Source: an uncultured Candidatus Saccharibacteria bacterium (GTDB lineage Bacteria > Patescibacteriota > Minisyncoccia > Phycocordibacterales > Phycocordibacteraceae). From it: a stretch of 64,000 nt of DNA. Positions 1 through 64,000 of the stretch are shown piece after piece (the stretch's first letter is position 1; every line of letters starts with the position of its first letter). Under the pieces are notes generated by a model. The model was not told where the DNA came from. It made no database searches and saw nothing but the letters and a program-made list of their open reading frames with translations. The position numbers were made by a program, and so were the translations under genes. Where the stretch lies: NCBI GenBank assembly GCA_964593365.1, contig CAZQGQ010000001.1, positions 178,384-242,383 on the forward strand. Direction: 5' to 3'.

Positions 1-1
1 C

Positions 2-460
2 GTGCTTGGTGCCGTCTCCTTCGTGTTCTCACTCGCTGCGCTTGGCATCCTCGCGTACGCAAGCATGCGCATGTATCAGATACGGGAACAGGAGCATCAT
101 GACAACCTTTCCAATCTCGATCCGGTAGAAGCCGAGCACGCGAAAGATCATTCGCGCTGGGCGCATATCCAGACGCTTATCGAGAGCGCTCATGCGCGCG
201 ATTGGCGCGAAGCCATCATGGAAGCGGATATTATGCTCGAGGACATGCTCGTCGAGCGCGGGTATGAAGGAGAGACGACCGCTGAACGCCTGAAGAAAGT
301 AAGCCAGGAGAAATTCAAGACGCTTCCGGAAGCATGGGAAGCGCACAAGGTCCGCAACTCCATCGCGCATGAAGGAATCGCGTACCCGCTTACTGACCAC
401 CTGGCATACCGAACTATCAAGCGCTACGAGGCGGTATTCAAGGAATTCGGAGAAATCTAG
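2..460 (+). CDS. hypothetical membrane-anchored protein (5' partial); contains an R-x4-H (HEPN-like) motif 'RNSIAH'
   Basis: ORF runs to the window edge; N-terminal hydrophobic helix; no family recognised. Confidence 0.4.
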   Translation: MLGAVSFVFSLAALGILAYASMRMYQIREQEHHDNLSNLDPVEAEHAKDHSRWAHIQTLIESAHARDWREAIMEADIMLEDMLVERGYEGETTAERLKKVSQEKFKTLPEAWEAHKVRNSIAHEGIAYPLTDHLAYRTIKRYEAVFKEFGEI

Positions 461-498
461 CTTGCTTTGGGCTCGAAATCCGTTATAGTATCGGCAAT

Positions 499-569
499 AG
501 CGGGGTAGAGGAGAGGTACCTCACGAGGCTCATAACCTCGGGACGCGGGTTCGATTCCCGCCCCCGCAA
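499..569 (+). tRNA. tRNA-Met (anticodon CAU); 1:72 A.A mismatch, possibly initiator-like
   Basis: Cloverleaf folded by hand: acceptor gcgggg/ccccgc, D-stem gagg/cctc, anticodon stem cgagg/cctcg with loop cuCAUaa, T-arm gcggg-ttcgatt-cccgc. No encoded CCA. Ends are +/-2 nt. Confidence 0.65.
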
Positions 570-606
570 CACGATTTAGCGTACGAAACGCCTAAGCATC
601 ACTACT

Positions 607-2277
607 ATGCACACAATCACAAAACAGCTGAGTTTGGTTGCTGCGATAGCGCTGTTTGCTATGCCTCTAGGCGGAGCATACGCCCAAGTAGGAACTGCGT
701 GTCAGGCTCCTACGATCAATCTCTCAAAGGGGAGCACCGACGCGACAACTGGTGGGCAAGTTTCGCGTCTGCAGCGATTCTTGGTTCAGCACGAGAGCGG
801 ATCAAGCGTACTCATTTCCGGCACGTTTGATGCAATTACCGAGTCGGCTCTTAAGCGTTTCCAAACAAAATACGGGATCGCAAACTCAGGTGCTGCAAAC
901 ACAACAGGCTACGGCGCGGTCGGTCCGCTCACTCGCGCCACGATGCAGCGCACATGCGGTGCGTCCATACCGACGACAACGAGCGTCACTCCTTTACGTA
1001 ATCTGACTCCAGAGGTCCAAGTCGAGACAGTAGCCGATAACAAAGTGGTGGGCCGCTATCAGAACCTCCCAGCTAATTCCCAGATCCTATTGATTGATTT
1101 CTACAGCGGGAAGCAAGTTACAGGCTCCGACACGATCTACGTTCGCGCAGGCGGAAGCGGTTCATTTTCTTTTACCATCGATGACGATTGGAATGACGGC
1201 TCAGGAAGCCTGTTTAAGGTACAGGCCATGCCAGCTGGCGCATCGTGGCCGATCCTTGCAGTGAGTAAGAACTTCCAAGACGCCCGTAACGTAAAAAAGA
1301 GCCCTACCTGCACATTCACCTCCAGCTCCTATCAGGTCCAAAGCGGCGAGCGGTTCAAGCTCTCCTGGTCAAGCAAGGGAGCGAAGTTCGTATTCTGGGA
1401 AGGCAAGGAGGAATCGAAGAAGGGAAGCACGTCTTTGATCGAGACCGAGCCTGGCGTCCATCAGTATCACGTCACTGCTCAGGGCGATACGCTCCAAGCA
1501 CTATGCTTCGTACACGTGACGGTGACGGGAACCGGGGGGACAAGTAGCCCGCTTCCTGTAAGTCCTGTTACGACAACGAAGCCGTCAGGATCTTTTAGTA
1601 ACTCGTCCCTTACCGCCTACGTTGAGAATCCCGTTATTTCCGGCGCAGCCAAGGGAGTGACGACAGTCGGCTTCTCGATCGGGAAGGGTGACAAGGTGTA
1701 CGGAAGCGGCGACATCCAAGTCATTAACGGGGTGTGGACGCACCGTGTCGGCACGTCGCTTGCAAACGGCAAATACGACATTACCCTCTCGTACTATGAC
1801 GCAGTCGGAAGGAAGAGCGTGACCCTCAGCAAGGAAACCTTGGTCGTCAGCGCGTACTCGGAAGCAAGGGAAGCAGCCGGGAGCCCGGTCATCGTAAGCG
1901 TCTATGAGAGCTCTTCATCGGACGGGACTATCGTAGTGCGCTTGGAAGGAAACGATCGAACCCTGCCGCAGCCGCTGGTGCTTTCTGCATCGCGTCCGGT
2001 TAAGTGGGTCGTCGAGAATCCAGATGATCTGCCTCTCACAAAGATTATCGTTGTTGAATATAGTGGACGTCAGACCGTGAGCGCACCACAAGGAGTGAAG
2101 ATTGAGTATCTCAACCACAATCCGGACAGCGATGATTCGTATTCGTCTAAGAAAGGGATCCGAGCGGACGATCTCCTTGCTCTGTTGAAACGAAAGTTCG
2201 GGTATGGCGTTAGCGGAGTATTCGAAGAAAAGCGGTCAACCAATTTCATCGAGCTTTACATGGGCATAAAAGGCTAG
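607..2277 (+). CDS. secreted protein with putative peptidoglycan-binding domain (PG_binding_1-like) and repeated Ig/beta-rich region
   Basis: Signal peptide; the segment 'LQRFLVQHESGS..FDAITESALKRFQTKYGI' resembles the PG-binding repeats also seen in the M23 peptidase at 25643-27043. Confidence 0.5.
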   Translation: MHTITKQLSLVAAIALFAMPLGGAYAQVGTACQAPTINLSKGSTDATTGGQVSRLQRFLVQHESGSSVLISGTFDAITESALKRFQTKYGIANSGAANTTGYGAVGPLTRATMQRTCGASIPTTTSVTPLRNLTPEVQVETVADNKVVGRYQNLPANSQILLIDFYSGKQVTGSDTIYVRAGGSGSFSFTIDDDWNDGSGSLFKVQAMPAGASWPILAVSKNFQDARNVKKSPTCTFTSSSYQVQSGERFKLSWSSKGAKFVFWEGKEESKKGSTSLIETEPGVHQYHVTAQGDTLQALCFVHVTVTGTGGTSSPLPVSPVTTTKPSGSFSNSSLTAYVENPVISGAAKGVTTVGFSIGKGDKVYGSGDIQVINGVWTHRVGTSLANGKYDITLSYYDAVGRKSVTLSKETLVVSAYSEAREAAGSPVIVSVYESSSSDGTIVVRLEGNDRTLPQPLVLSASRPVKWVVENPDDLPLTKIIVVEYSGRQTVSAPQGVKIEYLNHNPDSDDSYSSKKGIRADDLLALLKRKFGYGVSGVFEEKRSTNFIELYMGIKG

Positions 2278-2301
2278 CTTCGAGCTGCCTGCCCGATACC
2301 G

Positions 2302-3000
2302 CTAACGCCTTCTGAACGTCTCGATCTCTCGGATCGAGCGGTTGCGGTGAATCAGTTCGTCGTTACGAACTGTTTCAAAGAATTCGTATTCGCTTTTCAC
2401 CTCTCGTCCGTAAAAGGCGAGGAAGTCGGAGACGACGGGGTTTTTCTTCAGGTGCTCCTCATTCCGGTTTATGAACTCCTGGTACTGCTTGAACGCATGG
2501 CGCTCGAACAGGTAATTCAGTTCGAGCGATGCCCGATGCGAGAGCATATAGAGGAAGTAGATAATCCAAAAGTAGATGAGCGCGAACAAGAGCGGTACGA
2601 GCGTGTATTTCACGAACCCGACGCGACCATGCTTCTTTGCAAGGTGCGACATCAAGACGACGTGCATGGTCTCGTTGTCCTGGGCTGCGCGCGTGAATGC
2701 GGTTGTCTTCGTAAGACGCATCGCGTGGTCCTCATCCCCATGGAATGCGGAGAGAAGGGTGTAGCTTGCCACCTCCCATGACTGGTACGGAATACGAGCG
2801 ACTACCTCTAGCGCCTTGAATTTTCCATACGAAGGCCGGCGTCCGAAGAGAAGGTTCCCGAAAGTCATCAGTATCCAGCCAAGTACGGCCGGAACGACGC
2901 CTACCTTGTAGTGGTCGTAGGGCTTTGCGTACTCCTCGCGGAGCTTCGGGTCCATGAGCTCTCGCACCAGGTCCTCATGCGACTGAAAATCCTCTGTCAT
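2302..3000 (-). CDS. alternative oxidase (AOX/PTOX) family di-iron carboxylate protein
   Basis: Motifs NETMHVVLM (cf. NERMHLM), LELNYLFERHAF (cf. LEEEAxHSY) and RNDELIHRN (cf. RADEAHHRD) match the four-helix di-iron ligand pattern of AOX. Confidence 0.55.
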   Translation of the reverse strand: MTEDFQSHEDLVRELMDPKLREEYAKPYDHYKVGVVPAVLGWILMTFGNLLFGRRPSYGKFKALEVVARIPYQSWEVASYTLLSAFHGDEDHAMRLTKTTAFTRAAQDNETMHVVLMSHLAKKHGRVGFVKYTLVPLLFALIYFWIIYFLYMLSHRASLELNYLFERHAFKQYQEFINRNEEHLKKNPVVSDFLAFYGREVKSEYEFFETVRNDELIHRNRSIREIETFRRR

Positions 3001-3065
3001 GATCGCTACTGTAGCATGCTCGCGCTCTGGAATTAGATTGGTTTTGCCGTATAGTACCCAAGATT

Positions 3066-3785
3066 ATGCAGGTAGTTATTCTCGCCGCAGGACGCGGAAC
3101 GCGCATGAAGGACCTCACCGTGGAGCTTCCAAAGCCCATGCTCCTTGTCGCTGGCAAAACCCTCCTTGAGCGCAAGTTCAACGAGCTTCCGCCTGAGGTA
3201 AGTGAGGTCATTATGGTAATCGGCTACCAAGGGGATAAGATCCGTGAGTACTTCGGTGATAGCTTGAACGGGACTGCTATCCGCTACGTCGAGCAGGAGA
3301 CCTTGGACGGGACCGGAGGTGCGCTCTGGAAAGCACGTCCACTATTGAAGGGTCGTTTCCTCGTCATGATGGGGGATGACCTGTATTCCCGAGAAGACAT
3401 CGACAAATGCATCGCAACTCCAGGCTGGGTGATCGGCGTCGAGGAGCGCGAATCCCTTTCAAGCGGCGGCTGCATCATCACTAACGCAGATGGGACTATC
3501 GCGGACATACAGGAAGGCAATCACGGAGGCGCTCCGGGCTTTATAAGCACGAACCTCTTCGCGCTTGATATGAGCGTGTTCGACTATCCTCTTGTGCCAA
3601 AGAGCGCAGGAAGCGATGAGTACGGATTGCCGCAAAGCGTGCTCGCGGCTTCTAAGAGCGGTTCCGTCCCTTTTACTGCAGTTATCGCAACCGGCTGGTT
3701 CCAGGTGACCGATCCCGATGACCTCACCAAAGCGGAGGAATGGCTTGCTTCCCGAGGAGCGGTTGAAGGAGAGGCTAAGAAATAG
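3066..3785 (+). CDS. sugar-phosphate nucleotidyltransferase (NTP_transferase family)
   Basis: N-terminal 'VILAAGRGTRM' G-x-G-T-R motif and 'GGALW' typical of sugar-1-phosphate nucleotidylyltransferases. Confidence 0.7.
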   Translation: MQVVILAAGRGTRMKDLTVELPKPMLLVAGKTLLERKFNELPPEVSEVIMVIGYQGDKIREYFGDSLNGTAIRYVEQETLDGTGGALWKARPLLKGRFLVMMGDDLYSREDIDKCIATPGWVIGVEERESLSSGGCIITNADGTIADIQEGNHGGAPGFISTNLFALDMSVFDYPLVPKSAGSDEYGLPQSVLAASKSGSVPFTAVIATGWFQVTDPDDLTKAEEWLASRGAVEGEAKK

Positions 3786-3800
3786 TAAGGTGTTCTCACT

Positions 3801-3874
3801 GCTGGTGTAGCTCAGGTAGTTAGAGCATAGGACTCATAAACCTAAGGTCGCAGGTGCAAGTCCTGCCACCAGCA
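3801..3874 (+). tRNA. tRNA with CAU anticodon (Ile2/lysidine-type or elongator Met)
   Basis: Acceptor gctggtg/caccagc, D-arm gctc..gagc, anticodon loop cuCAUaa, T-arm gcagg-tgcaagt-cctgc (resembles the tRNA-Ile2 UUCAAGU T-loop). A.A mismatch at 31:39. Confidence 0.6.
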
Positions 3875-3893
3875 CACTGTTATACTCGCTCGT

Positions 3894-4145
3894 ATGGATG
3901 CAACCACCTTTATAGGTGTCCTTGGGGCGGGGATTCTCCTTATCGCGTTTATCGCGAACGAGACAGGGAAGCTCAGGGCTGAGACCTTCGCCTATGACCT
4001 CCTGAACCTCGTCGGGGCGGCTCTCTTGGTCTGGTACGCCCTTCTGCTTGAGTCCATCCCGTTCCTCATCCTTGAGGGCATCTGGGCCCTGGTTGCATTC
4101 CGGGACGTCTTCACGAAGCTTGCCGTACGGGGAAAAAACGGCTAA
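3894..4145 (+). CDS. small hypothetical membrane protein (2-3 TM)
   Basis: 83-aa hydrophobic ORF between two tRNAs. Confidence 0.4.
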   Translation: MDATTFIGVLGAGILLIAFIANETGKLRAETFAYDLLNLVGAALLVWYALLLESIPFLILEGIWALVAFRDVFTKLAVRGKNG

Positions 4146-4168
4146 AGTGCTCTTTGTTCGAAACGTTT

Positions 4169-4242
4169 GCGGTCGTAGCTCAACTGGTTAGAGCACCCGC
4201 CTGTCACGCGGGAGGTTGCGAGTTCAAGTCTCGTCGACCGCG
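4169..4242 (+). tRNA. tRNA-Asp (GUC)
   Basis: Acceptor gcggtcg/cgaccgc, anticodon stem-loop cccgc-cuGUCac-gcggg, T-arm cgagttcaagtctcg. Confidence 0.85.
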
Positions 4243-4246
4243 CAAA

Positions 4247-4290
4247 GCACAAAGCCACCCGAAAGGGTGGCTTTGTGCGTGTATACTTTT
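4247..4290 (+). terminator. perfect 14-bp hairpin (GCACAAAGCCACCC-gaaa-GGGTGGCTTTGTGC) plus U-tract; copy 1 of a ~45 nt direct repeat
   Basis: Inverted repeat read directly; a near-identical copy lies at 5071-5119. Confidence 0.6.
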
Positions 4291-4332
4291 CACATGCCTC
4301 CAGAAACTGTCTTCGCGCCTCGAAGCTCTGTA

Positions 4333-4986
4333 ATGATGCGAATCAGTATCTTCGTAGCACTGCTACTCACTTTTTTTGTTGGATGTATTGGAACCTACTT
4401 TATCCTCACTTCGCGCACCACGGAGGAGGTATCTATACCAACAAATACTGAAGATGGGCGTGTGTGGGTTACGTATTCGTCCATAGTAACTGCAACAACG
4501 ACCACACATGTCTCGGCAAATGGAGAGCCATACTCAATAGCACATTCTGCAGGCTTTAGTATTGCAGTGCCTGTAAGGGAGGCCTACGAAGCTGCCCTTG
4601 AAAGCTATCCCTTTCAAACCTCAATTGAAGTTCAGGATTCAGCGGTAACTTTCAGGGCTCCTGTAGGAACTACAGATTCCGAGTACAACACCTTTATTGC
4701 CCTATATCTTGAGAGAAATGATACGAGCGACTATACAACTCAGGAAAGTTGCGTTATGTGTCAATCCTATGTGAAGGAAGTAAATACTCAGGGAGTTACG
4801 TACTATCGTTATGGCGAGTATCGACGTGGCTTGAATGCACAATATCAGTTTCCAAACATAGATGATGCGGCCACGACGCTTCAGATAACGATTAATTCGC
4901 ATAAGGACTATACCGACGAAGAGATACTAAGAATTTTAAATAGCGTCAAGAAGATAACAGAGACTCAATCTCTTACTCACGACTAG
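4333..4986 (+). CDS. hypothetical N-anchored/secreted protein encoded in a low-GC cassette
   Basis: The ORF annotated from 4216 overlaps tRNA-Asp, so the start is moved to ATG 4333 (MMRISIFVALLL signal/TM). Composition is visibly AT-richer than the flanks. Confidence 0.5.
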   Translation: MMRISIFVALLLTFFVGCIGTYFILTSRTTEEVSIPTNTEDGRVWVTYSSIVTATTTTHVSANGEPYSIAHSAGFSIAVPVREAYEAALESYPFQTSIEVQDSAVTFRAPVGTTDSEYNTFIALYLERNDTSDYTTQESCVMCQSYVKEVNTQGVTYYRYGEYRRGLNAQYQFPNIDDAATTLQITINSHKDYTDEEILRILNSVKKITETQSLTHD

Positions 4987-5070
4987 TAAATTTCACAATT
5001 AGAGACTCTAGAGATAAGTGTCTCCGTGCTTTACAGCTCTAAATCTTAATTCCAACAACGTCCACTAGCT

Positions 5071-5119
5071 CGCGCAAAGTACAAGGCCATCTGAAAGGGT
5101 GGCTTTGTGCGTTATATAC
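5071..5119 (+). repeat. copy 2 of the ~45 nt direct repeat, with an imperfect hairpin (GGGTGGCTTTGTGC 3' arm conserved)
   Basis: 'cgcgcaaagtacaaggccatctgaaagggtggctttgtgcgttatatac' vs 4241-4283 'cgcaaagcacaaagccacccgaaagggtggctttgtgcgtgtatac'. Confidence 0.6.
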
Positions 5120-5127
5120 TCTCAAGC

Positions 5128-5631
5128 ATGACCACCAACCGTCGAAGCCTCTTTTTTGCTTTGGTTCTTATTGCCGTTGTCGTGCTCGGTATCTGGTATC
5201 TTACGAGCGTAAAGAGCGGAGAAGTGCCTGAAGAGACGTGGACGCATGAATATATTCCCTACCCTCACCCTCAATTCGTTCCGCAGTGGCCAAACGAGTT
5301 CCATAATGGTCTCGTCATATCGCCTCAGTCAGCATCAAGCGTAAAGGCGGACCAAGCGTATCTGGAGAGTCCCGGTTTTATTGTCGTGCATCGCGTAGTT
5401 CGGGATTCTCCTGAAGAAGTGTTAGGCGTAAGTTCGTATCTTGCTAATGGCCTTCATAAGGACGTGCCGCTTAATGCTTCTCTTGAGGCAAACTCAATCT
5501 ATTTCGCTTTTCTCTACGCGGATGACGGAGACAGGGTCTTTGACATTACCAAAGACGCAAGACTTAAGTTCTACGACGCGCCGAACAAGACATACCCTGA
5601 AAACCGGGTCGCTCAGTTTGAGACCCTATAA
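5128..5631 (+). CDS. hypothetical N-anchored protein
   Basis: Start moved to ATG 5128 (MTTNRRSLFFALVLIAVVVL TM helix); no known domain. Confidence 0.45.
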   Translation: MTTNRRSLFFALVLIAVVVLGIWYLTSVKSGEVPEETWTHEYIPYPHPQFVPQWPNEFHNGLVISPQSASSVKADQAYLESPGFIVVHRVVRDSPEEVLGVSSYLANGLHKDVPLNASLEANSIYFAFLYADDGDRVFDITKDARLKFYDAPNKTYPENRVAQFETL

Positions 5632-5634
5632 AGA

Positions 5635-6102
5635 TTAGGATGAGGTGCGGTTACTCACGAGAATAAACACGATTGCCAAGACCACGCCAAGAAGGCAGCC
5701 TGCGGCTACCTGAAGTGGCGTATGGACGCCAAGATCGATACGACTCAAACAGATGGCAATCGCTGCAATCGCGCAGGCGCCATAGATTACATGCCGTAGG
5801 GGTTTCTGCATATTCCGTGCGAGGTAGCAAAGCGCAAGCGCAAGGAATACAGATCCGGATGCATGTCCGCTCGGGAACGCATAGCCGGCGGCTTCAATAA
5901 GCGCGTCGTTTGGACGAGGGATACGGAGGGTTTCCTTCAGAATTTGCGTCGAGAGCATGAGACCGAGTGCGCTCATTGCGAAGCAAAACGCCCGTAGCGG
6001 ATTTCGTTTCGATATAAGCCATATAACAATGAGCGCTACAGCGACCAGAAAGCCTTCGGTGCTCGCGATCTTCGTGAAGAGAAATAGGTAGAGAGAATCC
6101 AT
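5635..6102 (-). CDS. PAP2-family phosphatase (phosphatidic acid / undecaprenyl-diphosphate phosphatase-like)
   Basis: PAP2 motifs 'FPSGHAS' and 'SRIDLGVHTPLQV' (SRxxxxxHxxxD) in a multi-TM protein. Confidence 0.8.
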   Translation of the reverse strand: MDSLYLFLFTKIASTEGFLVAVALIVIWLISKRNPLRAFCFAMSALGLMLSTQILKETLRIPRPNDALIEAAGYAFPSGHASGSVFLALALCYLARNMQKPLRHVIYGACAIAAIAICLSRIDLGVHTPLQVAAGCLLGVVLAIVFILVSNRTSS

Positions 6103-6188
6103 GTGTCATCTATTCTAACCTGCGTAGAAATTAACGCGCCTAGGTAAGGTGTTTTCCCATCAGTAGAACTTGGTATACTGCCACCACC

Positions 6189-6893
6189 ATGCCTCCGAAT
6201 GAGAGCTTTGCTGCGCTTCGAAGCAAAAACACAGCGCCGGCATTTCATACGCGCTTCGAAAAGGCGTTTACGTTTATCAAGGGACATGTTGAGGAGCCTG
6301 GAGAGCCGCGTTTGTTCCGTAAAGTGAATATCTCCAAGTTCGACGTCATTCCGCTTGGAGTGCCGGAACGAATGCAGATGCTCATCGATGAATGCGAGAT
6401 ATATCTCGCGATGCCTATGTGGACCGATAAGTTCGGCACGAACCATCATCGAGTGGAAGACGAGGGCGAGCCTGGACGGCGTGATTGGCGCAACGATCCC
6501 GCATCCATTGCCGAATACGGCGCTGACGTCATGAAGGTGCTAAGCGAAGAGAACCGCCTCATGGTCAACAATATGACCAACATCCAGATAGCCGCACGAG
6601 GCCTCTGGAACGCGATGAATAGCACCATAATCGAATCCCCGGACATTGACCGACTCAAAGCCTCCGTCGAGGCTCTCTATCGCGCGTTCGGGGAGCGCGT
6701 TATGACAGAAGAAGAGACCAAAGGCATGACCGACAGGGTTAAGAAGTACATGCGCGAGCAGGTTTTTACTCTCTTCATGACCAAGTACAAAGACTGGCCG
6801 AATCTTGCTGAGGACGGGATAAACGGGAAAGTTCCGTTCGTAAAGGAGTTCAGCGCGAAGCTGCGCGAGTACTTAGACGTCGCTAGCAGCTAG
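6189..6893 (+). CDS. hypothetical protein
   Basis: 234-aa soluble ORF; no family recognised. Confidence 0.4.
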   Translation: MPPNESFAALRSKNTAPAFHTRFEKAFTFIKGHVEEPGEPRLFRKVNISKFDVIPLGVPERMQMLIDECEIYLAMPMWTDKFGTNHHRVEDEGEPGRRDWRNDPASIAEYGADVMKVLSEENRLMVNNMTNIQIAARGLWNAMNSTIIESPDIDRLKASVEALYRAFGERVMTEEETKGMTDRVKKYMREQVFTLFMTKYKDWPNLAEDGINGKVPFVKEFSAKLREYLDVASS

Positions 6894-8053
6894 CGCGTAT
6901 CCTTGAGCCAAAGAGAAGGCAAAAGCCCGAGAAGCATCACGACGCCAAGCGCGATAAAAAGGTACTGAAGCGGGAACGCGAACAGGAAGAGGACGCCGAG
7001 CAGGGGACCGATGATGTAGGCGATAGGCCGGAGCATCCGGTACGCGCTCACTTCGCCCGAGTCTCCGCCGTGCACGTGCTTGAAGAAATACGCTTCGCTC
7101 CCGATATCAAGGAGCGCGGCCCCGACGCGTGTACCAAAGAGTGCGAGTGCCCATACCCAGACGCTCGTAGCGGTAATAAGAGCAAGTGCCGCTACTGCAA
7201 TTGCAGAGAGCACGAAGCCTGTAAGCAGCACCTCCTGTTCGCCCCAGGCAGAGTCCTCAAGGCGACCCACAGGAATCTCAAGCACGAGGAAAGGGATGAG
7301 CATCACCGCAAAGACGATCGCCATATGCTCAAGCGGCATGCCGATGTACTCGTGGAGATAGAGAGGGACATACACGACCATGACCGAATAAAAGATCTGC
7401 AGCAGGAACTGCACGCAAAAGATGCTCTGGAGATCCTTAGAAGCAGAGACCTTTCGGAAGACTGCGGGCCAGTCGGGGCGCTCGTACTCTGCGTCCTGGA
7501 ACTCTCGAAGAAGCCTTCCAGAAATGATCGCAAGCGCGAAGAGCATCAGGGAGCCAACCAGATACACGAATGAGAACGCGCCATTTGCAAGAAGCACGAT
7601 CAGAAGGATCTGCGCCGCTGCCAGTCCTCCGTTGACGAGCGTCACGTACATGCCGCGACGCCCGCCCGTCTTATGGATGTCGCCTGAAACGGTTGCAAGG
7701 AAGATATCGATTAGCACGTAGAGGCTCACCGAAAGCCCGATCGCCGCTGAAAGCAATAACGCGGAGACCAGTGGGATAGTACTCACTGCTACTGCAAAAA
7801 AGAGCGCTCCTGCAGCAACGAAGCCCATGACAAGCAGGTGCCGGTCTCCGAACATGCGAAGCGCGAACGGGACAAGGAGCATGAGAGCAAGCGCGACAGC
7901 GTAGCCCAAGGCTGAGATCATGCCGACGCCCTGGTCGGTAAACCCAAGCTCATCCAGATAGGATGAGTTCAGGAAGATAATGAGCCCGTACTGAAGGCTG
8001 TAGAGAAAGGAAAGTATGAAAATGTTCCTGCGAAGGACGCTTGCAACAGTCAT
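6890..8053 (-). CDS. MFS-type transporter (12 TM)
   Basis: Hydropathy pattern of ~12 TM helices with MFS-like loops; 4-nt overlap with the convergent upstream gene. Confidence 0.65.
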   Translation of the reverse strand: MTVASVLRRNIFILSFLYSLQYGLIIFLNSSYLDELGFTDQGVGMISALGYAVALALMLLVPFALRMFGDRHLLVMGFVAAGALFFAVAVSTIPLVSALLLSAAIGLSVSLYVLIDIFLATVSGDIHKTGGRRGMYVTLVNGGLAAAQILLIVLLANGAFSFVYLVGSLMLFALAIISGRLLREFQDAEYERPDWPAVFRKVSASKDLQSIFCVQFLLQIFYSVMVVYVPLYLHEYIGMPLEHMAIVFAVMLIPFLVLEIPVGRLEDSAWGEQEVLLTGFVLSAIAVAALALITATSVWVWALALFGTRVGAALLDIGSEAYFFKHVHGGDSGEVSAYRMLRPIAYIIGPLLGVLFLFAFPLQYLFIALGVVMLLGLLPSLWLKDTR

Positions 8054-8096
8054 GACTCTCCTTATTCTAGCACCTGACTTCCGCTACTTCTGCGTG

Positions 8097-8462
8097 CTAC
8101 TGGCCGCTACCTTCTTTGCGGATAGCATCGAACTCGCGTTCAAACGTATCGATGACCTCGTCGCTGCCGTCCTCGATATCGATGAGCTGGTTTCGCGCTG
8201 AGTCGATAGCCTTGATGAGCTCGTCGAGCTTGAGGTGCACGGCATGCGCATCGCGGTTCTGGGTGTTCTGAATGAGGAACACCATGAGGAAGGTAAGGAT
8301 TGTCGTACCTGTGTTCACCATGAGCTGCCAGGTGGTAGAGAAATGGAACACGGGTCCCAAGACTGCCCAGAGCACAATGAGTGAAAAGGCGACGACAAAC
8401 GCCCACGGGGATCCGGTAACGCCGCTCGTCCAGTGAGCTACTCTTCGAAATAGGTCATGCAT
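8097..8462 (-). CDS. small membrane protein of the low-affinity iron permease (Fet4-like) / DUF1003-type family
   Basis: 'TGTTILTFLMVFLIQNTQNRDAHAVHLKLDELI' resembles the conserved core of these small bacterial permease-like proteins. Confidence 0.45.
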   Translation of the reverse strand: MHDLFRRVAHWTSGVTGSPWAFVVAFSLIVLWAVLGPVFHFSTTWQLMVNTGTTILTFLMVFLIQNTQNRDAHAVHLKLDELIKAIDSARNQLIDIEDGSDEVIDTFEREFDAIRKEGSGQ

Positions 8463-8567
8463 ATGCCCACATCATACCAGCTTCATAAGAGAGAGGGCCT
8501 GTTATCCGACCGAGCAAAAGATTGAAATAACCCCGTAAATTGGTTAGGATTCCCAAGTTCGCATCTA

Positions 8568-8642
8568 GCCGATGTAGCTCAGGGGTAGAGCAACTCCATG
8601 GTAAGGAGTAGGTCGGCGGTTCAATTCCGCCCATCGGCTCCA
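8568..8642 (+). tRNA. tRNA-Thr (GGU), CCA encoded
   Basis: Acceptor gccgatg/catcggc, anticodon stem-loop actcc-auGGUaa-ggagt, T-arm ggcggttcaattccgcc, 3' CCA. Confidence 0.8.
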
Positions 8643-8666
8643 GGACATGGTCACCCGTGTCTGTGC

Positions 8667-8742
8667 GCCATCGTAGCTCAGTTGGTAGAGCATCTCACTC
8701 GTAACGAGAAGGTCGCCGGTTCAATCCCGGCCGATGGCTCCA
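8667..8742 (+). tRNA. tRNA-Thr (CGU), CCA encoded
   Basis: Acceptor gccatcg/cgatggc, anticodon loop cuCGUaa, T-arm gccggttcaatcccggc, 3' CCA. Confidence 0.75.
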
Positions 8743-8745
8743 AAC

Positions 8746-9522
8746 TCACTTCGATCCTTTTTGTCTCCAGAGAAAGTCGAAATATCGTTGGTAATTCTTT
8801 GCGATCTCGGAGTTGATTATCTCAACGACAAAATACGACCCGATATACGAGCGAATAGCGATGCGATCATCCATAATCGCCGTGCAACTCGTGTCGCTTG
8901 TGATAAGTGGATTCTGTTTGAACTCAGTTAAGCCCTTCGTTGTCTTGGCGTACGTTCGGTCTTTAGCCATAACGTCAGGAACGATATGCTTCAAATGGAG
9001 TTTCTTTTGCTTTTGCAGATCTGCGAGTTCTTCAACTACCCCGGGACCCATAATGTCGTACCACTGCGGGGACACACCAAGAAAGCGAAGGGTGCTACCG
9101 ACTTTCGCATTTCCGTACGTTCTGCGCTCGTGTTGTCGTATCTCATCTATTCCTTCGTACACGACAATCCCTTGGGCACTGCCTTTTGAAAGGGAAGAGA
9201 GTTCTCTGATAGCGTCTTTTGCGACGGCCTCCTTCTCATGGATCGCACTTAAGAGCTGAATGGGTGGGAGCGCTCGGTATACGGCAACCCCTTTTATTTG
9301 GGATACGGATATAAGCTTCTTATCAACAAGTTCCGAAAGAGCCGTGTATACAAGATTTCGGTGAAGTCCCGTGCTTTTGATAAGTTCTCCCGCTTTAGCC
9401 TCGCCTTCGCGCGAGAGTTTCAGATACACCGTTGACTGGTTGGGAGTAAGCCCGACCTTTTGCAAGTTCTGATATAAGGCTGTCATCAGGTATATGATAG
9501 CGTTCGCATAAACCAGTGTCAA
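8746..9522 (-). CDS. TrmB-family transcriptional regulator (N-terminal wHTH)
   Basis: N-terminal 'LTPNQSTVYLKLSREGEAKAGELIKSTGLHRNLVYTALSELVDKKLI' HTH typical of the TrmB family; gene lies in a lower-GC segment. Confidence 0.55.
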   Translation of the reverse strand: MTLVYANAIIYLMTALYQNLQKVGLTPNQSTVYLKLSREGEAKAGELIKSTGLHRNLVYTALSELVDKKLISVSQIKGVAVYRALPPIQLLSAIHEKEAVAKDAIRELSSLSKGSAQGIVVYEGIDEIRQHERRTYGNAKVGSTLRFLGVSPQWYDIMGPGVVEELADLQKQKKLHLKHIVPDVMAKDRTYAKTTKGLTEFKQNPLITSDTSCTAIMDDRIAIRSYIGSYFVVEIINSEIAKNYQRYFDFLWRQKGSK

Positions 9523-9592
9523 TATGACAAAGCTGTCATAAGGGGAGGTGTCATCATAAATATGTTGACTTTACTGGATTTTCTATGATATT

Positions 9593-10015
9593 TTGCCCTC
9601 GCTACATATGACACATTCAACACCGACATCGACAGGCGACCCGTTCGGTTACTTACTTACCCTTGACCTATACGGGTGCCAAGAAGGCGCCTGTGATGAT
9701 CTTGATCTCTGTTATCGCTTCCTTGTTGATCTTGTAGAGAAGCTTGGCATGCATAAACAGTCACCGCCTTTCATATTCAGAAGCGACGAACAGAAGTATC
9801 CAGATAAAGCAGGTCTCTCCGGATGGGTTCCGCTCATAGAAAGCGGTATTCAGATACACACACTTATCCCGAAAAACTTCATATCAGTCGACGTTTACTC
9901 ATGTAGGGAGTTCTCGACAGATGAAATCGCCGAATTTGCCAAAGGATACTTCGCCTGCGAGGAGGTCGAGATGAACTTTGTCCTTCGAGGTTTGAAATAT
10001 AACCAAATAACCTAA
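9593..10015 (+). CDS. speH: S-adenosylmethionine decarboxylase proenzyme, small bacterial/archaeal class (pyruvoyl-dependent)
   Basis: Aligns by eye to B. subtilis SpeD: 'LYGC', processing-site 'ESG' and 'IQIHTLIPKNFISVDVYSCRE' (cf. [24 protein letters not shown]). Confidence 0.65.
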   Translation: MPSLHMTHSTPTSTGDPFGYLLTLDLYGCQEGACDDLDLCYRFLVDLVEKLGMHKQSPPFIFRSDEQKYPDKAGLSGWVPLIESGIQIHTLIPKNFISVDVYSCREFSTDEIAEFAKGYFACEEVEMNFVLRGLKYNQIT

Positions 10016-10020
10016 ATCTC

Positions 10021-10836
10021 ATGACTCGCCCTGAAATGCCGTCTTCTGTAGAAACAGATCTTTCTGCGATTGAGAGCAAGGACTTCGGTACCTATTGGTA
10101 CTTGGTCCAGAAGTTCTATCACGAGAAGTTCTTCAACTCAGACTATCTGGGAAGCCTTATTGCGTATCTCGATAAACTACAGCCAGCTAGGGTCCTTGAT
10201 GCTTCCTGTGGCATTGGGTATCCAGCTATTGAACTGGCTCAGCATGGTTTCAATATCACCTGCAGTGACGGCGACGAATCGCTTCTCCGGGTATTTGAAA
10301 AGCGATTGAGAGAGAGCGATGTTGCGATACCCATCCATCACGCTCGTTGGGCAGAGCTCCCAGAAAAAATAGATGGAACGTTTCCGATTGTCCTGTGTCT
10401 TGATAGTTCGATAACGTATGCAAACTCATGGGGAAGTGAAGGAGAAATAAATCTGCCTCAGACTCGGGAAGAGATACGTAAATCCCTTCAGGGTTTCTAC
10501 GACATGCTCGAACCTGGGGGCAAAGCCGTAATAGGCCTTGGTGAGTACGCCTTTACCGATGATCGGGTAGAGGGAAAGATCGTCGATCTAGGCACCCAAG
10601 CGATAGGAGGCCAGACCGTTCAGCTTGTCTGGAAGCTTGAGTTTGACTATGAACAGAAGAAGAAAACCTGGCACTCAGTCTTCACTACTAACGGTAGAGA
10701 ATATACGCGGACATTCTATAGCTACATGCTCATGGCAGACGAGCTTGAGGAGCTATTACGAGAGGTTGGATTCACCGCTATAGAAACTGAGCCAACTCCG
10801 GGCGGGTACGACAGAAACGTTATCGCAACAAAATAG
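10021..10836 (+). CDS. class I SAM-dependent methyltransferase, glycine/sarcosine N-methyltransferase-like
   Basis: 'RVLDASCGIGYPAIELAQHGFNITCSDGDESLLRVFEKR' parallels GNMT '[40 protein letters not shown]'; downstream 'LCLDSS..GGKAVIG' also parallels GNMT. Confidence 0.6.
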   Translation: MTRPEMPSSVETDLSAIESKDFGTYWYLVQKFYHEKFFNSDYLGSLIAYLDKLQPARVLDASCGIGYPAIELAQHGFNITCSDGDESLLRVFEKRLRESDVAIPIHHARWAELPEKIDGTFPIVLCLDSSITYANSWGSEGEINLPQTREEIRKSLQGFYDMLEPGGKAVIGLGEYAFTDDRVEGKIVDLGTQAIGGQTVQLVWKLEFDYEQKKKTWHSVFTTNGREYTRTFYSYMLMADELEELLREVGFTAIETEPTPGGYDRNVIATK

Positions 10837-10840
10837 ACAT

Positions 10841-10866
10841 CGGTTCAATCCCGTCGATGGCTCCCG
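10841..10866 (+). repeat. direct repeat of the 3' end (T-arm plus acceptor) of tRNA-Thr(CGU); putative attR-like duplication
   Basis: 'cggttcaatcccgtcgatggctccc' vs tRNA 3' end 'cggttcaatcccggccgatggctcca' (8716-8742); 24/26 identity. Confidence 0.6.
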
Positions 10867-10896
10867 AGAGTTAGCAACATACGTTAATATAGGGGA

Positions 10897-11268
10897 ATGG
10901 CAGGCAATAACGGACGTAATGGACCTCCCCCTCCACCAAAACCCCTAGAAGATTGGGAGCGAATCGATAGGATACGGCGCATTCTTGAAGATCTCGAGCA
11001 GGAGGATCAGCACCAAGAGCAGAGTATTGCGTCGCAGGAAGAGCAGGTTGCAATCGATGAGAGCGAGACAAAGCGCCTTTATGATTCATGGGCAGGCGTG
11101 CCGGAGGGGAAAGAAAAGTTTAAGAAGAGCATGGAAGAGCATATTGCCGCCAAGCGGAAAGAGATCGCGCGCCGTCGCGAGGTGCTTAAGGAAAGCAAAG
11201 AAGGGATAAAGAAGTTGAAGGAGGAGCTTGAGCAAATCGCTCGAAACCTTGATGTAACCAAGCACTAG
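10897..11268 (+). CDS. hypothetical coiled-coil protein with N-terminal poly-Pro tract
   Basis: 123-aa charged helical ORF ending 5 nt before prfB, in the -1 frame relative to it. Confidence 0.4.
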
Positions 11269-11279
11269 GATTGTTTTCT

Positions 11280-12158
11280 ATGGCCGACGAAACAGTTAAT
11301 CCCCGCATTCTTGAGATTGAAGTGATGATGATGGAGCCCGATTTCTGGGCGGACAAAGACGCTGCGCAGAAAATCGTGCGCGAGTACCAGGCGTTGAAAG
11401 ACGGAGGCACGGGAGACCCGCTTCAAGACGGGGACGCGACGCTTGCAGTTCTTGCGGGAGCTGGCGGAGACGACGCGGAAGATTTTGCCGCGATGCTAAA
11501 ACGCATGTACGAAGGGTACGCGAAGATAAAAGGATGGGGCGTACGCTTACTAGATGAGAACGAGAACTCGCAGGGCGGATATCGAAGCGTTCTGCTTGAG
11601 ATCAAAGGTTCTGGCGTATACGGCCGTCTGAAGCATGAGGCGGGCGTGCATCGCCTTGTCCGCATCTCTCCTTTTAATGCAAACGATAAGCGTCAGACGT
11701 CCTTTGCGATGGTCGAGGTGCATCCGACGGAAGCTCCTAAAGATAAGATCGAGCTTAAGGCCGATGACCTCGACATCCAGTTCGCGCGCTCAGGAGGGGC
11801 AGGCGGACAGAACGTAAACAAACGAGAGACCGCAGTACGCATCGTGCACACCCCGACGGGGATAAGCGCTCACGTCTCAAGCGAGCGGAGCCAACTGGCT
11901 AACCGAGAGAAGGCCATGGAGCTCGTGAAGGCAAAGCTCTACAAGCTTCAGGAGGAAGAGCGTGAAGCGGAGACCGCAGGACGCACGCTTTCTAAGACGA
12001 CGGCGAACGAATGGGGCAGCCAGCGCCGTTCCTACGTCCTCCACCCCTATAAGATGGTGAAAGACCACGCCTCAGGGCACGAATCGGGGAATCCGGATGC
12101 GGTATTAGCTGGTGAGCTTGATGATTTTATAGACGCAGCTTCCGCGGGTGGGGTATAA
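11280..12158 (+). CDS. prfB: peptide chain release factor 2 (short form, no canonical +1 frameshift site)
   Basis: GGQ motif '[11 protein letters not shown]' and the RF2-specific 'SPF' tripeptide. ATG 11280 has AGGA 9 nt upstream (an alternative TTG start is at 11271). An in-frame TGA at 11250 blocks upstream extension. Confidence 0.8.
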
Positions 12159-12168
12159 TGCACCGGAC

Positions 12169-12849
12169 ATGATTTATTTCGACAATGTGACGAAGACGTA
12201 CCGCGACGGTACTCCCGCTCTTGATGAGATAACGCTCTCCATCTCTCCAAAAGAATTCGTCTCCATTGTCGGACACTCGGGCGCAGGCAAGACAACGCTC
12301 CTCAAGATGCTTCTCGTTGAGGATCATCCAACTACAGGCTCTGTCTTTTTTGAATCGACCGACATACATACGCTTCCGAAGAACTCCCTCCACCACTATC
12401 GCCGCAAGATCGGCACCGTCTTCCAGGATTTCCGCTTGATCCCGCACCGAACTGCCTACGAGAACATCGCGTTTGCGATGGAAGCCGCAGGACGCGCAGA
12501 CGATGAGATCGCGTCAGACGTTCCCTACATTCTTGATCTCGTTGACCTTGGAGATAAGGCGAATCATTTCCCTAACCAGCTCTCCGGAGGGGAGCAGCAG
12601 CGCGTTGCGATCGGCCGCGCGATCATCAACCAGCCGGACGTTATCGTCGCGGATGAGCCGACCGGAAACTTGGATCCGGTTAACACTTATGACGTCATTG
12701 AAATCTTGAAGAAGATTAACGAGCTCGGCACGACCGTCATCATCACGACGCACAATAAGGGCGTCGTTGATTCTGTCGGCAAGCGCGTCATCACGATGGA
12801 CAAGGGACGCGTGGTGCGAGACGACGCTAACGGCCGCTATAGCCTATAA
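12169..12849 (+). CDS. ftsE: cell division ATP-binding protein FtsE
   Basis: Walker A 'GHSGAGKTT', ABC signature 'LSGGEQQR', Walker B 'ADEPTGNLD'; immediately upstream of ftsX. Confidence 0.85.
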
Positions 12850-12851
12850 CT

Positions 12852-13778
12852 ATGAACTGGATGACCCTCAAGCGAATTGCAATTAACGGAGCGAGAAGCT
12901 TCGCGAGAAGCGGTGCGGTTTCGTTTGCGACCGTGCTCATCATGACCGTTACCTTGGGCATCATCGGCCTCTTGGTATTCTTGTCTGCTCTTTTGACCTA
13001 CACGCTGAACGAAATCAAGGATAAAGTCGACGTCAACATCTACTTTGCTACAAGCGCTGCAGAAAGCGACATCGTCGCGCTCCAGAAGGATTTGACTGAG
13101 CTTCCTGAAGTCGAGCGCGTTACCTATACCTCTCGCGAACAAGCACTCGAGGAGTTCCGCGAGCGCCATGCTGGCGATCAGCTCACCCTCCAGGCCCTCG
13201 AAGAGCTTGGTGATAACCCCCTTGGGGCCTCCCTTGCTGTTAAGGCCAAGGATCCTTCCCAGTACGAGCGCATCGTTACGTTCCTTGAGGATGAGCCTGC
13301 GCTCTCAGGAGATGGCACATCGATCATCGACCGCGTGAACTATTTCCAGAATAAGCTCGTGATTGACCGCCTCACAGGCGCTATCCGGGCAACGGAAGCC
13401 GCAGGCGCCCTCATCGTCATACTCTTTGCGCTTGCCTCAGCGGTCATCACCTTTGCTACCGTTCGTCTTGCCATCTACACGACTCGAGACGAGATCGGGG
13501 TCATGCGCCTCATGGGAGCCTCGAACTTCTTCATTCGCGGTCCGTTCATCGTGACGGGCATCATGGCAGGCGTTATCGCAGCCGTCATCGTCCTGGTCGC
13601 CCTCTATCCGATCTCCTGGTACGCAGGATCTGCGACAGCATCATGGCTTGGCGGATTCAACGTCTTCACGTACTACACTGCAAACTTCCCGCTCTTCTTC
13701 CTGACGCTTGTAGGAGCAGGTGTGTTGCTTGGAGGACTCGCAAGCTTCTTCGCCGTCCGTCGGTATCTCAAGATCTAA
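12852..13778 (+). CDS. ftsX: cell division permease FtsX
   Basis: 4-TM topology with a large periplasmic loop; directly follows ftsE. Confidence 0.8.
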   Translation: MNWMTLKRIAINGARSFARSGAVSFATVLIMTVTLGIIGLLVFLSALLTYTLNEIKDKVDVNIYFATSAAESDIVALQKDLTELPEVERVTYTSREQALEEFRERHAGDQLTLQALEELGDNPLGASLAVKAKDPSQYERIVTFLEDEPALSGDGTSIIDRVNYFQNKLVIDRLTGAIRATEAAGALIVILFALASAVITFATVRLAIYTTRDEIGVMRLMGASNFFIRGPFIVTGIMAGVIAAVIVLVALYPISWYAGSATASWLGGFNVFTYYTANFPLFFLTLVGAGVLLGGLASFFAVRRYLKI

Positions 13779-13779
13779 T

Positions 13780-15453
13780 ATGGCCATCAAAGGACACAAA
13801 TACATATTCGTCATCGGCGGAGTAATGTCGGGTGTCGGGAAAGGGATCGCCACATCTTCGATCGGCCTTATTTTGAATAGACGCGGGTTTGAAGTGAATC
13901 TTGCAAAGATTGATCCGTACTTGAACGTTGATGCGGGCACGATGAATCCGACAGAGCACGGTGAAGTGTTCGTGCTTAACTCGGGGCTTGAGACCGATCA
14001 AGATATGGGCAACTACGAGCGATTCCTTGGGCGCGACCTTGAGGCGCAAGACTACATGACCTCCGGCATGGTGTATCAGTCGGTGATCGCTCGCGAGCGA
14101 GCGCTTGAATACGGAGGCAAGTGCGTCGAGGCGGTCCCGCATGTCCGCGATGAAATTCTTCGAAGAATCGAATCCGCAGCTGCGCATAACGGAAGCCAGA
14201 TCTCGGTTATCGAAGTTGGAGGAACCGTAGGGGATTTCCAGAACGCTCTCTTTATAGACGCTGCTCGCGTTTTGAAGGCAAAGCATCCGGGAGACGTTCT
14301 TTTCGTGCTGGTGTCCTATCTTCCGGTTCCCTCGACTATCGGAGAGATGAAGACGCGACCGACCCAGCATGCTATCCGCGAGCTCTCAAGCTATGGCGTC
14401 CAGGCAGACTTCATCGTCGCTCGCGCGAACATGCCCCTCGATGACAAGCGCAAGGAGAAGCTTGCTATCTCGTGCTCGGTGCTTCCTGAGCGAATCATCT
14501 CCGCTCCTGACGTTGAATCAATCTATGACGTGCCGCTTAACTTTGAGAAGGATAACCTCGGAGACCTTCTGCTTGATGCACTCTCTCTTTCCACGTCAAA
14601 GCGAGCAAATCTTTCTGACTGGGAAGCGTTCGTGAAGCGCACGAAGATCAAGGAGCCGACGGTGTCGATTGGTATCGTAGGGAAGTATTTCGATACGGGT
14701 GACTTCGTCCTTTCAGACGCGTATCTTTCAGTCATAGAAGCTATCAAGTTCTCAGCCGCTGAGATAGGAGTAAAGGCGAACATTACCTGGTTGAATTCGA
14801 AAGATTCGAAAGCCCACGACGGGACAATGCAGGGCTGGGACGGCGAACGCTTGAAGGAGCTCGACCAGTTCGATGGAATCATCGTGCCGGGAGGGTTTGG
14901 CGAAACCGGCATTGAGGGCAAGATACGCGTTATCCAATACGCGAGAGAGAAGAAGATTCCATACTTCGGGCTCTGCTACGGCATGCAGCTTGCAGTCATT
15001 GAGTTCTGCCGTAACGTGCTCGGCCTCACAAATGCCCACACGGTTGAGATTAATCCTGCAACCGAGCATCCGATCGTTGATGTGATGCCTGAACAGAAAG
15101 ACGTGATCGCCCAGAGTAACTACGGCGGCACCATGCGCCTTGGGTCATATACCGCGGAGATCAAGAAAGGGACCATCGCTCGGGAAGCGTATGGCAAGGA
15201 CAAGGTAGAAGAGCGCCACCGCCACCGCTACGAGATCAATCCCGAGTATGTGGAGCAGATCGCCAAAGGAGGAATGACCTTCTCTGGAACCTCTCCAGAC
15301 GGCGTTCTCATGGAAATCGCTGAGCTTCCCAAAGACGTGCACCCATTCTTTCTTGGAACCCAGTTCCATCCAGAGCTCATAGCGCGCCCACTTACTCCGC
15401 ATCCGTTGTTCACGCAGTTCCTCAAAGCAGCGAAAGAGCGTTCAGGCAAATAG
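13780..15453 (+). CDS. pyrG: CTP synthase
   Basis: N-terminal 'KYIFVIGGVMSGVGKGI' and a C-terminal glutamine amidotransferase domain ('GLCYGMQ', 'HRHRYEIN'). Start moved to ATG 13780. Confidence 0.9.
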   Translation: MAIKGHKYIFVIGGVMSGVGKGIATSSIGLILNRRGFEVNLAKIDPYLNVDAGTMNPTEHGEVFVLNSGLETDQDMGNYERFLGRDLEAQDYMTSGMVYQSVIARERALEYGGKCVEAVPHVRDEILRRIESAAAHNGSQISVIEVGGTVGDFQNALFIDAARVLKAKHPGDVLFVLVSYLPVPSTIGEMKTRPTQHAIRELSSYGVQADFIVARANMPLDDKRKEKLAISCSVLPERIISAPDVESIYDVPLNFEKDNLGDLLLDALSLSTSKRANLSDWEAFVKRTKIKEPTVSIGIVGKYFDTGDFVLSDAYLSVIEAIKFSAAEIGVKANITWLNSKDSKAHDGTMQGWDGERLKELDQFDGIIVPGGFGETGIEGKIRVIQYAREKKIPYFGLCYGMQLAVIEFCRNVLGLTNAHTVEINPATEHPIVDVMPEQKDVIAQSNYGGTMRLGSYTAEIKKGTIAREAYGKDKVEERHRHRYEINPEYVEQIAKGGMTFSGTSPDGVLMEIAELPKDVHPFFLGTQFHPELIARPLTPHPLFTQFLKAAKERSGK

Positions 15454-15563
15454 CCAAAACCCGCACTTTCGTACGGGCCTTGGGCTAGTGGATTAAGAGC
15501 GCAACATTGCGCCCCGTGCGGATCCCGTACACCTGCGCAAGGCACACGGACCGCAACAAAGAA

Positions 15564-15587
15564 CAAAAAGGCGTACGGCAGGTACGC
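15564..15587 (-). terminator. rho-independent terminator for the kinase/regulator operon (GCGTAC-ggcag-GTACGC plus U-run on the minus strand)
   Basis: Hairpin and T-tract read on the minus strand just downstream of the kinase stop. Confidence 0.45.
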
Positions 15588-15632
15588 GTACGTACTATTG
15601 CACCATGCACCCAGTGAGGTGTCGATGAAGTT

Positions 15633-16799
15633 CTACTTTGAGAAGTCGATTGCTATCTCTCCTGGGCCCGATCCCGCTTCTTTCTCTTTGCGGTTCTTTC
15701 TGCAGGGAAGGGTGATGGTGACGATAGTCCCTTTGCCCAAATCACTTTTAATGGAGATGCTTCCTTTATGAATCTTGACGAGCTCGCTCACGATCGCAAG
15801 CCCGAGCCCCGAGCCTCCGCTGGCACGGTTTCTCGACTGGTCGCCTCGATAAAAGGGCTCGAAGATCCGGTCCAGGTCCTTCTCGCCGATACCGACGCCT
15901 GAGTCCTCGACGATAATGTCCATCTGTCCGCGGTAGTTGGGTTCGGTTGAGATCTGGACGGTCCCGCCCACGAGAGAGTAGTTAATGGCATTCTTGACGA
16001 CGTTGGAGACGATCTGTTCGATCGCTGAGGCGTTCCCCCAAACGAAGCAGTAATCGTTCTTGCTTACTACAATGCTTATACGCTTATGCTCAGCGAGGTC
16101 TTCAAGAGAGCTTGCGACACGCTCCAATATAGGGCTCATGTCGACGTTAGAGAATTCCATCTTCTCCGGACGAAGCAAGGCGTTCATTGAAAGGAGGTTG
16201 TTGATGATGTCTGAGATACGGTCGAGCTCTTCGATATTGCTTCGAAGCGTCTCCTGGGTATCCGTATCAAGGCGCTCATTGAAAAGTGCGACCTCGGTAT
16301 TGGTCTTGATGATTGAAAGGGGAGTGCGAAGCTCGTGGGCTACGTTCCCGACAAACTGCTTCTGGCTCTTGAGGGCGTTTCCAGCGGGGACGAGAGCGAT
16401 CCTCGTGATGAGGTAGCCAAACGTTGCAGCTACCGCTAAGACGCCTGAGCCTGCAAGCACCATGGCACGCTGCTTCTCGTACTCGAGGTTGTACGCGATC
16501 ATGGTGCTATCGAGGTTCGGGGCGGTTCCTGAGACGATACTCTTGGCGATGCTGTCGGTGATGCTGCTGATGAGGCCCGTGACGACCTCGTCATACATCA
16601 TAGATAGCGCGAAGAGCATGATGCCGAGCACCACGACGGCGAAGCCGACCTGTAAGAGGACGACGTTCCAGCCGGTTCGATAGAAGATGTCCCTGCGGTA
16701 CCTACGTGCGAAGGCGGTAACCGATTCCGCGAATGGTTTCAAATATGCTTGGAGCGTTCTTCTGATCGAGCTTTTGTCTGAGGTTTTTGATGTGGACAT
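15633..16799 (-). CDS. two-component sensor histidine kinase
   Basis: H-box 'HELRTPLS' and G-box 'GGSGLGLAIV'; 2 N-terminal TM helices. The annotated start overlaps the response regulator by 98 nt, so the true start is probably internal. Confidence 0.8.
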   Translation of the reverse strand: MSTSKTSDKSSIRRTLQAYLKPFAESVTAFARRYRRDIFYRTGWNVVLLQVGFAVVVLGIMLFALSMMYDEVVTGLISSITDSIAKSIVSGTAPNLDSTMIAYNLEYEKQRAMVLAGSGVLAVAATFGYLITRIALVPAGNALKSQKQFVGNVAHELRTPLSIIKTNTEVALFNERLDTDTQETLRSNIEELDRISDIINNLLSMNALLRPEKMEFSNVDMSPILERVASSLEDLAEHKRISIVVSKNDYCFVWGNASAIEQIVSNVVKNAINYSLVGGTVQISTEPNYRGQMDIIVEDSGVGIGEKDLDRIFEPFYRGDQSRNRASGGSGLGLAIVSELVKIHKGSISIKSDLGKGTIVTITLPCRKNRKEKEAGSGPGEIAIDFSK

Positions 16800-17376
16800 C
16801 GACGACGTTGCTGAAGGCTTCGTAATTGAAGTCCCATAGATGCGCGATGAAATCCTCGCGATTTATGACTTCGTTTGGGTGGCGCATGAAGTATTCCAGG
16901 AGCCTGAACTCTTTGAGGGTGAGGGCCACTTCCTTGCCGTCCTTGGTCACCTTGTGCTGCACCGGATCAAGTTCGATGTCGTCAGCCTTGAGGACTGTCG
17001 GCAGCGCTTCCGATGGTCGGCGCAGTATAGCCTGGATGCGAGCGATGAGCTCATCGAAGGAAAACGGCTTCACCATGTAGTCGTCAGCCCCAGCAAGAAG
17101 AAGTTCTACCTTATGTTCGGTTTCGTTTCTCGCTGTTAGGACGAGAATAGGAGTGGTCACCCCCTGTTCCCGGGCTTCTTTGCAGATCTCATTGCCCGTC
17201 TTGGAAGGGAGCATGAGGTCGAGGATGATGAGGTCGTAGTCGCCTGCGTGGACCAGGATCCTCGTGAGGGCCTCCTGGCCGTCCCCAAGCGTGTCTACGG
17301 CGTACCCCTTGGAGGTGAGGCCCTTGGACACGATGTTCGCAAGCTTCGGTTCGTCTTCAACGAGAAGTATTCGCAT
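16702..17376 (-). CDS. OmpR-family response regulator (receiver plus winged-helix)
   Basis: 'MRILLVEDEP..DLIILDLMLP' receiver domain and C-terminal '..GYRLRT' winged helix. Confidence 0.85.
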   Translation of the reverse strand: MRILLVEDEPKLANIVSKGLTSKGYAVDTLGDGQEALTRILVHAGDYDLIILDLMLPSKTGNEICKEAREQGVTTPILVLTARNETEHKVELLLAGADDYMVKPFSFDELIARIQAILRRPSEALPTVLKADDIELDPVQHKVTKDGKEVALTLKEFRLLEYFMRHPNEVINREDFIAHLWDFNYEAFSNVVDVHIKNLRQKLDQKNAPSIFETIRGIGYRLRT

Positions 17377-17437
17377 GGATCCTTGTTAGTGGCGGGTAAG
17401 TATCGCCAGGGCGATAGGGCTACTCTCACAGATGTAC

Positions 17438-17505
17438 CATGAACGCTTCATGAAGCTTCTTCATATTATCATAAAAGAGGGCCTAGATATTGAATATTTC
17501 ATGAA
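17438..17505. promoter_or_regulatory. direct repeats of CATGAA at 11-bp spacing upstream of the response-regulator gene (candidate OmpR-type autoregulatory boxes)
   Basis: CATGAAcgcttCATGAAgcttcttCATattatCAT .. ttCATGAA, read directly 60-130 bp upstream of the regulator start codon. Confidence 0.35.
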
Positions 17506-17575
17506 TATCGATTGAAGAATCGGCTTGACTACGGTATTGTCAGGAAACCACTGGCCACACTGGCCTTTGTGTCTT

Positions 17576-17646
17576 TGCGAGATCGTCTAATGGTAGGACA
17601 ACGGACTCTGAATCCGTTTATCTAGGTTCGAATCCTAGTCTCGCAG
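17576..17646 (+). tRNA. tRNA-Gln (CUG)
   Basis: Acceptor tgcgaga/tctcgca, anticodon stem-loop acgga-cuCUGaa-tccgt, T-arm ctaggttcgaatcctag. Confidence 0.7.
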
Positions 17647-17658
17647 CAGTCATGAATA

Positions 17659-17726
17659 CCCTGTCTGGTGACCTAGACAGGTAACAGTCCGAAACGACCC
17701 GTCTAATGACCTAGACGGGTCGTTTC
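17659..17726 (+). repeat. two tandem hairpins sharing the loop core GACCTAGAC (7-bp stem and 15-bp perfect stem) between tRNA-Gln and the island
   Basis: cCTGTCTggtGACCTAGACAGg and GAAACGACCCGTCTAatGACCTAGACGGGTCGTTTC. Confidence 0.55.
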
Positions 17727-17851
17727 GTTCTATCTACACAAACTACGAAGATAGGTGCTCTTAACGCTATGGGTCAATAGAGATCCATTTATATGGGATC
17801 TTTATTGTGATAGAATTACTGGAAGGTTATATTCAGTAGCCTAACAATTTT

Positions 17852-19390
17852 ATGAGTAAAAAAGACAACAAGAAGACACTCAAAGTCCCTGCACTTAGGG
17901 TGAATCAGTGGCTAAAGAAGTGGGACGGTATTAAGTGGGATATCGGACAACACAGAAGGAAGCCGGAGAACTGTTTCTATGTTTTTTCGCTGTCAGCAAA
18001 GCAACTCAGAGCTCTTTCAGGTGTTTATAGGCGAGATACGCAAACGCGTACTGGTCTGCAAAGAACCCATGAGCCAAAGCGATCCGAGAATATCGGTAAG
18101 TACGTTAAATATGGATACCCTTGGTCTGACTTAACAGACGATCAGAGAAAGGAAGGGCGTTTTGATCATTTACAGAAACCGGGATGGCTACCTACAGCAA
18201 TTGTGGTAAACATTCTTACAAAGGACGATTCACGCAATGGGAAAAAAGTTGCAGCTGAAGATTTGATCAAAATCATAAGTGACACACAAAAAAATACTCA
18301 AATAGAGCTTCCAAAATCATTTACAAATTCTGAAACATGGAAAGTAAAACAGGAACGCCCCATCGAGATTATTGATGGGCAACATCGCTTGTTGGCTTTT
18401 GACGATGACGAGATATCCGGTGATTACGAATTACCAGTAGTTGCATTTTATGGACTGGATATTAGTTGGCAGGCATATCTATTTTGGACGATCAACATTA
18501 AGCCAAAACGAATCAACCCAAGTTTAGCTTACGATCTTTATCCATTACTGCGTACAGAGGAATGGTTGGAGCAGTTTGAAGGGCATAAAGTTTACAGAGA
18601 AGTTAGGGCACAGGAACTTGTTGAAATGCTTTGGTCAGAAGAGAAGAGTGCATGGTATCGAAGAATTAATATGTTGGGAGAAAGTGGCGGCCCTTCAGTT
18701 ACTCAGGCTGCGTGGATTCGAGCTCTTACTAAAACTTTTATCAAATCATTTGAGGGAGGAAAGAAAAATAAAATTGGAGGATTGTTTGGTGCGCCGGTTG
18801 GAAAAGACAAAATTGCAATTCCTTGGAATCGCGCTCAGCAAGGAGCGTTGTTGATCCATTTATGGAATGAGATAAGTGAGGCCGTTGAAAATTCCAAAGA
18901 AAGATGGGTAAAGGAGCTTCGTGATAAAAAGAAACAAGAATACAAGCGAGGGATTGATGGAGATGTTGCTTTATTCGGGCCGTATTCGTTGTTGACTAAT
19001 GACCAAGGTGTCTCCGTGGTTCTAAATATTAGCAATGACCTCCTCTTTCTGGAGAAAGACAAGCTTAACCTACAGGAGTGGGAATTTGATGCCGAGGGTA
19101 GCGTTACCGAAGCGCTCAGTTCACTTACAAAAAAACAAAAAAAGTTATCAGAATACGTATCTCGTCTCGCTAAAGCGATAGCAACTTTTGACTGGAGAAC
19201 ATCTGCAGCTGTGGGCTTAACGGAAAATGAACGGACGCAGAAACTTTCTTATAGAGGTGGTAGTGGGTATAAGGAATTTCGCAGGCAACTTCTTAAGCAT
19301 CTTATCAATGATGCTCATTTTGGTGACTCTGCAAAGGAGATCTATCAAGCTCTAGGATATGCCAAGGAAGACACCAAAAAAATCAAATAA
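17852..19390 (+). CDS. DGQHR-domain protein (DndB-like, ParB/sulfiredoxin fold)
   Basis: Signature 'EIIDGQHRLLAF'; low-GC gene, first in a four-gene overlapping operon. Confidence 0.65.
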   Translation: MSKKDNKKTLKVPALRVNQWLKKWDGIKWDIGQHRRKPENCFYVFSLSAKQLRALSGVYRRDTQTRTGLQRTHEPKRSENIGKYVKYGYPWSDLTDDQRKEGRFDHLQKPGWLPTAIVVNILTKDDSRNGKKVAAEDLIKIISDTQKNTQIELPKSFTNSETWKVKQERPIEIIDGQHRLLAFDDDEISGDYELPVVAFYGLDISWQAYLFWTINIKPKRINPSLAYDLYPLLRTEEWLEQFEGHKVYREVRAQELVEMLWSEEKSAWYRRINMLGESGGPSVTQAAWIRALTKTFIKSFEGGKKNKIGGLFGAPVGKDKIAIPWNRAQQGALLIHLWNEISEAVENSKERWVKELRDKKKQEYKRGIDGDVALFGPYSLLTNDQGVSVVLNISNDLLFLEKDKLNLQEWEFDAEGSVTEALSSLTKKQKKLSEYVSRLAKAIATFDWRTSAAVGLTENERTQKLSYRGGSGYKEFRRQLLKHLINDAHFGDSAKEIYQALGYAKEDTKKIK

Positions 19391-20717
19391 CACCTTTCCT
19401 TCGAATGCATATTCAAGGGAAGCGACCCAGGCAACCTTCAATAGACTGAAGGCTTATCTTGATGATGATCGCTGGCTTGCGCGAGGGAATCGATATGCGA
19501 TCAAATGTGTTGATCGTATTCGAAAGGACTATAAGCAAGACTCTAGAACGAAAGTAATTACAAACGATATAGTCGAGAAGCATCTTGCTGAATATATAGC
19601 TGCTTCTGCGCCTGTCCACGCAATAGATGGGTGGGGTTTTTTAGGGAAAGCAATCGCAAGTCACTCAATTGGAGATATTGAGGCATGTAAGCATTTTGCT
19701 TATTATGCGCAGCTTCGAGCTGTCATGTCACTGATGGCCAGTGAAGGTATTGGAGTTTTTGATAACAAGCATTTTGCAATAAAGAATGCGGATCGGAGAA
19801 CTTCGTCTGTGACAGCCCCGAAAAAGAGTTCCACGCATGATTTTGCAGGTTCGCAGTTTAGATCATGGGCAAAATCAAAGAGTTCCGGAGCTCTGCTTGA
19901 GAAGATAATTCGACCCAGAGGTATCTCTCTTGAGGAATGGTTTAAGGAAATTTCACCAACAAAAGTTAGTTGGCTGGCTCAAGACTGGCTTGATCATTGG
20001 GGATATGACTTAAATAAATTTAAGAAAGATCAAGATGCTCGAAACAGAGCAAGTTATAGACCAACAATTCTAGACCGTGACTTAAATTATCGAAACGCTT
20101 CAGTTGTAAGTGACTCGATTGAACTTGTGGATGCGATCTGGAGAATGTGTTCACCTGATAGCGTCGGTGGTTTCAGCCTGGATTTGCAGCTAATGAGAGT
20201 TAGTTGGGATGAATATTCGCGTATGAGAGGAACGACTCCGACTCGAGCTGATAGAGAAAAGGTTTTAAGTGACTTAGGTATCTTGCAACCAGAATTAGGT
20301 AATCTAGTCGACTTTTTTGAACGTACAACTTCATCCGTAGATTCAATCATCTTAACTGAAGCACGTAAGAAAGGTTCACCCGAAGATGTCGATTATCACT
20401 CGCAAATGCTATGTCGTGCCACAATTCTGCTACGTCTTGCCACTGGGGCATCAGCTTCTCTTATAGCAAAGGCTAAGTTCGATAAGGATGATTTGAAGTT
20501 TTGGTCAGATTTTGTTGGTGAGAACTCGGGCTTGTGGGAGTCAGGTGCTCCAAACCCTATTACAGATATGTGGAACGAAGTTGAAGAAGCTTTGCATGAC
20601 CTCAACGTTAAAGCACCCTCAATTAATAATCATTATAAATGGCGTTCTGAACTCGCAAATGAAGTACTGACCTTGTCTGGGTGTGAGCGTATTGGTTTAG
20701 CCCGATTTTGCCTATGA
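19359..20717 (+). CDS. hypothetical protein, no recognisable domain (island component 2)
   Basis: 452 aa; 32-nt overlap with the upstream gene and 10-nt overlap with the downstream one. Only a weak P-loop-like 'GWGFLGKA'. Confidence 0.5.
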   Translation: MPRKTPKKSNNTFPSNAYSREATQATFNRLKAYLDDDRWLARGNRYAIKCVDRIRKDYKQDSRTKVITNDIVEKHLAEYIAASAPVHAIDGWGFLGKAIASHSIGDIEACKHFAYYAQLRAVMSLMASEGIGVFDNKHFAIKNADRRTSSVTAPKKSSTHDFAGSQFRSWAKSKSSGALLEKIIRPRGISLEEWFKEISPTKVSWLAQDWLDHWGYDLNKFKKDQDARNRASYRPTILDRDLNYRNASVVSDSIELVDAIWRMCSPDSVGGFSLDLQLMRVSWDEYSRMRGTTPTRADREKVLSDLGILQPELGNLVDFFERTTSSVDSIILTEARKKGSPEDVDYHSQMLCRATILLRLATGASASLIAKAKFDKDDLKFWSDFVGENSGLWESGAPNPITDMWNEVEEALHDLNVKAPSINNHYKWRSELANEVLTLSGCERIGLARFCL

Positions 20718-21961
20718 AATACATGGGCTCAAAACGTTATATGTTAAATAACGGTCTTGGTACTTTGATACGAGATCAGTTACCTCATGCTAACAGGGTG
20801 ATAGATCCATTTTGTGGAGCAGGATCAGTAATTCAATTTGCAGCAAAGAATTCTGATAAGGAGATAATTGCCGGCGATCTTCAGCAGTATGCAATTGTAC
20901 TCGCAAGGGCTGTTATTGAACGTACAAAGCCAGTTGATGTGCCTATGTTACAGACTAGTTGGTTACTTAAGGCGGAAGAACAACTGTCGAGATCTAAGCT
21001 TTTTCTGCAAGCAAAGAAGAACGACATTAATTATTCCCAAAATGTAGAAGAGTGGGTAAAAAAATCTCGCCAACTATGTGAGATTCCTTCAAAGATTGGA
21101 CCTGTATGGGGTGCTTACGGTGGTCATTACTTCAGTCCTAAGCAAGCGCTTATTATTGATTATCTTATTAAGTGTTTGCCTGAGAAGACCACTGACCGGA
21201 ATGTCTGTTTAGCTGCCCTGATAACTGCAGCTTCAAGATGTGCTGCAGCTCCGGGACATACAGCCCAGCCTTTTCAACCTACTGAAGGTGCTTCTAAGTT
21301 TATAAAGATCTCTTGGAACATGGATGTGCTCAAGTCTTGTTTAAATGCTTTGACTGAGATCGCACCGCTACATGCCAAAACAAATGGTGCTGCATATGTT
21401 GGAAGCGCTGAGAAGCTCACACAAAAAATGCAAAAAGGAGATCTGGTAATAATTGACCCTCCTTATTCAGGGGTACAATATAGTCGTTTTTATCATGTAT
21501 TAGAGACCATCGCGCGTGGCAAATGCGGAAAGGTAGAAGGGGTAGGGCGTTATCCTGTATTGTCAGAGCGCCCTCAGTCGTCTTTTAGTAATGTTGGTCA
21601 ATCTGTCGAAGCTCTCGATATTCTTCTAAAAAAGTTATCAGAGAGAGAAGTTGTCGTAATTTTTACTTTCCCTAAGGGCGATTGCAGTAACGGTTTATCC
21701 GGAAAGGTGATTGCAGACAGTGCAAAAAAGTATTTCACAATAGATAAAAAGAGCAGAACACACCATCATGTAGTGAAGGGTAAGTTCAGCACTTTAGGTG
21801 GAAATAATAAACTTAAACTAAAAAACAACGAGGTTAAAAGATCTCGAGTGACCTCTGAGGAGCTTATCCTCCTTCTTAAGCCGAGAGTATCAAAGTCAGT
21901 ATCACGTAGCAAACAAAAACAAAAGATAAAAACACGTAAGAGCTATGCACAATATCGGTAA
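20708..21961 (+). CDS. D12-class (Dam-like) N6-adenine DNA methyltransferase with a Lys-rich C-terminal tail
   Basis: 'YMGSKRYML' (cf. KWAGGKR), 'DPFCGAGSV' (FxGxG) and catalytic 'IIDPPYSG' (DPPY). Confidence 0.7.
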   Translation: MPMKYMGSKRYMLNNGLGTLIRDQLPHANRVIDPFCGAGSVIQFAAKNSDKEIIAGDLQQYAIVLARAVIERTKPVDVPMLQTSWLLKAEEQLSRSKLFLQAKKNDINYSQNVEEWVKKSRQLCEIPSKIGPVWGAYGGHYFSPKQALIIDYLIKCLPEKTTDRNVCLAALITAASRCAAAPGHTAQPFQPTEGASKFIKISWNMDVLKSCLNALTEIAPLHAKTNGAAYVGSAEKLTQKMQKGDLVIIDPPYSGVQYSRFYHVLETIARGKCGKVEGVGRYPVLSERPQSSFSNVGQSVEALDILLKKLSEREVVVIFTFPKGDCSNGLSGKVIADSAKKYFTIDKKSRTHHHVVKGKFSTLGGNNKLKLKNNEVKRSRVTSEELILLLKPRVSKSVSRSKQKQKIKTRKSYAQYR

Positions 21962-22823
21962 AAAGATAACTATATATCTCGTTACAGGACTTCCAAAAGG
22001 AGTTCGAGAGGCCCGTATCGATCAGTGGAGTGGTAAAGCAGTTTGCGGTCCTCGAAACGCATTAAAAGAGATAATCGCTTTGCCTGAAGTTGAGTCGGGC
22101 GCATGTATATATTTTCTTATAGGCATTCCAGATGACGGAGGGTTGCTTGATGTATATGTTGGAGAAGCAGATGGGTTTAAAGAAAGAATTAAACACCATG
22201 ACTACAAGAAAGAGTGGTGGCAAGACGTTGTAGTATTTGTCAGTCAAGATAAATCACTTACAAAAACGGGAATTCAGTATCTTGAGAGTGTTTGTATCGA
22301 GCGTCTAAAGCAGATTGGCAAATGTAATCTTAAGAATGGTAATAGTCCCTCTCTACCTACAACGCCTAAGGAAGACTTAAGTGGTCTCGAACTGTTTTAT
22401 ATGAATCTTGCAACAATTATGCCCTTGCTTGGTTATGATATCTTTGTTCAAAACGAAAAATCACCTGGTAAGAATACGGTAGAGAGTCCAGTTTTTACGT
22501 GCAAGAAAGGAGTGAATATTGTTGCGGAAGCATATTTACTCGAAGATGGAAAAATGCGTGTTTTAAAAGGGTCAAAAGCGTCAGCAGAAGAAACACCTTC
22601 TTTTCAAAGCCATCCATATAAAAAACTAAAAAATGAGTTAATAAAAATCAATCGCTTGGTACCTCAAGGTGACATTCTTATCTTTTCTGATGATTACGTT
22701 TTTGACAGCTCAAGCGCTGCATCAGCCGTTATACAAGCTCGATCTTCACCGGGACCTATAGAATGGAAACTGAAAAAGGGAGGTAAAACTTTGAGAGAGT
22801 ATCTAAACTCAAAGATTCAATGA
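21945..22823 (+). CDS. GIY-YIG nuclease domain protein with a C-terminal DUF4357-like domain
   Basis: 'ACIYFLIGIPDDGGLLDVYVGEADGFKERIKHH' fits GIY-(10-11 aa)-YIG plus the Arg/Glu pattern; 17-nt overlap with the methyltransferase. Confidence 0.55.
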   Translation: MHNIGKKITIYLVTGLPKGVREARIDQWSGKAVCGPRNALKEIIALPEVESGACIYFLIGIPDDGGLLDVYVGEADGFKERIKHHDYKKEWWQDVVVFVSQDKSLTKTGIQYLESVCIERLKQIGKCNLKNGNSPSLPTTPKEDLSGLELFYMNLATIMPLLGYDIFVQNEKSPGKNTVESPVFTCKKGVNIVAEAYLLEDGKMRVLKGSKASAEETPSFQSHPYKKLKNELIKINRLVPQGDILIFSDDYVFDSSSAASAVIQARSSPGPIEWKLKKGGKTLREYLNSKIQ

Positions 22824-22956
22824 GAGTTATAACTGCAGAAGCCATATTTTAATCTTCTCAGGTATTGAGACACGTCGCTTTAAACACTTCATACAACAGT
22901 ATAAGTTATTGATCTCACGCAATTTTCACGACCCTTTTTGTATCCTTCATAGCGTG

Positions 22957-22995
22957 AAAAACACCCGTGTCTTCAAGCAAGAAACGGGCGTTTTT
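22957..22995 (+). terminator. rho-independent terminator closing the island operon
   Basis: aaaacacccgt..aacgggcgttttt hairpin followed by a T-tract. Confidence 0.5.
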
Positions 22996-23024
22996 CATTT
23001 TCTTATCAGCTCATAACAAAAACT

Positions 23025-23537
23025 ATGACTTATAAGAACACGCAGGTTCTCACAGGATTCTCGATCATTATGGCCGCCGCGGTACTTGCCGCCGCTGCAG
23101 CATCCCTCCCATCTCAAGCTGCTGCAGACAATGGGTCTAAGGCAATGAAGCTTGATAACGGGCTCTCAGTATCAATTGGAACTAACGGCAACGTGCTCGT
23201 GCGAGGTGCGGAAGTGGAAAAGGTCTCAGGAGGCGTCGTGACCGCACGAACTGCCTGGGGCGACACGGATATATCCTGGCGCGTCCAAACGGATAGCGAT
23301 ACGGATATCCTTACCAAGTCCGGATCTAACTCGTCCTTCGCTGACGTAACCGTTGGCGACGAGATCAGCTTCAGCGGATCGCTTGATTCCAATGACGGCT
23401 CCTTCGCTGTCGATGCAAGCGTCTTGAAGAACTGGTCTGAAGACGATGAGGATGACAAGCCACAAGGAAATGCGTGGGGTTCATGGAAGAAATGGGGCGA
23501 CAAGGTCTCTAACTCCTTCAGCTTCTGGCATAAATAG
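23025..23537 (+). CDS. secreted hypothetical protein
   Basis: Signal peptide (AAAVLAAAAAS); Ser/Asp-rich; preferred over the antisense ORF 23114-23608. Confidence 0.45.
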   Translation: MTYKNTQVLTGFSIIMAAAVLAAAAASLPSQAAADNGSKAMKLDNGLSVSIGTNGNVLVRGAEVEKVSGGVVTARTAWGDTDISWRVQTDSDTDILTKSGSNSSFADVTVGDEISFSGSLDSNDGSFAVDASVLKNWSEDDEDDKPQGNAWGSWKKWGDKVSNSFSFWHK

Positions 23538-23651
23538 CCAAAGCTCTCTAAAAGGCATCTGACGCACAAACCCGGCTTCTGCCGGGTTTGTTGTATAGCG
23601 ATCTCCACGCTTCATAAAAAGCGCATACGGGCCCTTGGTACAATTTAAGAT

Positions 23652-24077
23652 ATGTCACATTCAGCAACTGCATCAACCATTATCAACGCCCCCAAGGAGA
23701 AGGTTTGGGACGCCCTTACCAAGCCTGAGCAGGTAAAGGAGTACTTCTTCGGGACAGATCTCGTCACTACCTGGGAGCCAGGAAGCCCGGTGTATTTCAG
23801 GGGCGAGTGGGAAGGGAAGAAATACGAGGATAAGGGAACAGTGCTCACCTTCAACCCGCCCGAGAGCATGTCGTATGACTACTGGAGCAACTTAAGCGGA
23901 GACGAGGATATCCCTGAAAACTACCAGCTCCTTTGCTACACCCTGGAGGACGTTCCAGAGGGTACGAAAGTAACGATCGATCAGTCGAACGTGGACACGC
24001 AAGAACGCGCTGATCACTCAGCGGAGAACTGGAAGGGGGTCCTCAAAGGACTGAAGTCGTTTGTTGAAGGAGCTTAG
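23652..24077 (+). CDS. SRPBCC-superfamily protein (AHSA1/polyketide-cyclase-like)
   Basis: 'INAPKEKVWDALTKPEQVKEYF' typical of AHSA1/START-like folds. Confidence 0.55.
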   Translation: MSHSATASTIINAPKEKVWDALTKPEQVKEYFFGTDLVTTWEPGSPVYFRGEWEGKKYEDKGTVLTFNPPESMSYDYWSNLSGDEDIPENYQLLCYTLEDVPEGTKVTIDQSNVDTQERADHSAENWKGVLKGLKSFVEGA

Positions 24078-24277
24078 GCTCGCTTCACGTTGCCTGCGTA
24101 CGGGCCCTTCTTGCTCGGGATCACAGTGAAGGTGACTTTGTCGCCTACCTTGAGTTCCTTGAAGTCGACTCCGACGACGGCATCTGCATGGAAAAACAGT
24201 CGGTCCTTGAGACCTACGCGCTTGATGAAACCTGATGATCGGTCGCCGAGTTCAGCGATAACGCCTTTGTTGTGCAT
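24074..24277 (-). CDS. cold-shock domain protein
   Basis: 67 aa, 'GVIAELGDRSSGFIKR..FFH' cold-shock-domain RNP motifs. Confidence 0.75.
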   Translation of the reverse strand: MHNKGVIAELGDRSSGFIKRVGLKDRLFFHADAVVGVDFKELKVGDKVTFTVIPSKKGPYAGNVKRA

Positions 24278-24343
24278 GGAAAAGAGAGTTTGTGTGACGT
24301 ACCAGGTGCCGAAAGCGCCCTTTCGGGCGCTTTCGATTGTCGG

Positions 24344-24544
24344 TTAGACGCGGCTGACGCGAACTGCCTTGGGTCCTTTCGGGCCCTCCTCAACTTCGAA
24401 AGTCACCGAGTCGCCCATCTGAAGTTCTTCGAACTTCACGTTCACGAGTTCGTTGAGGTGGAAGAAGAGATCTTTTTCCACTCCGTCTCGCTTGATGAAG
24501 CCGAAGCCTTTTTCAGTCAGGCCCGCAATTGTTCCTTGCTGCAT
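24344..24544 (-). CDS. cold-shock protein (CspA family)
   Basis: 'KGFGFIKRDGVEKDLFFH' canonical RNP1/RNP2 motifs. Confidence 0.85.
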   Translation of the reverse strand: MQQGTIAGLTEKGFGFIKRDGVEKDLFFHLNELVNVKFEELQMGDSVTFEVEEGPKGPKAVRVSRV

Positions 24545-24671
24545 GAGAGTCGTATGTGTCGATACACCTGATAAACATCAAGTGCAGGAGGCTGACCATC
24601 GAAACCCGACTCGCTTCTTGTATACAGCTCTGCGATTGACCTACGGATACTAACGTAAAAGAGGGATTTCG

Positions 24672-25529
24672 TCAATCAAACACCTGTTCCGGGTACACAT
24701 GCTCTATCTCAGGCAGCACGTCAGGGATGGTGCTCACGGTCTCTACTGTTCCTGCTTCCTGGTCGATATAGAGGAGCGCGCTCGCCACATTGTTGTCATA
24801 GCGCAGTTCCTCAAGGCGAAGAAGCGGGTTCACGTTGAAGGTCAGGCGGTATTCTCCGGTCGGAAGATCAGTGATATCCAAATCCTGGTCCGGGTAGTCG
24901 TAGAAGTAGGTGTCACCCCAGCCGATCGAGACTCCTTGGAGCTCTTTCCAGCACACCTTGTAGAGCGCGTCTTCTGAGCGGTTAGGAAGATCGAGCGCGA
25001 CCCGGCTGATGTCGCGGAGGCAGAACGTCGCCTTCTCGCTCCAGGTTCGCTTCTCGCTCTCATCTCCTTCGGTCGAGAGCGAGTACTCTACGAAATCGCT
25101 GTAATGGTAATGGAGATGCTCTTGGTGCCAAAGGAAGTTCCCGACGATCCTGTCTCGGTACGCGTCATCGTTTCGGTAGATGCGCTGGAACACGTCACGC
25201 TCGATGTCTTCGCGGATTCCTGCGGTAGCTTCGTCTGCGCGAAGCTCCATGACTCCGTCGCCTTGGTTGTAATAGACGGTACTGAAAAGAAGATAAGTTC
25301 GGCCGGCAGATTCCTGGACAACGACATCTTGGGGCGGAAGGGGAACAAGATCAGGGAGCAAATCTCCTGAAGCGCGTCGTTCATCCAGAACCTCTTGGGT
25401 TTCTGGCACGATCACTTCTTTCTTAGGAGCGTTCTCCATAATGGCAAACGCCGCTACCGGTATCAGGGCTACCAGCAGGAGAATGAGAAGGGGATGGCGA
25501 CGAATCGTTCCTTTTATATCGTGGGACAT
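24672..25529 (-). CDS. lysyl oxidase-like copper amine oxidase (secreted)
   Basis: 'FLWHQEHLHYHYSDF' matches the LOX copper-binding W-H-x-x-H-x-H-Y-H motif; start moved to the signal peptide at M19. Confidence 0.45.
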   Translation of the reverse strand: MSHDIKGTIRRHPLLILLLVALIPVAAFAIMENAPKKEVIVPETQEVLDERRASGDLLPDLVPLPPQDVVVQESAGRTYLLFSTVYYNQGDGVMELRADEATAGIREDIERDVFQRIYRNDDAYRDRIVGNFLWHQEHLHYHYSDFVEYSLSTEGDESEKRTWSEKATFCLRDISRVALDLPNRSEDALYKVCWKELQGVSIGWGDTYFYDYPDQDLDITDLPTGEYRLTFNVNPLLRLEELRYDNNVASALLYIDQEAGTVETVSTIPDVLPEIEHVYPEQVFD

Positions 25530-25642
25530 GAAAGTATCAGAACTTAGTCCCCTCATAATGACCTTGAAACGAGCTAGATGCAATTCGAACTAGTTCATCA
25601 AGGCTTCATGCAAAGTTGCTATATTCTTGCCATACTTACTCT

Positions 25643-27043
25643 ATGAACATATTCCATCGCTTGGGCGTCATCGCCTTCATCGCTGTCTTCTTTATTCTTT
25701 CGCTTCCAGCTGCTACTAACGCTCAGTCGAGGAACCGTTCCTATGATCGCGACGCATGGGAGCAGTGGCGTGAGCAGTGGGAAGATTCTGAGGAAGGAGA
25801 CTCAGATGACGGGGACGAAGACAACGAAGAGCGCTATTCGGAGTCCCGCCGCACTTCAAGCGCGATGCGAAATAAGATAAACGACCTTGATGAGGACGCG
25901 GTCGACAATATACCGATCCCGATACTCTTTGGCGTCGAGGTACGAGACCTCTTCCCGAACTTCGGAGATCCTCGAGACGGAGGAAGTCGCTCGCACGAGG
26001 GCTTCGACATCATGGCCGCCGAAGGCACGCCCATCGTCTCCCCGACTGAAGCAGTCGTGCTCCGGACGAGCAAGGGATCAAGCGCAGGAAACTATGTCAC
26101 GACCGCAAACCCGGGCGAGGAAACCTTCGTCTACATGCACCTTGATGAGATTGCAGACATCGATGACGGGGACGTGCTCAAAGTAGGAGACATCATCGGC
26201 TACGTCGGTAACACCGGAAACGCTTCCGGAGGACCAGCGCATCTCCACCTTGAGATTCGCGATGATGATCGCGATCCGACCGACCCGTACCCACGCCTCT
26301 CTCGCGTCTTCTCGCTTGAAGACAAGATGGAGTATCTCGAAGACATTCTCAAAGACGTCGATGACGAAGAGGAATTCGCGGAGTTCCTAGTCGCCCAGTA
26401 CCGAAACGATTTCGTAGCAGCGCGTAACGCCTCTATCGAACTTCCGGAAGAGATTGAAGACGCGCTTGGAAGTTCAGCAGGGATTGTTGTCACGGCAGCA
26501 GCCGGAGACGATCTTACGCTCGGTTCACAGGGCGCGAAAGTCACCGCGCTCCAAAGCTTCCTGATCTCAAACAACGCAGGGGTGAGCGCCCGTGCGCTTG
26601 CAAACGCTGGCGCAACCGGCTACTTCGGCCCCATCACGCAGCAGGCGCTTATCGAATACCAGAAATCAGCTGGCATCACGCCTGCAACCGGCTACTACGG
26701 CGCAACGACCCGCGCACGCATTCTGAAGACCGAAGTGCCTAAGCCCCCAACCGCAAGCTCGTCAGCCTCAGAAACGATTCCTGCTCCTGCAGGACAGATG
26801 CCAACGACTGACCTCGTGCTCGGTTCTCGCGGAAGCGCAGTCGTGTGGCTCCAGGACTACCTCATCAAGAAGAGCGTCGGCCTTGCAGCAGAAGACCTTA
26901 AGAAGGCTACCGCAACCGGCTACTTCGGTGCGATCACGCAGAAAGCCCTCATGGAGTACCAGAGCGCAAATAGCATCACTCCTTCAAACGGAAACTTCGG
27001 TCCAGAAACGCGAGCGCATATCGCGGCGACCGAAGCCCTCTAA
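25643..27043 (+). CDS. M23-family peptidoglycan metalloendopeptidase with two PG-binding repeats
   Basis: 'HEGFDI..', 'GNTGNASGGPAHLHLEI' (HxH) and two 'LQxxL..GYFGxxTxxAL.EYQ' PG_binding_1-like repeats. Confidence 0.8.
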   Translation: MNIFHRLGVIAFIAVFFILSLPAATNAQSRNRSYDRDAWEQWREQWEDSEEGDSDDGDEDNEERYSESRRTSSAMRNKINDLDEDAVDNIPIPILFGVEVRDLFPNFGDPRDGGSRSHEGFDIMAAEGTPIVSPTEAVVLRTSKGSSAGNYVTTANPGEETFVYMHLDEIADIDDGDVLKVGDIIGYVGNTGNASGGPAHLHLEIRDDDRDPTDPYPRLSRVFSLEDKMEYLEDILKDVDDEEEFAEFLVAQYRNDFVAARNASIELPEEIEDALGSSAGIVVTAAAGDDLTLGSQGAKVTALQSFLISNNAGVSARALANAGATGYFGPITQQALIEYQKSAGITPATGYYGATTRARILKTEVPKPPTASSSASETIPAPAGQMPTTDLVLGSRGSAVVWLQDYLIKKSVGLAAEDLKKATATGYFGAITQKALMEYQSANSITPSNGNFGPETRAHIAATEAL

Positions 27044-27049
27044 GCCACA

Positions 27050-27673
27050 ATGAACTCAGGACGCATCATCGGGTTTATCATTCTTGGACTCTTCCTCTTA
27101 TTCTTCTGGTTCCTCATGGAGAAGGGAGCAGAAGTAGCGCCTGAAGTGCCCATCGAAACAGTGGAGAATGAGCCCTACGGCTACCGCTTCTCGCATTCTT
27201 CCGGCTATTCAATGTATGACCACGGCTCTGAGTATCTTTCAGTCGGGACACCGACCGAGGATGGGTTCGAGTCTGCAGTTGACCTTATCGTGAGCGAGAA
27301 CGGAACGGACACGACGTTCGAAAGCTTCGATGCGTTCGCGCTCTCTCGGGCACAGACCTTCTGCGCCGCAGACGGGCCGGGCGAATCGATGAGCTGCACG
27401 GACATCATGGAGCGCAACTCCTTCACGACCGAAAGCGGTCTAAAAGGAGAAGAGCTCTATCTAACCTTGGTCCGTACCAACCTGCGAGACGGCACATCGG
27501 TCGAAGGAAGGTTCGGCCCCGTGTTTGTCTTTGACATAAGCAATCACGCGATGGGCTCTGAGTATGCGGCGCTGTTCGTGTATGAGCCTCTCTACTCCTT
27601 CTTCGAGAACCCGAACCCAGACCTCGTGCGCGATATCGCAGCATCAGTGGAAACCTTCGAACCGAGGCGCTGA
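27050..27673 (+). CDS. hypothetical N-anchored protein
   Basis: TM helix followed by an acidic extracytoplasmic domain; no family recognised. Confidence 0.45.
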   Translation: MNSGRIIGFIILGLFLLFFWFLMEKGAEVAPEVPIETVENEPYGYRFSHSSGYSMYDHGSEYLSVGTPTEDGFESAVDLIVSENGTDTTFESFDAFALSRAQTFCAADGPGESMSCTDIMERNSFTTESGLKGEELYLTLVRTNLRDGTSVEGRFGPVFVFDISNHAMGSEYAALFVYEPLYSFFENPNPDLVRDIAASVETFEPRR

Positions 27674-27688
27674 CCCCGTGCTATCCTA

Positions 27689-28123
27689 GTGCGCATGACC
27701 CCCGACCTACTCGTGTTTGGCCCGCTTGAGATGCAGTTCACGTTTAGCCTCGTGCTTGCCTTGGTGCTCGGGCTTGTGATCGGCGCTGAGCGCGAGACGC
27801 GCGGCAAGGATGCCGGCATCTCAACGCACATACTCGTTATCGCAGGAGCGATGCTCTTTACGCTTATCTCCAATATCGTTGACCCGCTCTCAACCTCCCG
27901 CATCGCTTCCCAGATCGTCGTTGGTATCGGCTTCCTTGGCGCCGGCCTCATCTTGAAGGATGGCGTTACGGTCCGTAACCTCACGACCGCGGCAAGTCTT
28001 TGGTTTTCAGCTGCGGTTGGTATGGCAATCGGCTACGAGTTCTACACAATAGCGATCATCGGAGGCATTGCGGCAGTCATCATCCCTCGCATCCCAAGCC
28101 TCAATAAGCACGGAGGTGAATAA
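27689..28123 (+). CDS. MgtC/SapB-family membrane protein
   Basis: 'GAERETRGKDAGIST..' and 'GIGFLGAGLI..TTAASLWFSAAVGMAIG' MgtC signature. Confidence 0.75.
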   Translation: MRMTPDLLVFGPLEMQFTFSLVLALVLGLVIGAERETRGKDAGISTHILVIAGAMLFTLISNIVDPLSTSRIASQIVVGIGFLGAGLILKDGVTVRNLTTAASLWFSAAVGMAIGYEFYTIAIIGGIAAVIIPRIPSLNKHGGE

Positions 28124-28161
28124 CGCTCCTTTCTCCTTTTCTTCGGGCTACCATTACCTCT

Positions 28162-28923
28162 ATGAGCCTGCGCCGCGGTCTTTTGCATAACGCTTTCCAA
28201 AACGAGAAGGCGAAGGTCTTCTACGTTGTTAACGACCTGGTTGCGCTTGTCATCCTCGCTTCCGTCACGACTGTCATTTTGGAGACGGTTCCTGAGCTCT
28301 TTTCTCGCTACCAAGGCGTCTTCGTCACGATAGAAATCTTCTTCCTAGTCTTCTTTACGGTCGAATACATACTGCGCATCTATACCGCACCCAATAGGCT
28401 CAAATACATATTTAGCCCGCTTGGTCTTTTGGACGCCATCGCGCTTCTACCGAGCCTCTTCCTGCTTGGCGCGACGACCGAGCTCCATCTCCTATGGGTG
28501 TTCCGCCTCCTTCGCATCTTGCGATTGCTTCGCACCGCGCGATTGGTACGCTTCCTTGCTCCACGGAAACAGGACCGCGAGCGGATCACTCGCATTGCAA
28601 GCAATGTCCATTGGATCAACATAGAGATTTATCTCTTTGCGCTCATGCTTGTCGTCGTATTCTCGGCGACCCTCATGCACTTTGCTGAAGGCATGCTTCC
28701 CGGAAGCCACTTCGCCACTATTCCTGACGGCATGTGGTGGGCGATCGTGACTATCACCTCGGTAGGGTATGGAGACGCGGTACCAGTCACTGCGCTTGGA
28801 AAAGTGATCGCATCAGGCACGATGCTCGCGGGCCTCGCGCTCTTTGGCATCATGCTCGTGGTTGTCGGCAAGAGTTTGCAGGAAGCCCTGTTCGGGTCCG
28901 AGGTTGTAAGTCATAAGAAATAA
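28162..28923 (+). CDS. voltage-gated potassium channel (6TM, S4 sensor plus TxGYGD filter)
   Basis: S4 'LRILRLLRTARLVRF' and selectivity filter 'TITSVGYGD'. Confidence 0.8.
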   Translation: MSLRRGLLHNAFQNEKAKVFYVVNDLVALVILASVTTVILETVPELFSRYQGVFVTIEIFFLVFFTVEYILRIYTAPNRLKYIFSPLGLLDAIALLPSLFLLGATTELHLLWVFRLLRILRLLRTARLVRFLAPRKQDRERITRIASNVHWINIEIYLFALMLVVVFSATLMHFAEGMLPGSHFATIPDGMWWAIVTITSVGYGDAVPVTALGKVIASGTMLAGLALFGIMLVVVGKSLQEALFGSEVVSHKK

Positions 28924-28924
28924 T

Positions 28925-29245
28925 ATGGCAGACGCATCTGGAGCAGAAGCTTTTACTGCAGGCGCACCTCCTTCTGAAGAAGCGCTCACGAAGAAGTATG
29001 GAGAGAAGATCGAACTCTTCCCGATCACGCATAGCTCGCAGGGACTTATTCCTATAGACCAGCTCCAGGTCATTCTCGCCGGTCGCCCGCTTGAAGTGCG
29101 AAAGATCTTGGAAGTAGATTCAAGCGCCAGACTCTATGGCTTTACTTTTTTCATAGACGGCAAGCTCTATCTGGAAACGCATCGGGAGCCGACCCTGGGA
29201 GCCGCCGCAAAGCGCGTTATGGCTGCTTTGCAGCAGTCTGCGTAG
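28925..29245 (+). CDS. hypothetical protein
   Basis: 106 aa, start coupled to the channel gene stop; unknown function. Confidence 0.4.
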   Translation: MADASGAEAFTAGAPPSEEALTKKYGEKIELFPITHSSQGLIPIDQLQVILAGRPLEVRKILEVDSSARLYGFTFFIDGKLYLETHREPTLGAAAKRVMAALQQSA

Positions 29246-29312
29246 TCCCTTGTATCAACAGCTTGCAGCTACTACCCGAGGAGTATACTGAAGGGGTACG
29301 TTATAAACCTTA

Positions 29313-29756
29313 TTGTTATCCATGAACAACATTCTTGATTGCCAGTGCTCGAGCAAGTGGGCAGGTTTTGCTCCGCTCGTGCTTCGCCTTGTCACAGGTA
29401 TTATTTTCGCTCTTCACGGTTATCAGAAACTCACGGAAATGGGCATCGCAGGAACTGCAGGATTCTTGGATGGGATCGGATTCCCAGCCGCACCGTTCTT
29501 CGCAGTCGTCCTCATCGTTGCTGAACTTCTCGGCGGTATCCTCCTTATCCTCGGCGTATTCACGCACTGGGTAGCTAAGATCCTCGCTGTTGTCGCAGTC
29601 GTCGCTTTGGTGACCGTTCACCTTGGAAACGGCTTCTTCATCTCAGGAGGAGGCTACGAGTACATCCTTCTCATCCTTGCCGCTTCTATCTCCCTCATGA
29701 TCACTGGTCCAGGGAAGTGGGCGCTCGATGGAAAGATCTTCAAGCGAGGAGAGTAG
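29313..29756 (+). CDS. DoxX-family membrane protein
   Basis: 4-TM protein with 'LRLVTGIIFALHGYQKL' DoxX N-terminal motif; terminator hairpin at 29776-29796. Confidence 0.65.
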   Translation: MLSMNNILDCQCSSKWAGFAPLVLRLVTGIIFALHGYQKLTEMGIAGTAGFLDGIGFPAAPFFAVVLIVAELLGGILLILGVFTHWVAKILAVVAVVALVTVHLGNGFFISGGGYEYILLILAASISLMITGPGKWALDGKIFKRGE

Positions 29757-29901
29757 TCACTCTTCGCGAAGCATAAAGGCCCCGTAAGGGGCTTTTGTGC
29801 TATTCACCTCTCCTTCATCGGAGGGTAGGTACTATTTTCTCCGTACCGATCCGACAGCGTGTCGGATGCGGGGGCCTAGCTAATTAACACCTCTACTATT
29901 T

Positions 29902-30588
29902 ATGACTCTACGTAAGATCCTTACGGCGCTTACGGTGGTTGCGCTTGTTCTTCCAGCAGGAGCAAGCCTCGCCGCCGAAGCTAACGACACCAGAGGAAGT
30001 GCAGCACTTGAAGTACAGGGAACAGGCGGAGGTGCAACCATTGACCTCGATGCCAGTGTTTCTGGCGACGCTGCTACCGGAACGGAAGCAGAAGACACAA
30101 GCGACACGAACGAAACGAACGCAGGCACAGACGGCTCGCTTCGCGTGAATGCGCTTGGCATTCCTGTCCTTACGTCAGCGCAGGTGACAACTGACGCAGA
30201 CCTCGAGCTCTTCCGAGAGAACATGCGTCTTGAAGACAAGAATGTCGCAGCAGTGAACCTCGACTCTGAGGAAGAGGTTACAGTCGAGTACTGGCACAAA
30301 GGACATCTGCTCGGACTCTTTCCCGTCAGCATTAAGTCAACGACTTCTGTCATGGAAGGCAGTGATGGACGAGCAACGGTGCAGACCCGGATGCCGTGGT
30401 GGAACTTGTTTGTGACTGGCACCGGACGCATTGGAAGCTCGGTTGATTCCTCGCTTGGAGGGTCAACGACCTTGCAGGGAGACTTCGGCCTCTCTGCAGA
30501 CGCAGCTGCACGGGCACGGGTGCTTGAAGCGATCGCACGGGCGCATGCGCAAGCCTCAACGAAGACAAGTGCTGCGGTAATTCAATAG
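29902..30588 (+). CDS. secreted hypothetical protein
   Basis: Signal peptide; Thr/Asp-rich; terminator at 30599-30625. Confidence 0.45.
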   Translation: MTLRKILTALTVVALVLPAGASLAAEANDTRGSAALEVQGTGGGATIDLDASVSGDAATGTEAEDTSDTNETNAGTDGSLRVNALGIPVLTSAQVTTDADLELFRENMRLEDKNVAAVNLDSEEEVTVEYWHKGHLLGLFPVSIKSTTSVMEGSDGRATVQTRMPWWNLFVTGTGRIGSSVDSSLGGSTTLQGDFGLSADAAARARVLEAIARAHAQASTKTSAAVIQ

Positions 30589-30676
30589 CGCAGACAAAGA
30601 AAAGCCGCTCTTTTGAGCGGTTTTTCTATGCACCAGCGTATCTTCTCCCCGAGAAAACAGGTGGTACGATGAACCT

Positions 30677-31147
30677 ATGCAAAACAATACTATGGCTTGG
30701 ATCTTGGGAATCGTGCTTGTCGTCGTCCTCATTGGAGGAGCCTATTACGTAGGCAAGAAAGAAGCCGTTGCGCCGACAACGGAGACGCCAACCGAAACGA
30801 CGCAGGACACGACCTCGGAGAAAATGATCGCGCCGAAGTGGACCTTTATCGACAAGGGCGAGGATGCGCAGACAGGCGCCCCTATGACGCAGGTGTCAGT
30901 TACGTTTGCGGGAACGACCCGCGATCTTGGCGTGCATCAGGGATCGTGCTCTACCATCGAAGGATCGTCCTGGACCTTGGTTGATGGAGAACTATCCGGC
31001 GCCATCTGCTGGTTTGCAGGAGGCGGAGTTGAGTTCGGCATCTTCAAGGAAGGAAACAATTATGTAGTGAAGCAGGGAGACTTGGATGAGGGAAGCGCGG
31101 AAGACCCGGGTCTTCGCGGTAACTTCCGAACGCTCGTAACTTTCTAA
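30677..31147 (+). CDS. hypothetical N-anchored protein
   Basis: Single N-terminal TM helix; unknown function. Confidence 0.45.
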   Translation: MQNNTMAWILGIVLVVVLIGGAYYVGKKEAVAPTTETPTETTQDTTSEKMIAPKWTFIDKGEDAQTGAPMTQVSVTFAGTTRDLGVHQGSCSTIEGSSWTLVDGELSGAICWFAGGGVEFGIFKEGNNYVVKQGDLDEGSAEDPGLRGNFRTLVTF

Positions 31148-31151
31148 TCAT

Positions 31152-31706
31152 ATGAAAACAGTCATAACAGCAATCGTCGTCGTACTCGCGCTTATCATCG
31201 CCGGCTATTTCTTCTACGCAGGGATGATGCCGTGGCAGCAGCAGGGAGCTCCGCTGGGGGTTAACTTCTACGCAAACGGCACGCAGGGAATCTCATTCGA
31301 GTATCCGCAGACCTACATCCTCACGGAGCGCGAAGTCGGAAACGCCGAGCGCGCCCACTACGCCATCACGCTCATCCACGAAAGCGATGCGCAGCCTCGG
31401 GAAAACTCCGAAGGGCCTCCAGCAGTCGCAATCGACATCTACGAGAACACGACCAATCAGACCTTGGAGCAATGGCTCACCACGAGCGAATCGAACCGCA
31501 ATCTTGGCAGCAGCGCTCTGGTCGAGCGAACGGTCGACGGGGCAGACGCCGTCTCCTACCACTGGTCAGGCCTCTATGAGGGCGACACGACAGCATTCCT
31601 CCACAATGGATCGATCGTCGTTGTCTCAGTGACGTATATCGCTCCAGAGGATGAGATACGAGCCGTGTACGTAAAGATCCTGAGCTCGCTTGACCTTGTT
31701 CCCTAG
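31152..31706 (+). CDS. hypothetical N-anchored protein
   Basis: Single N-terminal TM helix; unknown function. Confidence 0.45.
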   Translation: MKTVITAIVVVLALIIAGYFFYAGMMPWQQQGAPLGVNFYANGTQGISFEYPQTYILTEREVGNAERAHYAITLIHESDAQPRENSEGPPAVAIDIYENTTNQTLEQWLTTSESNRNLGSSALVERTVDGADAVSYHWSGLYEGDTTAFLHNGSIVVVSVTYIAPEDEIRAVYVKILSSLDLVP

Positions 31707-31748
31707 GGCTCAGCCAATCTTCACGAGAGAGGAGTATCCTTAGAGGAT

Positions 31749-32171
31749 ATGCACTTCAACAACCTGACAGGCCTTCAGAAGCTTCTTCTTGGCGTTCTCC
31801 TTCTTATCCTTATCGGCCTTGGTGCGAGCATGCTCTTTGGAAGAGAGGGAACGGAACTGCTTCCGGAAGAAGAAAAGGCTGCGCTTATCCCGGGACCCCG
31901 GAGCTTCGACGGAACGTATGAGTGCCTTCCGCATAGAGATACGAGCGGACCGCAGACGCTTGAATGCGCGTTTGGCATCCAAACCGATGACGGCGATCAC
32001 CACGGCCTTAGCTTGACCGCGCTCGCGCCTTCGCTTGCCGATACGCTCCAGACCGGAACTCGCATACGCGTGCAGGGCGTGTATGTGCCAGTGGAAGCAC
32101 TGAGCTCTGACGCCTGGCAGCGCTATGACATAGAAGGCATTCTCCAGGTGGATACCCTGGAGCTCATATAA
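31749..32171 (+). CDS. hypothetical N-anchored protein
   Basis: Single N-terminal TM helix; unknown function. Confidence 0.45.
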   Translation: MHFNNLTGLQKLLLGVLLLILIGLGASMLFGREGTELLPEEEKAALIPGPRSFDGTYECLPHRDTSGPQTLECAFGIQTDDGDHHGLSLTALAPSLADTLQTGTRIRVQGVYVPVEALSSDAWQRYDIEGILQVDTLELI

Positions 32172-32213
32172 GCGGTGCTAGACTTATACGCATAACAAAC
32201 TAATCATTTCCCT

Positions 32214-32636
32214 ATGGAAGTACCTATCAACTATGTAGCGGTTCTGCTTGCGGTCGTAGCTGCGGTTATCATCGGGGTGCTCTGGTATGGGCCTTTGTTC
32301 GGTAAGGCGTGGATGAATCTTATGGGATTCACTGCTGAGAGCATGAAGGCCATGAAGATGAGCCGCACAGGAGCGTTCATCGGTATTATCGTCATGTCAT
32401 TCTTGACGGCATACGTGCTTGCGCACGGTCTTGTCTTTGGCAACGCCTACCTTGGCATGTCAGGAGTCGGAAGCTCTATGATGGGAGCATTCTGGTACTG
32501 GCTCGGGTTTGCCGTTCCTCTCACTGCGGGATCGTATTTGTGGGAAGGAAGGTCTTGGAAGCTGTGGGCCTTGAACGCGGCGTACTACTTGGTGTCGTTC
32601 CTTGTTATGGGCGCGATACTCGGAAGTTTCGCTTAG
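32214..32636 (+). CDS. DUF1761-family membrane protein
   Basis: 'INYVAVLLAVVAAVIIGVLWYGPLFGKAW' matches the DUF1761 N-terminal pattern. Confidence 0.55.
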   Translation: MEVPINYVAVLLAVVAAVIIGVLWYGPLFGKAWMNLMGFTAESMKAMKMSRTGAFIGIIVMSFLTAYVLAHGLVFGNAYLGMSGVGSSMMGAFWYWLGFAVPLTAGSYLWEGRSWKLWALNAAYYLVSFLVMGAILGSFA

Positions 32637-33246
32637 GCGTCTCCATTCCTGCAGGCAGCGTGCGAAAGGTAATTGAATAGCGAAGGCCTTCAACGGCCGG
32701 GATTGAATGCTGGAAGTTCCAGCGGCTTTCGCTTTGCATGATGTACGCGCTCCGGGGCTCAAGCGGAATCGCGATGATGTCCTTAGTGCTTCTCTTGGCT
32801 CCTCGCATACGGGAGTTGATGGGCCGAAGACGCATCTTGCACCAGCTTCCAAGCGAGATGCCGATGACCGTATCGAAGGTCTCGTTGTCTCGGTGCCACC
32901 CGATCGCGCTCCCGGGCGAGTATTCGGTCACCAGAGCCTCGACCACCCGCGTAACGGGAAGATCGAGCCACTTGGCGACCTTGCGCTGGATGGGACGCAG
33001 AAAGATCGGAAGCGGCGGGCCTTTCATAAGCTTCTCTTTCTCAAAGTCATAGCTCCAGCCGAAGTTCATGACGCGCCGCTTAGCGGCGTATTCCTCGGTC
33101 AGCGGATGCTCGAGAGGAAGATCTTCAAAGTAGCCAATGAGCTCGCGCTCTTCGGCCTCGGTAAGGAATTGCGGGCGATACACGAAGCCGTTCGGGAGCG
33201 TCGTCCCGATATCAAAGAGAGTTCCTTGGTCTTTAGCTCGCGGCAT
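32605..33246 (-). CDS. AlkB-family Fe(II)/2-oxoglutarate-dependent dioxygenase
   Basis: 'IGWHRDNE' (HxD) and 'RYSITFR' 2OG-binding motifs. Confidence 0.7.
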   Translation of the reverse strand: MPRAKDQGTLFDIGTTLPNGFVYRPQFLTEAEERELIGYFEDLPLEHPLTEEYAAKRRVMNFGWSYDFEKEKLMKGPPLPIFLRPIQRKVAKWLDLPVTRVVEALVTEYSPGSAIGWHRDNETFDTVIGISLGSWCKMRLRPINSRMRGAKRSTKDIIAIPLEPRSAYIMQSESRWNFQHSIPAVEGLRYSITFRTLPAGMETPKRNFRVSRP

Positions 33247-33502
33247 GGAGAGCTATTGTAACAAAGCGGTCATATCTTAATCCTCACCTCATCAAGGCTT
33301 TCGTATGGTTTGCGTCTAGAGGTCGATTTTATCCGGAACTCACACTGCCCATCTTTATGCTTTATGACGGAACTCGCCGGGATAACGGCGACAGCGAACG
33401 CGATCCGAATACGACGGGCGATGACGGCGGAACGGCCGGCACGACAAGCGGAGGAGAGGACACGGAACGAACGGACGAGATGTAGACCCCTATAAGGGGA
33501 AA

Positions 33503-33534
33503 GAAAAAGGCGCGAGAACTCTCGCGTCTTTTTC
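33503..33534. terminator. bidirectional rho-independent terminator (A-run, CGCGAG-aact-CTCGCG, T-run)
   Basis: Read directly in a 525-bp non-coding gap. Confidence 0.5.
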
Positions 33535-33771
33535 TATTCACGTATTCTTCAGGCGCCTTTGTGTATGCTTTCAGCTATGAAAGCACCACAACACACAACC
33601 GGAAACGAGTTCTGCATGTGCGCTTCCTGCGGCGGACCCTCATACACGACGCTCGACTTCAGTAGCGTCTTCGATTCCGCACCGCTCTTGGCTTCTTAGT
33701 AATCCCAGCTGAGATCTGCGAAGCCAAAGGGAAGACAGAAATAGCAAGAATGGTCTAGGACGATTGGAATT

Positions 33772-34749
33772 CTAGTCTAAATCCTCGATAGCTATACCAA
33801 TCTTTGAATAGACTTCCTTCAATACAGACTCACGAGTCGGGTTACCTCGAACATCAATAGACATTGCTCGTAATACTGCCTCGCCATGGCTTAAGCTGAA
33901 CTTACTCTGTTCCTCGAGTTTGTCTGAGAGATTATGGGCGGCTCGAAGGATCATCTGACCTCCAGCTTCCTCGTTCGGGTCGCCTTCCAAAGAAACACGC
34001 TTTAGTTCAACGGTCCAAAGTATGGCCAGGAGAAGACTATCCATGTCTTTAAAAGGATTAAACCTGTCAGAGAGTAGATACGAGGTAAGTCCAGGAGACT
34101 GATAAATAGCATGCTTTATGATTTCGGCTAAACCTATCTGAATCTGGTCTGTTGAGAGGTAAGAAAGGAAGTCCGGATCAATGATAACTAATGACGGTTC
34201 GTAGAAGCTCTTGTATGCGTGTTTTACATAGCTTCCGTTCTCAATCTTATTGACGCGTACCTTGCCTCCAACCGCTGTATCAGACATGGAAAGGACTGTC
34301 GTTGGTACAAGCACAAGATCCAAAGACAGCTTCTCTGCGATATACGCGGCACAATTGAGAATGATCCCTCCTCCAACGGCAACGATACGCTGATTTTCAG
34401 ATGTCAGCTTATTAGCAAGATCATCTAGATAGTCCAAGGTCTTCAGCTCACCCTCTATGGGGTTGAAGACCAGGAAGCGCCCAACCTTATCTTTATACGT
34501 TGCTAGGTATGGCTCCACCGCTTTATCTATGAGCAAGAGGTCACTGCTTTTAAAAGAGAACTGGCTAAGACCTTGAACTACTAATTTATAGTGAGGCAAT
34601 GTGCTGTAGCGAGGGTGATTGGCAGGTATAGAAAATAGGAGCGGCTCATTTGCTCTTGGGTCAAAGCCAGGAGAGGCGAGACCCGTAGACCATTTGTGGT
34701 CTACGGGCAGCGATCTCTCTAAGAGCTCTTCGTATGACGCTAGGCGCAT
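33772..34749 (-). CDS. 3-dehydroquinate synthase-like sugar-phosphate cyclase (orphan; lower GC)
   Basis: 'VAVGGGIILNCAAYIAEKL' and 'LVLVPTT' nucleotide-binding motifs of the DHQS / iron-ADH fold; no other shikimate genes nearby. Confidence 0.5.
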   Translation of the reverse strand: MRLASYEELLERSLPVDHKWSTGLASPGFDPRANEPLLFSIPANHPRYSTLPHYKLVVQGLSQFSFKSSDLLLIDKAVEPYLATYKDKVGRFLVFNPIEGELKTLDYLDDLANKLTSENQRIVAVGGGIILNCAAYIAEKLSLDLVLVPTTVLSMSDTAVGGKVRVNKIENGSYVKHAYKSFYEPSLVIIDPDFLSYLSTDQIQIGLAEIIKHAIYQSPGLTSYLLSDRFNPFKDMDSLLLAILWTVELKRVSLEGDPNEEAGGQMILRAAHNLSDKLEEQSKFSLSHGEAVLRAMSIDVRGNPTRESVLKEVYSKIGIAIEDLD

Positions 34750-34789
34750 TTTCGTATCTTACTACGGAGCTTCGCTAGACGGGACTTGT

Positions 34790-37700
34790 CTATACGGTTT
34801 CTGTCGGCTCCTTAGCGAAGCGCGCACGTACTGACTTGCCTGGCCAGCGATGGTAGAGGACGGGGATGAGTACGAGCGTGAGAACGGTTGAGAACGCAAG
34901 ACCGAACATGATGGTGAACGCGAGTGGTCCCCAGAGCGCCGAGGCAAGAGAAAGCGGAATCATACCGACGACCGTCACGATGGTCGTGAGGATGATCGGG
35001 CGGAAGCGGGAAGCCGCAGCTTCAACCACAACGTCAGTCAATGTGCGTCCCGGGTGCTCTCGCCCGATGCGCCCGATCGAGTCCATGAGAATTATGGCGT
35101 GGTTAATGATGACGCCCGCGAGCGCTATGATGCCGAGCATCGATGGGAAGGAAAGAGGGGCGCCCGTTACCATGAGCCCAATCAAGGCTCCAATAAGGGA
35201 GAGCGGCACCACGGAAAGAAGGTAGAGGGAGAGGCGGAAGGAGTTGAACTCGAGCACGAGGATGGCGAGCATGAGCGCGATGCCGGCCAAGAAAGCGACA
35301 CCCATTTCTGCAAACGACTGGTTCACGTCTTCGGTCTCGCCGCCGATCTTCATCTCGACGCCAGGGGCGAGCGGCTCTTCGCTCATGCGCTTGTTGAAGT
35401 CGGAAACCAATTGCAGCGGGTTTGCGGTCGGGACGGCGCCTGCTTCTACGGTTGCGACGCGCGTGCCGTCTTCGTGCCGTATCACGCTTTCCGCCTGCTC
35501 GTACTCGATGCTTGCGATCGAGGAGAGGGGGATATAGCCAGTAGCGCTCGGGATCCCGAGCGAGCGCACTGCGTCGATGGTCGTGTGATTCGTCTCTTCA
35601 GGGCTCTGATAGTTCGGGTTCAGATCAAGCTTGGTGCGCACTTCGATCTCTTCTCCGTTTGCCCGGATGGTCGCTGCTTCGCTTCCAAAGAGGGCAGCGC
35701 GAAGGGTCGCAGAGACTACGGCAGGAGAGACACCGGCTGCTGCGGCTTTTGCCGTATCAAGGCGGACCACAAACTCAGGGCTATCGTTACGCGTTGATGT
35801 CGTCACGTTCACCGTTCCTGGCATATCAGCAAGGATGCGCGCGGCGCGCTCCGTCGTCTGTGAAAGAGCGGACAAGTCGTCTCCGGTAAAGGTCACGAGG
35901 ACCGCGGCGCCCGTTGGAGGACCGCCTGCAGGCTCTTCGATCTTTACGCGTGCAGAGGTGACTTCTTTCACGCGCTCGCGAAGCTCAGAAACAACCACGG
36001 CGCTCGTCTCCTTACGATCCTTATCGAGGTTCAGTGTGATGTTGGCGACGTTTGCGCCTGAGCCTCCCGTTCCGCTAAAAAAGCTGCCAGATCCTACTTC
36101 AGACACGAAAGACGCGATGCGTCCGTCCGCATACAAGAGCTCCTCTACTTCGCGAACCGAAAGGTCCGTCTGGGCGAGCGTCGTCCCCTGAGGCTTCTCC
36201 ACTTCGATGTACGCGAGATCGCTGTTTTCCGGAGGGAAGAAGATGACCTTCACTGCTCCGACCATCGGGAGGATCAAGACGAGAACGAACAATCCGATGA
36301 TGCCCCAGAGGAAACGGTTCTCCTTCTTTCGGTCTCCGAGGATGCCGCGAAGGAACTTCTTGTACCACTCCTGCGCCTTCTCGTTATAGTCCTCCTGGAT
36401 ACGTTCGATGCGGCTCAAGGTCGGGCGGATGATGTAGAGGGCGTACAAAGGAACGAGACCAAGCGCCACAATAATCGAAGCAATGAGTACGAAGATAACG
36501 GTGTAAGGAATAGAGGCGACGAATTTGCCCAAGATGCCTGAGAGGAAGAACAAAGGTACGAATACCGCAACGGTGGTCATCGTGCCTGCGATAAGCGGCC
36601 AGGCGTATTCCTGGATCGCGGCGACCGCAGCTTCGCGCTTGTCCCCGTATTTCACGAGACGCGTGTGTATTGCCTCGACAACCACAATCCCCGAGTCGAC
36701 CAAGATACCGATCGCAAGGATGAGCGAGAACAAGGAGATGAAGTTGATCGTGTTCCCGGACGCCGCGATGCCGATGAAGGCGATCAAGAACGAGAGCGGG
36801 ATGGCAAGCGCTGCTGCAAGAGATTCTCTCCAGCCAAGAGTAAGGAGGAGCATGAGCATAACGAGCGCGGTCGTCTCAAGCCCGACGCGCGTGAGCTCGG
36901 TCAGGTCATGGTTCACATCATCTGCCGCGTCATACGAAATAACAGTCCGCGTTCCAGCCAAGGTCGTCTCTTCAAGCTCTGCAATCTTCTTTTTGATTTC
37001 TGATCCTATGGAAACGATGTTGCCTCCGCGGCTCTTGAAGACCGAGAAGGTAAGTGCAGGCTCTGACGGATTTCCTTCAACTGATACGCGTGAGAACGTG
37101 CGCGGGTCCTCGAGCCCGTTCACGACCTCTGCGACGTCTCGAATATAAATAGGTGCGCCGCCAGCTCCCCGAAGGGCAACGCCGGCAACGTCATCCGGGC
37201 TCGTGATTCCTGCTTCAAGCCGGACCGCGTACGCGATGTTGTCGACCGTGATGGACCCTGCAGGAGCGCCGATCCCTGAAAGGCGAAGCGCTGTCGTTAT
37301 GTCTGAAAGGGTGAGTCCCTGCTGGCGAAGGCGTGCTTCAGAAACGATCACCTGCACTTCGCGGGCTCTCACCCCTGAGATCGAAACACTTGAGACGCCC
37401 GCAATGCGCTCGATCTCGTTTTGAATCTCATCTCCAAGGGCAGTGAGTTCTTCCGGAGCAAGGTCGCCAGACACCGATGCGATCATGATCGGCTGGTCGG
37501 CGAAGTTAACGTCAGTGACGGTAGGGTCTTCGGCGTCTGCAGGAAGTTCGGGGCGGACCTTATCAACTTCGTCTTTCAGAAGCTGGATGGAACGTTCGAT
37601 GTTTGCTGAAGCATCGAACTCGACCGTGACGTTTGAAACCCCTCCGCCAGACGAAGAGGTAACTTTGGAAACGCGTTCAAGGCCGATGACCTTGTCTTCT

Positions 37701-37903
37701 ATCTTGTCGGTGATGAGGCGCTCGACGTCTTCTGCGCCTGCGCCTGGGAGTATGGTCGTGACGATGCCGACCGGGATCTGCACCTCAGGCGAAGATTCCT
37801 TCGGAATGATGATAACGGCGTACACCCCTGCAAGCAGGAGTACGACAGACAACAGGATCGTGAAGTGATGCTTGTCGAGGAAAAACGTCCAGAACTTCGT
37901 CAT
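34790..37903 (-). CDS. RND-family efflux transporter (AcrB/HAE1-like)
   Basis: 1037 aa, 12 TM helices with two large periplasmic loops. Confidence 0.9.
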   Translation of the reverse strand: MTKFWTFFLDKHHFTILLSVVLLLAGVYAVIIIPKESSPEVQIPVGIVTTILPGAGAEDVERLITDKIEDKVIGLERVSKVTSSSGGGVSNVTVEFDASANIERSIQLLKDEVDKVRPELPADAEDPTVTDVNFADQPIMIASVSGDLAPEELTALGDEIQNEIERIAGVSSVSISGVRAREVQVIVSEARLRQQGLTLSDITTALRLSGIGAPAGSITVDNIAYAVRLEAGITSPDDVAGVALRGAGGAPIYIRDVAEVVNGLEDPRTFSRVSVEGNPSEPALTFSVFKSRGGNIVSIGSEIKKKIAELEETTLAGTRTVISYDAADDVNHDLTELTRVGLETTALVMLMLLLTLGWRESLAAALAIPLSFLIAFIGIAASGNTINFISLFSLILAIGILVDSGIVVVEAIHTRLVKYGDKREAAVAAIQEYAWPLIAGTMTTVAVFVPLFFLSGILGKFVASIPYTVIFVLIASIIVALGLVPLYALYIIRPTLSRIERIQEDYNEKAQEWYKKFLRGILGDRKKENRFLWGIIGLFVLVLILPMVGAVKVIFFPPENSDLAYIEVEKPQGTTLAQTDLSVREVEELLYADGRIASFVSEVGSGSFFSGTGGSGANVANITLNLDKDRKETSAVVVSELRERVKEVTSARVKIEEPAGGPPTGAAVLVTFTGDDLSALSQTTERAARILADMPGTVNVTTSTRNDSPEFVVRLDTAKAAAAGVSPAVVSATLRAALFGSEAATIRANGEEIEVRTKLDLNPNYQSPEETNHTTIDAVRSLGIPSATGYIPLSSIASIEYEQAESVIRHEDGTRVATVEAGAVPTANPLQLVSDFNKRMSEEPLAPGVEMKIGGETEDVNQSFAEMGVAFLAGIALMLAILVLEFNSFRLSLYLLSVVPLSLIGALIGLMVTGAPLSFPSMLGIIALAGVIINHAIILMDSIGRIGREHPGRTLTDVVVEAAASRFRPIILTTIVTVVGMIPLSLASALWGPLAFTIMFGLAFSTVLTLVLIPVLYHRWPGKSVRARFAKEPTETV

Positions 37904-37904
37904 A

Positions 37905-39443
37905 CTACGGCGCCTCTATGATGGTGACTCGTTCGCCCTCGGCAAGGCCGCGTGCGTCTGCAACGATGCGAAGTGATGGATCAAGGGCTGTTGTGATCTC
38001 AATGCGTCCTCCGCGAACGGCACCAGTCTCAACCAGGATGGCTGCAAGGCGTCCTTCCTCGTTTACGGTAAAGACGACACGATCATCAGCGCGAAGCTTC
38101 ACGCTTGCAAGCGGAAGGAGTATCGGGCCTTGGGTTACTTCGCTTGTGGCGGCACCAGGAAGCGCGACGCGAACCGAAGCGCCGTTCGTAAGATTGGATG
38201 ACGCATCGATGGCGATACGGATCTCGACTTGCTTGGTGACCGGATCAAGCGCAGGGGAGATCGCCGTCACGATTCCCTCGTGTGTTTCTTCTACAAAAAC
38301 TTTCGTACCGACTGAAAGCGCTTCTCGATCGGCTTCTGAGATATACGCGACTACTTCAAGCGCGTTGTTTTGCGCGACCGTTGCAACGTGGGTGAGCGCG
38401 GTGACGTAATCGCCTCGCTGGATTGGGAGGAAGTTTATCGTGCCGCCAATTGGAGCGCGTACGACGGTCTGCTCCAGGTTTGCCTGGGCCGCGCGAAGCG
38501 AACCAAGTGCTGTCTTTACGGATGCGTCTACGCTTGCGGTTGCGCCCACTTCGCCGCTTCGGAACGCCCCGCGCGCAGCTGAAAGGGAAGCAAGGACGCT
38601 ATCGACGGTTGCTCTGGCTGACGCAAGTCCTGCAGCTTGCGCGGGGCTTGTTCCCGCGTCGCGGCGGTTTGCAGAGTCTGCAAGTCGAGTAAGGAAATCA
38701 GAGACGCGGCGCACCACTCGTTCCGCCTCGTCAAGCAAGGTTTGCGGATTCCGGTCCTCAGCGCCTTCCAAATTGCTCTGCCAAGTGTTCATCTCTCGCG
38801 AGAGTTCGGCGCGCTCGCGGGAGAGCCAGTTGCGGTCGGTGCCGTTGGCCGTGATGCGGAGCGTCGGACCGATGCCGGTCGGAGCGCCAAAGAACAGATC
38901 GATATCGTTTTCCATCGTGACGTCGATGTTGGTGTACGCGCTTCGGTACGCGTTTTGCGCGCTTATCACCTCCTCATCCAAGGAAGTCGCATTTCTCGCC
39001 GCGACTGCTGAGTCGTAATTTCCTTCAGCCTGGAGGACTGCAGCGCGTTCGCGCGCGTTCTCGAGGCTCGCGATCACGTAGCCTGCTGGCACGCTTGCGC
39101 CAAGGGAGGTGTTTACGCGCTCGACGGTGCCTCCAGTCTTTGCAAGGATCTTCGCTTCTGCAATCGAGTGGACGGTACCAAGTACGTTTCCGCCGCTTCC
39201 AGCTCCCGAGAGCTCGTTCAAGGGGCGAAGCGAGACAGCGCGAAGGGACGAGGTGTCTCCTGCAGGAGCGCCTCCGCCAGCAAGCGCAAAGCCCGCGATG
39301 ACGAGAACGGCGAGAAGCGCCGCGATGCCGATCTGGAATTTCTTTGAAAGCCCGCGATACCCGCGCCAGAGTGCGCCAAACAGAGCGCCCGTATCTTTTA
39401 CAAGACGAGTGGCTGCGTTACCGATGGATGAAAAGCGGTTCAT
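37905..39443 (-). CDS. RND efflux periplasmic adaptor (membrane fusion protein) with long coiled-coil
   Basis: N-terminal TM helix plus barrel/lipoyl/coiled-coil architecture; stop adjoins the RND pump start. Start probably M15 (39443). Confidence 0.7.
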   Translation of the reverse strand: MNRFSSIGNAATRLVKDTGALFGALWRGYRGLSKKFQIGIAALLAVLVIAGFALAGGGAPAGDTSSLRAVSLRPLNELSGAGSGGNVLGTVHSIAEAKILAKTGGTVERVNTSLGASVPAGYVIASLENARERAAVLQAEGNYDSAVAARNATSLDEEVISAQNAYRSAYTNIDVTMENDIDLFFGAPTGIGPTLRITANGTDRNWLSRERAELSREMNTWQSNLEGAEDRNPQTLLDEAERVVRRVSDFLTRLADSANRRDAGTSPAQAAGLASARATVDSVLASLSAARGAFRSGEVGATASVDASVKTALGSLRAAQANLEQTVVRAPIGGTINFLPIQRGDYVTALTHVATVAQNNALEVVAYISEADREALSVGTKVFVEETHEGIVTAISPALDPVTKQVEIRIAIDASSNLTNGASVRVALPGAATSEVTQGPILLPLASVKLRADDRVVFTVNEEGRLAAILVETGAVRGGRIEITTALDPSLRIVADARGLAEGERVTIIEAP

Positions 39444-39536
39444 ACGTTGTACTAAAAGGCGTAAGTAAACGGCAGTATAACACAATGGGCGTTTCCGGAG
39501 TTGGGCGCATCTAATGCGGTATACTCGAAAGAGCTC

Positions 39537-40559
39537 ATGAGAATTCCGTCGTTCGTCCGTCGTTTCCTCGACTCGAATGCAACGCGCGTTTCAAATCCGC
39601 GTGGCAAAGTGCTGCGACTGTTAGGTGCGCTCGCGCTTCTTCTGGTCGCGCTCTTGCTCGGGTACTCCGAACTCTTTGGTCCTCCGCACCGGGACGATCA
39701 GGAACTCTTCGAATTCATCGTAACGCCGGAAGCTGCGGAAGGGGACATTGCCGCATTCCTTGAGGAAGCGGGCATCGTCCGTCACGCGGTCGCGTTCCGT
39801 ATCGCGAACACCGGGGCAGAGCGCGGAGTCGTTCGACCCGGCGGGTACCGCATCTCGCTCTCGCAAGATGCGTGGACAGTCGCGGACACGCTTTCCAAAG
39901 CGCCCTACCTAGCGTGGGTCACCATTCCCGAAGGGTATCGGAAGGAGCAGATCGCTGAGATGCTCTCGGAAACGCTCGCATGGTCCCCGGAAGAGGTGGC
40001 GCTCTGGAGCGCGGCTTCGTCAGGGGGACTGCGTGAGGGCTTTTATTTTCCTGACACCTATCTCATACCGTCAGACCAGACGCCAGAACAGATCACTGAG
40101 CGCTTCCGCGGGCGCTTCGAAGATGCGTATGCTCCCTATGCCGCAGAAGCGGCGGAGCTTGGCATGGACTGGACGGAAGTCGTCACGCTCGCATCCCTCA
40201 TCGAGCGCGAAGCTGCCAAAAACGACAAGGAGCTTGTCGCAGGCATACTCCTGAACCGTCTTGAGCGCGGCATGCTCTTGCAGGTGGATGCGACCTTGCA
40301 GTACATACGAGGCGCACCAGGCAAGTGGTGGCCGGTACCGCGCTCGCAGGATAAATATCTCGAGTCTCCCTTTAATACGTATCGGCATGTAGGTCTTCCG
40401 CCCCAGCCGATAGCTAATCCGTCCCTCAATTCCATCGTAGCGGTGCTGCGGGCGGATGAGACGAGCTGCCTCTATTACCTGCATGACGCGAAGGGGCGCA
40501 TCCACTGCTCGCCTAACTACCAAGGGCACGTGGACAACATCAATATCTATCTGCGCTAG
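39537..40559 (+). CDS. mltG: endolytic murein transglycosylase MltG (YceG-like)
   Basis: 'ASLIEREA..', 'LQVDATLQY' and 'YNTYRHVGLPPQPIANP' YceG signature. An alternative TTG start is at 39501. Confidence 0.75.
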   Translation: MRIPSFVRRFLDSNATRVSNPRGKVLRLLGALALLLVALLLGYSELFGPPHRDDQELFEFIVTPEAAEGDIAAFLEEAGIVRHAVAFRIANTGAERGVVRPGGYRISLSQDAWTVADTLSKAPYLAWVTIPEGYRKEQIAEMLSETLAWSPEEVALWSAASSGGLREGFYFPDTYLIPSDQTPEQITERFRGRFEDAYAPYAAEAAELGMDWTEVVTLASLIEREAAKNDKELVAGILLNRLERGMLLQVDATLQYIRGAPGKWWPVPRSQDKYLESPFNTYRHVGLPPQPIANPSLNSIVAVLRADETSCLYYLHDAKGRIHCSPNYQGHVDNINIYLR

Positions 40560-40625
40560 CCTTGCTTGCTTGAGGTTCCGTTCCGCGCTATCTTTCCTTA
40601 TATAGGGCCTGCCGGCCTCTTTTTT

Positions 40626-42428
40626 ATGGAAATACGAAACATCGCGATCATCGCTCACGTGGACCACGGCAAGACAACCTTGACGGACGCCTTGCTGCGC
40701 CAGACAGGAGCTGCGGTCGAGGGCGTATCCATGGACTCGAACACCCTTGAGAAGGAGCGCGGCATCACCATCTACTCCAAGAACGCCTCGGTCACCTATA
40801 AGGGAACGAAGATCAACATCGTCGACACCCCGGGCCACGCGGACTTCGGTTCTGAAGTGGAGCGCGTCTTGCGTTCCATCGACTCCGTGCTTTTGGTAGT
40901 CGATGCGCAGGAAGGGCCGATGCCGCAGACCCGCTTCGTGCTCAAGAAGTCTTTGGAACTTGGATTGAAGCCTATTTTGGTACTGAATAAAATTGATAAG
41001 CCAGCAGCTGATCCAGCTCGCGCTGAGGAGCAGGTGCTCGAACTCTTCCTTGACCTCGGAGCTAGCGACGACCAGGCAAACTTCACGACCGTGTACGCGA
41101 TCGGACGCGATGGCGTTGCCGCAAAGACCCTCGACGATATGCCCTCTAACGGAGGATCGGCGATGGACCTGACAGCGCTTTTGGACACCGTGCTTGAGAA
41201 GGTTCCCGTAGCATCCTCCCCTGAAGCCGCTGCTAAGCCGCTTCGCTTGCAGGCTTTTAACCTCGCCTACGACAACTTCTTGGGACGCCTCGCAATCGCG
41301 CGCGTGTACGAAGGAGTCGTGAAGGCCGGAGACGCAGTGACGGTCAAAAAGCCAGACGGCACTCCTCGAACCGGAAAGATCACCAAGATCTTCACCTTCA
41401 ACGGCCTTGAGCGCGTTGACGCGGCGTCAGCTGAGGCAGGCGACATCGTCATCATCGCGGGTCTTCCTGACATCTTTATCGGAGAGACCATCTCGACTGA
41501 TCCCTCAGTGGAGCCGCTTCCAGCGATCGCAATCGATGAGCCGACCATCACGCTGAACTTCCTCGTCAACAACTCTCCGTTTGCAGGAAAGGAAGGAAAG
41601 TTCGTCACCTCCCGCCAGCTTCGCGAATACCTCGAGCGCGAGCTTGAAGTGAACGTCGGGTTGAAAGTCGACTTCGTCTCGCCAGACTCATTCAAGGTCT
41701 CCGGACGCGGCGAGCTCCACATCGCCATTCTCCTTGAGAACATGCGCCGCGCAGGGTATGAGCTCCAGGTCTCCCAGCCGCAGGTCATCATCCGGGAAGA
41801 GGAAGGCCAGAAGCTCGAGCCGTACGAGGAAGTCATCATCGACACACCAAGCGAATTCCAGGGATCGATCATCGAGCGCCTTGGAACGCGCGCATTCGTG
41901 TTGCAGAACATGGTGCAGGAGGGAAGCGGCGTCCGTATCACCCTTGAAGGACCTACCCGCGGTATTTTGGGATACAAGAACCAGTTCGTTATCGATACAA
42001 AAGGAGAAGGAATTCTTTCCTCACGCGTCTTGGGCTTCAAGCCCTACGCAGGCGAGATCAAGAAGCGCCAGGTAGGCTCGATGATCTCCATGGCAAGCGG
42101 GAAGGCCTTGGGCTACGCGCTCTGGATGCTCCAGGATCGCGGCATGCTCTACATCGGCCCTGCAACGGAAACGTACGAAGGCATGGTGATCGGCAACACC
42201 TCCAAGGGCGAAGAGATGATGGTGAATCCGACCAAGGGAAAGAACCTCACGAACGTCCGCTCATCTGGAAACGACGAAGCTATCACGCTCGTTCCTGCCT
42301 TCACGCTCACCATCGAGCGCGGACTCGAGATCATGGCAGTGGATGAGTATCTTGAGATCACTCCTGCAAGCGTGCGCCTTCGCAAGCAGTTCCTCACGGA
42401 AAGCGACCGCGCCAAGGCAAGACGCTAG
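40626..42428 (+). CDS. typA: translational GTPase TypA/BipA
   Basis: 'IAIIAHVDHGKTTL', 'DTPGHADF' and 'NKIDK' G-motifs with the BipA-specific C-terminus. Confidence 0.9.
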   Translation: MEIRNIAIIAHVDHGKTTLTDALLRQTGAAVEGVSMDSNTLEKERGITIYSKNASVTYKGTKINIVDTPGHADFGSEVERVLRSIDSVLLVVDAQEGPMPQTRFVLKKSLELGLKPILVLNKIDKPAADPARAEEQVLELFLDLGASDDQANFTTVYAIGRDGVAAKTLDDMPSNGGSAMDLTALLDTVLEKVPVASSPEAAAKPLRLQAFNLAYDNFLGRLAIARVYEGVVKAGDAVTVKKPDGTPRTGKITKIFTFNGLERVDAASAEAGDIVIIAGLPDIFIGETISTDPSVEPLPAIAIDEPTITLNFLVNNSPFAGKEGKFVTSRQLREYLERELEVNVGLKVDFVSPDSFKVSGRGELHIAILLENMRRAGYELQVSQPQVIIREEEGQKLEPYEEVIIDTPSEFQGSIIERLGTRAFVLQNMVQEGSGVRITLEGPTRGILGYKNQFVIDTKGEGILSSRVLGFKPYAGEIKKRQVGSMISMASGKALGYALWMLQDRGMLYIGPATETYEGMVIGNTSKGEEMMVNPTKGKNLTNVRSSGNDEAITLVPAFTLTIERGLEIMAVDEYLEITPASVRLRKQFLTESDRAKARR

Positions 42429-42493
42429 TCCTCATACTTTTTTCACGCAAAGAGAGCTATAAGAAGGGGGTTACCAGCAATAACCCGTAATCC

Positions 42494-42652
42494 ATGCTTC
42501 TTACTATCGCAGTCCTTCTTATTGTTCTCTGGGTACTTGGCTTTGTAACCTCCTATACGCTTGGAGGATTCATCCATCTCCTTCTTCTCATCGCGATCGT
42601 CATGGTCCTTGTCCGTGTCATCCGGGGGAAGAATCCATTGCCTCCCGCATAG
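42494..42652 (+). CDS. lmo0937-family small membrane protein (52 aa)
   Basis: Hand-translated 'MLLTIAVLLIVLWVLGFVTSYTLGGFIHLLLLIAIVMVLVRVIRGKNPLPPA'. Absent from the ORF track, which lists an antisense ORF here instead. Confidence 0.55.
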   Translation: MLLTIAVLLIVLWVLGFVTSYTLGGFIHLLLLIAIVMVLVRVIRGKNPLPPA

Positions 42653-42889
42653 TCTCTTTTGAGTGTAGGCAACGGGCGCGCAGCACACCTGCGCGCCCTT
42701 GCTGTATCGGGGTTGCCGTGCTATTGTATGGCTACAACGATCCTCCTCACTGGTTTATCGTCTTGGGAGTTACTCAAGACCGCCCTGAAGAAATAGGAGA
42801 ACGGGCGAAACTCTCGAGGCGTTGCTTAGAAACCACATAGGGCGCGGCTTCTTCTCTTTTCCGCCGTACCCTCAAACCTTACATTCAGT

Positions 42890-44212
42890 ATGGCAACTAC
42901 ATACATCGTGCGAAAGAACAGCCGGAACGACCTCGCAGGTCGCCCGGGATATGAGCGCTTTGGCGCTAAGCGACGTGGACCTGGAGGTCCTAGCAAGAGC
43001 CGTGGACCAAGTTCCAGCGGTGGCGGCAGTCGCGGTCGCGGAGCTCCCTCACGAGGGGGTCGCGGCGGAGGACGAAACAACCGCCAGGAAATGGCAGTCG
43101 ACCTCACCAAGCTCGTTAATAAAGCAAAGCCAGGAGTAGTCGAGGCACCATTTGTCCCGATTCACACCTTCGCGGACTTCCCGATAGACACGCTCTTGAA
43201 GGAAAACATCATCACGAAGGGCTACCTTCTGCCAACACCCATCCAGGATCAGTCGATCCCGCATGTGCTTAAGGGCGAAGACGTCGTCGGACTTGCAAAC
43301 ACCGGAACCGGAAAGACGGCAGCCTTCCTCATTCCTCTTATCGATAAAGTAATGAAGCTTCGCGCGCTTAACGAAACGGAACGGGTACTCATCATGGTCC
43401 CGACCCGCGAGCTTGCGATCCAGATCGAGGCTGAGTTCTGGGGCTTTGCAAAGCGCCTCAACATGAACGCCGTCGTCTGTGTCGGAGGAGCAGGCATCGA
43501 GCCGCAGATCCGCGTGCTTCGCCGCTCACCGTCATTTGTGATCGGTACGCCAGGACGCTTGAAGGACCTCATGGAGCGCCGAGAGCTTAACCTCTCAGAC
43601 TTCGGTACCGTCGTTCTCGACGAGGCTGACCGTATGCTCGACATGGGCTTCATCGACGACATGCGTCAGATCCTCTCGAAGATGAAAAGCGAGCGTCACA
43701 CGCTCTTCTTCAGCGCGACCATGGGACGCGATGTCGAGCGGCTCGTAAACGACTTCTTGAAGAATCCGGTTCGCATCTCGGTTAAGACCCGCGACACGGC
43801 CGCAACCATCGATCAGGACGTCATCTACGCGACCCGAGACAACAAGTTCGACAAGCTCATGGAGCTTCTCAAGAAGCCCGAGTTTGATAAGACCCTGGTC
43901 TTCGGACGCACCAAACACGGCGTTGAGCGTCTCTCAAAGGACATCAGCCGCGCTGGCGTTCCCGCTGAATCGATTCACGGAGACAAGACGCACGGACGCC
44001 GCCAGAAGGCACTCGGTCTTTTCAAGAAGGACCATGTGAAGGTGCTGGTCGCAACTGACGTTGCTGCTCGCGGCCTTGATATCTCAGGTGTCTCGCACGT
44101 CATTAACTTCGACTTGCCAGCGACCTATGAGGATTACACGCACCGAATCGGCCGAACAGGCCGCGCCGGACTCTCTGGAAAGGCTCTGACCTTCATCGAG
44201 TCTCCACGATAA
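42890..44212 (+). CDS. DEAD-box ATP-dependent RNA helicase with N-terminal RG/RGG-rich extension
   Basis: Q-motif 'PTPIQ', 'ANTGTGKT', 'DEAD', 'SAT' and 'HRIGRTGRAG'; terminator at 44237-44272. Confidence 0.9.
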   Translation: MATTYIVRKNSRNDLAGRPGYERFGAKRRGPGGPSKSRGPSSSGGGSRGRGAPSRGGRGGGRNNRQEMAVDLTKLVNKAKPGVVEAPFVPIHTFADFPIDTLLKENIITKGYLLPTPIQDQSIPHVLKGEDVVGLANTGTGKTAAFLIPLIDKVMKLRALNETERVLIMVPTRELAIQIEAEFWGFAKRLNMNAVVCVGGAGIEPQIRVLRRSPSFVIGTPGRLKDLMERRELNLSDFGTVVLDEADRMLDMGFIDDMRQILSKMKSERHTLFFSATMGRDVERLVNDFLKNPVRISVKTRDTAATIDQDVIYATRDNKFDKLMELLKKPEFDKTLVFGRTKHGVERLSKDISRAGVPAESIHGDKTHGRRQKALGLFKKDHVKVLVATDVAARGLDISGVSHVINFDLPATYEDYTHRIGRTGRAGLSGKALTFIESPR

Positions 44213-44288
44213 CGCCTCTACACTTAACTTCATTGAGAAAACCGAAATCGATCAATTCTATTTCGGTTTTTTCATACCCTAACCACCC

Positions 44289-44558
44289 ATGAACGACTTT
44301 CTCAAGATGGATATCTTCTTCGTCGTAGCGACGATAAGCGTTATAGTAGTTGGGGTTCTTCTGTCGCTTGTCCTTTGGTATGGACTTCGGCTCGTTAAGA
44401 CCTGTGATCGCATATTGCAGGAAGTCGAAGGGGAAGCGAAAGCACTTCGCGCTGACATTGCAGAGACTAGGGCAAACCTAAAGCGTGAAGGGCGAGCGCT
44501 CTCCCGACTCATTGACTTCGTTGTGTCATCCGGACGGAAACTCTTGAAAGGTAAATAA
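44289..44558 (+). CDS. small hypothetical membrane protein
   Basis: N-terminal TM helix then a coiled segment. Confidence 0.4.
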   Translation: MNDFLKMDIFFVVATISVIVVGVLLSLVLWYGLRLVKTCDRILQEVEGEAKALRADIAETRANLKREGRALSRLIDFVVSSGRKLLKGK

Positions 44559-44572
44559 CTAATCGACTCATT

Positions 44573-45010
44573 ATGGCTACAACTAAAAAGAAGGCAGCAG
44601 CAAAAGGAAAGAAGAAAGGACAGGGCGCAGCTATCGCAGCAGGCGTGCTTGCTGCAGGAGCAGCCGCAGCCGCAGGGTATTACTTTTATGGCGCAAAAAA
44701 CGCCAAGCAGCACCGCACCAAGGCTGTTAAATGGGCAAAGGAAATGAAGCGAGACGTTGTCCGCGAAGCCAAGAAGCTCCAGAAGATCGATGAATCGGTC
44801 ATGCATGGCGTTGTCGACCGCATCGCAGGAGCGTACAAGGGCGGCAGGGGAATTGACGCAGCCGATCTGAAGCAGGTCGTCAGCGAACTCAAGTCCAACT
44901 GGCGCAAGGTGAAGAGTGAAGTTACCGGCAAGGGCAAGGCAAAGACCGCCAAGCGCTCAACGAAGAAAGTCGCAAAGAAGTCAGCAAAGAAGACCGCCAA
45001 GAAGCGCTAA
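44573..45010 (+). CDS. Lys/Ala-rich hypothetical protein (histone-H1-like basic tails)
   Basis: KKxAKK repeats at both termini. Confidence 0.45.
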   Translation: MATTKKKAAAKGKKKGQGAAIAAGVLAAGAAAAAGYYFYGAKNAKQHRTKAVKWAKEMKRDVVREAKKLQKIDESVMHGVVDRIAGAYKGGRGIDAADLKQVVSELKSNWRKVKSEVTGKGKAKTAKRSTKKVAKKSAKKTAKKR

Positions 45011-45019
45011 GCTCACTCT

Positions 45020-45214
45020 ATGAATTCAAACACCAACATCATCGTCGTCATTATCCTCGTTCTTCTGGTCGGCTTCGGCGTCTGGTACTTTACCGCCCGC
45101 CAAGCACCAGCGCCACAGGCGCCAGCCCAGGAAGCAAGCGATATACAGATTGAGATTGGCGGCGAAGCCGAAGGGCCAGCGCAGCCAGCAGAACCAGCAG
45201 AACCTGCTCAGTAG
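45020..45214 (+). CDS. small membrane protein with PA/PAE repeats
   Basis: 64 aa, N-terminal TM helix. Confidence 0.35.
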   Translation: MNSNTNIIVVIILVLLVGFGVWYFTARQAPAPQAPAQEASDIQIEIGGEAEGPAQPAEPAEPAQ

Positions 45215-45286
45215 CAGCACTCGGGAAGGGGAAATAGGGATGGGGTATACTGGTTCCTACACTACTCATAACCTGTTTCTTGCATC

Positions 45287-45988
45287 ATGGCATCAACGAA
45301 AGACAGTGCGTTCAACGAGAAGTACCTAACACCGCTCGCGGTCATCTTAGGTGCAATCATTATTGCTCTCGCGCTTGCCTTCGGGCGAGGCGGAGTTGAA
45401 CCGGCTCCAAACGAAGGAGAGCCTATGGTCGTCGACATCGCTGAGGTCAACACTGAAGCTTCTCCGTCAGTAGGAGAGAAGAATGCTCCGGTCACGATCG
45501 CAGTCTGGTTCGATTACCAGTGCCCGTTCTGCAAGCGCTTCGAGCTTGATACGCTCGAGCAGGTGTACCAGAACTACGTCGTCGACGGGAAAGTCCGCAT
45601 CGTCTACAAGGACTTCCAGTTCCTCGGTCCTGACTCAGCAACGGCAGCCCTCTTTGCCCGCGCAGTATGGGACGCAGAGCCTACGCACTTCCATGACTGG
45701 TATCTTGCCGTCATGAACGCGCAGGACGAGGAGCACGGAGGATTCGGTAACCTTGAGTCGCTCACTACCCTTACGCGAACCATCGAAGGAATCGATACGG
45801 ATCGCGTCTTGAAGGTCATGAATGACAAGAAGGCGGAGTTTGAGGCTGCTATCGCCGCAGACCGCCAGGAAGGAGCTTCCTTCGGCATTAACGGAACGCC
45901 AGGCATCGTCGTTGGAACGACCTTGCTCGCAGGCGCACGTCCGTACGCTGAAGTAAGCGCCCTTATCGACGCCGAACTCGCTAAGTAA
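45287..45988 (+). CDS. DsbA-family thiol:disulfide oxidoreductase
   Basis: 'YQCPFCKRFE' CxxC within a thioredoxin fold. Confidence 0.8.
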   Translation: MASTKDSAFNEKYLTPLAVILGAIIIALALAFGRGGVEPAPNEGEPMVVDIAEVNTEASPSVGEKNAPVTIAVWFDYQCPFCKRFELDTLEQVYQNYVVDGKVRIVYKDFQFLGPDSATAALFARAVWDAEPTHFHDWYLAVMNAQDEEHGGFGNLESLTTLTRTIEGIDTDRVLKVMNDKKAEFEAAIAADRQEGASFGINGTPGIVVGTTLLAGARPYAEVSALIDAELAK

Positions 45989-46061
45989 GAAGATATACGT
46001 GCTTGGTAACGCGCTCGGAGAGATCCGGGCGCGTTGCTTTTATGTGGTATACACTCATTCG

Positions 46062-46484
46062 ATGACCGAAGAGGAATTCAAGGCGCTTGCCGAATCTGTG
46101 TGGCAGGACCTCCCAGAGAAGTTTGCAGCGCGCATCAAGAATGTCGCGCTCTTGATCGAGGATGAGCCGGACGAAGAGACCAGGAAGGAAGAATGCCTTC
46201 TGGAAGGGGAATCCTTGTATGGGATCTACCGCGGCGTACCCAATACGCTTCGGGGCGCCGATTATGGAGTAGGCGGGACCCTTCCTGACACCATTACCCT
46301 GTATCGACTCCCCATACTGGAGGAGGCGAGAGAACTTACCGACACCGATACGAACATGTTCAAGGATATGGTGACAAAAGTGGTGCGAGAGACGGTCTGG
46401 CACGAGGTCGGCCACTATTTTGGCCTAGATGAGGATCCGATAAACAAGCGGGAAGGAGAGGGAACGAACAGGTTTGAGTCCTAG
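46062..46484 (+). CDS. zincin-like metallopeptidase family protein (DUF1025-type)
   Basis: 'TVWHEVGHYFGLDE' HExxH motif; start moved to ATG 46062. Confidence 0.55.
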   Translation: MTEEEFKALAESVWQDLPEKFAARIKNVALLIEDEPDEETRKEECLLEGESLYGIYRGVPNTLRGADYGVGGTLPDTITLYRLPILEEARELTDTDTNMFKDMVTKVVRETVWHEVGHYFGLDEDPINKREGEGTNRFES

Positions 46485-46511
46485 GCTGTCAGCTCGATAT
46501 ATACTGTTTGT

Positions 46512-46940
46512 ATGAAAAAGTTTTACTACCTCGGCACGTTGGTATTTGTTTTTTTGGTTCCTACAGTCGTTGCCGGATTCTTTCTTTCTAACTTTATTTC
46601 CCTTGAAGCACTCGTGCCGTTTGTAATATTAGTCACAATCATAGGAAGTATCTGGGATGTGTGGGCTACTCGTCACGGAAGAAAGGATCGAGTATGGCTT
46701 TGGCAATTTAATCGTAAGAATACGCTTGGTCCGCGATTCCTTGGCTTACCAATTGAAGAGTATTTGTTCTATGTCGTGAGTAGCGTGTACGTAATCTTTA
46801 TGTGGGAAGGACTGAAACTTATGCTCGCAGGAACCGTCTCCCAGGTGTATTGGACTATTGCCGCATTAGCCGGATGGACTCTTGTCTCTTTAGCAGCGCC
46901 ATACATTCTAGCGCCCAAAGGCGATAAGGTACTGAGCTAG
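46512..46940 (+). CDS. lycopene-cyclase-domain membrane protein
   Basis: 'LGLPIEEYLFYVV' within a 4-5 TM protein resembles CrtYcd-type domains; low-GC gene. Confidence 0.4.
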   Translation: MKKFYYLGTLVFVFLVPTVVAGFFLSNFISLEALVPFVILVTIIGSIWDVWATRHGRKDRVWLWQFNRKNTLGPRFLGLPIEEYLFYVVSSVYVIFMWEGLKLMLAGTVSQVYWTIAALAGWTLVSLAAPYILAPKGDKVLS

Positions 46941-46989
46941 AAAATTTCCAACATCGTCCCAGAGAGCCAGCAATGCTAAGCTGGTTTAC

Positions 46990-47532
46990 ATGAAAGAAGG
47001 CCATGTCATTTTCGATTTCGACCTCACGATTTGCTCTCTTGTAACAGACTGGGTTGAATGGCGAAAAGGAGTATGGAAACTTGTTAAAGAATTTGATCCT
47101 TCCTCTAATTACGAAGTAGAACAAATCAGGCATGCAACTCAGAACGATCTCATACATAAGTATGGTCTGGTCTTTAAAGCGCAGCTCGATAAAGCCAATG
47201 AAGAGCTCGAGCTGAAGTATATCGAGGGTTTTCTACCTAACGAAAAAGTAGTGGATTTCATACGAACCACAGATAAGAATCTTTACGTCTGGTCCTCTAA
47301 TTCGCGTGCAACTGTAGTGAAGCATCTGCAAGCTCTTGGCATAGAAGATAAGTTCCAGAAGATAGTGGCGCGAGAGCATGTGCATCTACTCAAGCCATCT
47401 CCTGAAGGCTTTTCCTTAATTTATAGTCCCCACAATATGTTAAAAGAGTACGTCCTCGTTGGCGATAGTGCATCGGATGCGAACGCAGCCTTAAATGCTG
47501 GAATTCGCTTTTTGCAGGTTGATTCCTTCTAA
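46990..47532 (+). CDS. HAD-superfamily hydrolase
   Basis: 'FDFDLT' motif I and 'VGDSASDANAALNAG' motif IV. Confidence 0.65.
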   Translation: MKEGHVIFDFDLTICSLVTDWVEWRKGVWKLVKEFDPSSNYEVEQIRHATQNDLIHKYGLVFKAQLDKANEELELKYIEGFLPNEKVVDFIRTTDKNLYVWSSNSRATVVKHLQALGIEDKFQKIVAREHVHLLKPSPEGFSLIYSPHNMLKEYVLVGDSASDANAALNAGIRFLQVDSF

Positions 47533-47598
47533 CCAGGCTCCAACATCGTCCAGCCAGCCAACTTGAGGCAGGCTCAGTGTCTAAGGTCGATGGTCTCG

Positions 47599-48699
47599 TC
47601 ATTCAGCTACTTCTGTCGGTGGAGCAGGAACTCTCGCTATTGCTTCCTCAAGAGCGTTATTAATCTGTTCAAGGATAGTCACAGCAGAACCAGAGCTTCC
47701 TATCGCATCCTCGCCTCGTATGGCAAAGGTCGATTTAGCCACCTTGAAATGAGTGAGTCTGAATTTGCGCAGGAATAGAAGACACTTTCGTAAAGATTGT
47801 GCCGATGCATTCTCTCCACCATGTCCATGCTGTAGCAGCTTTGATAGCGCAGAAGGCTTACCTAAAAGCTGTGCTGCAAACTCTCTGTATACGCGGGGGC
47901 CATTAGCAGCGCTGTGGGTAATATGCGAGTTGTACCACTCCTGGTTGGAATCTGAGCTCCAGAGAAGTAGGTCAACGAGATATATAGGGACTTGCGCACC
48001 TCCAGGGCCAAAGTATTCCTTACCTTCGAACTTGATAGGATCTGAATAGGGTCGGATGCTGTTCATGAATACGTCAGGCGGAATATTGCGCGCCTCTCGC
48101 ATGCCCTCGACCATTCCTCCAAGTCCGGTAACGATTTTCTCGCAAAGAGAGACGTACTCTGCCGAGTTCTCAGGCGTGCGGCTGAGCTGTTCAGCACTCT
48201 CGATCGCTAGGAATAACGAATCCATACCTATCTGGAAACCACGAAGAAGCGCACGTTCATGCTCGCTACTTGAGAAGGTACGCAGGCGCTCACCAGGCGG
48301 ATTTCTAAAGATGTAGGTATATACGGAATCACGCGGTGATTCTCCAGTTAGTTCTATGAGCCGGCGAGCTGTATCCCGTATTTCCGGATGGGCTTCAATA
48401 TCGACACCGCGTACGCCAAGAGCAGTTGTTAGGAAGCAGAAATCGCGATGCACAGCGAAGAGCTGTTCTCGGGTATGAGGACTCGCGAGGAATGCGTCAG
48501 TGCGCTTAGAAAGGGATATCGCTTCTTGCAGGAGCTCCTCCATATTTCTTGACTCATTGAGCTCCCGGAAGCGGGTTTTGAAAAACTCGTCTGCCTCAAG
48601 CGGGTCATATTCTCGAACACGCTCATCAAAATTCACCCATTCGTTGATTTGCTCAACGTTGTTTTTGGGTTTATTGGAGCCTGCTTCAGGATCAATCAT
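47599..48699 (-). CDS. hypothetical protein (366 aa)
   Basis: Low-GC; no confident family match (faint resemblance to PrnB/IDO-like helical proteins). Confidence 0.4.
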   Translation of the reverse strand: MIDPEAGSNKPKNNVEQINEWVNFDERVREYDPLEADEFFKTRFRELNESRNMEELLQEAISLSKRTDAFLASPHTREQLFAVHRDFCFLTTALGVRGVDIEAHPEIRDTARRLIELTGESPRDSVYTYIFRNPPGERLRTFSSSEHERALLRGFQIGMDSLFLAIESAEQLSRTPENSAEYVSLCEKIVTGLGGMVEGMREARNIPPDVFMNSIRPYSDPIKFEGKEYFGPGGAQVPIYLVDLLLWSSDSNQEWYNSHITHSAANGPRVYREFAAQLLGKPSALSKLLQHGHGGENASAQSLRKCLLFLRKFRLTHFKVAKSTFAIRGEDAIGSSGSAVTILEQINNALEEAIARVPAPPTEVAE

Positions 48700-48812
48700 T
48701 GGGGCAATAATACCATTTCAAAATAAAGGACAAACCTCGTACATTGGCCACCTAGACAGAGCCTGGCATAGATTGCATTTGGGTTCCACCATCGTCCCAG
48801 ACAGCCAGCAAG

Positions 48813-49250
48813 GTGCTGTATTCTAAATACATGGATATTTTTGAAGAAGTACGAAAGCAGAACTTCCCATCAGGGCACTACATAGTCGTTGGAAGCGGCA
48901 TTATGGTTGTAAAAGGAATTAGAGATACACAGGATCTAGATATTGTAGTTTCAGAAGCATTATTTGAGCAGTGTAAGGCTGAAGGCTGGGAAACCCATGA
49001 ATGGACCAAGGCTCATATTCCCGGTAAACCCTGGCTTAGAAAAGGAAACGTGGAGCTCTACATTGAGATCAGTAGAAAAACGGGCGGCATACCTCTCGAA
49101 GGTCTTCTAGCCGAAGCAGAAGTAATTCAAGGAATACCGTTCATTACCTTAGAAAGACTCATAGATTTTAAAAAAGAGTACGGTCGTCAGAAAGATTTTG
49201 AGGATATAGAAATGATCGAGCAGTATTTAAGAAATACTCAAAGTTCTTAG
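48813..49250 (+). CDS. hypothetical protein
   Basis: GTG start at 48813 (ATG alternative at 48831); unknown function. Confidence 0.4.
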   Translation: MLYSKYMDIFEEVRKQNFPSGHYIVVGSGIMVVKGIRDTQDLDIVVSEALFEQCKAEGWETHEWTKAHIPGKPWLRKGNVELYIEISRKTGGIPLEGLLAEAEVIQGIPFITLERLIDFKKEYGRQKDFEDIEMIEQYLRNTQSS

Positions 49251-49298
49251 AACAGCTCCAGCATCGCCTCAGCCACCCGGCGGGGGTATAATTTCTAT

Positions 49299-49706
49299 AT
49301 GCAAAAGGTTGTTAGGAAGGTCACTTTCGCAGACGTAGTAGTGGCTATTCTGTTTCTCGTAAGCCCGGTGGCTGGTATTTATTTCAGAACCCTGAGAGCG
49401 ATATATTTTGACTACTACACGGGGCTTATAAATGACCCTGGCCATCGATGGGTAGCAACCTTCAATAAGATTCTCGTCATTCTCGTCGCTGCTGGCACTG
49501 CAATTTTATACAATCTCAACCGTGACAATCCTTCAAACTGGATCTCCTATTTCAGCGACGACGTGTTCCTTAACATGGCTTTTGCTCAGACTGCTGGCTG
49601 GCCAAGCTTCTTCATCCTCTATGCGCTTTCGGCGATGTTGTATTTCTATGGGAAGTATAGAGACGTTCTTATCAGGAAAATAAACGAGAATGCCAAAGTC
49701 TGGTAG
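49299..49706 (+). CDS. hypothetical membrane protein (4 TM)
   Basis: Hydrophobic 135-aa ORF. Confidence 0.4.
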   Translation: MQKVVRKVTFADVVVAILFLVSPVAGIYFRTLRAIYFDYYTGLINDPGHRWVATFNKILVILVAAGTAILYNLNRDNPSNWISYFSDDVFLNMAFAQTAGWPSFFILYALSAMLYFYGKYRDVLIRKINENAKVW

Positions 49707-49755
49707 TAGATGTAAACGTCGTTCCCGAGAGACAACAGCCTGTTAGTATGACCAC

Positions 49756-50223
49756 ATGGTTTCCCTTTGCTCGATGAAGAATATTCTAATCACAGCCGCA
49801 GCACTCATTCTCGTCGGAGGCGCTGCTTACTTCCTTACGCAGGAAGAGTCGCAGGTTCCGCCTACAGACATGCCTGCACCCGAGCAGACTCGCGGTGCGC
49901 CAGTATTCAAGTGGTCTTTTGAAGAGGGTGAAGAGGAAGGCATTCAGCAGACGAGCATCAGCCTCACCGCGACCTACGAGAATGGTACATCTGACACCAA
50001 GCTCATTGCCGCGATAGAAGGAGGCTGCAACAGCTACGAGAATGCGGATAGCGACGTATACGAGCACTCTACAATGATCATCTGCTACTACGCTGGGCTT
50101 GGCCGGTACTTCAAAGTGATTGAGGACGGGGAAGGATATGTTGTCCAGCAGCGGATGTTCGAGGAAGCATCACCTGATTACAATCCGCCACAGCGTCCCT
50201 ACGAAAATCTCACGCGATTCTAG
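49756..50223 (+). CDS. secreted hypothetical protein
   Basis: Signal peptide/anchor then a Cys-containing domain. Confidence 0.4.
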   Translation: MVSLCSMKNILITAAALILVGGAAYFLTQEESQVPPTDMPAPEQTRGAPVFKWSFEEGEEEGIQQTSISLTATYENGTSDTKLIAAIEGGCNSYENADSDVYEHSTMIICYYAGLGRYFKVIEDGEGYVVQQRMFEEASPDYNPPQRPYENLTRF

Positions 50224-50226
50224 CCT

Positions 50227-50589
50227 CTACTTTCGCAAGATCTTCTCCATCGCCTTTCCTTTGGCCAGTTCGTCGATGAGCTTATCCAAATAGCGAATTG
50301 CCTGCATGGTCGGCTCCTTGATATCTTCCACTCGAACGCCACATACGACGCCTGTTATCAGGGCGCGTGAAGGATTGAGCTTCGGAGCTTCCGCAAAGAA
50401 CGTTTCAAAATCTACTTTCTTCTTTATCTGAGCTCCGAGCTCCTTCTGGCTATAGCCTGTCAGCCAACGAATAGCCTCATCGACTTCTTTCTTCGTACGT
50501 CCTTTTCTCTCTGCCTTAGTGACATACAAGGGATAAACGCTCGCAAAACTCATTGTAAAGATTCGATGTTTTGCCGTTGTGTTCTTCAT
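50227..50589 (-). CDS. DUF2200-family protein
   Basis: '[37 protein letters not shown]' matches the DUF2200 core. Confidence 0.6.
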
Positions 50590-50643
50590 GGTCTTGATGA
50601 AAGGCTAGCACGAAGGTGTACCTGCATCCACCAAACAATCGTC

Positions 50644-50922
50644 ATGCTACGATTTGCCTACGACATGCCTGCGTATTTCGTCTATCTCCTTGAATGCAGC
50701 GACGGGAGTATCTACACCGGTATCGCAACTGACGTTGCACGAAGGTTTCAGGAGCACCAAAAGGGCATCGGTAGCCACTTCACGCGTGCTCGGAAAGTGA
50801 AGAACGTGTTATACACGGAAAAGCACCCGACTCGAAGCTCGGCCTTGAAACGAGAGTATGAAATAAAGGGCTGGACGAGAAAGAAGAAGCTCCTCCTAGT
50901 GCAGCAAGGCGGACCCGCATAA
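50644..50922 (+). CDS. GIY-YIG nuclease superfamily protein (UPF0213/YhbQ-like)
   Basis: 'YFVYLLECSDGSIYTGIATDVARRFQEH' GIY..YTG..R..E motif. Confidence 0.65.
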   Translation: MLRFAYDMPAYFVYLLECSDGSIYTGIATDVARRFQEHQKGIGSHFTRARKVKNVLYTEKHPTRSSALKREYEIKGWTRKKKLLLVQQGGPA

Positions 50923-50969
50923 GGCTCATTTGATATACTTGGAGGAAGTTACATATAACCTCTATCCCT

Positions 50970-51455
50970 ATGCAAAAGATCACTCCCAACCTCTGGTTCG
51001 ATACTCAGGCGGAAGAAGCCGCGAACTTCTATGCTTCTTTGTTCAAGGATTCAAAAATCGGAAGGATAAGCCACTACGACGAAGCGAGCGCAAAGGTTTC
51101 TGGAATGCCCGCGGGCTCGGTTCTCGCGGTCGAATTTGAGCTTCAGGGGCAGCAGTTTGTCGGCATAAACGGCGGACCGGTGTTTAAATTCAACGAGGCC
51201 GTATCGTTTGCGATCGACTGCAAGGACCAGGAAGAAGTGGATTACTTCTGGGAAAAGCTCACCGCAGGAGGAGGAGAGGAGAGTGTCTGCGGATGGCTCA
51301 AGGACAAGTATGGCGTATCGTGGCAGGTAACCCCGACGATACTCAACGAAATGCTTGCGGATAAGGATCAGGTAAAGGCAGGACGAGCAATGAAGGCGAT
51401 GCTGGAGATGAAGAAGATCGACATTGCAAAGCTAGAAGAGGCCTTCGAGGGATAA
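50970..51455 (+). CDS. VOC-family protein (PhnB / 3-demethylubiquinone-9 methyltransferase-domain-like)
   Basis: 'ITPNLWFDTQAEEAANFY' and 'YGVSWQV' typical of PhnB-like glyoxalase-fold proteins. Confidence 0.7.
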   Translation: MQKITPNLWFDTQAEEAANFYASLFKDSKIGRISHYDEASAKVSGMPAGSVLAVEFELQGQQFVGINGGPVFKFNEAVSFAIDCKDQEEVDYFWEKLTAGGGEESVCGWLKDKYGVSWQVTPTILNEMLADKDQVKAGRAMKAMLEMKKIDIAKLEEAFEG

Positions 51456-51472
51456 GTGCTAAACTGGGCAGC

Positions 51473-51862
51473 ATGAAGAAACTCATCATCGCGGTGCTAG
51501 TTCTGGCTGCCCTTGTCGCGCTCTTTTACGCCTTTAACGCGTATATCTACAACGAAAAGCAAGCAGACACCTCAATCTATTCCTTTGGTTCCTACGGCTA
51601 CCGCTGCGGCGACGGAACGGAATTCACCATGTCACCCTCAGAAGACATGGAGAGCATCCTCCTTATCCCAGCCACGAGCGTCGAGCGCATTCCTGAAACG
51701 ATCATCTCACGAACTGAAAGCGAGACCGGAGCGCGCTATGAAGGGAACGGCATCGTCTTCCACGCCCATGGGGAGACGGTAGCTCTCTCGACTGATGAGT
51801 TTGAGACGACCTGCCTTCCGATGACAAGTCAGGACGAAGCTCCGTTTAACTTTGGCGACTAG
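51473..51862 (+). CDS. MliC-like lipoprotein (membrane-bound lysozyme inhibitor family)
   Basis: Signal/anchor, then 'YRCGDG..' and 'TGARYEGNG..' with a second Cys (MliC pattern). Confidence 0.5.
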   Translation: MKKLIIAVLVLAALVALFYAFNAYIYNEKQADTSIYSFGSYGYRCGDGTEFTMSPSEDMESILLIPATSVERIPETIISRTESETGARYEGNGIVFHAHGETVALSTDEFETTCLPMTSQDEAPFNFGD

Positions 51863-52404
51863 GAGGCGCTTTGCAGAAGCTGCGCAAACTCCTTCTGCAC
51901 CTTCTGAAGCTTGGGGGCGATGATCACTTGGCAGTATCCCTGCGACGTATTCCGTTCGTAGTAATCCTTGTGGTATTCCTCAGCAGGGAAGAAGCGTTTC
52001 AAAGGCTCAACTGTCGTCACGATCGGATCACCCTCAGCAGCTGACGCTTCAAGCTCAGCGATGAATGTCTCTGCTTCGGTCTTTTGCTCAGCAGAGGTAG
52101 AGAAGATAACGGAGCGATACTGCGTCCCCACATCATTCCCTTGTCGGTTTAATTGCGTCGCATCATGGGAGGCGAAGAAGATGGTAAGAAGGGTCCGGTA
52201 GGAGACCTGGTCGGGATTGTATTGCAAACGTATTACCTCAACGTGATCGGTATCTCCTCGAGACACTTCTTCATACGTTGGATTGTCGGTGCGGCCTCCT
52301 GCATATCCAGGCTCGACTGAAGAGACGCCGCGAAGCATTTTGAAGACCGCTTCGGTGCACCAGAAGCACCCGCCTCCAAATACTGCTGTCTGAAGTTTAG
52401 CCAT
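51859..52404 (-). CDS. msrA: peptide methionine sulfoxide reductase MsrA
   Basis: 'AVFGGGCFWCTEAVF' active site; start at M8. Confidence 0.9.
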   Translation of the reverse strand: MAKLQTAVFGGGCFWCTEAVFKMLRGVSSVEPGYAGGRTDNPTYEEVSRGDTDHVEVIRLQYNPDQVSYRTLLTIFFASHDATQLNRQGNDVGTQYRSVIFSTSAEQKTEAETFIAELEASAAEGDPIVTTVEPLKRFFPAEEYHKDYYERNTSQGYCQVIIAPKLQKVQKEFAQLLQSAS

Positions 52405-52408
52405 GCAC

Positions 52409-52816
52409 TTAGGCTTTCTTCTCAAAAGCTAAGCAGACGGAATTGATGCAATAGCGCTTGCCTCCTTTTTCTTCAGGCCCGTCATTAAAGAGATGCCCCA
52501 AGTGCCCTCCGCATTTCTTGCAAAATACCTCAGTGCGGCGCATGCCAAAGGAATCGTCGAAGCGAGTGCCTACGTTTTCTGCGACTGCGGGATCCGTAAA
52601 GGAAGGCCAGCCGCTGCCAGAATCAAACTTCGTGTCAGACGAAAATAGCATGTTGCCGCAAGCGCGGCAGTGATACATGCCTGCTTCCTTGTTATCTATA
52701 TATTTCCCTGAGAAGGGAGCTTCGGTCCCATGCTCTCGAAGCACTTCGTATTCCTCCGGGGAAAGCTCTTTCTGCCATTCTTCTTCAGACTTCTGGACAG
52801 GTTCCATACGCCCCAT
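52409..52816 (-). CDS. msrB: peptide methionine sulfoxide reductase MsrB
   Basis: Two CxxC zinc sites and the catalytic 'RTEVFCKKCGGHLGHLF' motif; start at M52 of the annotated ORF. Confidence 0.9.
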   Translation of the reverse strand: MGRMEPVQKSEEEWQKELSPEEYEVLREHGTEAPFSGKYIDNKEAGMYHCRACGNMLFSSDTKFDSGSGWPSFTDPAVAENVGTRFDDSFGMRRTEVFCKKCGGHLGHLFNDGPEEKGGKRYCINSVCLAFEKKA

Positions 52817-52835
52817 GATACTATATCGAGCATCG

Positions 52836-53285
52836 ATGGCTAAGAAATATCTCATCGCGCTCGTTCTCGCGCTTGCGTTCCTCGGCCTTCTCGACTCCTG
52901 GTATCTTGCCCAGAGCGCTGTCTCAAATAGCCCCATTGTCTGCGACATAGACGGGTTAAACGACTGCAATACCGTCGCGCAAAGCCCGTACTCAAAACTC
53001 CTCGGTATTCCGCTTGCTGTCTACGGCATAGTCTTTTACGGGGCGCTCATACTCGTTTCCGTTATGCTGCTTCGCCTCGAGACCCGAAAGCTCTATCAGG
53101 TACATATGGCAGTAGCCGGAATAGGTGCTCTCGCTTCCGTCTACTTCATTTTCGTCCAGATGACCCTTATCCGGGCCTTCTGCATCTACTGCATCGCGTC
53201 AGCCGTCATAAGCTTTGTGGTCTTAGGCCTTTCCCTCTACCTCTATCGCCGTTTCGCCCCGCAACTGCCTGCTGTGGTACCATAG
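52836..53285 (+). CDS. vitamin K epoxide reductase (VKOR) family protein
   Basis: 4 TM, loop Cys pair 'CDIDGLNDC' and active-site 'CIYC'; start moved to ATG 52836. Confidence 0.7.
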   Translation: MAKKYLIALVLALAFLGLLDSWYLAQSAVSNSPIVCDIDGLNDCNTVAQSPYSKLLGIPLAVYGIVFYGALILVSVMLLRLETRKLYQVHMAVAGIGALASVYFIFVQMTLIRAFCIYCIASAVISFVVLGLSLYLYRRFAPQLPAVVP

Positions 53286-53289
53286 CTTC

Positions 53290-54426
53290 ATGAGAGCGTG
53301 CCTCCTTCTTCTGGCGCTCATATCGCTTCCAGCGTCTTCGTTTGCGGCGACCGTGAGTGCGGACCGTTCCGTAGATATCTCCGTTTCTCCTTCAGACAAC
53401 GCCTACCTTGCCGGAGGTGATGTACGTATCCAGGCACCGCTTCCCGCTGACCTTCTCGCTGCCGCAGCAACGCTCCGGATCCTTGCTCCTGTGGGCGGGG
53501 ACATCTTCGTCGTTGGCGGGACCATCGAGCTTGGAGCCCCTGCTGCAGGGGATATGCGCGCGGCTGGCGGCCACATCGTCATAAACGACATGGTCACAGG
53601 GGACCTTGCGGCGCTCGGTGCCTTCGTGAAGGTCATCGGGCAAACGGGCAATGTGAACGTCGCTGGAGGGACAGTAGAGCTTCTTGGAGGATCGCATGGA
53701 GCGGTGAACGCTTACGGAGGAACGGTAACGCTTGCAGGAACCTATGACGGGAACGTGCACGTGGTCGCTTCCGACCGGATCATCGTCAGCGACAATACAG
53801 TGATCCGGGGCGTACTTGAATACAACGCGCCTCAGGAAGCCCAGCTACCTGAATCAGCGATCGTCGAAGGGGGCGTTCGCTATGTAGGCTCGGCATCGTT
53901 CTTGCCGACTGCAGAAGAAGCGCAGGCCTTTGCGCTTGCAGGAGTTGGCATATTCCTCGTTGTCCGTCTCCTTGCCTTCATGCTCGTTGCCGGACTTCTG
54001 ACCGGGCTCTTCCCAACCTTCGCTCGAAGGCTCGTGGACGAGACGCTCGCGCATTCGTTCGAGGGCTTTATGAAAGTAACGGCAATCGGCCTCATCCTCA
54101 CTGTCGTTACGCCACTCATCATCCTGCTCCTCCTCGTCTCCTTCGTCGGGATGGGCGTCGCGCTCTTGCTTGGTGCCGCGTATGCGCTTCTCTTGGTGCT
54201 CGGCTATCTGTACGCCGCAACGCTTGCAGGAAGCATGGTCGCGCGAAAAGTATTCAAGCGAGATACGGTTTTGTGGAGGGACGCGGTGATCGGCGTTGTG
54301 ATTTTATACGTGATCGGCATGATTCCCGTCATAGGCTTTGTTATCTCCTTCGTGCTTGCGGCAGCGGCCCTTGGCGCGCTCGCTTCCTTGTTCTACTCCT
54401 TTGCATATAAGCGAGATGACGTCTAA
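53290..54426 (+). CDS. secreted/membrane protein with bactofilin-like beta-helical repeats and a C-terminal 4-TM domain
   Basis: Signal peptide; many 'GG.V.V.G' repeats; hydrophobic C-terminal third. Confidence 0.4.
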   Translation: MRACLLLLALISLPASSFAATVSADRSVDISVSPSDNAYLAGGDVRIQAPLPADLLAAAATLRILAPVGGDIFVVGGTIELGAPAAGDMRAAGGHIVINDMVTGDLAALGAFVKVIGQTGNVNVAGGTVELLGGSHGAVNAYGGTVTLAGTYDGNVHVVASDRIIVSDNTVIRGVLEYNAPQEAQLPESAIVEGGVRYVGSASFLPTAEEAQAFALAGVGIFLVVRLLAFMLVAGLLTGLFPTFARRLVDETLAHSFEGFMKVTAIGLILTVVTPLIILLLLVSFVGMGVALLLGAAYALLLVLGYLYAATLAGSMVARKVFKRDTVLWRDAVIGVVILYVIGMIPVIGFVISFVLAAAALGALASLFYSFAYKRDDV

Positions 54427-55087
54427 GAACGTACCTGACGAACGGAAGAAGCGTGCGCTAGCGATCGTTCGCTACCTCAAGAAAGCGTACCCCGACCCCG
54501 CAACCGAGCTCCACTACCAGACACCGTTCCAGCTCGTTGCGGCGGTCATGCTTTCGGCCCAGTGCACGGACAAGAACGTGAACCGCGTTACCGCAACGCT
54601 CTGGAAGAAGTACAAGTCGATCGATGACTTTGCCGCAGCAAATCTCACGACGCTTACTAAAGAACTCTCTTCGATTCCGTTTTATAGAAATAAGGCGAAG
54701 GCGATCAAGGGAGCCGCTACGAAGATCAACGAGTCCTTCAAAGGAAAGGTCCCGAAGACCGAAGCCGAGCTCGTCTCGCTTCCCGGGATCGGGTACAAGA
54801 CCGCGCACGTGGTCTTGGGAGAGCTCTTTGATCAGTGGGAAGGAATTCCAACCGACACGCATGTGAGGCGCTTCGCGCTTCGTTTTGAGCTGACGAAACA
54901 GACCGACCTCACGAAGACCTCCAAGGACCTCGAGGCTCTTATCCCGAAGAAAGACTGGAGGTACGTGAATAACGGCCTGGTGCTCTATGGCCGCTACGTG
55001 TGCTCTGCGCGTCCCCACGACTGCCTTGCGCACCCACTCACTAAGCTCTATCCGAAGGCTGCCAGCATTTGGCCTAAGGCAAAATAA
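54416..55087 (+). CDS. nth: endonuclease III
   Basis: HhH-GPD fold ('LPGIGYKTAHVV') with a C-terminal [4Fe-4S] Cys cluster ('C..ARPHDC'). Confidence 0.85.
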   Translation: MTSKNVPDERKKRALAIVRYLKKAYPDPATELHYQTPFQLVAAVMLSAQCTDKNVNRVTATLWKKYKSIDDFAAANLTTLTKELSSIPFYRNKAKAIKGAATKINESFKGKVPKTEAELVSLPGIGYKTAHVVLGELFDQWEGIPTDTHVRRFALRFELTKQTDLTKTSKDLEALIPKKDWRYVNNGLVLYGRYVCSARPHDCLAHPLTKLYPKAASIWPKAK

Positions 55088-55103
55088 CGGTAGGATAAGG
55101 GTA

Positions 55104-55793
55104 ATGGAAAAGCGTCCGGTAGCAGTGTTTGATATAGACGGGACTGTCTTCCGCTCATCATTGTTTCTTGAACTTCTAAAACGGCTCGTAAAGAAAGGAG
55201 TGCTCCCGGCTGATTTCAAGGAAGCATACGAACAGGAACGATTGCGGTGGATGGATCGCCAAGGAGACTATGAGGTGTATGTTGCGAAAGCGGTGCAAGC
55301 CTTCGTTTCCAATATCAAAGGCATTTCATACGAAGAGGTCGCGGATATCGCAGGGGAGATAATCGAAGAGAAGAAGAATCGCGTCTACCGCTATACGCGG
55401 GATCTGGTGCGCGAGCTAAAAGGGAAAGGATACTTCTTGCTTGCGATCTCGCATTCGCCGCGCTTCATCGTCGACGGCTTCTGCCACGAAGCAGGATTCG
55501 ATAAGACGTACGGCTTTTTCTACGAGACGGGGCCTTCAGGGAATTTCACAGGAGAAGTAGCAGACGTCGATGTCATCAATAATAAGGCAGCCATTCTTCA
55601 GCGCGCTGTGCGCAAAGAAGAACTGACGCTCGAAGGCTCGGTTGGAGTAGGAGACACGGAAAGCGATATCCCGATGCTTGAGATGGTAGAGACCCCAATC
55701 GCATTCAACCCAAACCAAAAGCTTTTGGATCACGCCAAAAAGCGAGGATGGAAAGTGGTCGTTGAGCGCAAGGATGTCATTTACGAGCTCTAA
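55104..55793 (+). CDS. HAD-IB family phosphatase (phosphoserine-phosphatase-like)
   Basis: 'VAVFDIDGTV' motif I and 'VGDTESDIPML' motif IV. Confidence 0.65.
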   Translation: MEKRPVAVFDIDGTVFRSSLFLELLKRLVKKGVLPADFKEAYEQERLRWMDRQGDYEVYVAKAVQAFVSNIKGISYEEVADIAGEIIEEKKNRVYRYTRDLVRELKGKGYFLLAISHSPRFIVDGFCHEAGFDKTYGFFYETGPSGNFTGEVADVDVINNKAAILQRAVRKEELTLEGSVGVGDTESDIPMLEMVETPIAFNPNQKLLDHAKKRGWKVVVERKDVIYEL

Positions 55794-56592
55794 GCTAGCG
55801 TCCTTCCGAAAGACGGTGTGGGATCACTCTAAAGCGCATGGCAGGCATGCGCTTCCATGGCGAGCGACCACAGACCCGTACAAGGTTCTGGTGTCAGAAA
55901 TCATGCTCCAGCAGACGCAGGTAGAGCGCGTCATCCCGTACTACCAGGCCTGGCTGAAGCGGTTCCCGAACGTGAGCTCACTCGCACAAGCTCCTCTTAG
56001 TGACGTTCTTCGCTTGTGGCAGGGGCTCGGCTATAACCGCCGCGCAAAGAACCTGCATGCGGCCGCGAAGGCAATCGCGAAAGGCGGCGCATTCCCGAAG
56101 ACTGTTTCCGAACTTGAAGCGCTCCCTGGCATCGGCCCCTATACGGCCAAGGCAGTGGCAGCATTTGCATACAACCAAGACGTTACTTTTGTCGAAACGA
56201 ATATACGCACAGTGATAACGCATCATTTCTTCCCACAAAAGAAAATTGTGGAAGACAGGGAGATTGAAGCTGTCCTTTCCAAGGCTCTGCCGAAAGGAAA
56301 GTCGCGCGAGTGGTACGGGGCGCTTATGGATTATGGAAGCCATCTAAAGCGTTCAGGAATTAAGTTGAACGCAAAAGCCAAAGGCTACACGAAGCAATCC
56401 AGGTTCGAGGGCTCTGCACGCCAAGCACGCGGCATGATCTTGAAGGCGCTCGTTAAAGGCGGACGTTCAGGAGAATTTCTCGTGGATCTGTTAGGAACCA
56501 AGCGACGGATGCAGATGAAAAGCCAGATCGCGATCCTCACGAAAGAAGGGATGGTAGAGCTTTCTAAGGGAAAGTTTAGACTTCCTAGATAA
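55774..56592 (+). CDS. HhH-GPD DNA glycosylase, MutY/adenine-glycosylase-like N-terminal domain (no NUDIX, no Fe-S Cys cluster seen)
   Basis: 'LVSEIMLQQTQV', 'LPGIGPYTAKAVAAFAY'; terminator at 56596-56624. Confidence 0.6.
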   Translation: MSFTSSKLASFRKTVWDHSKAHGRHALPWRATTDPYKVLVSEIMLQQTQVERVIPYYQAWLKRFPNVSSLAQAPLSDVLRLWQGLGYNRRAKNLHAAAKAIAKGGAFPKTVSELEALPGIGPYTAKAVAAFAYNQDVTFVETNIRTVITHHFFPQKKIVEDREIEAVLSKALPKGKSREWYGALMDYGSHLKRSGIKLNAKAKGYTKQSRFEGSARQARGMILKALVKGGRSGEFLVDLLGTKRRMQMKSQIAILTKEGMVELSKGKFRLPR

Positions 56593-56639
56593 ACGCAAAC
56601 CGCCGCTTTTTAAAGCGGCGGTTGCTCTACAGTTTCTTC

Positions 56640-58574
56640 TTATACTCCGATCAAGACCGGGATAACCATCGGTGCCTTGTTGGTTCGAGAGAACAGATAG
56701 CCTGCCATGGTGTCGGTAAGCTGGTTCTTCACGAAATCAAGGTCAACCGGGTTCATTCCCTCAGTCGAGTCCTCGACTGTCTTCTTGATGAGAAGGCGGG
56801 CTTGGTTCAGAAGATCCTGAGACTCTCGCAGATAGATGAATCCGCGGGAGATGATATCAGGGGACTTCCGCAGTTTGCCGGTCTTTAGGTGCACGGTCGC
56901 GATGATGACGAACATGCCGTCCTTGGCGAGCATCTGGCGGTCGCGGATCACGACCTCCTGCATGTCGCCGATGGCGAATCCGTCGACAATCAACGGAGCG
57001 TTTGGCACCTTATCCTTGTGGATCATGAGGCGCTCGCCGTCCACGATGTCGATCACCATGCCGTTATCGGCAAGGACGATGTTCTCGCGAGGGAAGCCTG
57101 CCTGCTCGACTGCCTTTGCGTGTGAGCTTGTCATAGAGTAGTAGCCGTACGCTGGCATGAAGAACTTCGCGTTCACCTGCTTGTTGATCCAGACCAACTC
57201 TCCGGTTTGTCCGTGTCCTGTGGAGTGCACGTCAGAGGAGCGGTAATGGATCAGGGTGACCTTGTTGCGGAAGAGGTTATCCTTCAAGCGCTGCACGGCG
57301 ATCTCGTTTCCAGGAATAACCGATGACGAGAGCACGATAGTATCTCGCTCGTTAAGCGTGATGCTCTTGTGCTGCTTGGTTGCGATGCGCATAAGCGCTG
57401 CGAATTCCTCACCCTGCGCGCCTGTTGCCAAGACGACGATCTTGTCTGGCGGATAATCGCCTATCTCGGTCGCGGGGACAACGGTTCCCTTGGCGATCTT
57501 GAGGAGGCCGGTCTTCTCTGCGATCTCAAGGTTCGTCTTGATCGAACGGCCTTCCATAACCACCTTCTTCCCGAGTCGCTCGGCGATCTGGATGATATGG
57601 ATCATGCGCTCGAACTGGGACGCGAAGGTGCCGATAATGAGGCGTCCTTTCACCGTCTTCACGATCTCCTCCAAGGTCTCATGGACCTTTCGTTCGGGGA
57701 TCGAGAAGCCGTCCTTCTCGGCGTTTGTTGAGTCTGCAATAAAGAACAGGTTGTTGTCCTTTCCGATCTCGCCCCACTTCTTGGCTTCTGCTTCAGTGGC
57801 GACGCCATCGACATGGTCGAGCTTCAAGTCTCCTGTCGCAACGACGTTGCCGTAGGGCGTCTCGATCGAGATACCCATCGAGTCAGGGATAGAGTGCGTG
57901 ACTGGGAAGAACTTCACTCGTGTTCCTCCAATGGTGTGCGTTGACCCAGGCTCAACCACCACGAGGTTTGGAGCGGGCATCTCAGGATATTCTTCCTGAC
58001 GCTTCTGGATCATCACGGCAGAAAGGTTCTGCGTGTAGATAGGGGGGTTCCCGAATCGGTTCATGAGGAACGGGATGCCGCCGATGTGGTCGAGGTGGCC
58101 GTGGGTAATGAAGACCGCGCGTACGCGTTCTTGGTTCTTCTCAAGGTAACTGGTGTTAGGGAGCATGTAGTCGACGCCTGGAGCCGTGTCTTCGGAGACG
58201 AACTGGAAGCCCACGTCGCAGACGAAGATATCGTTGCCGCTTTCAACGGCAAACATGTTGCGTCCCACTTCCTCGACGCCGCCAAGAGGCACGATGCGAA
58301 CGACGTTTGGTGCGACTGGGTCAGGGAAGTAATCAGCTACTTTTCGGACTGTTGGGGCCGAGGGGGATCGGCGCATGCCGCCGCGGCGCATGTCGCGCTG
58401 CTTTCCTCCGGATCGTCCGCCTGCTGCGCGAGGTCCTCCGGTTCGAGGTCCGCGAGACGGGCCCTGGGGCCCTGCTCCGCGATTGCCGCGGAAGGGAGGG
58501 CGTCCACCTGCCTGATCGCCGCCTTGGCGGGAATCTGGAGCGGGTGCTGGGGCCGGTGCTGGTGCAAAGTTCAT
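56640..58574 (-). CDS. rnj: ribonuclease J (metallo-beta-lactamase/beta-CASP) with ~90-aa N-terminal RG-rich extension
   Basis: 'FITHGHLDHIGG' HxHxDH motif, beta-CASP and C-terminal domains; N-terminus 'PAPAPAPAP..RGNRGAGPQG'. Confidence 0.85.
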   Translation of the reverse strand: MNFAPAPAPAPAPDSRQGGDQAGGRPPFRGNRGAGPQGPSRGPRTGGPRAAGGRSGGKQRDMRRGGMRRSPSAPTVRKVADYFPDPVAPNVVRIVPLGGVEEVGRNMFAVESGNDIFVCDVGFQFVSEDTAPGVDYMLPNTSYLEKNQERVRAVFITHGHLDHIGGIPFLMNRFGNPPIYTQNLSAVMIQKRQEEYPEMPAPNLVVVEPGSTHTIGGTRVKFFPVTHSIPDSMGISIETPYGNVVATGDLKLDHVDGVATEAEAKKWGEIGKDNNLFFIADSTNAEKDGFSIPERKVHETLEEIVKTVKGRLIIGTFASQFERMIHIIQIAERLGKKVVMEGRSIKTNLEIAEKTGLLKIAKGTVVPATEIGDYPPDKIVVLATGAQGEEFAALMRIATKQHKSITLNERDTIVLSSSVIPGNEIAVQRLKDNLFRNKVTLIHYRSSDVHSTGHGQTGELVWINKQVNAKFFMPAYGYYSMTSSHAKAVEQAGFPRENIVLADNGMVIDIVDGERLMIHKDKVPNAPLIVDGFAIGDMQEVVIRDRQMLAKDGMFVIIATVHLKTGKLRKSPDIISRGFIYLRESQDLLNQARLLIKKTVEDSTEGMNPVDLDFVKNQLTDTMAGYLFSRTNKAPMVIPVLIGV

Positions 58575-58605
58575 ATAATGAATGCTAAGAAATAAATAAT
58601 TCTCT

Positions 58606-60348
58606 CTACGGTTTCGGCAGTGGCTGCCTTCCGTGTACTAAAAATGGCCAAACGGCTTCCGTGCGGCGATACCACTCGGACACTCCCTGGAAGCGGTCCG
58701 AGGGCGAAGCAACCTGCGCAATCGATACTCCTTTCAAACTCTCGGGAATCGCGTACAGGAAGTCCGGTGCGTGGGTGAAGACCGCCGGGAAGTCTTCCTT
58801 GATAAGCGTGTCTACTTTCTCAAGATCTTCCGTAACGCCTTCAGCATCTGCTTCTTCGCGGATTCCTACCAGAAGATCGTCTACCGCGCTGTTGGTGTAC
58901 ATCGCGATATTCAATCCCGGGTCGTTTCGCTCGGAAGAGTGCCAGAACGCGAAGAGGTCTTGATCGCGTCCTACCACCATGCCAAAGAGAAGTGCCTCGT
59001 AGCGGCGCGGGCGGATCACGCTTACCGCAAGGTCTCCCGGCTCGTAAAACTCGATCGAGACCGGAACCCCGAGCTTCTCCCAGTCAATGCGAAGCCGCTC
59101 GCTGATCGCTTTGAGCTCCGTGACGTTCGAGGTCTTCACGGTAATCGAAAGCTCAAGCTCTTCTTCCTCGTGCTTCCAGATCCGAGACTCCCCGTCATAA
59201 CTCCAGCCGCTCGCCTCGAGGATGCGCGCAGCTTCAGCAATCCGATCCGCTTCAATTTGCGCTGGAGGCGCAGAAGGAATACCGCTTCCGGGAGGGACGG
59301 GTCCCCACACCGGCGTTGCGTATCCTCCAAGCACGCTCTCCGCAATGCTCTCTCGATCGGTTGCGACTGAGAGCGCACGGCGAACTTCAAGGCGGGTAAA
59401 CAAGGGATTCTGGTTCTGGTTGAAGAAGACGCCGAAGATTCTCGAGTAGGGAGCGCGAAGCGCGCCCTCCTGCGGAATCCCGTACGCGCTTTCAACCCGT
59501 CCTCCCTCGAGCGCTCGCGCAAGGTCTTCGTTTTTTGCAAAGAAGACCATGCGGATCTCATCGAGGTAGGCGCGTCCAGTCGCGTAGCCGTCATAGGCTT
59601 CAAGGTCGTAACGCTCAATCACTCCATCCTTATCCCGGTCAACGTTCTCGACTTTATAGGGTCCCGCACCAATAGGGCGAGCCATATAGGGAGAGAACGG
59701 AAACTCTTCGTTGCTTATGTCACGCCATACGTGCGAAGGGAGAATCCCAAGAGTTACATCCTCAAGGAAAAATCCATACGCCCTAGCAAGCGTGAACTCC
59801 ACTGTCCGCGAATCAAGGCTCTCAACCGCAACTCCCGCCCAGTCCGCAAGCCGAGGGCTCTTGAGTCCCGGATCCTGCGCTTTGCGGACCGTGAACACAA
59901 CGTCTTCGGCAGTGATAGGCGAGCCGTCTGAGAACTCGAGATCCTCCCGGAGCGTGAACGTGTAGGTCTTACCGTCTTCAGAAATCTTATAGGACTCGGC
60001 AAGGACGGGAACCAGGGTTCCCTCTGCAGAACGCCCCATAAGGCCTGCATACGTAAGCGCTACCAGGTCACGATCGGTGTCAGACAAGGCAAGCAACGGA
60101 TTCACGAAGCGTGGCGCGCCAAGCGCTCCTTCAGTCAACGTCCCTCCATAGGAAGGAACTTCAACGAGAAACGTTCGCTCGATGGCGTAGAGACCCCAGA
60201 GCGCAAAGAGTGCGACACAAGCGCCTAGTACTCCTGCGATCAGTTTGTCGCCTGGAGACAGCGTTTGCACGTACGCAAAAAGGCGTCCGAAGGAACTTCG
60301 CCACGCGGAAGACCAGGTCTCCCGCAGCTTTGAAAGCCGCTCATTCAT
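58606..60348 (-). CDS. ABC transporter substrate-binding protein, family 5 (oligopeptide/dipeptide)
   Basis: N-terminal anchor then a ~530-aa SBP_bac_5-like domain. Confidence 0.65.
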   Translation of the reverse strand: MNERLSKLRETWSSAWRSSFGRLFAYVQTLSPGDKLIAGVLGACVALFALWGLYAIERTFLVEVPSYGGTLTEGALGAPRFVNPLLALSDTDRDLVALTYAGLMGRSAEGTLVPVLAESYKISEDGKTYTFTLREDLEFSDGSPITAEDVVFTVRKAQDPGLKSPRLADWAGVAVESLDSRTVEFTLARAYGFFLEDVTLGILPSHVWRDISNEEFPFSPYMARPIGAGPYKVENVDRDKDGVIERYDLEAYDGYATGRAYLDEIRMVFFAKNEDLARALEGGRVESAYGIPQEGALRAPYSRIFGVFFNQNQNPLFTRLEVRRALSVATDRESIAESVLGGYATPVWGPVPPGSGIPSAPPAQIEADRIAEAARILEASGWSYDGESRIWKHEEEELELSITVKTSNVTELKAISERLRIDWEKLGVPVSIEFYEPGDLAVSVIRPRRYEALLFGMVVGRDQDLFAFWHSSERNDPGLNIAMYTNSAVDDLLVGIREEADAEGVTEDLEKVDTLIKEDFPAVFTHAPDFLYAIPESLKGVSIAQVASPSDRFQGVSEWYRRTEAVWPFLVHGRQPLPKP

Positions 60349-60360
60349 GAATCAAGGGAT

Positions 60361-60627
60361 TCAGATGAGAAAACCAAGGATCGCGGTAAGGGTGAAGAGA
60401 ACGGCTATAACGATAGTCGCCTGGAACAGGAATTTCTCTGCGCCTCTGCGCTTATAGAATGTCGATGCGAAGTTGTCGCCTCCGAAGGCTCCTCCTAGAG
60501 ATGCACCGCGATTTTGCAGCACGATCCCGGTTATAAGGAGGAGGGAGAGGACTAGTTGCGCATACGGCAGCATTGCCTTGAGAGTCTCCATCTGTAGGGG
60601 AGAGAATAGCATACGAAAAAGGGCCAA
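60361..60627 (-). CDS. secG: preprotein translocase subunit SecG
   Basis: 'LQNRGASLGGAFGG..FYKRRGAEKFL' SecG signature, 2 TM. Confidence 0.7.
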   Translation of the reverse strand: MALFRMLFSPLQMETLKAMLPYAQLVLSLLLITGIVLQNRGASLGGAFGGDNFASTFYKRRGAEKFLFQATIVIAVLFTLTAILGFLI

Positions 60628-60691
60628 GCAACGGGGTGTGGAAAGCAGAACGGCGCACCCCTAGAGTTACGCCGTTCGCCTCGCCGAGAGC

Positions 60692-61000
60692 CTACCAGGC
60701 CTGGCTGGTCAGGAAGAGCAGAGCCGTCAGCAGTAGCGGACCCGCGAACATGTAGCAGAAGAGCCAGGGAACCTTCGTTTCAAGGACGTGTTGAGGGCCG
60801 AGTTCTGGGATTGACTCGACCCGCACGCCCTCTACATACTGAGGCTTTGGATTCGGCGGTGTCCACGTGTTGTACCAGTGATGTCTTCGCACTCCCACGA
60901 CCAGCCAGTAGAGGCCGGCAGCGAGGCAGATTAGGCCAATCCAGTCGCCAAGGCTTATTCCCCGGGCGGTTTCGATCAGCGAATTCAGAGTCTGTAGCAT
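60692..61000 (-). CDS. hypothetical membrane protein
   Basis: 102 aa, 2-3 TM. Confidence 0.4.
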   Translation of the reverse strand: MLQTLNSLIETARGISLGDWIGLICLAAGLYWLVVGVRRHHWYNTWTPPNPKPQYVEGVRVESIPELGPQHVLETKVPWLFCYMFAGPLLLTALLFLTSQAW

Positions 61001-61164
61001 TCTCTCGGCCCTCCTTAGGCCTTAATAATATAATGTTACGAAAAAGAGAGAATGTCAATCTTGTAGCGACTCGCTCATTTACCTATACTTCATGCACGCC
61101 ATCCGAGCAGTCTCGGATTCGGGCACAGACTCGAACGCTTTTATAAAGCTAATTTTCTAATCAC

Positions 61165-63112
<1,948 letters not shown>

Positions 63113-63180
63113 TAAAAGAAGAGATGTGAGAACGGCGGTCGCACGTATGCGGCCGCCGTTTTCGTTGGAGTGGTTGGGGC

Positions 63181-63573
63181 TTACTTCCTCCCGCCAGATG
63201 CCGCGCCGAAATCCATGCCGCGCAACACGTTGATGCTAAGCGAACAGACTTTCAGTGCAGTCACACACGTAAGGAGTGTGCCGAGGACGATCGTATTCGT
63301 CGCTCTGAAATCAATCATCCACAAATCACGGTTATGCCCGGCGTACCAGACGCCGGCCGCGATCAGGACGAGTGAGATGACTGCGCCAATAGGTGTCTGC
63401 TGCTTATGGCCCTCGATAAAATAGTAGAGGACCTTCACCGACGCGCCGATAACGACGAGGGCTACGACTGCGGCTTCGCTCATGCTGAATCCCAATCCGA
63501 AAATGAGGGACACGATAACGAACCCGACGAGAGCAAGCGCGATGCCTGCCAACCAGTTAATGAACCTGAACAC
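63181..63573 (-). CDS. hypothetical membrane protein (HdeD/DUF308-like, 4 TM)
   Basis: Hydrophobic 130-aa ORF. Confidence 0.4.
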   Translation of the reverse strand: MFRFINWLAGIALALVGFVIVSLIFGLGFSMSEAAVVALVVIGASVKVLYYFIEGHKQQTPIGAVISLVLIAAGVWYAGHNRDLWMIDFRATNTIVLGTLLTCVTALKVCSLSINVLRGMDFGAASGGRK

Positions 63574-63677
63574 TTGCGTGCTCCTTCTCTACGACCAGCT
63601 CCAACAACCGGTCCATAACGGCAACTTCACCATAGATAGCGATATGTGTCAAAAGGGCAACGAAAACGGGACACTCC

Positions 63678-63818
63678 CTAAGAAGTGTCCCGTTTTTGGT
63701 CAGCTGACTGCCATACCCATACCGTGAAAGCGGCACAGAATACGGCGAGCAAGATGGCCGGCGTGTTGTCGCAAGCATACCCCGCAAGGAGCGCCGCGAC
63801 GCCAAGGAGTGTGCGCAT
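63678..63818 (-). CDS. putative 46-aa hydrophobic peptide (not in ORF track)
   Basis: Hand translation MRTLLGVAALLAGYACDNTPAILLAVFCAAFTVWVWQSADQKRDTS. GGAGGG sits 8 nt upstream of the ATG; the 3' end overlaps the 63667-63699 hairpin. Confidence 0.3.
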   Translation of the reverse strand: MRTLLGVAALLAGYACDNTPAILLAVFCAAFTVWVWQSADQKRDTS

Positions 63819-63906
63819 GAATTTAACCCTCCGCGGTCACCTTACTGCCACCGTTCCTTTTTGCAACTACAGGATTTGCTATACTAAGGAGATAACCCCT
63901 ACACCA

Positions 63907-64000
63907 ATGACTATCTTCTACATCGTACTCGGCATTGCAGTCCTCATCGTGCTCTGGCTCGTGTTCGCCTATAACGGTTTCGTCGCGCTTGTTAACCGCG
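63907..64000 (+). CDS. LemA-family protein (3' partial)
   Basis: 'MTIFYIVLGIAVLIVLWLVFAYNGFVALVNR' matches the LemA N-terminal TM/helix; runs off the window. Confidence 0.5.
   Translation, partial: MTIFYIVLGIAVLIVLWLVFAYNGFVALVNR

Follow-up and report, generated by a model that had tools for sequence, protein, structure and literature searches.

The locus lies on the forward strand within the 64,000-nucleotide stretch of DNA that was analysed (the window). Its conserved left-hand anchor consists of tRNA-Met, a gene for an 83-amino-acid small membrane protein of the CBU_0592 family (3894–4145, + strand; public gene calls, PF26604) and tRNA-Asp. The CBU_0592-family orthologues are 58% identical in the relative L010 and 79% identical in the sister species L017. 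tRNA-Asp(GTC) occupies 4169–4242 on the + strand (4169–4243 in the ARAGORN call), matches the Rfam tRNA family RF00005 with 71.3 bits and has no encoded CCA; Rfam returned no known RNA family other than tRNA above threshold at the locus. To the right lies a gene for a 167-amino-acid DUF7282 protein with an N-terminal membrane anchor (5128–5631, + strand; Pfam PF23951, E = 2.9e-11), which is the resident gene on this side of the insertion point in relatives as well. Between tRNA-Asp and the DUF7282 gene is a single open reading frame, ORF1 (4294–4986, + strand; ORF list and public gene call). Genes for a prepilin peptidase and for proteins resembling type IV pilins lie upstream of the window.

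ORF1 is bracketed by a direct repeat that runs from the end of tRNA-Asp through a hairpin, as a first-pass annotation of this DNA had claimed. The two copies, at 4239–4280 and 5071–5112, are identical at 38 of 42 nt and lie 832 nt apart, and a gapped alignment extends the repeat with three small gaps to approximately 4302 and 5137, taking in a TATACT box and an ATG. The repeat starts inside the tRNA gene, which confirms its location at the tRNA 3' end, and its tRNA portion is the last 4 nt only (CGCG, 4239–4242). Module copy 1 (M1, 4239–4296, + strand), delimited by repeat and inverted-repeat detection, folding and alignment, is composed of CGCG plus CA AAG, a hairpin at 4247–4278, TATACT at 4282–4287 and ATG at 4294. 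Module copy 2 (M2, 5071–5130, + strand), delimited by repeat detection, folding and a promoter-like site at 5091–5120, is composed of CGCGCA AAG, a hairpin at 5079–5110, TATACT at 5115–5120 and ATG at 5128. The M1 hairpin is the perfect 14-bp stem described previously (4247–4260 and 4265–4278, GAAA loop, -31.5 kcal/mol, z = -6.3). Its counterpart in M2 (5079–5092 and 5097–5110, -21.9 kcal/mol, z = -4.5) keeps all 14 pairs via four G-U wobbles.

One explanation for this likeness would be coincidence, in which two independent generic intrinsic terminators are similar by chance and enclose an ordinary resident gene. The hairpin core does appear to be a generic terminator sequence: AAGCCAyCyrAAAGGGTGGCTT was found in 20 unrelated phage contigs in IMG/VR, mostly with a T-run after it and twice directly 3' of a tRNA. 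Against coincidence, the identity between the copies continues beyond the stem, with CGCGCAAAG on the 5' side and GCGT on the 3' side, and an allele with an empty site exists in a relative. In addition, the hairpin 15-mer common to both copies matches the + strand of the 64 kb at these two sites only. The earlier caveat that the hairpin could be a common, recurring terminator is thus borne out for its core among phages and contradicted within the window, and we consider coincidence extremely improbable. Part of the likeness between M1 and M2, namely the TATACT box and the fixed spacing from box to ATG, could nevertheless reflect convergence on the common promoter form of this genome.

Both TATACT boxes end 6–7 nt before an ATG, and a sigma-70-type -10 element (TANNNT approximately 6–9 nt upstream of a start codon) is present at both module copies. 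In 31 of the 68 ORFs of the window, a TANNNT ends 6–9 nt upstream of the first ATG, compared to approximately one to two per other position. This placement of -10 boxes close before the ATG suggests that most transcripts of this genome lack a leader; we found nothing specific in the literature on leaderless transcription or tRNA islands in Saccharibacteria. The start of ORF1 had been placed at 4333, giving a product of 217 amino acids. The first ATG in its frame is at 4294, 6 nt 3' of the TATACT box, and is supplied by M1. One public gene call also begins there, giving a 230-amino-acid product, and the likely start is corrected to 4294. The U-tract after the hairpins is weak (UUUGUGCGU, partly within the stem), and because of this weak T-run a terminator scan made no call at either of them. 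In their GC-rich stem, GNRA loop and location after a tRNA and after a gene, the two copies resemble intrinsic (Rho-independent) terminators followed by the next promoter. Unlike ordinary terminators of this type, they have the weak U-tract and belong to a unit that is duplicated in its entirety, flanks included. We interpret the repeat as a putative functional module comprising a terminator-like hairpin, a leaderless-type promoter and a start codon. Transcription of tRNA-Asp would end at hairpin 1 and that of ORF1 at hairpin 2, and each TATACT box would start a leaderless mRNA at its ATG, that of ORF1 and that of the DUF7282 gene, respectively. With a hairpin and a promoter in each unit, an inserted gene would bring its own expression signals and leave those of its neighbour intact. 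Even on a conservative reading, an inserted gene could be expressed and insulated at this site without disturbing the neighbouring genes.

The ORF1 product is anchored by an N-terminal transmembrane segment, and its ectodomain of approximately 180 amino acids belongs to no known family, in agreement with its initial description as an anchored protein without known function; Pfam assigned no family to it. An AF2 model computed without an alignment places an N-terminal helix at residues 2–21 with low confidence in the remainder; its pLDDT of 39 is too low for the model to be of use. The low GC content noted initially is real but moderate, at approximately 1.6–1.7 sd: GC is 0.439 compared to a gene mean of 0.521 (sd 0.050), and GC3 is 0.403 compared to 0.582 (sd 0.103), the seventh lowest of 64 ORFs. 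Among 5.8e9 proteins, ORF1 matched only itself. A full HMMER scan recovered one credible remote homologue, P0007, which is 27% identical over 191 amino acids, collinear and of matching architecture. It comes from a Parcubacteria metagenome-assembled genome, where it lies in an unrelated context after fusA, and with it we dropped the view of ORF1 as a pure orphan. A second candidate, P0008, was set aside as its match rests on short repeated segments. ORF1 is a strain-specific membrane-protein gene, and its origin is probably foreign. We found no relatives of ORF1 in IMG/VR and no occurrence of the psi pattern described below, and the hairpin-core matches there are unrelated terminators; a viral origin was accordingly rejected. 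An IS200/IS605-type or REP/RAYT hairpin-flanked element was also rejected, given that ORF1 is membrane-anchored and without a Pfam family and that no HUH motif was seen in its sequence.

Between ORF1 and M2 lies a second recurring element, which we call psi (5040–5076, + strand; nhmmer profile match 5040–5077). Its core, AATTCCAACAACGTCCACTAGCTCGCGCA (5048–5076), ends in CGCGCA, like the tRNA-Asp end plus CA, and contains the TTCCAACAACGTCC motif flagged at 5050 in the first-pass annotation, which is present there and also at 46946, 47538 and 48784. Copies of psi occur in L009, L008 (two copies), L013/L014 and L017, where they likewise sit at distal junctions. All are 29 nt in length, and they are 69–83% identical to each other, except for the diverged copy L008b (59–67%), and 55–68% identical to tRNA-Asp 3' ends. 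psi can be aligned with the T-arm and acceptor of tRNA-Asp, but the likeness did not exceed chance in shuffle tests; for this reason we rejected the view that psi derives by decay from a copy of the tRNA-Asp 3' end and keep the comparison as a positional analogy only. Rfam gave no match over psi. No conserved secondary structure was found within it, and RNAalifold merely lengthened the base of the adjacent hairpin by pairing CGCGCA with UGUGCG.

We compared the locus with its counterparts in a small set of five lineages, mostly represented by short contigs, in which the DUF7282 orthologues are 55–68% identical. The module is also found upstream of DUF7282 in L008, L009, L010 and L013/L014 and is native to this gene in relatives. 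In L010 the site is empty: tRNA-Asp, the module and DUF7282 follow one another with nothing between. Unrelated cargo fills the gap between tRNA-Asp and DUF7282 in L008, L009, L014 and L017, and with these alleles the check for presence or absence in related genomes proposed at the outset has been carried out. In L009, the tRNA-Asp end is followed by a different hairpin, a 110-amino-acid gene, psi, the module and DUF7282. L008 carries an array in which a first gene, psi and a degenerate module are followed by a second gene, psi, the module and DUF7282. Rightwards from GTGCGTTATATACT, L008 and L009 are approximately 99% identical; identity drops to approximately 75% over the hairpin and psi, and the cargo of one bears no relation to that of the other. 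The insert in L014 measures approximately 210 nt, with 15 nt of the tRNA 3' end of L014 itself repeated exactly at its flanks. In L017, synteny with the window runs through the CBU_0592-family gene and stops exactly at ...CGCGCAAA after tRNA-Asp, with psi and a hairpin lying 2.85 kb downstream. After the genuine tRNA-Asp, L017 carries a module that aligns over 58 nt with the module located 3' of psi in L014, at approximately 85% identity (score 78, against at most 38 in shuffles); tRNA-Asp and psi are interchangeable as left partners of one downstream module. A scan of the genome collection with DUF7282 added no locus beyond one already known. The 20-odd public contigs of the window strain, all from one set of mat metagenomes, are 100% identical over 4101–5700, and no presence/absence polymorphism, empty allele, excision product or circle junction was seen among them.

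These comparisons bear on the possibility that the arrangement arose locally, by duplication of the DUF7282 module in place (for example, through slippage or template switching at the hairpin), with ORF1 as a fast-evolving or newborn gene that uses the spare promoter and nothing imported. The ATG of ORF1 does come from repeat copy 1, the gene is nearly an orphan, and the N-terminal anchors of the ORF1 and DUF7282 proteins align weakly (15/65 identities). Yet the two proteins show no detectable homology (BLASTP E = 2.7), a result that also led us to reject tandem gene duplication. The collinear homologue of the same architecture at an unrelated locus in a distant CPR genome indicates that ORF1 was not newly born here. 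Simple duplication also leaves unexplained the psi element between ORF1 and M2, and the different, unrelated genes at this spot in relatives and the GC of ORF1, lower than that of its neighbours, argue against it as well. A local origin is therefore unlikely in our view.

A reading that stands about an even chance of being correct is that the 832-bp interval is a one-gene cassette that was recombined into the junction between the tRNA-Asp end and the hairpin by a recombinase acting in trans. The host is a Saccharibacteria-like bacterium with a genome of approximately 0.65 Mb, and the space between tRNA-Asp and DUF7282 would be an insertion hotspot. The ancestral order would have been tRNA-Asp, a module made up of CA, the terminator-like hairpin, the -10 box, 6–7 nt and the ATG, and then DUF7282. 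The cassette would comprise its own module copy (M1), ORF1 and the 29-nt psi with its tRNA-like CGCGCA end. We infer that it was joined by recombination of the tRNA-Asp-end/hairpin junction (attB-like) with the psi/hairpin junction (attP-like) of incoming DNA, which was probably circular. The recombinase may be encoded elsewhere in the genome or may have been part of the element and since lost; no integrase or recombinase was found in the cassette, in approximately 50 window ORFs screened with Pfam or among the cargo genes of relatives. The first-pass annotation had proposed site-specific insertion of a cassette at the tRNA 3' end with duplication of the junction. Insertion is upheld by the empty site in L010, the other cargo in relatives and the synteny break with L017. 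A recent duplication of the target is not: M1 and M2 are only 82% identical over the module, and either copy is no less alike to the L009 orthologue. With 4 nt of tRNA duplicated and no integrase in the cassette or the screened window ORFs, that the insertion was site-specific is something we infer.

Alternatively, DNA from related cells may have been exchanged by RecA-mediated homologous recombination without a dedicated recombinase, with tRNA-Asp and the module or DUF7282 as homology anchors, the repeats then being portable homology instead of att sites. Such exchange could proceed by allelic replacement or by circularisation of a fragment and a single crossover of the Campbell type within the 60–100-nt module. 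The "minimal mobile elements" of Neisseria are exchanged by homologous recombination in this way. Consistent with this explanation, no recombinase gene was found, the pair L008/L009 looks like the outcome of an allelic swap that had one of its endpoints at the promoter, the synteny break with L017 falls at a highly conserved tRNA, and M1 differs from M2 as much as orthologues do, which would be expected had M1 come from a relative together with its gene. The pilin-like proteins and prepilin peptidase encoded upstream would fit DNA uptake. On the other hand, allelic replacement alone makes no duplicated junctions or psi copies, psi is constant in length and recurs in four different contexts, and a module of approximately 60 nt with 82% identity is a poor RecA substrate. 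Together with the duplicated junctions and the constant, recurring psi, the exact 15-nt tRNA-end repeat in L014 is a signature of site-specific integration, as is a 43-nt copy of the 3' half of tRNA-Thr located in the window 2.1 kb downstream of that tRNA, with an alignment score reached by 0 of 2000 shuffles; this half-copy shows that integration directed by a tRNA has taken place in this genome. Homologous exchange is in our judgement a possible explanation, though a doubtful one.

Integron-like cassettes are another arrangement in which unrelated single genes are stacked at one site. Here, a gene with the psi and hairpin that follow it would form an attC-like unit, captured at an attI-like site derived from the tRNA-Asp end. 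In L008 and at 46.5–50.2 kb of the window, unrelated single genes do stand in arrays with a recurring structured junction from one gene to the next, and TTCCAAC and GTTATAT each fit the integron core-site consensus at six of seven positions. In an attC site, R''/L'' pair with L'/R' to form an imperfect palindrome whose core sites are RYYYAAC and GTTRRRY. A structure test of the junction contradicted this reading, which we rejected: the hairpin forms a plain, perfect stem in an asymmetric position, nothing pairs with the 23 nt that separate TTCCAAC from the stem, and TTCCAAC and GTTATAT are complementary at only four of seven positions. Moreover, each cassette has its own promoter, with a -10 box 6–7 nt before the ATG, and no integron integrase was found in the window. 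Integron-like capture is thus very improbable here. The likeness to integron cassettes and CALINs lies in the stacking of single genes with a hairpin-containing junction between them; the differences are the lack of attC architecture and of a detected IntI, a tRNA end as the capture site and, with a promoter in each unit, the absence of a common Pc promoter.

Returning to the one-gene cassette, the locus is a variant of kinds of element already known, namely tRNA-linked islets and att-flanked elements without an integrase. In tRNA-targeting elements, the flanking repeats typically include 15–60 nt of the tRNA 3' segment. The locus shares with integrase-mediated elements of this type the tRNA 3' location, the empty site in a relative and the deviant composition, and it differs from them in having no recombinase by the att site. 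CIMEs of the ICESt1/ICESt3 family in Streptococcus thermophilus are att-flanked and without their own recombination genes. Similarly, short cargo lies here between att-like direct repeats at a conserved site with no integrase inside, so that any mobility would depend on an enzyme acting in trans. Unlike for CIMEs, no cognate integrase-carrying element was identified for the site in the loci compared, and the repeats appear to double as expression signals. In Prochlorococcus islands and tycheposons, partial tRNAs scattered through the islands are traces of older integrations (bioRxiv 10.1101/2020.12.28.424599). As in those islands, the insertions described here are anchored 3' of a tRNA gene, their cargo differs between close relatives, and tRNA-end-like repeats lie at distal junctions, with older junctions pushed away from the tRNA; the genome is also small and streamlined, with few classical mobile elements. 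In contrast to tycheposons, we saw no integrase-bearing element here, and the units are single genes of 0.2–2.9 kb. The repeat here consists of 4 nt of tRNA followed by a terminator-like hairpin and a leaderless-type promoter, and psi is a conserved 29-nt family of its own and not a plain partial tRNA copy.

The tiny genomes of CPR bacteria (Patescibacteria) show few recognisable mobile elements and encode many surface proteins that are specific to a strain. To our knowledge, how such genes are gained and exchanged in this group is poorly understood. The locus provides a concrete, testable model: a hotspot anchored at tRNA-Asp with an empty and several alternatively filled alleles, and a recurring junction that combines a tRNA-end-like motif, a putative terminator and a putative leaderless promoter. 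If this junction is a true recombination site, it could be used as a pattern to look for cassette arrays throughout the phylum and would open a route to the enzyme. Tentatively, and with less confidence than we place in the single cassette, we suggest that these features may reflect an as yet undescribed gene-capture system of integron-like logic and different anatomy, in which single genes are stacked at tRNA 3' ends in Saccharibacteria and perhaps in other CPR bacteria. The junction of each gene would comprise a tRNA-end mimic (psi, 29 nt with the CGCGCA end), a hairpin acting as terminator, and a leaderless promoter together with the start codon, and the recombinase would act in trans. With such a junction, a gene would be insulated and expressed as soon as it is captured. 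The 46.5–50.2 kb array would belong to the same system, on a tRNA-Thr-type junction.

No flanking repeats were found for a tRNA-Gln island, and short public contigs end inside tRNAs, probably because the sister species has the same tRNA sequence. In the 46.5–50.2 kb array, the genes are separated by 28-nt psi'-type motifs, which lie 5–6 nt after stop codons and 15–19 nt before the next ATG.

The 3' end of the tRNA-Asp(GTC) gene (4169-4242) begins a 42-nt direct repeat, with copies at 4239-4280 and 5071-5112 that are 832 nt apart and identical at 38 of 42 positions. Its first bases, CGCG, are the last four bases of the tRNA. The first-pass annotation had described a near-exact repeat around a single low-GC open reading frame at this tRNA and had proposed site-specific insertion of a cassette at the tRNA 3' end. 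The observation is confirmed, and the interpretation is partly supported and in need of refinement. Copy 1 forms a perfect 14-bp stem with a GAAA loop (4247-4278); the copy 2 hairpin keeps all 14 pairs as RNA, four of them as G-U wobbles, and the four differences between the hairpins are all transitions in the 5' arm. If three small gaps are allowed, the aligned stretch also takes in a TATACT box (4282-4287 and 5115-5120) and an ATG (4294 and 5128), and ends a few bases after the ATG. The hairpin 15-mer common to both copies has no further occurrence on the + strand of the 64 kb.

In 31 of the window's 68 long ORFs, the first ATG is preceded by a TANNNT hexamer whose end lies 6-9 nt upstream, compared to about one or two ORFs at each other position. 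This is the layout expected of leaderless transcripts, and the source genome appears to depend largely on leaderless mRNAs. The -10-like hexamers often have the form TGGTAnnnT, and Shine-Dalgarno-like sequences seemed rare among the upstream regions read in the window. Both repeat copies terminate in this same -10 box/ATG layout; therefore, each is a composite module: the CGCG that closes the tRNA, followed by CA, then a terminator-like hairpin, a -10 box and a start codon. Because TATACT is a common -10 variant in this genome, the promoter part could be convergent, and we regard CGCGCAAAG, the hairpin and GCGT as the securely homologous portion.

Since the repeat copies carry a start codon in the genome's usual layout, the cargo gene between them (ORF1) most likely starts at 4294 and would encode 230 aa. 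This start is used by one public gene call, and some public gene starts, such as that of ORF1 at 4333, are probably wrong. The product carries a transmembrane helix at its N terminus, falls in no Pfam family and matched only itself in a search of 5.8 billion clustered proteins. When 1.84 billion representatives were scanned exhaustively with HMMER, a single credible relative emerged, a 223-aa protein (P0007) with the same architecture and 27% identity over 191 collinear residues, which has a long Pro/Ala-rich N-terminal tail ahead of its membrane anchor, as does ORF1 when read from 4294. It is encoded in a Parcubacteria MAG just downstream of fusA, with no tRNA nearby. The existence of this homologue makes ORF1 a real member of a tiny, fast-evolving membrane-anchored family rather than a newly born gene. 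The low GC noted at first reading is real but moderate when computed: 0.439 compared to a gene mean of 0.521 ± 0.050 (GC3 0.403 compared to 0.582 ± 0.103), seventh lowest of 64 ORFs. Tandem gene duplication was rejected, as no homology was found between ORF1 and the protein of the next gene, a DUF7282 protein (5128-5631).

The source population, from mat metagenomes, is clonal and represented by a contig of about 650 kb, with all public copies identical across the region, and we compared the locus in relatives by tracing DUF7282 orthologues (55-68% identity) to their contigs. L010 has an empty site: a CBU_0592-like gene and tRNA-Asp are followed directly by the hairpin, GTTATATACT, 7 nt and the DUF7282 ATG. 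In L009, the tRNA-Asp end is followed by a different hairpin, a 110-aa gene, a conserved 29-nt motif that we call psi, the module and DUF7282. L008 carries an array of gene 1 (DKNYY-like), psi, a degenerate hairpin, TATATACT, the ATG of gene 2 (LTD/pilin-like), psi, the module and DUF7282. In L014, tRNA-Asp precedes about 210 nt without genes and then the module, the insert lying between exact 15-nt copies of the L014 tRNA 3' end; to the right of DUF7282 lie a further psi, another hairpin, TATATACT and the next gene. L008 (1440-1600) and L009 (400-560) share one DUF7282 protein sequence. Starting with GTGCGTTATATACT, at the 3' foot of the hairpin, and going right, the two contigs match at about 99%; to the left, identity drops sharply to about 75% across the hairpin and psi, with none in the cargo. 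Read from these alignments, this is a strain-level swap of a cassette along with its psi and hairpin. In the sister species (L016 and L017), the CBU_0592 protein is 79% identical to that of the window, and nucleotide identity of about 80% stops altogether at ...CGCGCAAA, where the tRNA-Asp gene ends; beyond it, 2.85 kb of other genes precede psi and a hairpin. In one further relative (L011, at about 820-835, and L012), the DUF7282 frame, called as a 96-aa fragment, has TGA at a conserved Trp codon (FVPQ*PN compared to FVPQWPN), which could be a pseudogene, a sequencing error or stop-codon recoding.

In the window, the core of psi spans 5048-5076 and includes the TTCCAACAACGTCC motif that the first-pass annotation had noted near 5050. 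The stretch from the T-loop-like TTCCAAC to CGCGCA is 29 nt in all six psi copies, from five lineages, compared to 25 nt in the matching part of the tRNA. Pairwise identity among psi copies is 69-83%, except for a more diverged copy in L008 (59-67%), and a profile built from psi copies recovered an untrained copy in L008. Identity to tRNA-Asp ends is only 55-68%; the likeness is positional (T-loop-like, ..CGT.., then CGCGCA) and had no statistical significance in a shuffle test, and psi had no Rfam match. In L017, a double-hairpin module lies after the genuine tRNA-Asp, and over 58 nt it shares about 85% identity with the post-psi module of L014 and L013 (alignment score 78; shuffle maximum 38). 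The single-hairpin module is likewise found in both settings: after the tRNA in L010 and at copy 1 of the window, and after psi at copy 2 of the window and in L009 and L008. Either the tRNA-Asp end or psi can therefore stand to the left of a given module, the join being at CGCGCA. This interchangeability is the most informative result of the analysis.

The favored explanation, to which we give about even odds, is site-specific recombination at the junction between the tRNA-Asp end and the hairpin. Recombination would recur at this junction, the cassette would consist of module, gene and psi, and integration would leave the order tRNA, module, gene, psi, module, resident gene. The empty site, psi and the interchangeable partners favor the original proposal to this extent, but the copies are only 82% identical, and a search of the cassette, the relatives' cargo and about 50 ORFs of the window turned up no recombinase. 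Over the 60-nt module, this 82% equals the identity of each copy to the L009 orthologue, which argues against a fresh duplication and fits either a cassette that brought its own module version or import from a relative by homologous recombination. RecA-type exchange, with the tRNA and module serving as portable homology, is a rival, though a distinctly less probable one than site-specific recombination. Local duplication is improbable. An integron-type mechanism is very unlikely, as the locus lacks attC architecture, each unit has its own promoter and no IntI was found in the window.

The objection foreseen in the first-pass annotation, that the hairpin is a common terminator, is partly borne out: 20 unrelated phage contigs contain its 22-nt core, followed by T-runs in most and directly after a tRNA in two. 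In the unrelated IMG/VR viral contigs L031 and L034, the core AAGCCATCCGAAAGGGTGGCTT lies directly 3' of the tRNA end ...GGTTCGATTCCTAGCAGGTTCACCA. The GNRA-loop stem appears to be a recurrent post-tRNA terminator, probably of convergent origin. Taken alone, the hairpin would be a generic terminator, but this leaves the extended repeat, the empty site and psi unexplained. That the likeness of the two hairpins is mere coincidence is scarcely credible.

Among known systems, the locus is close to the tycheposon islands of Prochlorococcus, which are tRNA-anchored and grow integration by integration, with partial tRNAs left in place (10.1101/2020.12.28.424599). It is also close to CIMEs, which are flanked by att sites and carry no integrase of their own. 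An IS200/REP-type element was rejected, as its defining features are absent. The class of event is ordinary, a small islet at a tRNA hotspot. The unusual part, as predicted from sequence, is the junction anatomy: a terminator and leaderless promoter adjoin a conserved motif resembling a tRNA end, and this motif turns up repeatedly at cassette borders in several genomes. That CPR bacteria possess a dedicated system for capturing cassettes at tRNA ends is a tentative and rather doubtful extension of this finding.

The window holds other possible islets. A 43-nt direct repeat of the tRNA-Thr(CGT) 3' half, from anticodon loop to 3' end (8699-8741 and 10823-10864), places a copy 2.1 kb downstream of its tRNA, with a score reached by 0 of 2000 shuffles and matches at 23 of the last 25 positions. 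The three genes between the repeat copies, for a TrmB-like regulator, an AdoMet decarboxylase and a methyltransferase, have below-average GC, and the repeat looks like the classical att scar of an integrase-less islet; this copy shows that tRNA-directed integration occurs in this genome. A small-gene array at 46485-50223, mostly of low GC (0.40-0.45 for four genes), encodes a lycopene-cyclase-domain membrane protein, a HAD hydrolase, a PrnB-like protein (opposite strand) and three proteins of unknown function. Members of a 28-nt motif family, TTCCAACATCGTCCCAGAGAGCCAGCAA, lie between its genes (46946, 47538, 48784, 49256 and 49711); in four of five copies the motif lies 5-6 nt past a stop codon, and in four of five it ends 15-19 nt ahead of the next ATG. 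Over its first 14 nt the motif agrees with psi at 5050, and the copy at 49711 significantly resembles the junction of the tRNA-Thr scar at 10850 (2 of 2000 shuffles). The array may be a second cassette array; the psi-type junction recurs there in variant form. Directly 3' of tRNA-Gln(CTG), a 5-kb low-GC island (17648-22830; 0.37-0.43) with a perfect 16-bp hairpin (17690-17727) encodes a DndB-like DGQHR protein, a 452-aa protein of unknown function, a D12-class N6-adenine DNA methyltransferase and a DUF4357 protein; neither a flanking direct repeat nor an integrase was found for the island, which looks like a defence or modification island. A 104-nt 'tRNA-Phe' called by ARAGORN at 58179-58282 (- strand) lies within the RNase J coding region (56643-58574, - strand) and is probably a false positive, not an intron-bearing tRNA.

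Follow-up and report, generated by a model that had tools for sequence, protein, structure and literature searches.

A low-GC three-gene block at tRNA-Thr(CGU) of a Paceibacteria bacterium: a probable decayed islet with a putative decarboxylase and a GSMT-like methyltransferase

Genomic islands and prophages that tyrosine integrases (P4-type and related) have inserted into the 3' part of tRNA genes are among the closest described counterparts of the locus presented here, and a sublocation scheme for integration within tRNA genes was reportedly set out by Williams in 2002. Cis-mobilisable elements (CIMEs), described in Streptococcus, are att-flanked segments without recombination genes of their own. 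The enzymes of the locus are comparable with class 1b S-adenosylmethionine (SAM) decarboxylases (AdoMetDC; SpeH/SpeD) and with GSMT/GNMT methyltransferases. In bona fide AdoMetDCs the Pro of the H-T/S-W-P-E motif is completely conserved (PMC10407285). Neofunctionalised derivatives of AdoMetDC act as arginine (SpeDA) or ornithine (SpeDC) decarboxylases (PMC10407285, PMC9992855), and the Kaiserbacteria ornithine decarboxylase (ODC) OGG79367 was experimentally validated (PMC10407285).

The locus under study belongs to a Paceibacteria (CPR) bacterium and was analysed within a stretch of 64,000 nucleotides, referred to as the window. The block of interest, 8743-10840, is 2.1 kb long and contains three genes, those of a regulator, a self-processing decarboxylase and a methyltransferase (Table 1).

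Table 1. Positions of the tRNA genes, repeat copies, control region and protein-coding genes in the window.
Feature	Position	Strand	Evidence
tRNA-Thr(GGU), upstream partner in the tRNA-Thr pair, outside the islet	8568..8642	+	ARAGORN; Rfam 69.1 bits
tRNA-Thr(CGU), putative integration target	8667..8742	+	ARAGORN; Rfam 67.7 bits
attL-like repeat copy, the 3' 25-26 nt of tRNA-Thr(CGU)	8717-8742	+	repeat search
Regulator, 246 aa, TrmB-family winged helix	8746..9486	-	PF01978 2.6e-11
Divergent control region	9487..9607	.	promoter scan; hexamer count
Pyruvoyl-type decarboxylase proenzyme, 135 aa, AdoMetDC class 1b fold	9608..10015	+	PF02675 2.6e-16
Class I SAM-dependent methyltransferase, 271 aa, GSMT/GNMT-like fold	10021..10836	+	PF13649 2.8e-9
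Putative attR-like remnant, imperfect copy of the T-arm and acceptor 3' strand of tRNA-Thr(CGU)	10841..10865	+	repeat search

Limits, composition and gene content of the block

The earlier note had placed tRNA-Thr(CGU) at the left edge of the block, and both ARAGORN and Rfam located the gene there. Its pairing with tRNA-Thr(GGU) is kept in relatives. The stop codon of the regulator, the first gene of the block, lies at 8746, 4 nt past the tRNA end at 8742. At the opposite side, the methyltransferase stop codon occupies 10834-10836 and the distal repeat starts 4 nt on. The GC content of the segment was determined to be 0.467 compared with 0.526 for the whole window. The GC and GC3 values of the three genes were 0.456-0.480 and 0.485-0.518 (0.475 and 0.518 for the regulator), and those of 30 other genes of the window were 0.550±0.022 and 0.641±0.055, which places the block genes 3-4 SD lower in GC and 2-3 SD lower in GC3. 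The claim that an AT-richer block ends at the repeat was borne out. On the right-hand side the GC boundary is blurred, with a GC of 0.513 for the gene that follows.

The copied tRNA 3' end announced in the earlier note is present, ending at 10865 instead of 10866, and is not exact. The attL-like copy comprises the T-arm, the acceptor 3' strand, the discriminator and CCA, and the string cggttcaatcccgtcgatggctccc was found at the distal site. The sequence of tRNA-Thr(CGU), CGGTTCAATCCCG-GC-CGATGGCTCC-A, corresponds to CGGTTCAATCCCG-T-CGATGGCTCC-C in the distal copy, so that 13 + 10 bases are identical on either side of a GC->T change, a T-stem difference of one substitution and one deletion. Two occurrences of GGTTCAATCCCG N{0,4} CGATGGCTCC were counted in the window, and two matches were obtained in 0/100 shuffles. 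The identity is high in the 25-nt core and falls sharply 5' of it, as expected for an att core with unrelated arms. The distal copy is nearer to tRNA-Thr(CGU) than to the adjoining tRNA-Thr(GGU), and the acceptor strand CGATGGC is particular to the tRNA-Thr(CGU) of this lineage, the acceptor stems of other relatives being different. The Rfam covariance model gave no tRNA call for 10841-10865 even at E<=1, and among RNA elements, riboswitches included, the two tRNAs were the only matches in 8400-11400 (Rfam, E<=1).

An islet without an integrase had been proposed. In agreement with this, the three genes match only the TrmB, AdoMet_dc and methyltransferase families, with no integrase or recombinase in the block, and recombinase families were absent among the Pfam-annotated genes of window positions 1-20.8 kb. 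The block is packed with genes, leaving no non-coding room for an integrase remnant. The gene at 10897-11268, between the distal repeat and prfB, codes for a lineage-specific orphan, a coiled coil of 123 aa. Its reading as a conserved native gene was rejected: BLASTP gave no alignment with the small ORF at the same position in the related locus L014 and a 17-residue match only (E 0.05) with that of L021, so the orphan status was kept.

Copies of tRNA 3' ends were not found downstream of tRNA-Asp and tRNA-Gln in the window. The tRNA-Gln(CUG) gene of the same window is followed by a 5-kb block with a GC of 0.40 and defence-type genes, a similar pattern which was counted for an islet origin.

The site in relatives and the origin of the block

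The closest tRNA on the upstream side of prfB was tRNA-Thr(CGU) in 56 of the 81 related loci, and the order tRNA-Thr(CGU), then prfB-ftsE-ftsX-pyrG is conserved in these. The gap between the tRNA and prfB is at most 150 nt in 26 of the 56 syntenic loci. Homologues of the TrmB-type regulator, the decarboxylase or the methyltransferase were detected at this site in none of the 81 loci; the presence of the same genes there would have spoken against the reading in the earlier note. The relatives keep the tRNA beside prfB without the three genes, which upholds the proposed insertion at tRNA-Thr(CGU) with an attL/attR-like repeat. In L096, the tRNA-Thr pair is 90% identical, the acceptor stem is the same as in the host and prfB starts about 58 nt past the tRNA; this locus is effectively an empty site. 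A perfect 47-nt copy of tRNA-Thr(CGU), from the anticodon loop to CCA, lies 37 nt downstream of the tRNA in L020, and L017 has a tandem array with two extra 3' fragments of this gene. These duplicated 3' ends indicate repeated use of the site, and insertions recur at the tRNA-Thr(CGU)/prfB junction across Paceibacteria. All the contigs with the exact methyltransferase (18/18) had the same occupied arrangement, hence no hint of presence/absence polymorphism.

The repeat, the composition shift and the absence of the block from the relatives' site are established, as are the domain and fold assignments of the products and the conservation of the catalytic residues. On balance, we consider it rather probable that the block is a horizontally acquired islet which entered at tRNA-Thr(CGU) with the help of an integrase and has since decayed, its ends being att-like. 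A site-specific recombination event would have placed it in the 3' part of the tRNA gene, which covers the T-loop through the acceptor end. At the left junction the tRNA would have been rebuilt by the arriving DNA, and the displaced original 3' end would have stayed at the right junction, 10841-10865, and decayed later. The recombinase may have been deleted, or may never have been carried, as in att-flanked elements mobilised in trans; with the recombinase missing, the islet is expected to be immobile now. The imperfection of the right-hand repeat counts against integrase origin, since a former working att site cannot be demonstrated from it. So do the lack of an integrase or its remnant in the block, among the annotated genes of 1-20.8 kb and in the insert ORFs scanned from relatives, and the uniform occupancy of the 18 contigs.

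The relatives are distant (PrfB identity of 73% at most), so rearrangement of an ordinary kind at a plastic junction has to be taken as a serious alternative. In a rival reading, hot-spot accretion, the junction would be permissive, foreign CPR DNA would have been taken up by illegitimate or homologous recombination without a dedicated element, and the tRNA fragment would be the scar of a separate, older event, located at the block edge by chance. This agrees with the gap at the junction, which varies from about 0 to 6 kb across relatives, to the mixed and mostly housekeeping-like cargo of their inserts (methyltransferase, PBP, DAP epimerase, sensor kinase), and to the lack of integrases among the 10 longest insert ORFs scanned from seven relatives. 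The extra orphan gene between the fragment and prfB points in the same direction, as do the differing nearest relatives of the three block genes. The mosaic character of the cargo, with homologues of the three genes at differing places and never together, was counted for the islet. The 4-nt distances at both ends argue against it: the fragment follows the last low-GC gene and the block follows the tRNA so closely that the repeats bracket exactly the compositionally deviant DNA. Moreover, the three genes are close in GC, which fits a single arrival. Such accretion was judged unlikely.

A quite improbable alternative is a tandem duplication of tRNA-Thr(CGU) with decay of the second copy and insertion of genes in between, not involving site-specific recombination. 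The 50 nt upstream of the distal repeat in register (10791-10840) match the tRNA 5' part at 24/50 positions, which only 7e-4 of all 50-mers of the window attain, and tRNA 3' segments are tandemly duplicated in L017. However, positions 10791-10836 code for the methyltransferase C-terminus, which is conserved in relatives (Y..N..A.K); they thus belong to the methyltransferase gene rather than to a tRNA in decay. Had an entire copy decayed, 92% identity in the last 25 nt versus 48% elsewhere would also not have resulted, and Rfam (E<=1) recognised nothing tRNA-like there. That the region is native and vertically inherited, with a low GC from gene-specific constraints and a coincidental repeat, is extremely improbable. 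In Patescibacteria the decarboxylase family occurs very widely and is conserved, so this type of gene is not foreign to the phylum, but the native reading is already contradicted by the shuffles, in which the repeat was never found, by synteny, the three genes missing from the site in every related locus, and by the reduced GC3.

The regulator and the two enzymes

As the earlier note had it, the regulator is transcribed divergently, on the minus strand, from the plus-strand decarboxylase and methyltransferase. Its assignment to TrmB was valid for the N-terminal winged helix only. This helix covers residues ~8-75 (20-87 of the longer 258-aa ORF that was scanned), where the PF01978 domain was matched at full length. 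The C-terminal domain matches no characterised domain, and the rest of the protein is unlike TrmB. The NCBIfam scores were 28.5 bits for TrmBL1 (cut-off 650) and 16.2 bits for TrmB (cut-off 600), each confined to the first ~100 residues, without a full-length TrmB equivalog match that would include the C-terminal sugar-binding domain. Homologues with 40-60% identity occur in Patescibacteria in unrelated gene contexts.

In the control region, promoter-like sequences were predicted for the regulator (TTGACA-17-TATCAT, 9522->9494, minus strand) and for the operon (TTGACT-16/18, 9565-9594, plus strand). It also carries 4-5 TGTCAT/ATGACA half-sites, among them the palindrome ATGACAAAGCTGTCAT as a candidate operator. 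This cluster of TGTCAT hexamers is the densest in the whole window, with 5 in 141 nt versus a mean of 0.06. With a TrmB-type winged-helix regulator facing a two-gene operon across a TGTCAT-rich region, the cargo may form a self-contained unit. A fusion link between regulator and methyltransferase via P0125, in which a wHTH-like N-terminus is fused to this methyltransferase family, was rejected, as BLASTP against the regulator of the window gave an E of 0.5 and every Pfam wHTH match was below threshold.

The decarboxylase had been named SpeH. A pyruvoyl proenzyme of the AdoMetDC fold was confirmed (PF02675), with a predicted cleavage site at Glu78-Ser79 and with His84 and Cys99 present. Among 30 homologues no variation was seen at E78-S79, H84 or C99, and these residues line up with the AdoMetDCs of T. 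maritima and A. aeolicus, to which the family profile gave a gap-free central alignment. The score with the TIGR03330 equivalog was 45.6 bits, under the cut-off of 75.65, and the HTWPE motif aligns with HTLTP, which has Thr in place of the AdoMetDC Pro; the name SpeH is therefore too confident and the substrate is not fixed as SAM. The phmmer search of PDB gave nothing at E<=0.01. The SpeDC-type residues Q, T, F and Y (VQLIETSLVSGHF..AYIDIFSC) read V, E, T and S in the decarboxylase (WVPLIESGIQIHT..ISIDVYSC) in an alignment made by eye on the pyruvoyl Ser to the SpeD2 domains of the PMC10407285 supplement, with the mapping of the four residues inferred. By this comparison the decarboxylase appears to lack all four and to be without an ODC-type signature.

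Altogether 949 homologues of the decarboxylase were found, with 67-79% identity among the matches listed. The clade is about 75% identical across Patescibacteria and is carried by at least 185 viral contigs, which, at the sequence level, makes it a highly conserved clade of CPR bacteria and phages. Its usual partner in CPR genomes is an EamA/DMT transporter, not a methyltransferase. The commonest neighbours in 80 phage loci with relatives of 47-68% identity were SAM-dependent DNA N6/N4 methylases (29 loci), and Mom-family proteins and DUF1599 'nucleotide modification associated' proteins were present in 22 and 12 loci, respectively. GenBank phage records contained only three matches, of 30-32% identity, and yielded no link to experimentally validated phage ODC/ADC proteins.

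The methyltransferase starts 5 nt after the decarboxylase stop codon and the two genes are probably co-transcribed. A word-indexed search returned the protein itself and one 27% match only, and the best full-length relative among 1.84e9 representatives was 41% identical; judged from these searches, the protein is a near-orphan. The AF2 model (pLDDT 93.8) displays a predicted class I fold with a GSMT/GNMT-type substrate cap. The top Foldseek matches were 5HIJ, 5GWX and 5HII (E ~1e-16 to 1e-15), GSMT 5HIJ being the first with an E of 4e-16. The TM values of the fold matches were 0.64-0.71 and the top ones were all amine N-methyltransferases: GSMT, GNMT, CypM, CcbJ and NmbA. Sequence matches in PDB were also best, if weak, with GSMT/GNMT (E ~3e-7). 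The SAM-binding residues D60, G66 and D83 do not vary across 45 family members, and G64 hardly varies. The GNMT-like assignment of the earlier note stood for the fold only. The NCBIfam GSMT (NF051855) score was 49 bits against a cut-off of 350. In the HMMER alignment, ...VIDHRNY(177) of rat GNMT pairs with ...viglgey, so that Arg175, which we take to be the residue binding the glycine carboxylate, aligns with Gly174. Identification as an AzeJ-type SAM cyclase or an MmtN-type Met S-methyltransferase was rejected, as neither appeared in the PDB sequence matches or the top 50 fold matches; both structures were presumably contained in the searched PDB set.

Decarboxylation followed by N-methylation is a plausible two-step scheme. 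Tentatively, the decarboxylase may produce a primary amine from an amino acid, which the methyltransferase would N-methylate to a methylated amine or a betaine-like molecule, not spermidine. In one member of the methyltransferase family, P0126 (32% identical), the start lies just 3 nt behind an unrelated amino-acid decarboxylase that is PLP-dependent, which favours amine N-methylation over classical spermidine synthesis. It is the single case of such an analogue, and the pairing of an AdoMetDC-fold decarboxylase with the methyltransferase is unique to this genome, which counts against a joint pathway. No decarboxylase adjoins the nearest relatives of the methyltransferase (L094 and L188; 47% and 40% identity), nor were tRNA repeats found around them on their short contigs. 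In another member, P0124, the family is fused to a GSMT-like domain. Decarboxylase domains were sought in the N-terminal extensions of the fused members P0131, P0163, P0170 and P0174 and were rejected, giving no Pfam decarboxylase match. A doubtful, more far-reaching proposal is a new two-step route in a CPR bacterium controlled by a TGTCAT-bound TrmB-type repressor, with a substrate that would be neither SAM nor SpeDC-type ornithine and with a methylated polyamine or betaine-like solute as the product. If this were true, the decarboxylase clade, situated beside phage DNA methylases and Mom, would have a role other than polyamine supply.

The decarboxylase might instead act on SAM or an analogue (SAH, S-methylmethionine) and share a cofactor pool with the methyltransferase without feeding it an amine. 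The AdoMetDC fold, the ES cleavage site and the conserved His and Cys agree with this, and so do the neighbours in the phage loci, foremost the SAM-dependent DNA methylases, the Mom-family and the DUF1599 proteins. The usual CPR neighbour, the EamA/DMT transporter, fits as well; SAM importers known from Rickettsia and Chlamydia are members of this superfamily. The score below the AdoMetDC equivalog cut-off and the replacement of the conserved AdoMetDC Pro (PMC10407285) in HTLTP stand against a SAM substrate. With regard also to the possible polyamine or osmolyte module of the earlier note, a spermidine synthase was looked for in the 64-kb window; tblastn with an approximate E. coli SpeE query gave no SpeE-like sequence, which likewise counts against a SAM-linked role. 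Taken together, a SAM-linked role seems unlikely.

Comparison with known systems

Like class 1b AdoMetDC, the decarboxylase has the PF02675 fold, is ~130 aa long and retains the counterparts of T. maritima Ser63/His68/Cys83 at unchanged spacing. Its distribution over CPR bacteria and phages is likewise shared with SpeH/SpeD and their derivatives. In contrast to SpeH/SpeD, it scores under the TIGR03330 cut-off and is without the AdoMetDC-specific Pro, and it is not located beside speE, hss, speY or CASDH/CASDC. The methyltransferase shares with GSMT/GNMT the best fold and PDB sequence matches and the SAM-binding motifs D60, G64, G66 and D83, but is only ~20% identical, has Gly at Arg175, and its partner gene is a decarboxylase and not a second methyltransferase of the betaine pathway. 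The cargo is the more useful lead from this locus: the decarboxylase clade fits neither the true-AdoMetDC nor the ODC signature, and a near-orphan family of GSMT-like methyltransferases is the second lead. Cooperation of both enzymes would mean a new small-molecule pathway in organisms thought to be almost without biosynthetic capacity; otherwise, the locus would be merely a mosaic of accessory genes.

In comparison with CIMEs and degenerate islets, the block likewise has att-like repeats at its ends, no recombinase and only cargo. Unlike in CIMEs, the attR core is mutated and no cognate integrase-bearing element was detected within the insert ORFs scanned from the seven relatives. Mobilisation of the islet in trans is pure conjecture. 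The tRNA-integrated islands and prophages differ from the block in having mobility genes such as an integrase or excisionase, none of which is found here; the block is just 2.1 kb with three genes, its distal repeat has a 1-nt deletion and substitutions, and the 18 contigs, all occupied, give no sign of excision. The similarities to these islands comprise the insertion beginning right after an intact tRNA, the distal direct repeat extending from the T-loop to the 3' end of the tRNA, the deviant composition and the site without the block in relatives. Taken as an islet, the block is of an ordinary kind, a routine gene gain at a tRNA gene, and indicates that small accessory modules are acquired at the 3' ends of tRNA genes even by CPR genomes of ~0.7 Mb.

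The tRNA repeat and the gene block

The threonine tRNA genes GGU and CGU were found in tandem by ARAGORN and Rfam concordantly. The earlier note had reported a copy of the tRNA-Thr(CGU) 3' end behind the three following genes, and the copy was found there, although ending at 10865 and not at 10866. Compared with the T-arm and acceptor 3' strand of tRNA-Thr(CGU), it consists of 13 identical bases, a GC to T change and 10 identical bases. The change, one substitution plus one deletion, lies in the T-stem, and the terminal CCA of the tRNA is CCC in the copy. The resemblance to the CGU tRNA was higher than that to the GGU tRNA. The 64-kb window contains two occurrences of the gapped pattern, and no occurrence arose in 100 dinucleotide-preserving shuffles. 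No tRNA-like structure was detected at the copy by covariance-model search (E<=1).

The interval between the tRNA and the copy is occupied by three genes with hardly any spare DNA. Its GC content was determined to be 0.467, and the GC and GC3 values of the three genes were 0.456-0.480 and 0.485-0.518, respectively, compared to 0.550+-0.022 and 0.641+-0.055 in the 30 other genes of the window. The stretch of deviant composition coincides with the interval between the repeats, only 4 nt being left over on either side. The repeat counts and the GC/GC3 contrast thus confirm that a copied tRNA end bounds a low-GC three-gene segment.

The regulator has the winged-helix domain alone in common with TrmB, the rest of the protein not being TrmB-like, so the proposed name holds for that domain. 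Its homologues (40-60% identity) are found in Patescibacteria in unrelated contexts. In the intergenic region between the regulator and the operon, a promoter-like sequence close to consensus was found on the minus strand and a weaker one on the plus strand. TGTCAT/ATGACA hexamers are more densely clustered there than anywhere else in the window, and the palindrome ATGACAAAGCTGTCAT is part of the cluster. The block has the appearance of a single regulated unit, the parts of which are each common in CPR bacteria and occur together only here.

Features of the tRNA-bounded block and of other low-GC stretches in the window
Feature	Position	Strand	Remark
tRNA-Asp	4169-4243
Orphan ORF	4333-4986		GC3 0.40; in 4244-5400 stretch
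DUF7282 gene			in 4244-5400 stretch
tRNA-Thr(GGU)	8568-8642		ARAGORN + Rfam
tRNA-Thr(CGU)	8667-8742		ARAGORN + Rfam
TrmB-type regulator, 246 aa	8746-9486	minus
AdoMet_dc-family protein, 135 aa	9608-10015
Methyltransferase, 271 aa	10021-10836		5 nt downstream of decarboxylase
Copy of tRNA-Thr(CGU) 3' end	10841-10865
tRNA-Gln(CUG)	17576-17647
DndB/DpdB-like protein	17852-19390		in 17576-22900 block
452-aa protein without assigned function			in 17576-22900 block
D12 adenine DNA methylase	20708-21961		in 17576-22900 block
PDC-S14/DUF4357 candidate defence protein	21945-22823		in 17576-22900 block
PrnB-like gene	47599-48699	minus	PF08933, 5.4e-13; GC 0.496, GC3 0.46

Other low-GC stretches were observed in the window. 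The larger one, at 17576-22900 (GC 0.39-0.43, GC3 0.29-0.37), begins directly after tRNA-Gln(CUG) and carries defence-type cargo; neither an integrase nor, at its end, a tRNA 3' copy was detected. A third stretch, 4244-5400 (GC 0.43-0.47), lies straight after tRNA-Asp, and a search for a repeat of the tRNA-Asp end there found none. The PrnB-like gene, with GC values low for the genome, may be another acquired gene. The 104-nt 'tRNA-Phe' called by ARAGORN at 58179-58282 on the minus strand had no Rfam support and falls within a 644-aa ORF (56640-58574), and is therefore probably a false positive.

The site in relatives and the origin of the block

The exact methyltransferase was found on 18 public contigs, the longest being a 659-kb JGI contig (Ga0163153_10000003), with an identical arrangement in all. 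For comparison, 80 loci were retrieved from species-representative genomes via the neighbouring RF2 protein, the best matches of which were Paceibacteria/Parcubacteria MAGs, some labelled Kaiserbacteria (69-73% identity). The order tRNA-Thr(GGU), tRNA-Thr(CGU), prfB, ftsE, ftsX, pyrG, tRNA-Gln(CUG) was widely conserved across these loci, and none held a homologue of any of the three block genes. The same genes at the same place in relatives, which the earlier note had named as counting against its reading, were thus not seen in the loci compared. Going upstream from prfB, the first tRNA was tRNA-Thr(CGU), in the same orientation, in 56 of 81 loci. Of those 56, 26 have a gap of <=150 nt between the two, 10 have 151-600 nt, 14 have 601-1500 nt and 6 have >1500 nt; in the window it is 2.5 kb. 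Contig L096, found by a metagenome scan with the lineage's own tRNA sequence, has a tRNA-Thr pair 90% identical with the same acceptor stem, and its prfB starts about 58 nt past the tRNA, which makes it effectively an empty site.

RF2 has only about 292 aa in the window and in the relatives, that of E. coli having about 365 aa. In the window, prfB is preceded by an orphan gene for a 123-aa coiled-coil, Pro-rich protein, with no detectable homologue at the equivalent positions of relatives; the two genes lie within 10897-12158. Duplications of the tRNA-Thr(CGU) 3' end without cargo were observed in two related genomes. In one (L020:4860-5020), the genome's own tRNA-Thr(CGU) is followed, 37 nt further on, by a perfect 47-nt copy that comprises the anticodon loop and everything from there through CCA. 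The other (L017:7404-7640) has two extra 3' fragments in a tandem array, the ~83-nt units of which each end in such a fragment.

The block was probably acquired by an integrase, with subsequent loss of the recombinase. Site-specific integration at the tRNA 3' end is favoured by the coincidence of the repeats with the borders of the deviant DNA and by the repeated hits on tRNA-Thr(CGU) in the lineage (L020, L017). The core covers the tRNA from its T-loop through its 3' terminus, a sublocation well known for tRNA-targeting integrases. Similarity was about 92% over its 25 nt and fell abruptly 5' of it, as expected for an att core between unrelated arms and unlike the uniform decay of a duplicated gene. 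A tandem tRNA duplication could draw on the 50 nt 5' of the core (10791-10840), where 24/50 positions equal the 5' part of tRNA-Thr(CGU) in the repeat register (empirical frequency among the 50-mers of the whole window, 7e-4). However, these nucleotides code for the methyltransferase's conserved C-terminal end, so the match may be due to chance or residual att-arm similarity and not to a decayed full-length tRNA. Together with the abrupt drop, this renders the duplication very improbable. Accretion at a hot spot, the tRNA fragment being an unrelated scar, agrees with the absence of an integrase from the islet, from the genes annotated in the first 20.8 kb of the window and from the 10 insert ORFs scanned in relatives, the inserts of which held ordinary genes such as PBP, DAP epimerase, sensor kinase and methyltransferases. 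Because the relatives are distant, general plasticity at the junction is a real alternative; we consider accretion with an unrelated scar unlikely. Judged by the repeats, the composition and the relatives' sites, the earlier structural reading, a degraded islet with att-like borders next to a tRNA, was essentially right.

The decarboxylase and the methyltransferase

The decarboxylase matched PF02675 (2.6e-16) and scored 45.6 bits on the AdoMetDC equivalog model with a cut-off of 75.65; no solved structure was matched by single-sequence search. With a threshold of E<=1e-3, 949 homologues were obtained; identities among the best 120 were 67-79%, and those of the 120 with taxon labels belong to Patescibacteria. 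The profile of a 30-member alignment (mean column identity 75%) matched the A. aeolicus and T. maritima AdoMetDCs with E 5e-6 to 7e-4. In the profile alignment the central region, GLSGWVPLIESGIQIHTLTPKNFISIDVYSC, stands gap-free opposite a 31-residue AdoMetDC stretch, by which the pyruvoyl Ser (S79), His (H84) and Cys (C99) were determined to be conserved. According to Li et al. (PMC10407285), all true AdoMetDCs retain the Pro of the WPE motif, derivatives with arginine-decarboxylase activity have lost it, and ornithine-decarboxylase derivatives have four diagnostic residues. The WPE Pro column is Thr in the decarboxylase, and by inferred residue mapping against the SpeD2 (ODC) domains VQLIETSLVSGHF...AYIDIFSC (PMC10407285 supplement) it has 0/4 of the ODC residues. 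By sequence, the protein appears to be a competent pyruvoyl proenzyme. The name SpeH therefore needs softening: family and catalytic residues fit, whereas the equivalog score and the WPE position do not.

In other CPR genomes the usual neighbour of the decarboxylase was an EamA/DMT transporter (4/5 distinct contexts), often with a PurD-like ATP-grasp protein and a histidine kinase close by, and in the contexts examined it was never beside the islet-type methyltransferase or regulator. One Patescibacteria genome (L010:5634-6393) has a pair of AdoMet_dc-family genes in tandem, for proteins of 113 and 130 aa, and behind them a gene for a membrane protein of the SfLAP family; this resembles the paired SpeD1/SpeD2 arrangements of neofunctionalised AdoMetDC homologues. 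Relatives with 47-68% identity were present on 185 IMG/VR viral contigs. Two contigs checked were real phages, one with T4-type DNA polymerase and clamp loader and the other with terminase and portal. In 80 IMG/VR loci (L108-L187, e.g. L117:6022-8338, L121:1963-3647, L137:4418-6384), the commonest neighbours were a DNA N6/N4 methylase (PF01555) <=2 genes downstream (29/80), a Mom-family DNA-modification protein (22/80) and a DUF1599 'nucleotide modification associated' protein (12/80). These neighbours suggest that the phage relatives are tied to DNA modification or SAM use and not to polyamine supply.

The methyltransferase is close to an orphan. A word-indexed search of 5.8 billion proteins returned only itself and one 27% match, and an exhaustive search of 1.84 billion representatives gave a family of a few hundred members, the best full-length identity being 41%. 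SAM-binding residues are conserved across the family. The best PDB fold matches of the AlphaFold model, which is of high confidence (pLDDT 93.8), were glycine/sarcosine N-methyltransferase of Methanohalophilus (E 4e-16), rat, mouse and human GNMT, the amine N-methyltransferases CypM, CcbJ and NmbA, and some C-methyltransferases. The label 'GNMT-like' stands for the fold and needs softening otherwise: the GSMT equivalog score was far short (49 vs 350), and Arg175 of GNMT is opposite Gly. No decarboxylase adjoins either of the closest two relatives, which have 47% and 40% identity and were located after tRNA-Arg(UCG) (L188) and tRNA-Lys(CUU) (L094) on contigs of GC ~0.34. The former, split in two ORFs (L188:893-1840), starts 2 nt past its tRNA and ends 16 nt ahead of a convergent tRNA-Gly(GCC); the latter (L094:745-1758) starts 145 nt past its tRNA. 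The 32% identical protein P0126 begins 3 nt past an unrelated PLP-dependent amino-acid decarboxylase of the diaminobutyrate/aspartate type, and in P0124 a GSMT-like domain is fused to the methyltransferase family.

Proposed function

Spermidine synthesis of the classical kind is not supported: a search of the 64-kb window with an approximate E. coli SpeE query found nothing SpeE-like. We tentatively prefer a two-step route, in which the decarboxylase would generate a primary amine and the methyltransferase would N-methylate it. This reading draws on the fold matches, on P0126 as the one case of a methyltransferase paired with a non-homologous decarboxylase, on the GSMT fusion in P0124 and on the missing Arg175 equivalent. 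Its main rival, that the decarboxylase still acts on SAM or a close analogue and merely travels with SAM-using enzymes, would also account for the phage neighbours and the EamA partner of the decarboxylase; we give it a low probability. Taken as a small, degraded islet with att-like borders beside a tRNA, the block is a known kind of feature; more than the islet itself, its cargo is worth following, namely the decarboxylase with its uncharacterised clade and the orphan methyltransferase.

Follow-up and report, generated by a model that had tools for sequence, protein, structure and literature searches.

A short release factor 2 gene with a reduced domain 1 and no +1 frameshift site, probably the standard form in Paceibacteria

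In the classical prfB gene, which encodes release factor 2 (RF2), the autoregulatory +1 frameshift takes place at Leu25 in E. coli and at Leu24 in B. subtilis. The prfB genes of Actinomycetota, Thermotogota, and Mycoplasmatota that do without the frameshift keep the full-length N-terminal domain within one open reading frame (ORF). The absence of the frameshift in these three phyla has been tied to high GC content and to high usage of TGA (Prince et al., 2025, PMC12421855). That survey covered RefSeq genes that are annotated as prfB, and its text does not mention Patescibacteria or the CPR (PMC12421855). As for the N-terminal domain itself (domain 1), Baranov et al. (2006, PMC1586002), citing Mora et al. 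(2003), state that it is not needed for stop-codon recognition or hydrolysis and that it is required for the interplay with RF3. According to the same paper, RF3 is itself absent from small genomes (PMC1586002). Finally, for the release-factor relative RF-H (prfH), the gene upstream of it was once considered as a substitute for domain 1 (PMC1586002).

Here we analyze the prfB locus of a 64-kb stretch of DNA, which as a whole we term the window. A preliminary description had remarked on the missing frameshift site and on a small ORF (ORF1) that ends just upstream in another frame, and it had offered three explanations: a truly short gene, an unusual recoding event, or an indel. We conclude that prfB in the window is, in all likelihood, an intact and naturally short gene, that its product is the standard RF2 of Paceibacteria (Parcubacteria, Patescibacteria/CPR), and that the sequence gives no sign of a frameshift between it and ORF1. 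Full-text literature searches found no description of an RF2 with a reduced domain 1 in the CPR, and a frameshift-less RF2 of this kind, present across a clade, appears to be undescribed so far.

The RF2 gene and its reduced domain 1

The features of the locus are listed in Table 1. Direct reading agrees with the preliminary description on the outline of the gene: the in-frame TGA leaves TTG 11271 and ATG 11280 as the candidate starts, the upstream 123-aa ORF ends where it had been said to end, and no CTTTGA (CUU-UGA-C) lies at or near the prfB start in the window. The RF2 ORF itself ends with TAA (12156–12158). The likely start is ATG 11280; starting there leaves 8 codons before a conserved R-I-x-E-I-E motif, which is the modal distance in the clade. 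(TTG 11271 is possible and less favored.) With this start, the gap between the ORF1 stop and prfB is 11 nt. The codons of ORF1 stand at positions equal to 1 mod 3 and those of RF2 at positions equal to 0 mod 3, so a ribosome could pass from the frame of ORF1 to that of RF2 by a −1 (or +2) shift but not by the canonical +1 shift.

Table 1. Features around prfB in the window (positions are those of the window)
Feature	Position	Strand	Remarks
tRNA-Thr(CGU)	8667–8742	+	conserved upstream neighbor of prfB in the clade
Inserted low-GC island	8743–10837		2.1 kb; absent at this position in relatives
TrmB-family regulator	8746–9522	−	in the island; Pfam
S-adenosylmethionine decarboxylase	9593–10015		in the island; Pfam
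Methyltransferase	10021–10836		in the island; Pfam
tRNA-Thr(CGU) remnant (degenerate copy, 3' part)	10822–10864	+	last 25 columns: 23 matches, one gap (local alignment)
ORF1	10897–11268	+	123 aa; stop TAG 11266–11268
TGA in the RF2 frame	11250–11252	+	closes the frame upstream; no CUU before it in frame 0 of the +1 geometry
TAGGAT	11266–11271	+	ORF1 stop overlapping AGGA, 9 nt before the prfB ATG
prfB	11280–12158	+	292-aa release factor 2; basis: Pfam, TIGR00020, PDB alignments, AF2 model, start position in relatives
ftsE	12169–12849	+	ORF opens at GTG 12148; ATG 12169 gives the canonical N-terminus
ftsX	12852–13778		after ftsE; conserved prfB-ftsE-ftsX synteny

Profile searches place the protein in the RF2 family. 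Pfam reports both PCRF (PF03462, 7.8e-41) and RF-1 (PF00472, 1.5e-34), and the NCBIfam profile with the highest score is prfB (TIGR00020, 326.2 bits), ahead of prfA (214–215 bits), prfH (95.8 bits), and ArfB (41.4 bits). The score does not reach the curated whole-protein cut-off of TIGR00020 (370 bits) because segments of domain 1 are missing, and therefore the assignment as a functional RF2 rests on motifs, on the best-matching profile, and on synteny. Both motifs that had been reported are present, namely the SPF "anticodon" (in RISPFNAN) and the catalytic GGQ (in GGAGGQ). Among 38 homologs, S130, P131, and G175-G176-Q177 are invariant and F132 is nearly so. Identity to RF2 proteins of solved structure is 34–44%.

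Much of domain 1 is gone. HMMER aligned residues 5–41 of the query with residues 28–64 of B. subtilis RF2, and residues 45–286 with residues 119–359; similarly, positions 115–351 of the TIGR00020 profile were matched by residues 50–287. The protein is thus without B. subtilis residues ~1–23, all of which precede the frameshift site. Met1 falls at about B. subtilis residue 24, and we take it to occupy the position of the classical site (Leu/Asp codons). The preliminary description, which had aligned the protein by eye to E. coli RF2 from about residue 22 onward, overlooked a second, internal deletion in domain 1 of ~54 residues (~65–118 in B. subtilis numbering). The full N-terminal helical domain (~115 residues) is not present; it is shortened to ~45 residues (about residues 1–45 of the protein), and what is kept is the equivalent of B. 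subtilis residues 24–64. In an AF2 model that was built on 38 homologs (mean pLDDT 72.9, and 74–87 over residues 11–40), two helices (8–18 and 26–40) directly precede the beta-rich domain 2. The best structural matches of the model are crystal structures of free RF2 (1gqe and 2ihr, TMq 0.72).

The ~24-codon "ORF0" segment and the cassette of CUU-UGA-C and Shine-Dalgarno (SD) sequence are both absent, and from its likely start the protein begins at the position of the shift site. The loss of a further ~54 residues from domain 1 leaves a two-helix stub on otherwise canonical SPF decoding and GGQ catalytic domains. Such a reduced RF2 should still read UGA and UAA and hydrolyze peptidyl-tRNA. It probably does without the contacts to RF3 and the L11 stalk for which model bacteria use domain 1, and we infer that +1 frameshifting plays no part in its regulation. 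(No second release-factor gene, prfA, was found in the 64-kb window or in the fetched loci.)

Short RF2 genes in relatives and the ORFs upstream of them

The best 120 homologs of the protein (71–99% identity) belong to Paceibacterota, Parcubacteria, or Patescibacteria, and nearly all of them are 277–300 aa long. The few longer entries among these 120 (P0079, 371 aa; P0074, 330 aa; and P0066, 310 aa) are miscalled starts because their N-terminal extensions translate the upstream tRNA-Thr gene (...ATVAQLVEH.TRNEKV.SSIL.GGS). We also scanned the GTDB species representatives, which gave more than 590 relatives, and examined the best 80. All of these 80 (Paceibacterota/Parcubacteria, 49–82% identical to the RF2 of the window) have the same short RF2, with predicted lengths of 283–314 aa. 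Wherever there was enough upstream sequence among the best 80 of the >590, an ATG stands 4–16 codons (mode 8) before R-I-x-E-I-E, that is, before Arg9 of the query. In most loci, a stop 8–40 codons before this motif closes the frame, and in a few the frame runs on farther without one (up to 189 codons). The start of prfB in the window agrees in position with that of 84 relatives. In 15 loci, the 3' end of tRNA-Thr is 0–10 nt before the prfB start, so no upstream coding segment is possible there. The frameshift motif CTTTGA was seen six times between −300 and +60 in 85 loci, as against ~7.5 times expected by chance, and never in position. Taken with the best 120 homologs, all 80 species-level loci (~290 aa) bear out the first of the three original explanations, that the gene is truly short.

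The preliminary description had also said what should count against a fusion of ORF1 and RF2: the same short RF2 in relatives, next to a separate and conserved upstream gene. The short RF2 without a fusion is indeed what the relatives have; the conserved upstream gene is not, as the spot is variable. We judged the kinship of upstream ORFs by shuffle-calibrated Smith-Waterman scores. Two loci, L085 and L002 (RF2 identity 82% and 78%), share a family of 125–132 aa (mutual z = 14.7) that is unrelated to ORF1 (z < 1). L005 and L012 share another small coiled-coil family (mutual z = 5.0). In L087 (RF2 identity 79%), the upstream neighbor is a tRNA-Thr, 70 nt away, and in L088 (80%) it is a minus-strand ORF. 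We considered a single conserved family of small proteins upstream of prfB and rejected it, as the scores separate L002/L085 from L005/L012, which makes at least two families with no kinship between them.

What, then, is ORF1? It has a Pro-rich N-terminus, followed by a charged helical remainder. It had no homologs in a word-indexed search of 5.8e9 clustered proteins, and the sole match by HMMER in 1.84e9 representative proteins was a marginal coiled-coil (E = 2.6e-4). None was found in PHROGs or phage genomes, and tblastn against 84 related loci detected ORF1 only in the identical contig L001. One explanation is that ORF1 is not a gene and is instead an open frame in a noncoding spacer or in insertion debris, with prfB as the first cistron. 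This would fit with the lack of homologs, with the low-complexity composition, and with the lack of a convincing SD sequence or strong promoter (there is only a weak TAATAT, 6 nt upstream). However, the codon usage of ORF1 is typical of the genome (score of 0.36, with a genome mean of 0.38) and the frame preference is strong (−0.62 and −0.93 in the other frames), so it is probably translated. Also, an open frame of 372 nt is not likely to arise by chance at 52.6% GC, and gene callers predict ORF1 on the second contig as well. We consider it unlikely that ORF1 is noncoding. Rather, ORF1 is probably a genuine gene that is specific to its lineage and has no relation to RF2, and we infer that it is a separate small gene that is either rapidly evolving or newly acquired. 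It should be entered in annotations as a hypothetical gene in its own right.

A second possibility is that ORF1 works in trans, standing in for domain 1 or serving as a chaperone or regulator of RF2, and is translationally coupled to prfB. The 11-nt juxtaposition and the AGGA that overlaps the ORF1 stop would favor this, as would the ORFs of 110–132 aa that end ~10–25 nt before prfB in several close relatives. ORF1 even has some resemblance to the upstream ORF of L012, but it is marginal (z = 3.1, equalled by 3 of 300 shuffles). Against this, the upstream ORFs belong to families that have no relation to one another, and one of these (L002/L085) is unrelated to ORF1 as well, and a profile search with the L005 and L012 proteins recovered just those two, so a trans-acting substitute for domain 1 is unsupported. 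Furthermore, in many species this place is taken instead by a tRNA, a promoter, or a minus-strand gene; ORF1 has no similarity to domain 1 of release factors; and it is missing from nearly all of the genomes with the same short RF2, which argues against a required partner. Finally, Baranov et al. saw no apparent reason for the same idea about the gene upstream of prfH (PMC1586002). A role in trans thus seems very doubtful. We also considered and rejected an RF2-sensing upstream ORF that ends in UGA: the stops of the upstream ORFs, in the 24 loci that have one, are TAG in 10, TAA in 10, and TGA in 4, which is no enrichment of TGA, and no RF2-sensing device was found in the upstream ORFs of these 24 loci. 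(The 4 include L005 and L012, whose ORFs share the frame of prfB and terminate with ...TVQ-TGA.)

Third, a programmed −1/+2 frameshift or a bypass within 11253–11265 could fuse ORF1 to RF2, so that the tail of ORF1 would serve as the N-terminal helix and autoregulation would be of a noncanonical kind. ORF1 does end very close to prfB, its tail is helical and charged like helix α1 of RF2, and classical prfB recodes at the homologous position. But the geometry is −1/+2 instead of +1, and the shift would be confined to GAT GTA ACC AAG CAC, which contains neither an X XXY YYZ heptamer nor CUU-UGA. Nor was an SD-like element found upstream of a slip site, as there is no slip site and the sole AGGA overlaps the ORF1 stop. 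The Pfam and NCBIfam profiles gave no PCRF or prfB match in ORF1 at E ≤ 1, and the TIGR00020 score drops on fusion, from 326.2 bits for RF2 alone to 319.3 and 317.9 bits for two fusions with ORF1 (326.8 bits with a shuffled tail). The earlier suggestion that the tail of ORF1 resembles the N-terminal helix of RF2 is therefore unsupported, and we rejected the tail as a candidate for helix α1 after hmmscan of ORF1 and of the two conceptual fusions showed no gain. ORF1 is present in none of the 80 species and is not found in the closest relatives, although every one of these encodes the short RF2. Also, the TAG of ORF1 is read by RF1, so it could not sense RF2. With the wrong frame, the lower score of the fused protein, and relatives that are all short and lack ORF1, recoding is refuted, and we give it hardly any credence.

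The remaining alternative, an assembly or sequencing indel of 1–2 nt near 11250–11270 that split one longer prfB into ORF1 and the RF2 ORF, would account for two neighboring ORFs that share a strand but not a frame, which is what an indel usually leaves behind. It is nonetheless refuted as well, and just as improbable, because L001, a separately assembled JGI contig that may not be fully independent of the source of the window, has identical DNA through the ORF1/prfB junction, the N-terminus of RF2 coincides with that of 84 relatives, ORF1 is unlike RF2, and the repaired fusion would add ~120 unrelated residues that are found in no homolog. For the window, then, neither recoding nor a pseudogene nor an assembly error is necessary.

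Locus context and expression signals

The conserved order of genes in the clade is iron permease (on the minus strand), tRNA-Thr(GGU), tRNA-Thr(CGU), a variable spacer, prfB, ftsE, ftsX, and CTP synthase. The spacer measures 2.5 kb in the window, and ORF1 lies between the tRNA remnant and prfB. Most of the spacer is taken up by the island (Table 1), whose GC content is 0.46–0.48, as compared to 0.53–0.56 for the flanking genes. The tRNA remnant would mark the old end of the tRNA and the boundary of the island, and we read the island as an old insertion at tRNA-Thr(CGU). A search for known RNA elements in 8400–12300 found just two tRNAs.

In many relatives, the sequence before prfB looks like a promoter. 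A −10 hexamer (TATACT or TATAAT) ends 4–9 nt (mode 6) before the prfB ATG in 35 of 84 nonredundant loci, as against 2.2% of random control positions, and 20 of these 35 hexamers carry TGn. Such spacing is the signature of leaderless mRNA. Together with the 15 loci in which prfB abuts a tRNA, these cases amount to about 60% of species, in which the prfB mRNA appears to be leaderless or nearly so. The leaderless mRNAs would come either from a −10 box 6–8 nt before the ATG or from processing of the abutting tRNA-Thr. SD-like motifs are rare: they stand before prfB in 7 of the 84 loci, and they are rare before genes in the window as well. In a hierarchical sort of the 84 nonredundant loci, the SD-like class has one member, and the window was flagged as SD-like. 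(L006, L018, and L032 have an SD-like 4-mer, yet they were classed as tRNA-abutting.)

The window is atypical in that it has no −10 box before prfB and has AGGA/TAGGAT instead. TAGGAT has two possible readings: an SD-like site or, since it fits TAnnnT and stands 8 nt from the ATG, a −10-like hexamer, though a weak one. From this arrangement, prfB in the window is probably a downstream cistron on a polycistronic mRNA, and its translation would begin either by re-initiation (coupling) or directly at the AGGA.

Significance and comparison with known systems

As a wider reading, which is possible but tentative, Paceibacteria may have an RF2 with a minimal domain 1 whose gene starts where the ancestral frameshift site stood, so that frameshifting was lost by discarding ORF0 and not by fusing the frames; their prfB mRNAs would typically be leaderless, the stub would reflect termination without RF3 and L11-stalk contacts, and the group would be a counter-example with low TGA usage. 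The stub of domain 1 would then mirror the reduced translation apparatus of the CPR. In the window, GC content is 52.6%, and the ORF stops are TGA in 7 of 70 cases and TAG in 36 of 70 (rough counts, from greedy ORF calls in one 64-kb window). Because of this GC content and the few TGA stops, the lineage seems to run against the trend with GC and TGA usage. If so, it would be a low-TGA exception to the rule that prfB loses its frameshift where demand for RF2 is high. Also, a class of CPR bacteria with a ~45-residue domain 1 and no frameshift autoregulation would be a natural test of the role of domain 1 with RF3 and L11.

The short form also seems to have consequences for annotation. Recent NCBI records name the proteins from Paceibacteria "PCRF domain-containing protein," and we attribute both this pipeline label and the occasional extension through the upstream tRNA gene to the short form of RF2. 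Surveys of the prfB frameshift that rely on RefSeq prfB annotation would have a gap at Paceibacteria.

With the canonical RF2 of E. coli and B. subtilis, the protein of the window shares the PCRF and RF-1 domains, SPF, GGQ, and prfB as its best profile. Unlike canonical prfB, the gene lacks ORF0, CUU-UGA-C, and an internal SD sequence, and it encodes 292 aa as compared to ~365 aa. It also departs from prfB genes with a +1 frameshift in its upstream ORF, which has a TAG stop and does not stand in the frame that such a shift would need. The frameshift-less prfB genes of Actinomycetota, Thermotogota, and Mycoplasmatota resemble it in being single uninterrupted ORFs with no autoregulatory recoding, but in the window the N-terminal segment is simply missing.

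RF-H (prfH) and the factors of the ArfB/ICT1 type are likewise class-I release-factor relatives that work without a normal domain 1. However, the score of the window's RF2 with the prfH profile (TIGR03072) is far below the cut-off of 166.65 bits, and unlike RF-H and ArfB it keeps SPF, the two-helix stub of domain 1, and the prfB-ftsE-ftsX synteny. The rtcB-like upstream partner expected of a prfH is not among its neighbors, which are tRNA-Thr, ORF1, ftsE, and ftsX. By these features, the factor is a housekeeping RF2 and not an accessory one. Finally, recognition and release survived the loss of domain 1 in N-terminally truncated RF1 and RF2 made in the laboratory (Mora et al., 2003, as summarized in PMC1586002). 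Unlike those laboratory truncations, the truncation in the window is natural and partial, and it is conserved in at least 80 species.

Putative promoter elements at prfB and ftsE

In 35 of the 84 non-redundant prfB loci, a -10 box with the sequence TATACT or TATAAT, in many cases preceded by a TGn extension, lies directly upstream of the gene, and the prfB ATG follows the end of the box by about 6 nt (control positions, 2.2%). These loci include L002, L004, L008-L011, L015, L017, L019, L020, and L022. From this arrangement, we predict that prfB mRNAs are leaderless across the Paceibacteria. The same arrangement is found at about 9 of the 70 ORFs of the window, and motifs resembling a Shine-Dalgarno sequence are scarce before the genes of the window.

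The perfect TATAAT that overlaps the prfB stop codon is preceded, 18 nt upstream, by a -35-like hexamer (TAGACG) and is followed after 9 nt by ATG 12169. With this ATG as the start codon, the protein has the N-terminus typical of FtsE ([11 protein letters not shown]). The ftsE gene probably starts at ATG 12169 rather than at GTG 12148, and it may have its own promoter.

Features of the window and of related loci

The tRNA-Thr(CGU) gene and a degenerate copy of its 3' end flank a segment of lower GC with genes for a TrmB-type regulator, an AdoMet decarboxylase, and a methyltransferase. This island looks like an old integration at tRNA-Thr(CGU); it contains no integrase. Elsewhere in the window, ARAGORN calls a tRNA-Phe(GAA) gene whose length greatly exceeds that of an ordinary tRNA; an intron or insertion may lie within it.

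Coordinates of features in the window and in two related prfB loci
Feature	Location	Strand	Remarks
tRNA-Thr(CGU)	window 8667-8742		
Inserted island	window 8743-10866		low GC, 2.1 kb
Degenerate copy of tRNA-Thr(CGU) 3' end	window 10822-10864		23/25 columns matching
Perfect TATAAT	window 12154-12159		overlaps prfB stop codon (region 12130-12171)
tRNA-Phe(GAA)	window 58179-58282	-	104 nt; ARAGORN, anticodon at position 39
Small coiled-coil ORF upstream of prfB	L005 2093-2467		ends ...TVQ-TGA
Small coiled-coil ORF upstream of prfB	L012 1710-2042		ends ...TVQ-TGA

The small ORFs of L005 and L012 are homologous to each other, and their ends are in frame with prfB, whose ATG lies 12 nt downstream; L012 has a second in-frame TGA. 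Across the clade, TGA is not generally enriched at the stop position of upstream ORFs. Over the whole window (GC 52.6%), the 70 greedily called ORFs end in TAG (36), TAA (27), or TGA (7).

L001, the separately assembled and otherwise near-identical contig, has a 3-nt deletion at ~730-745 (residues 55-60 of the RF2 protein P0001). It changes the conserved [10 protein letters not shown] to AVPGAGGDD, and the residues lost are invariant or nearly so among homologues. The deletion could reflect either variation between strains or a fault in the assembly.

tRNA-Thr genes abutting prfB

Public gene calls for three RF2 homologues (P0079, P0074, and P0066) run prfB upstream through the tRNA-Thr gene (at loci such as L004, 4001-4246), which yields spurious N-terminal peptides of the form ...ATVAQLVEHxTRNEKVxSSILxGGS. 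In 15 loci (L006, L018, L030, L032, L033, L037, L043, L053, L058, L062, L067, L071, L073, L079, and L080), the prfB start codon is 0-10 nt from the 3' end of tRNA-Thr, and in L006, L032, and L043 the two are directly adjacent. At these loci, the 5' end of the prfB mRNA would arise from tRNA processing, much like the "tRNA punctuation" of mitochondria.
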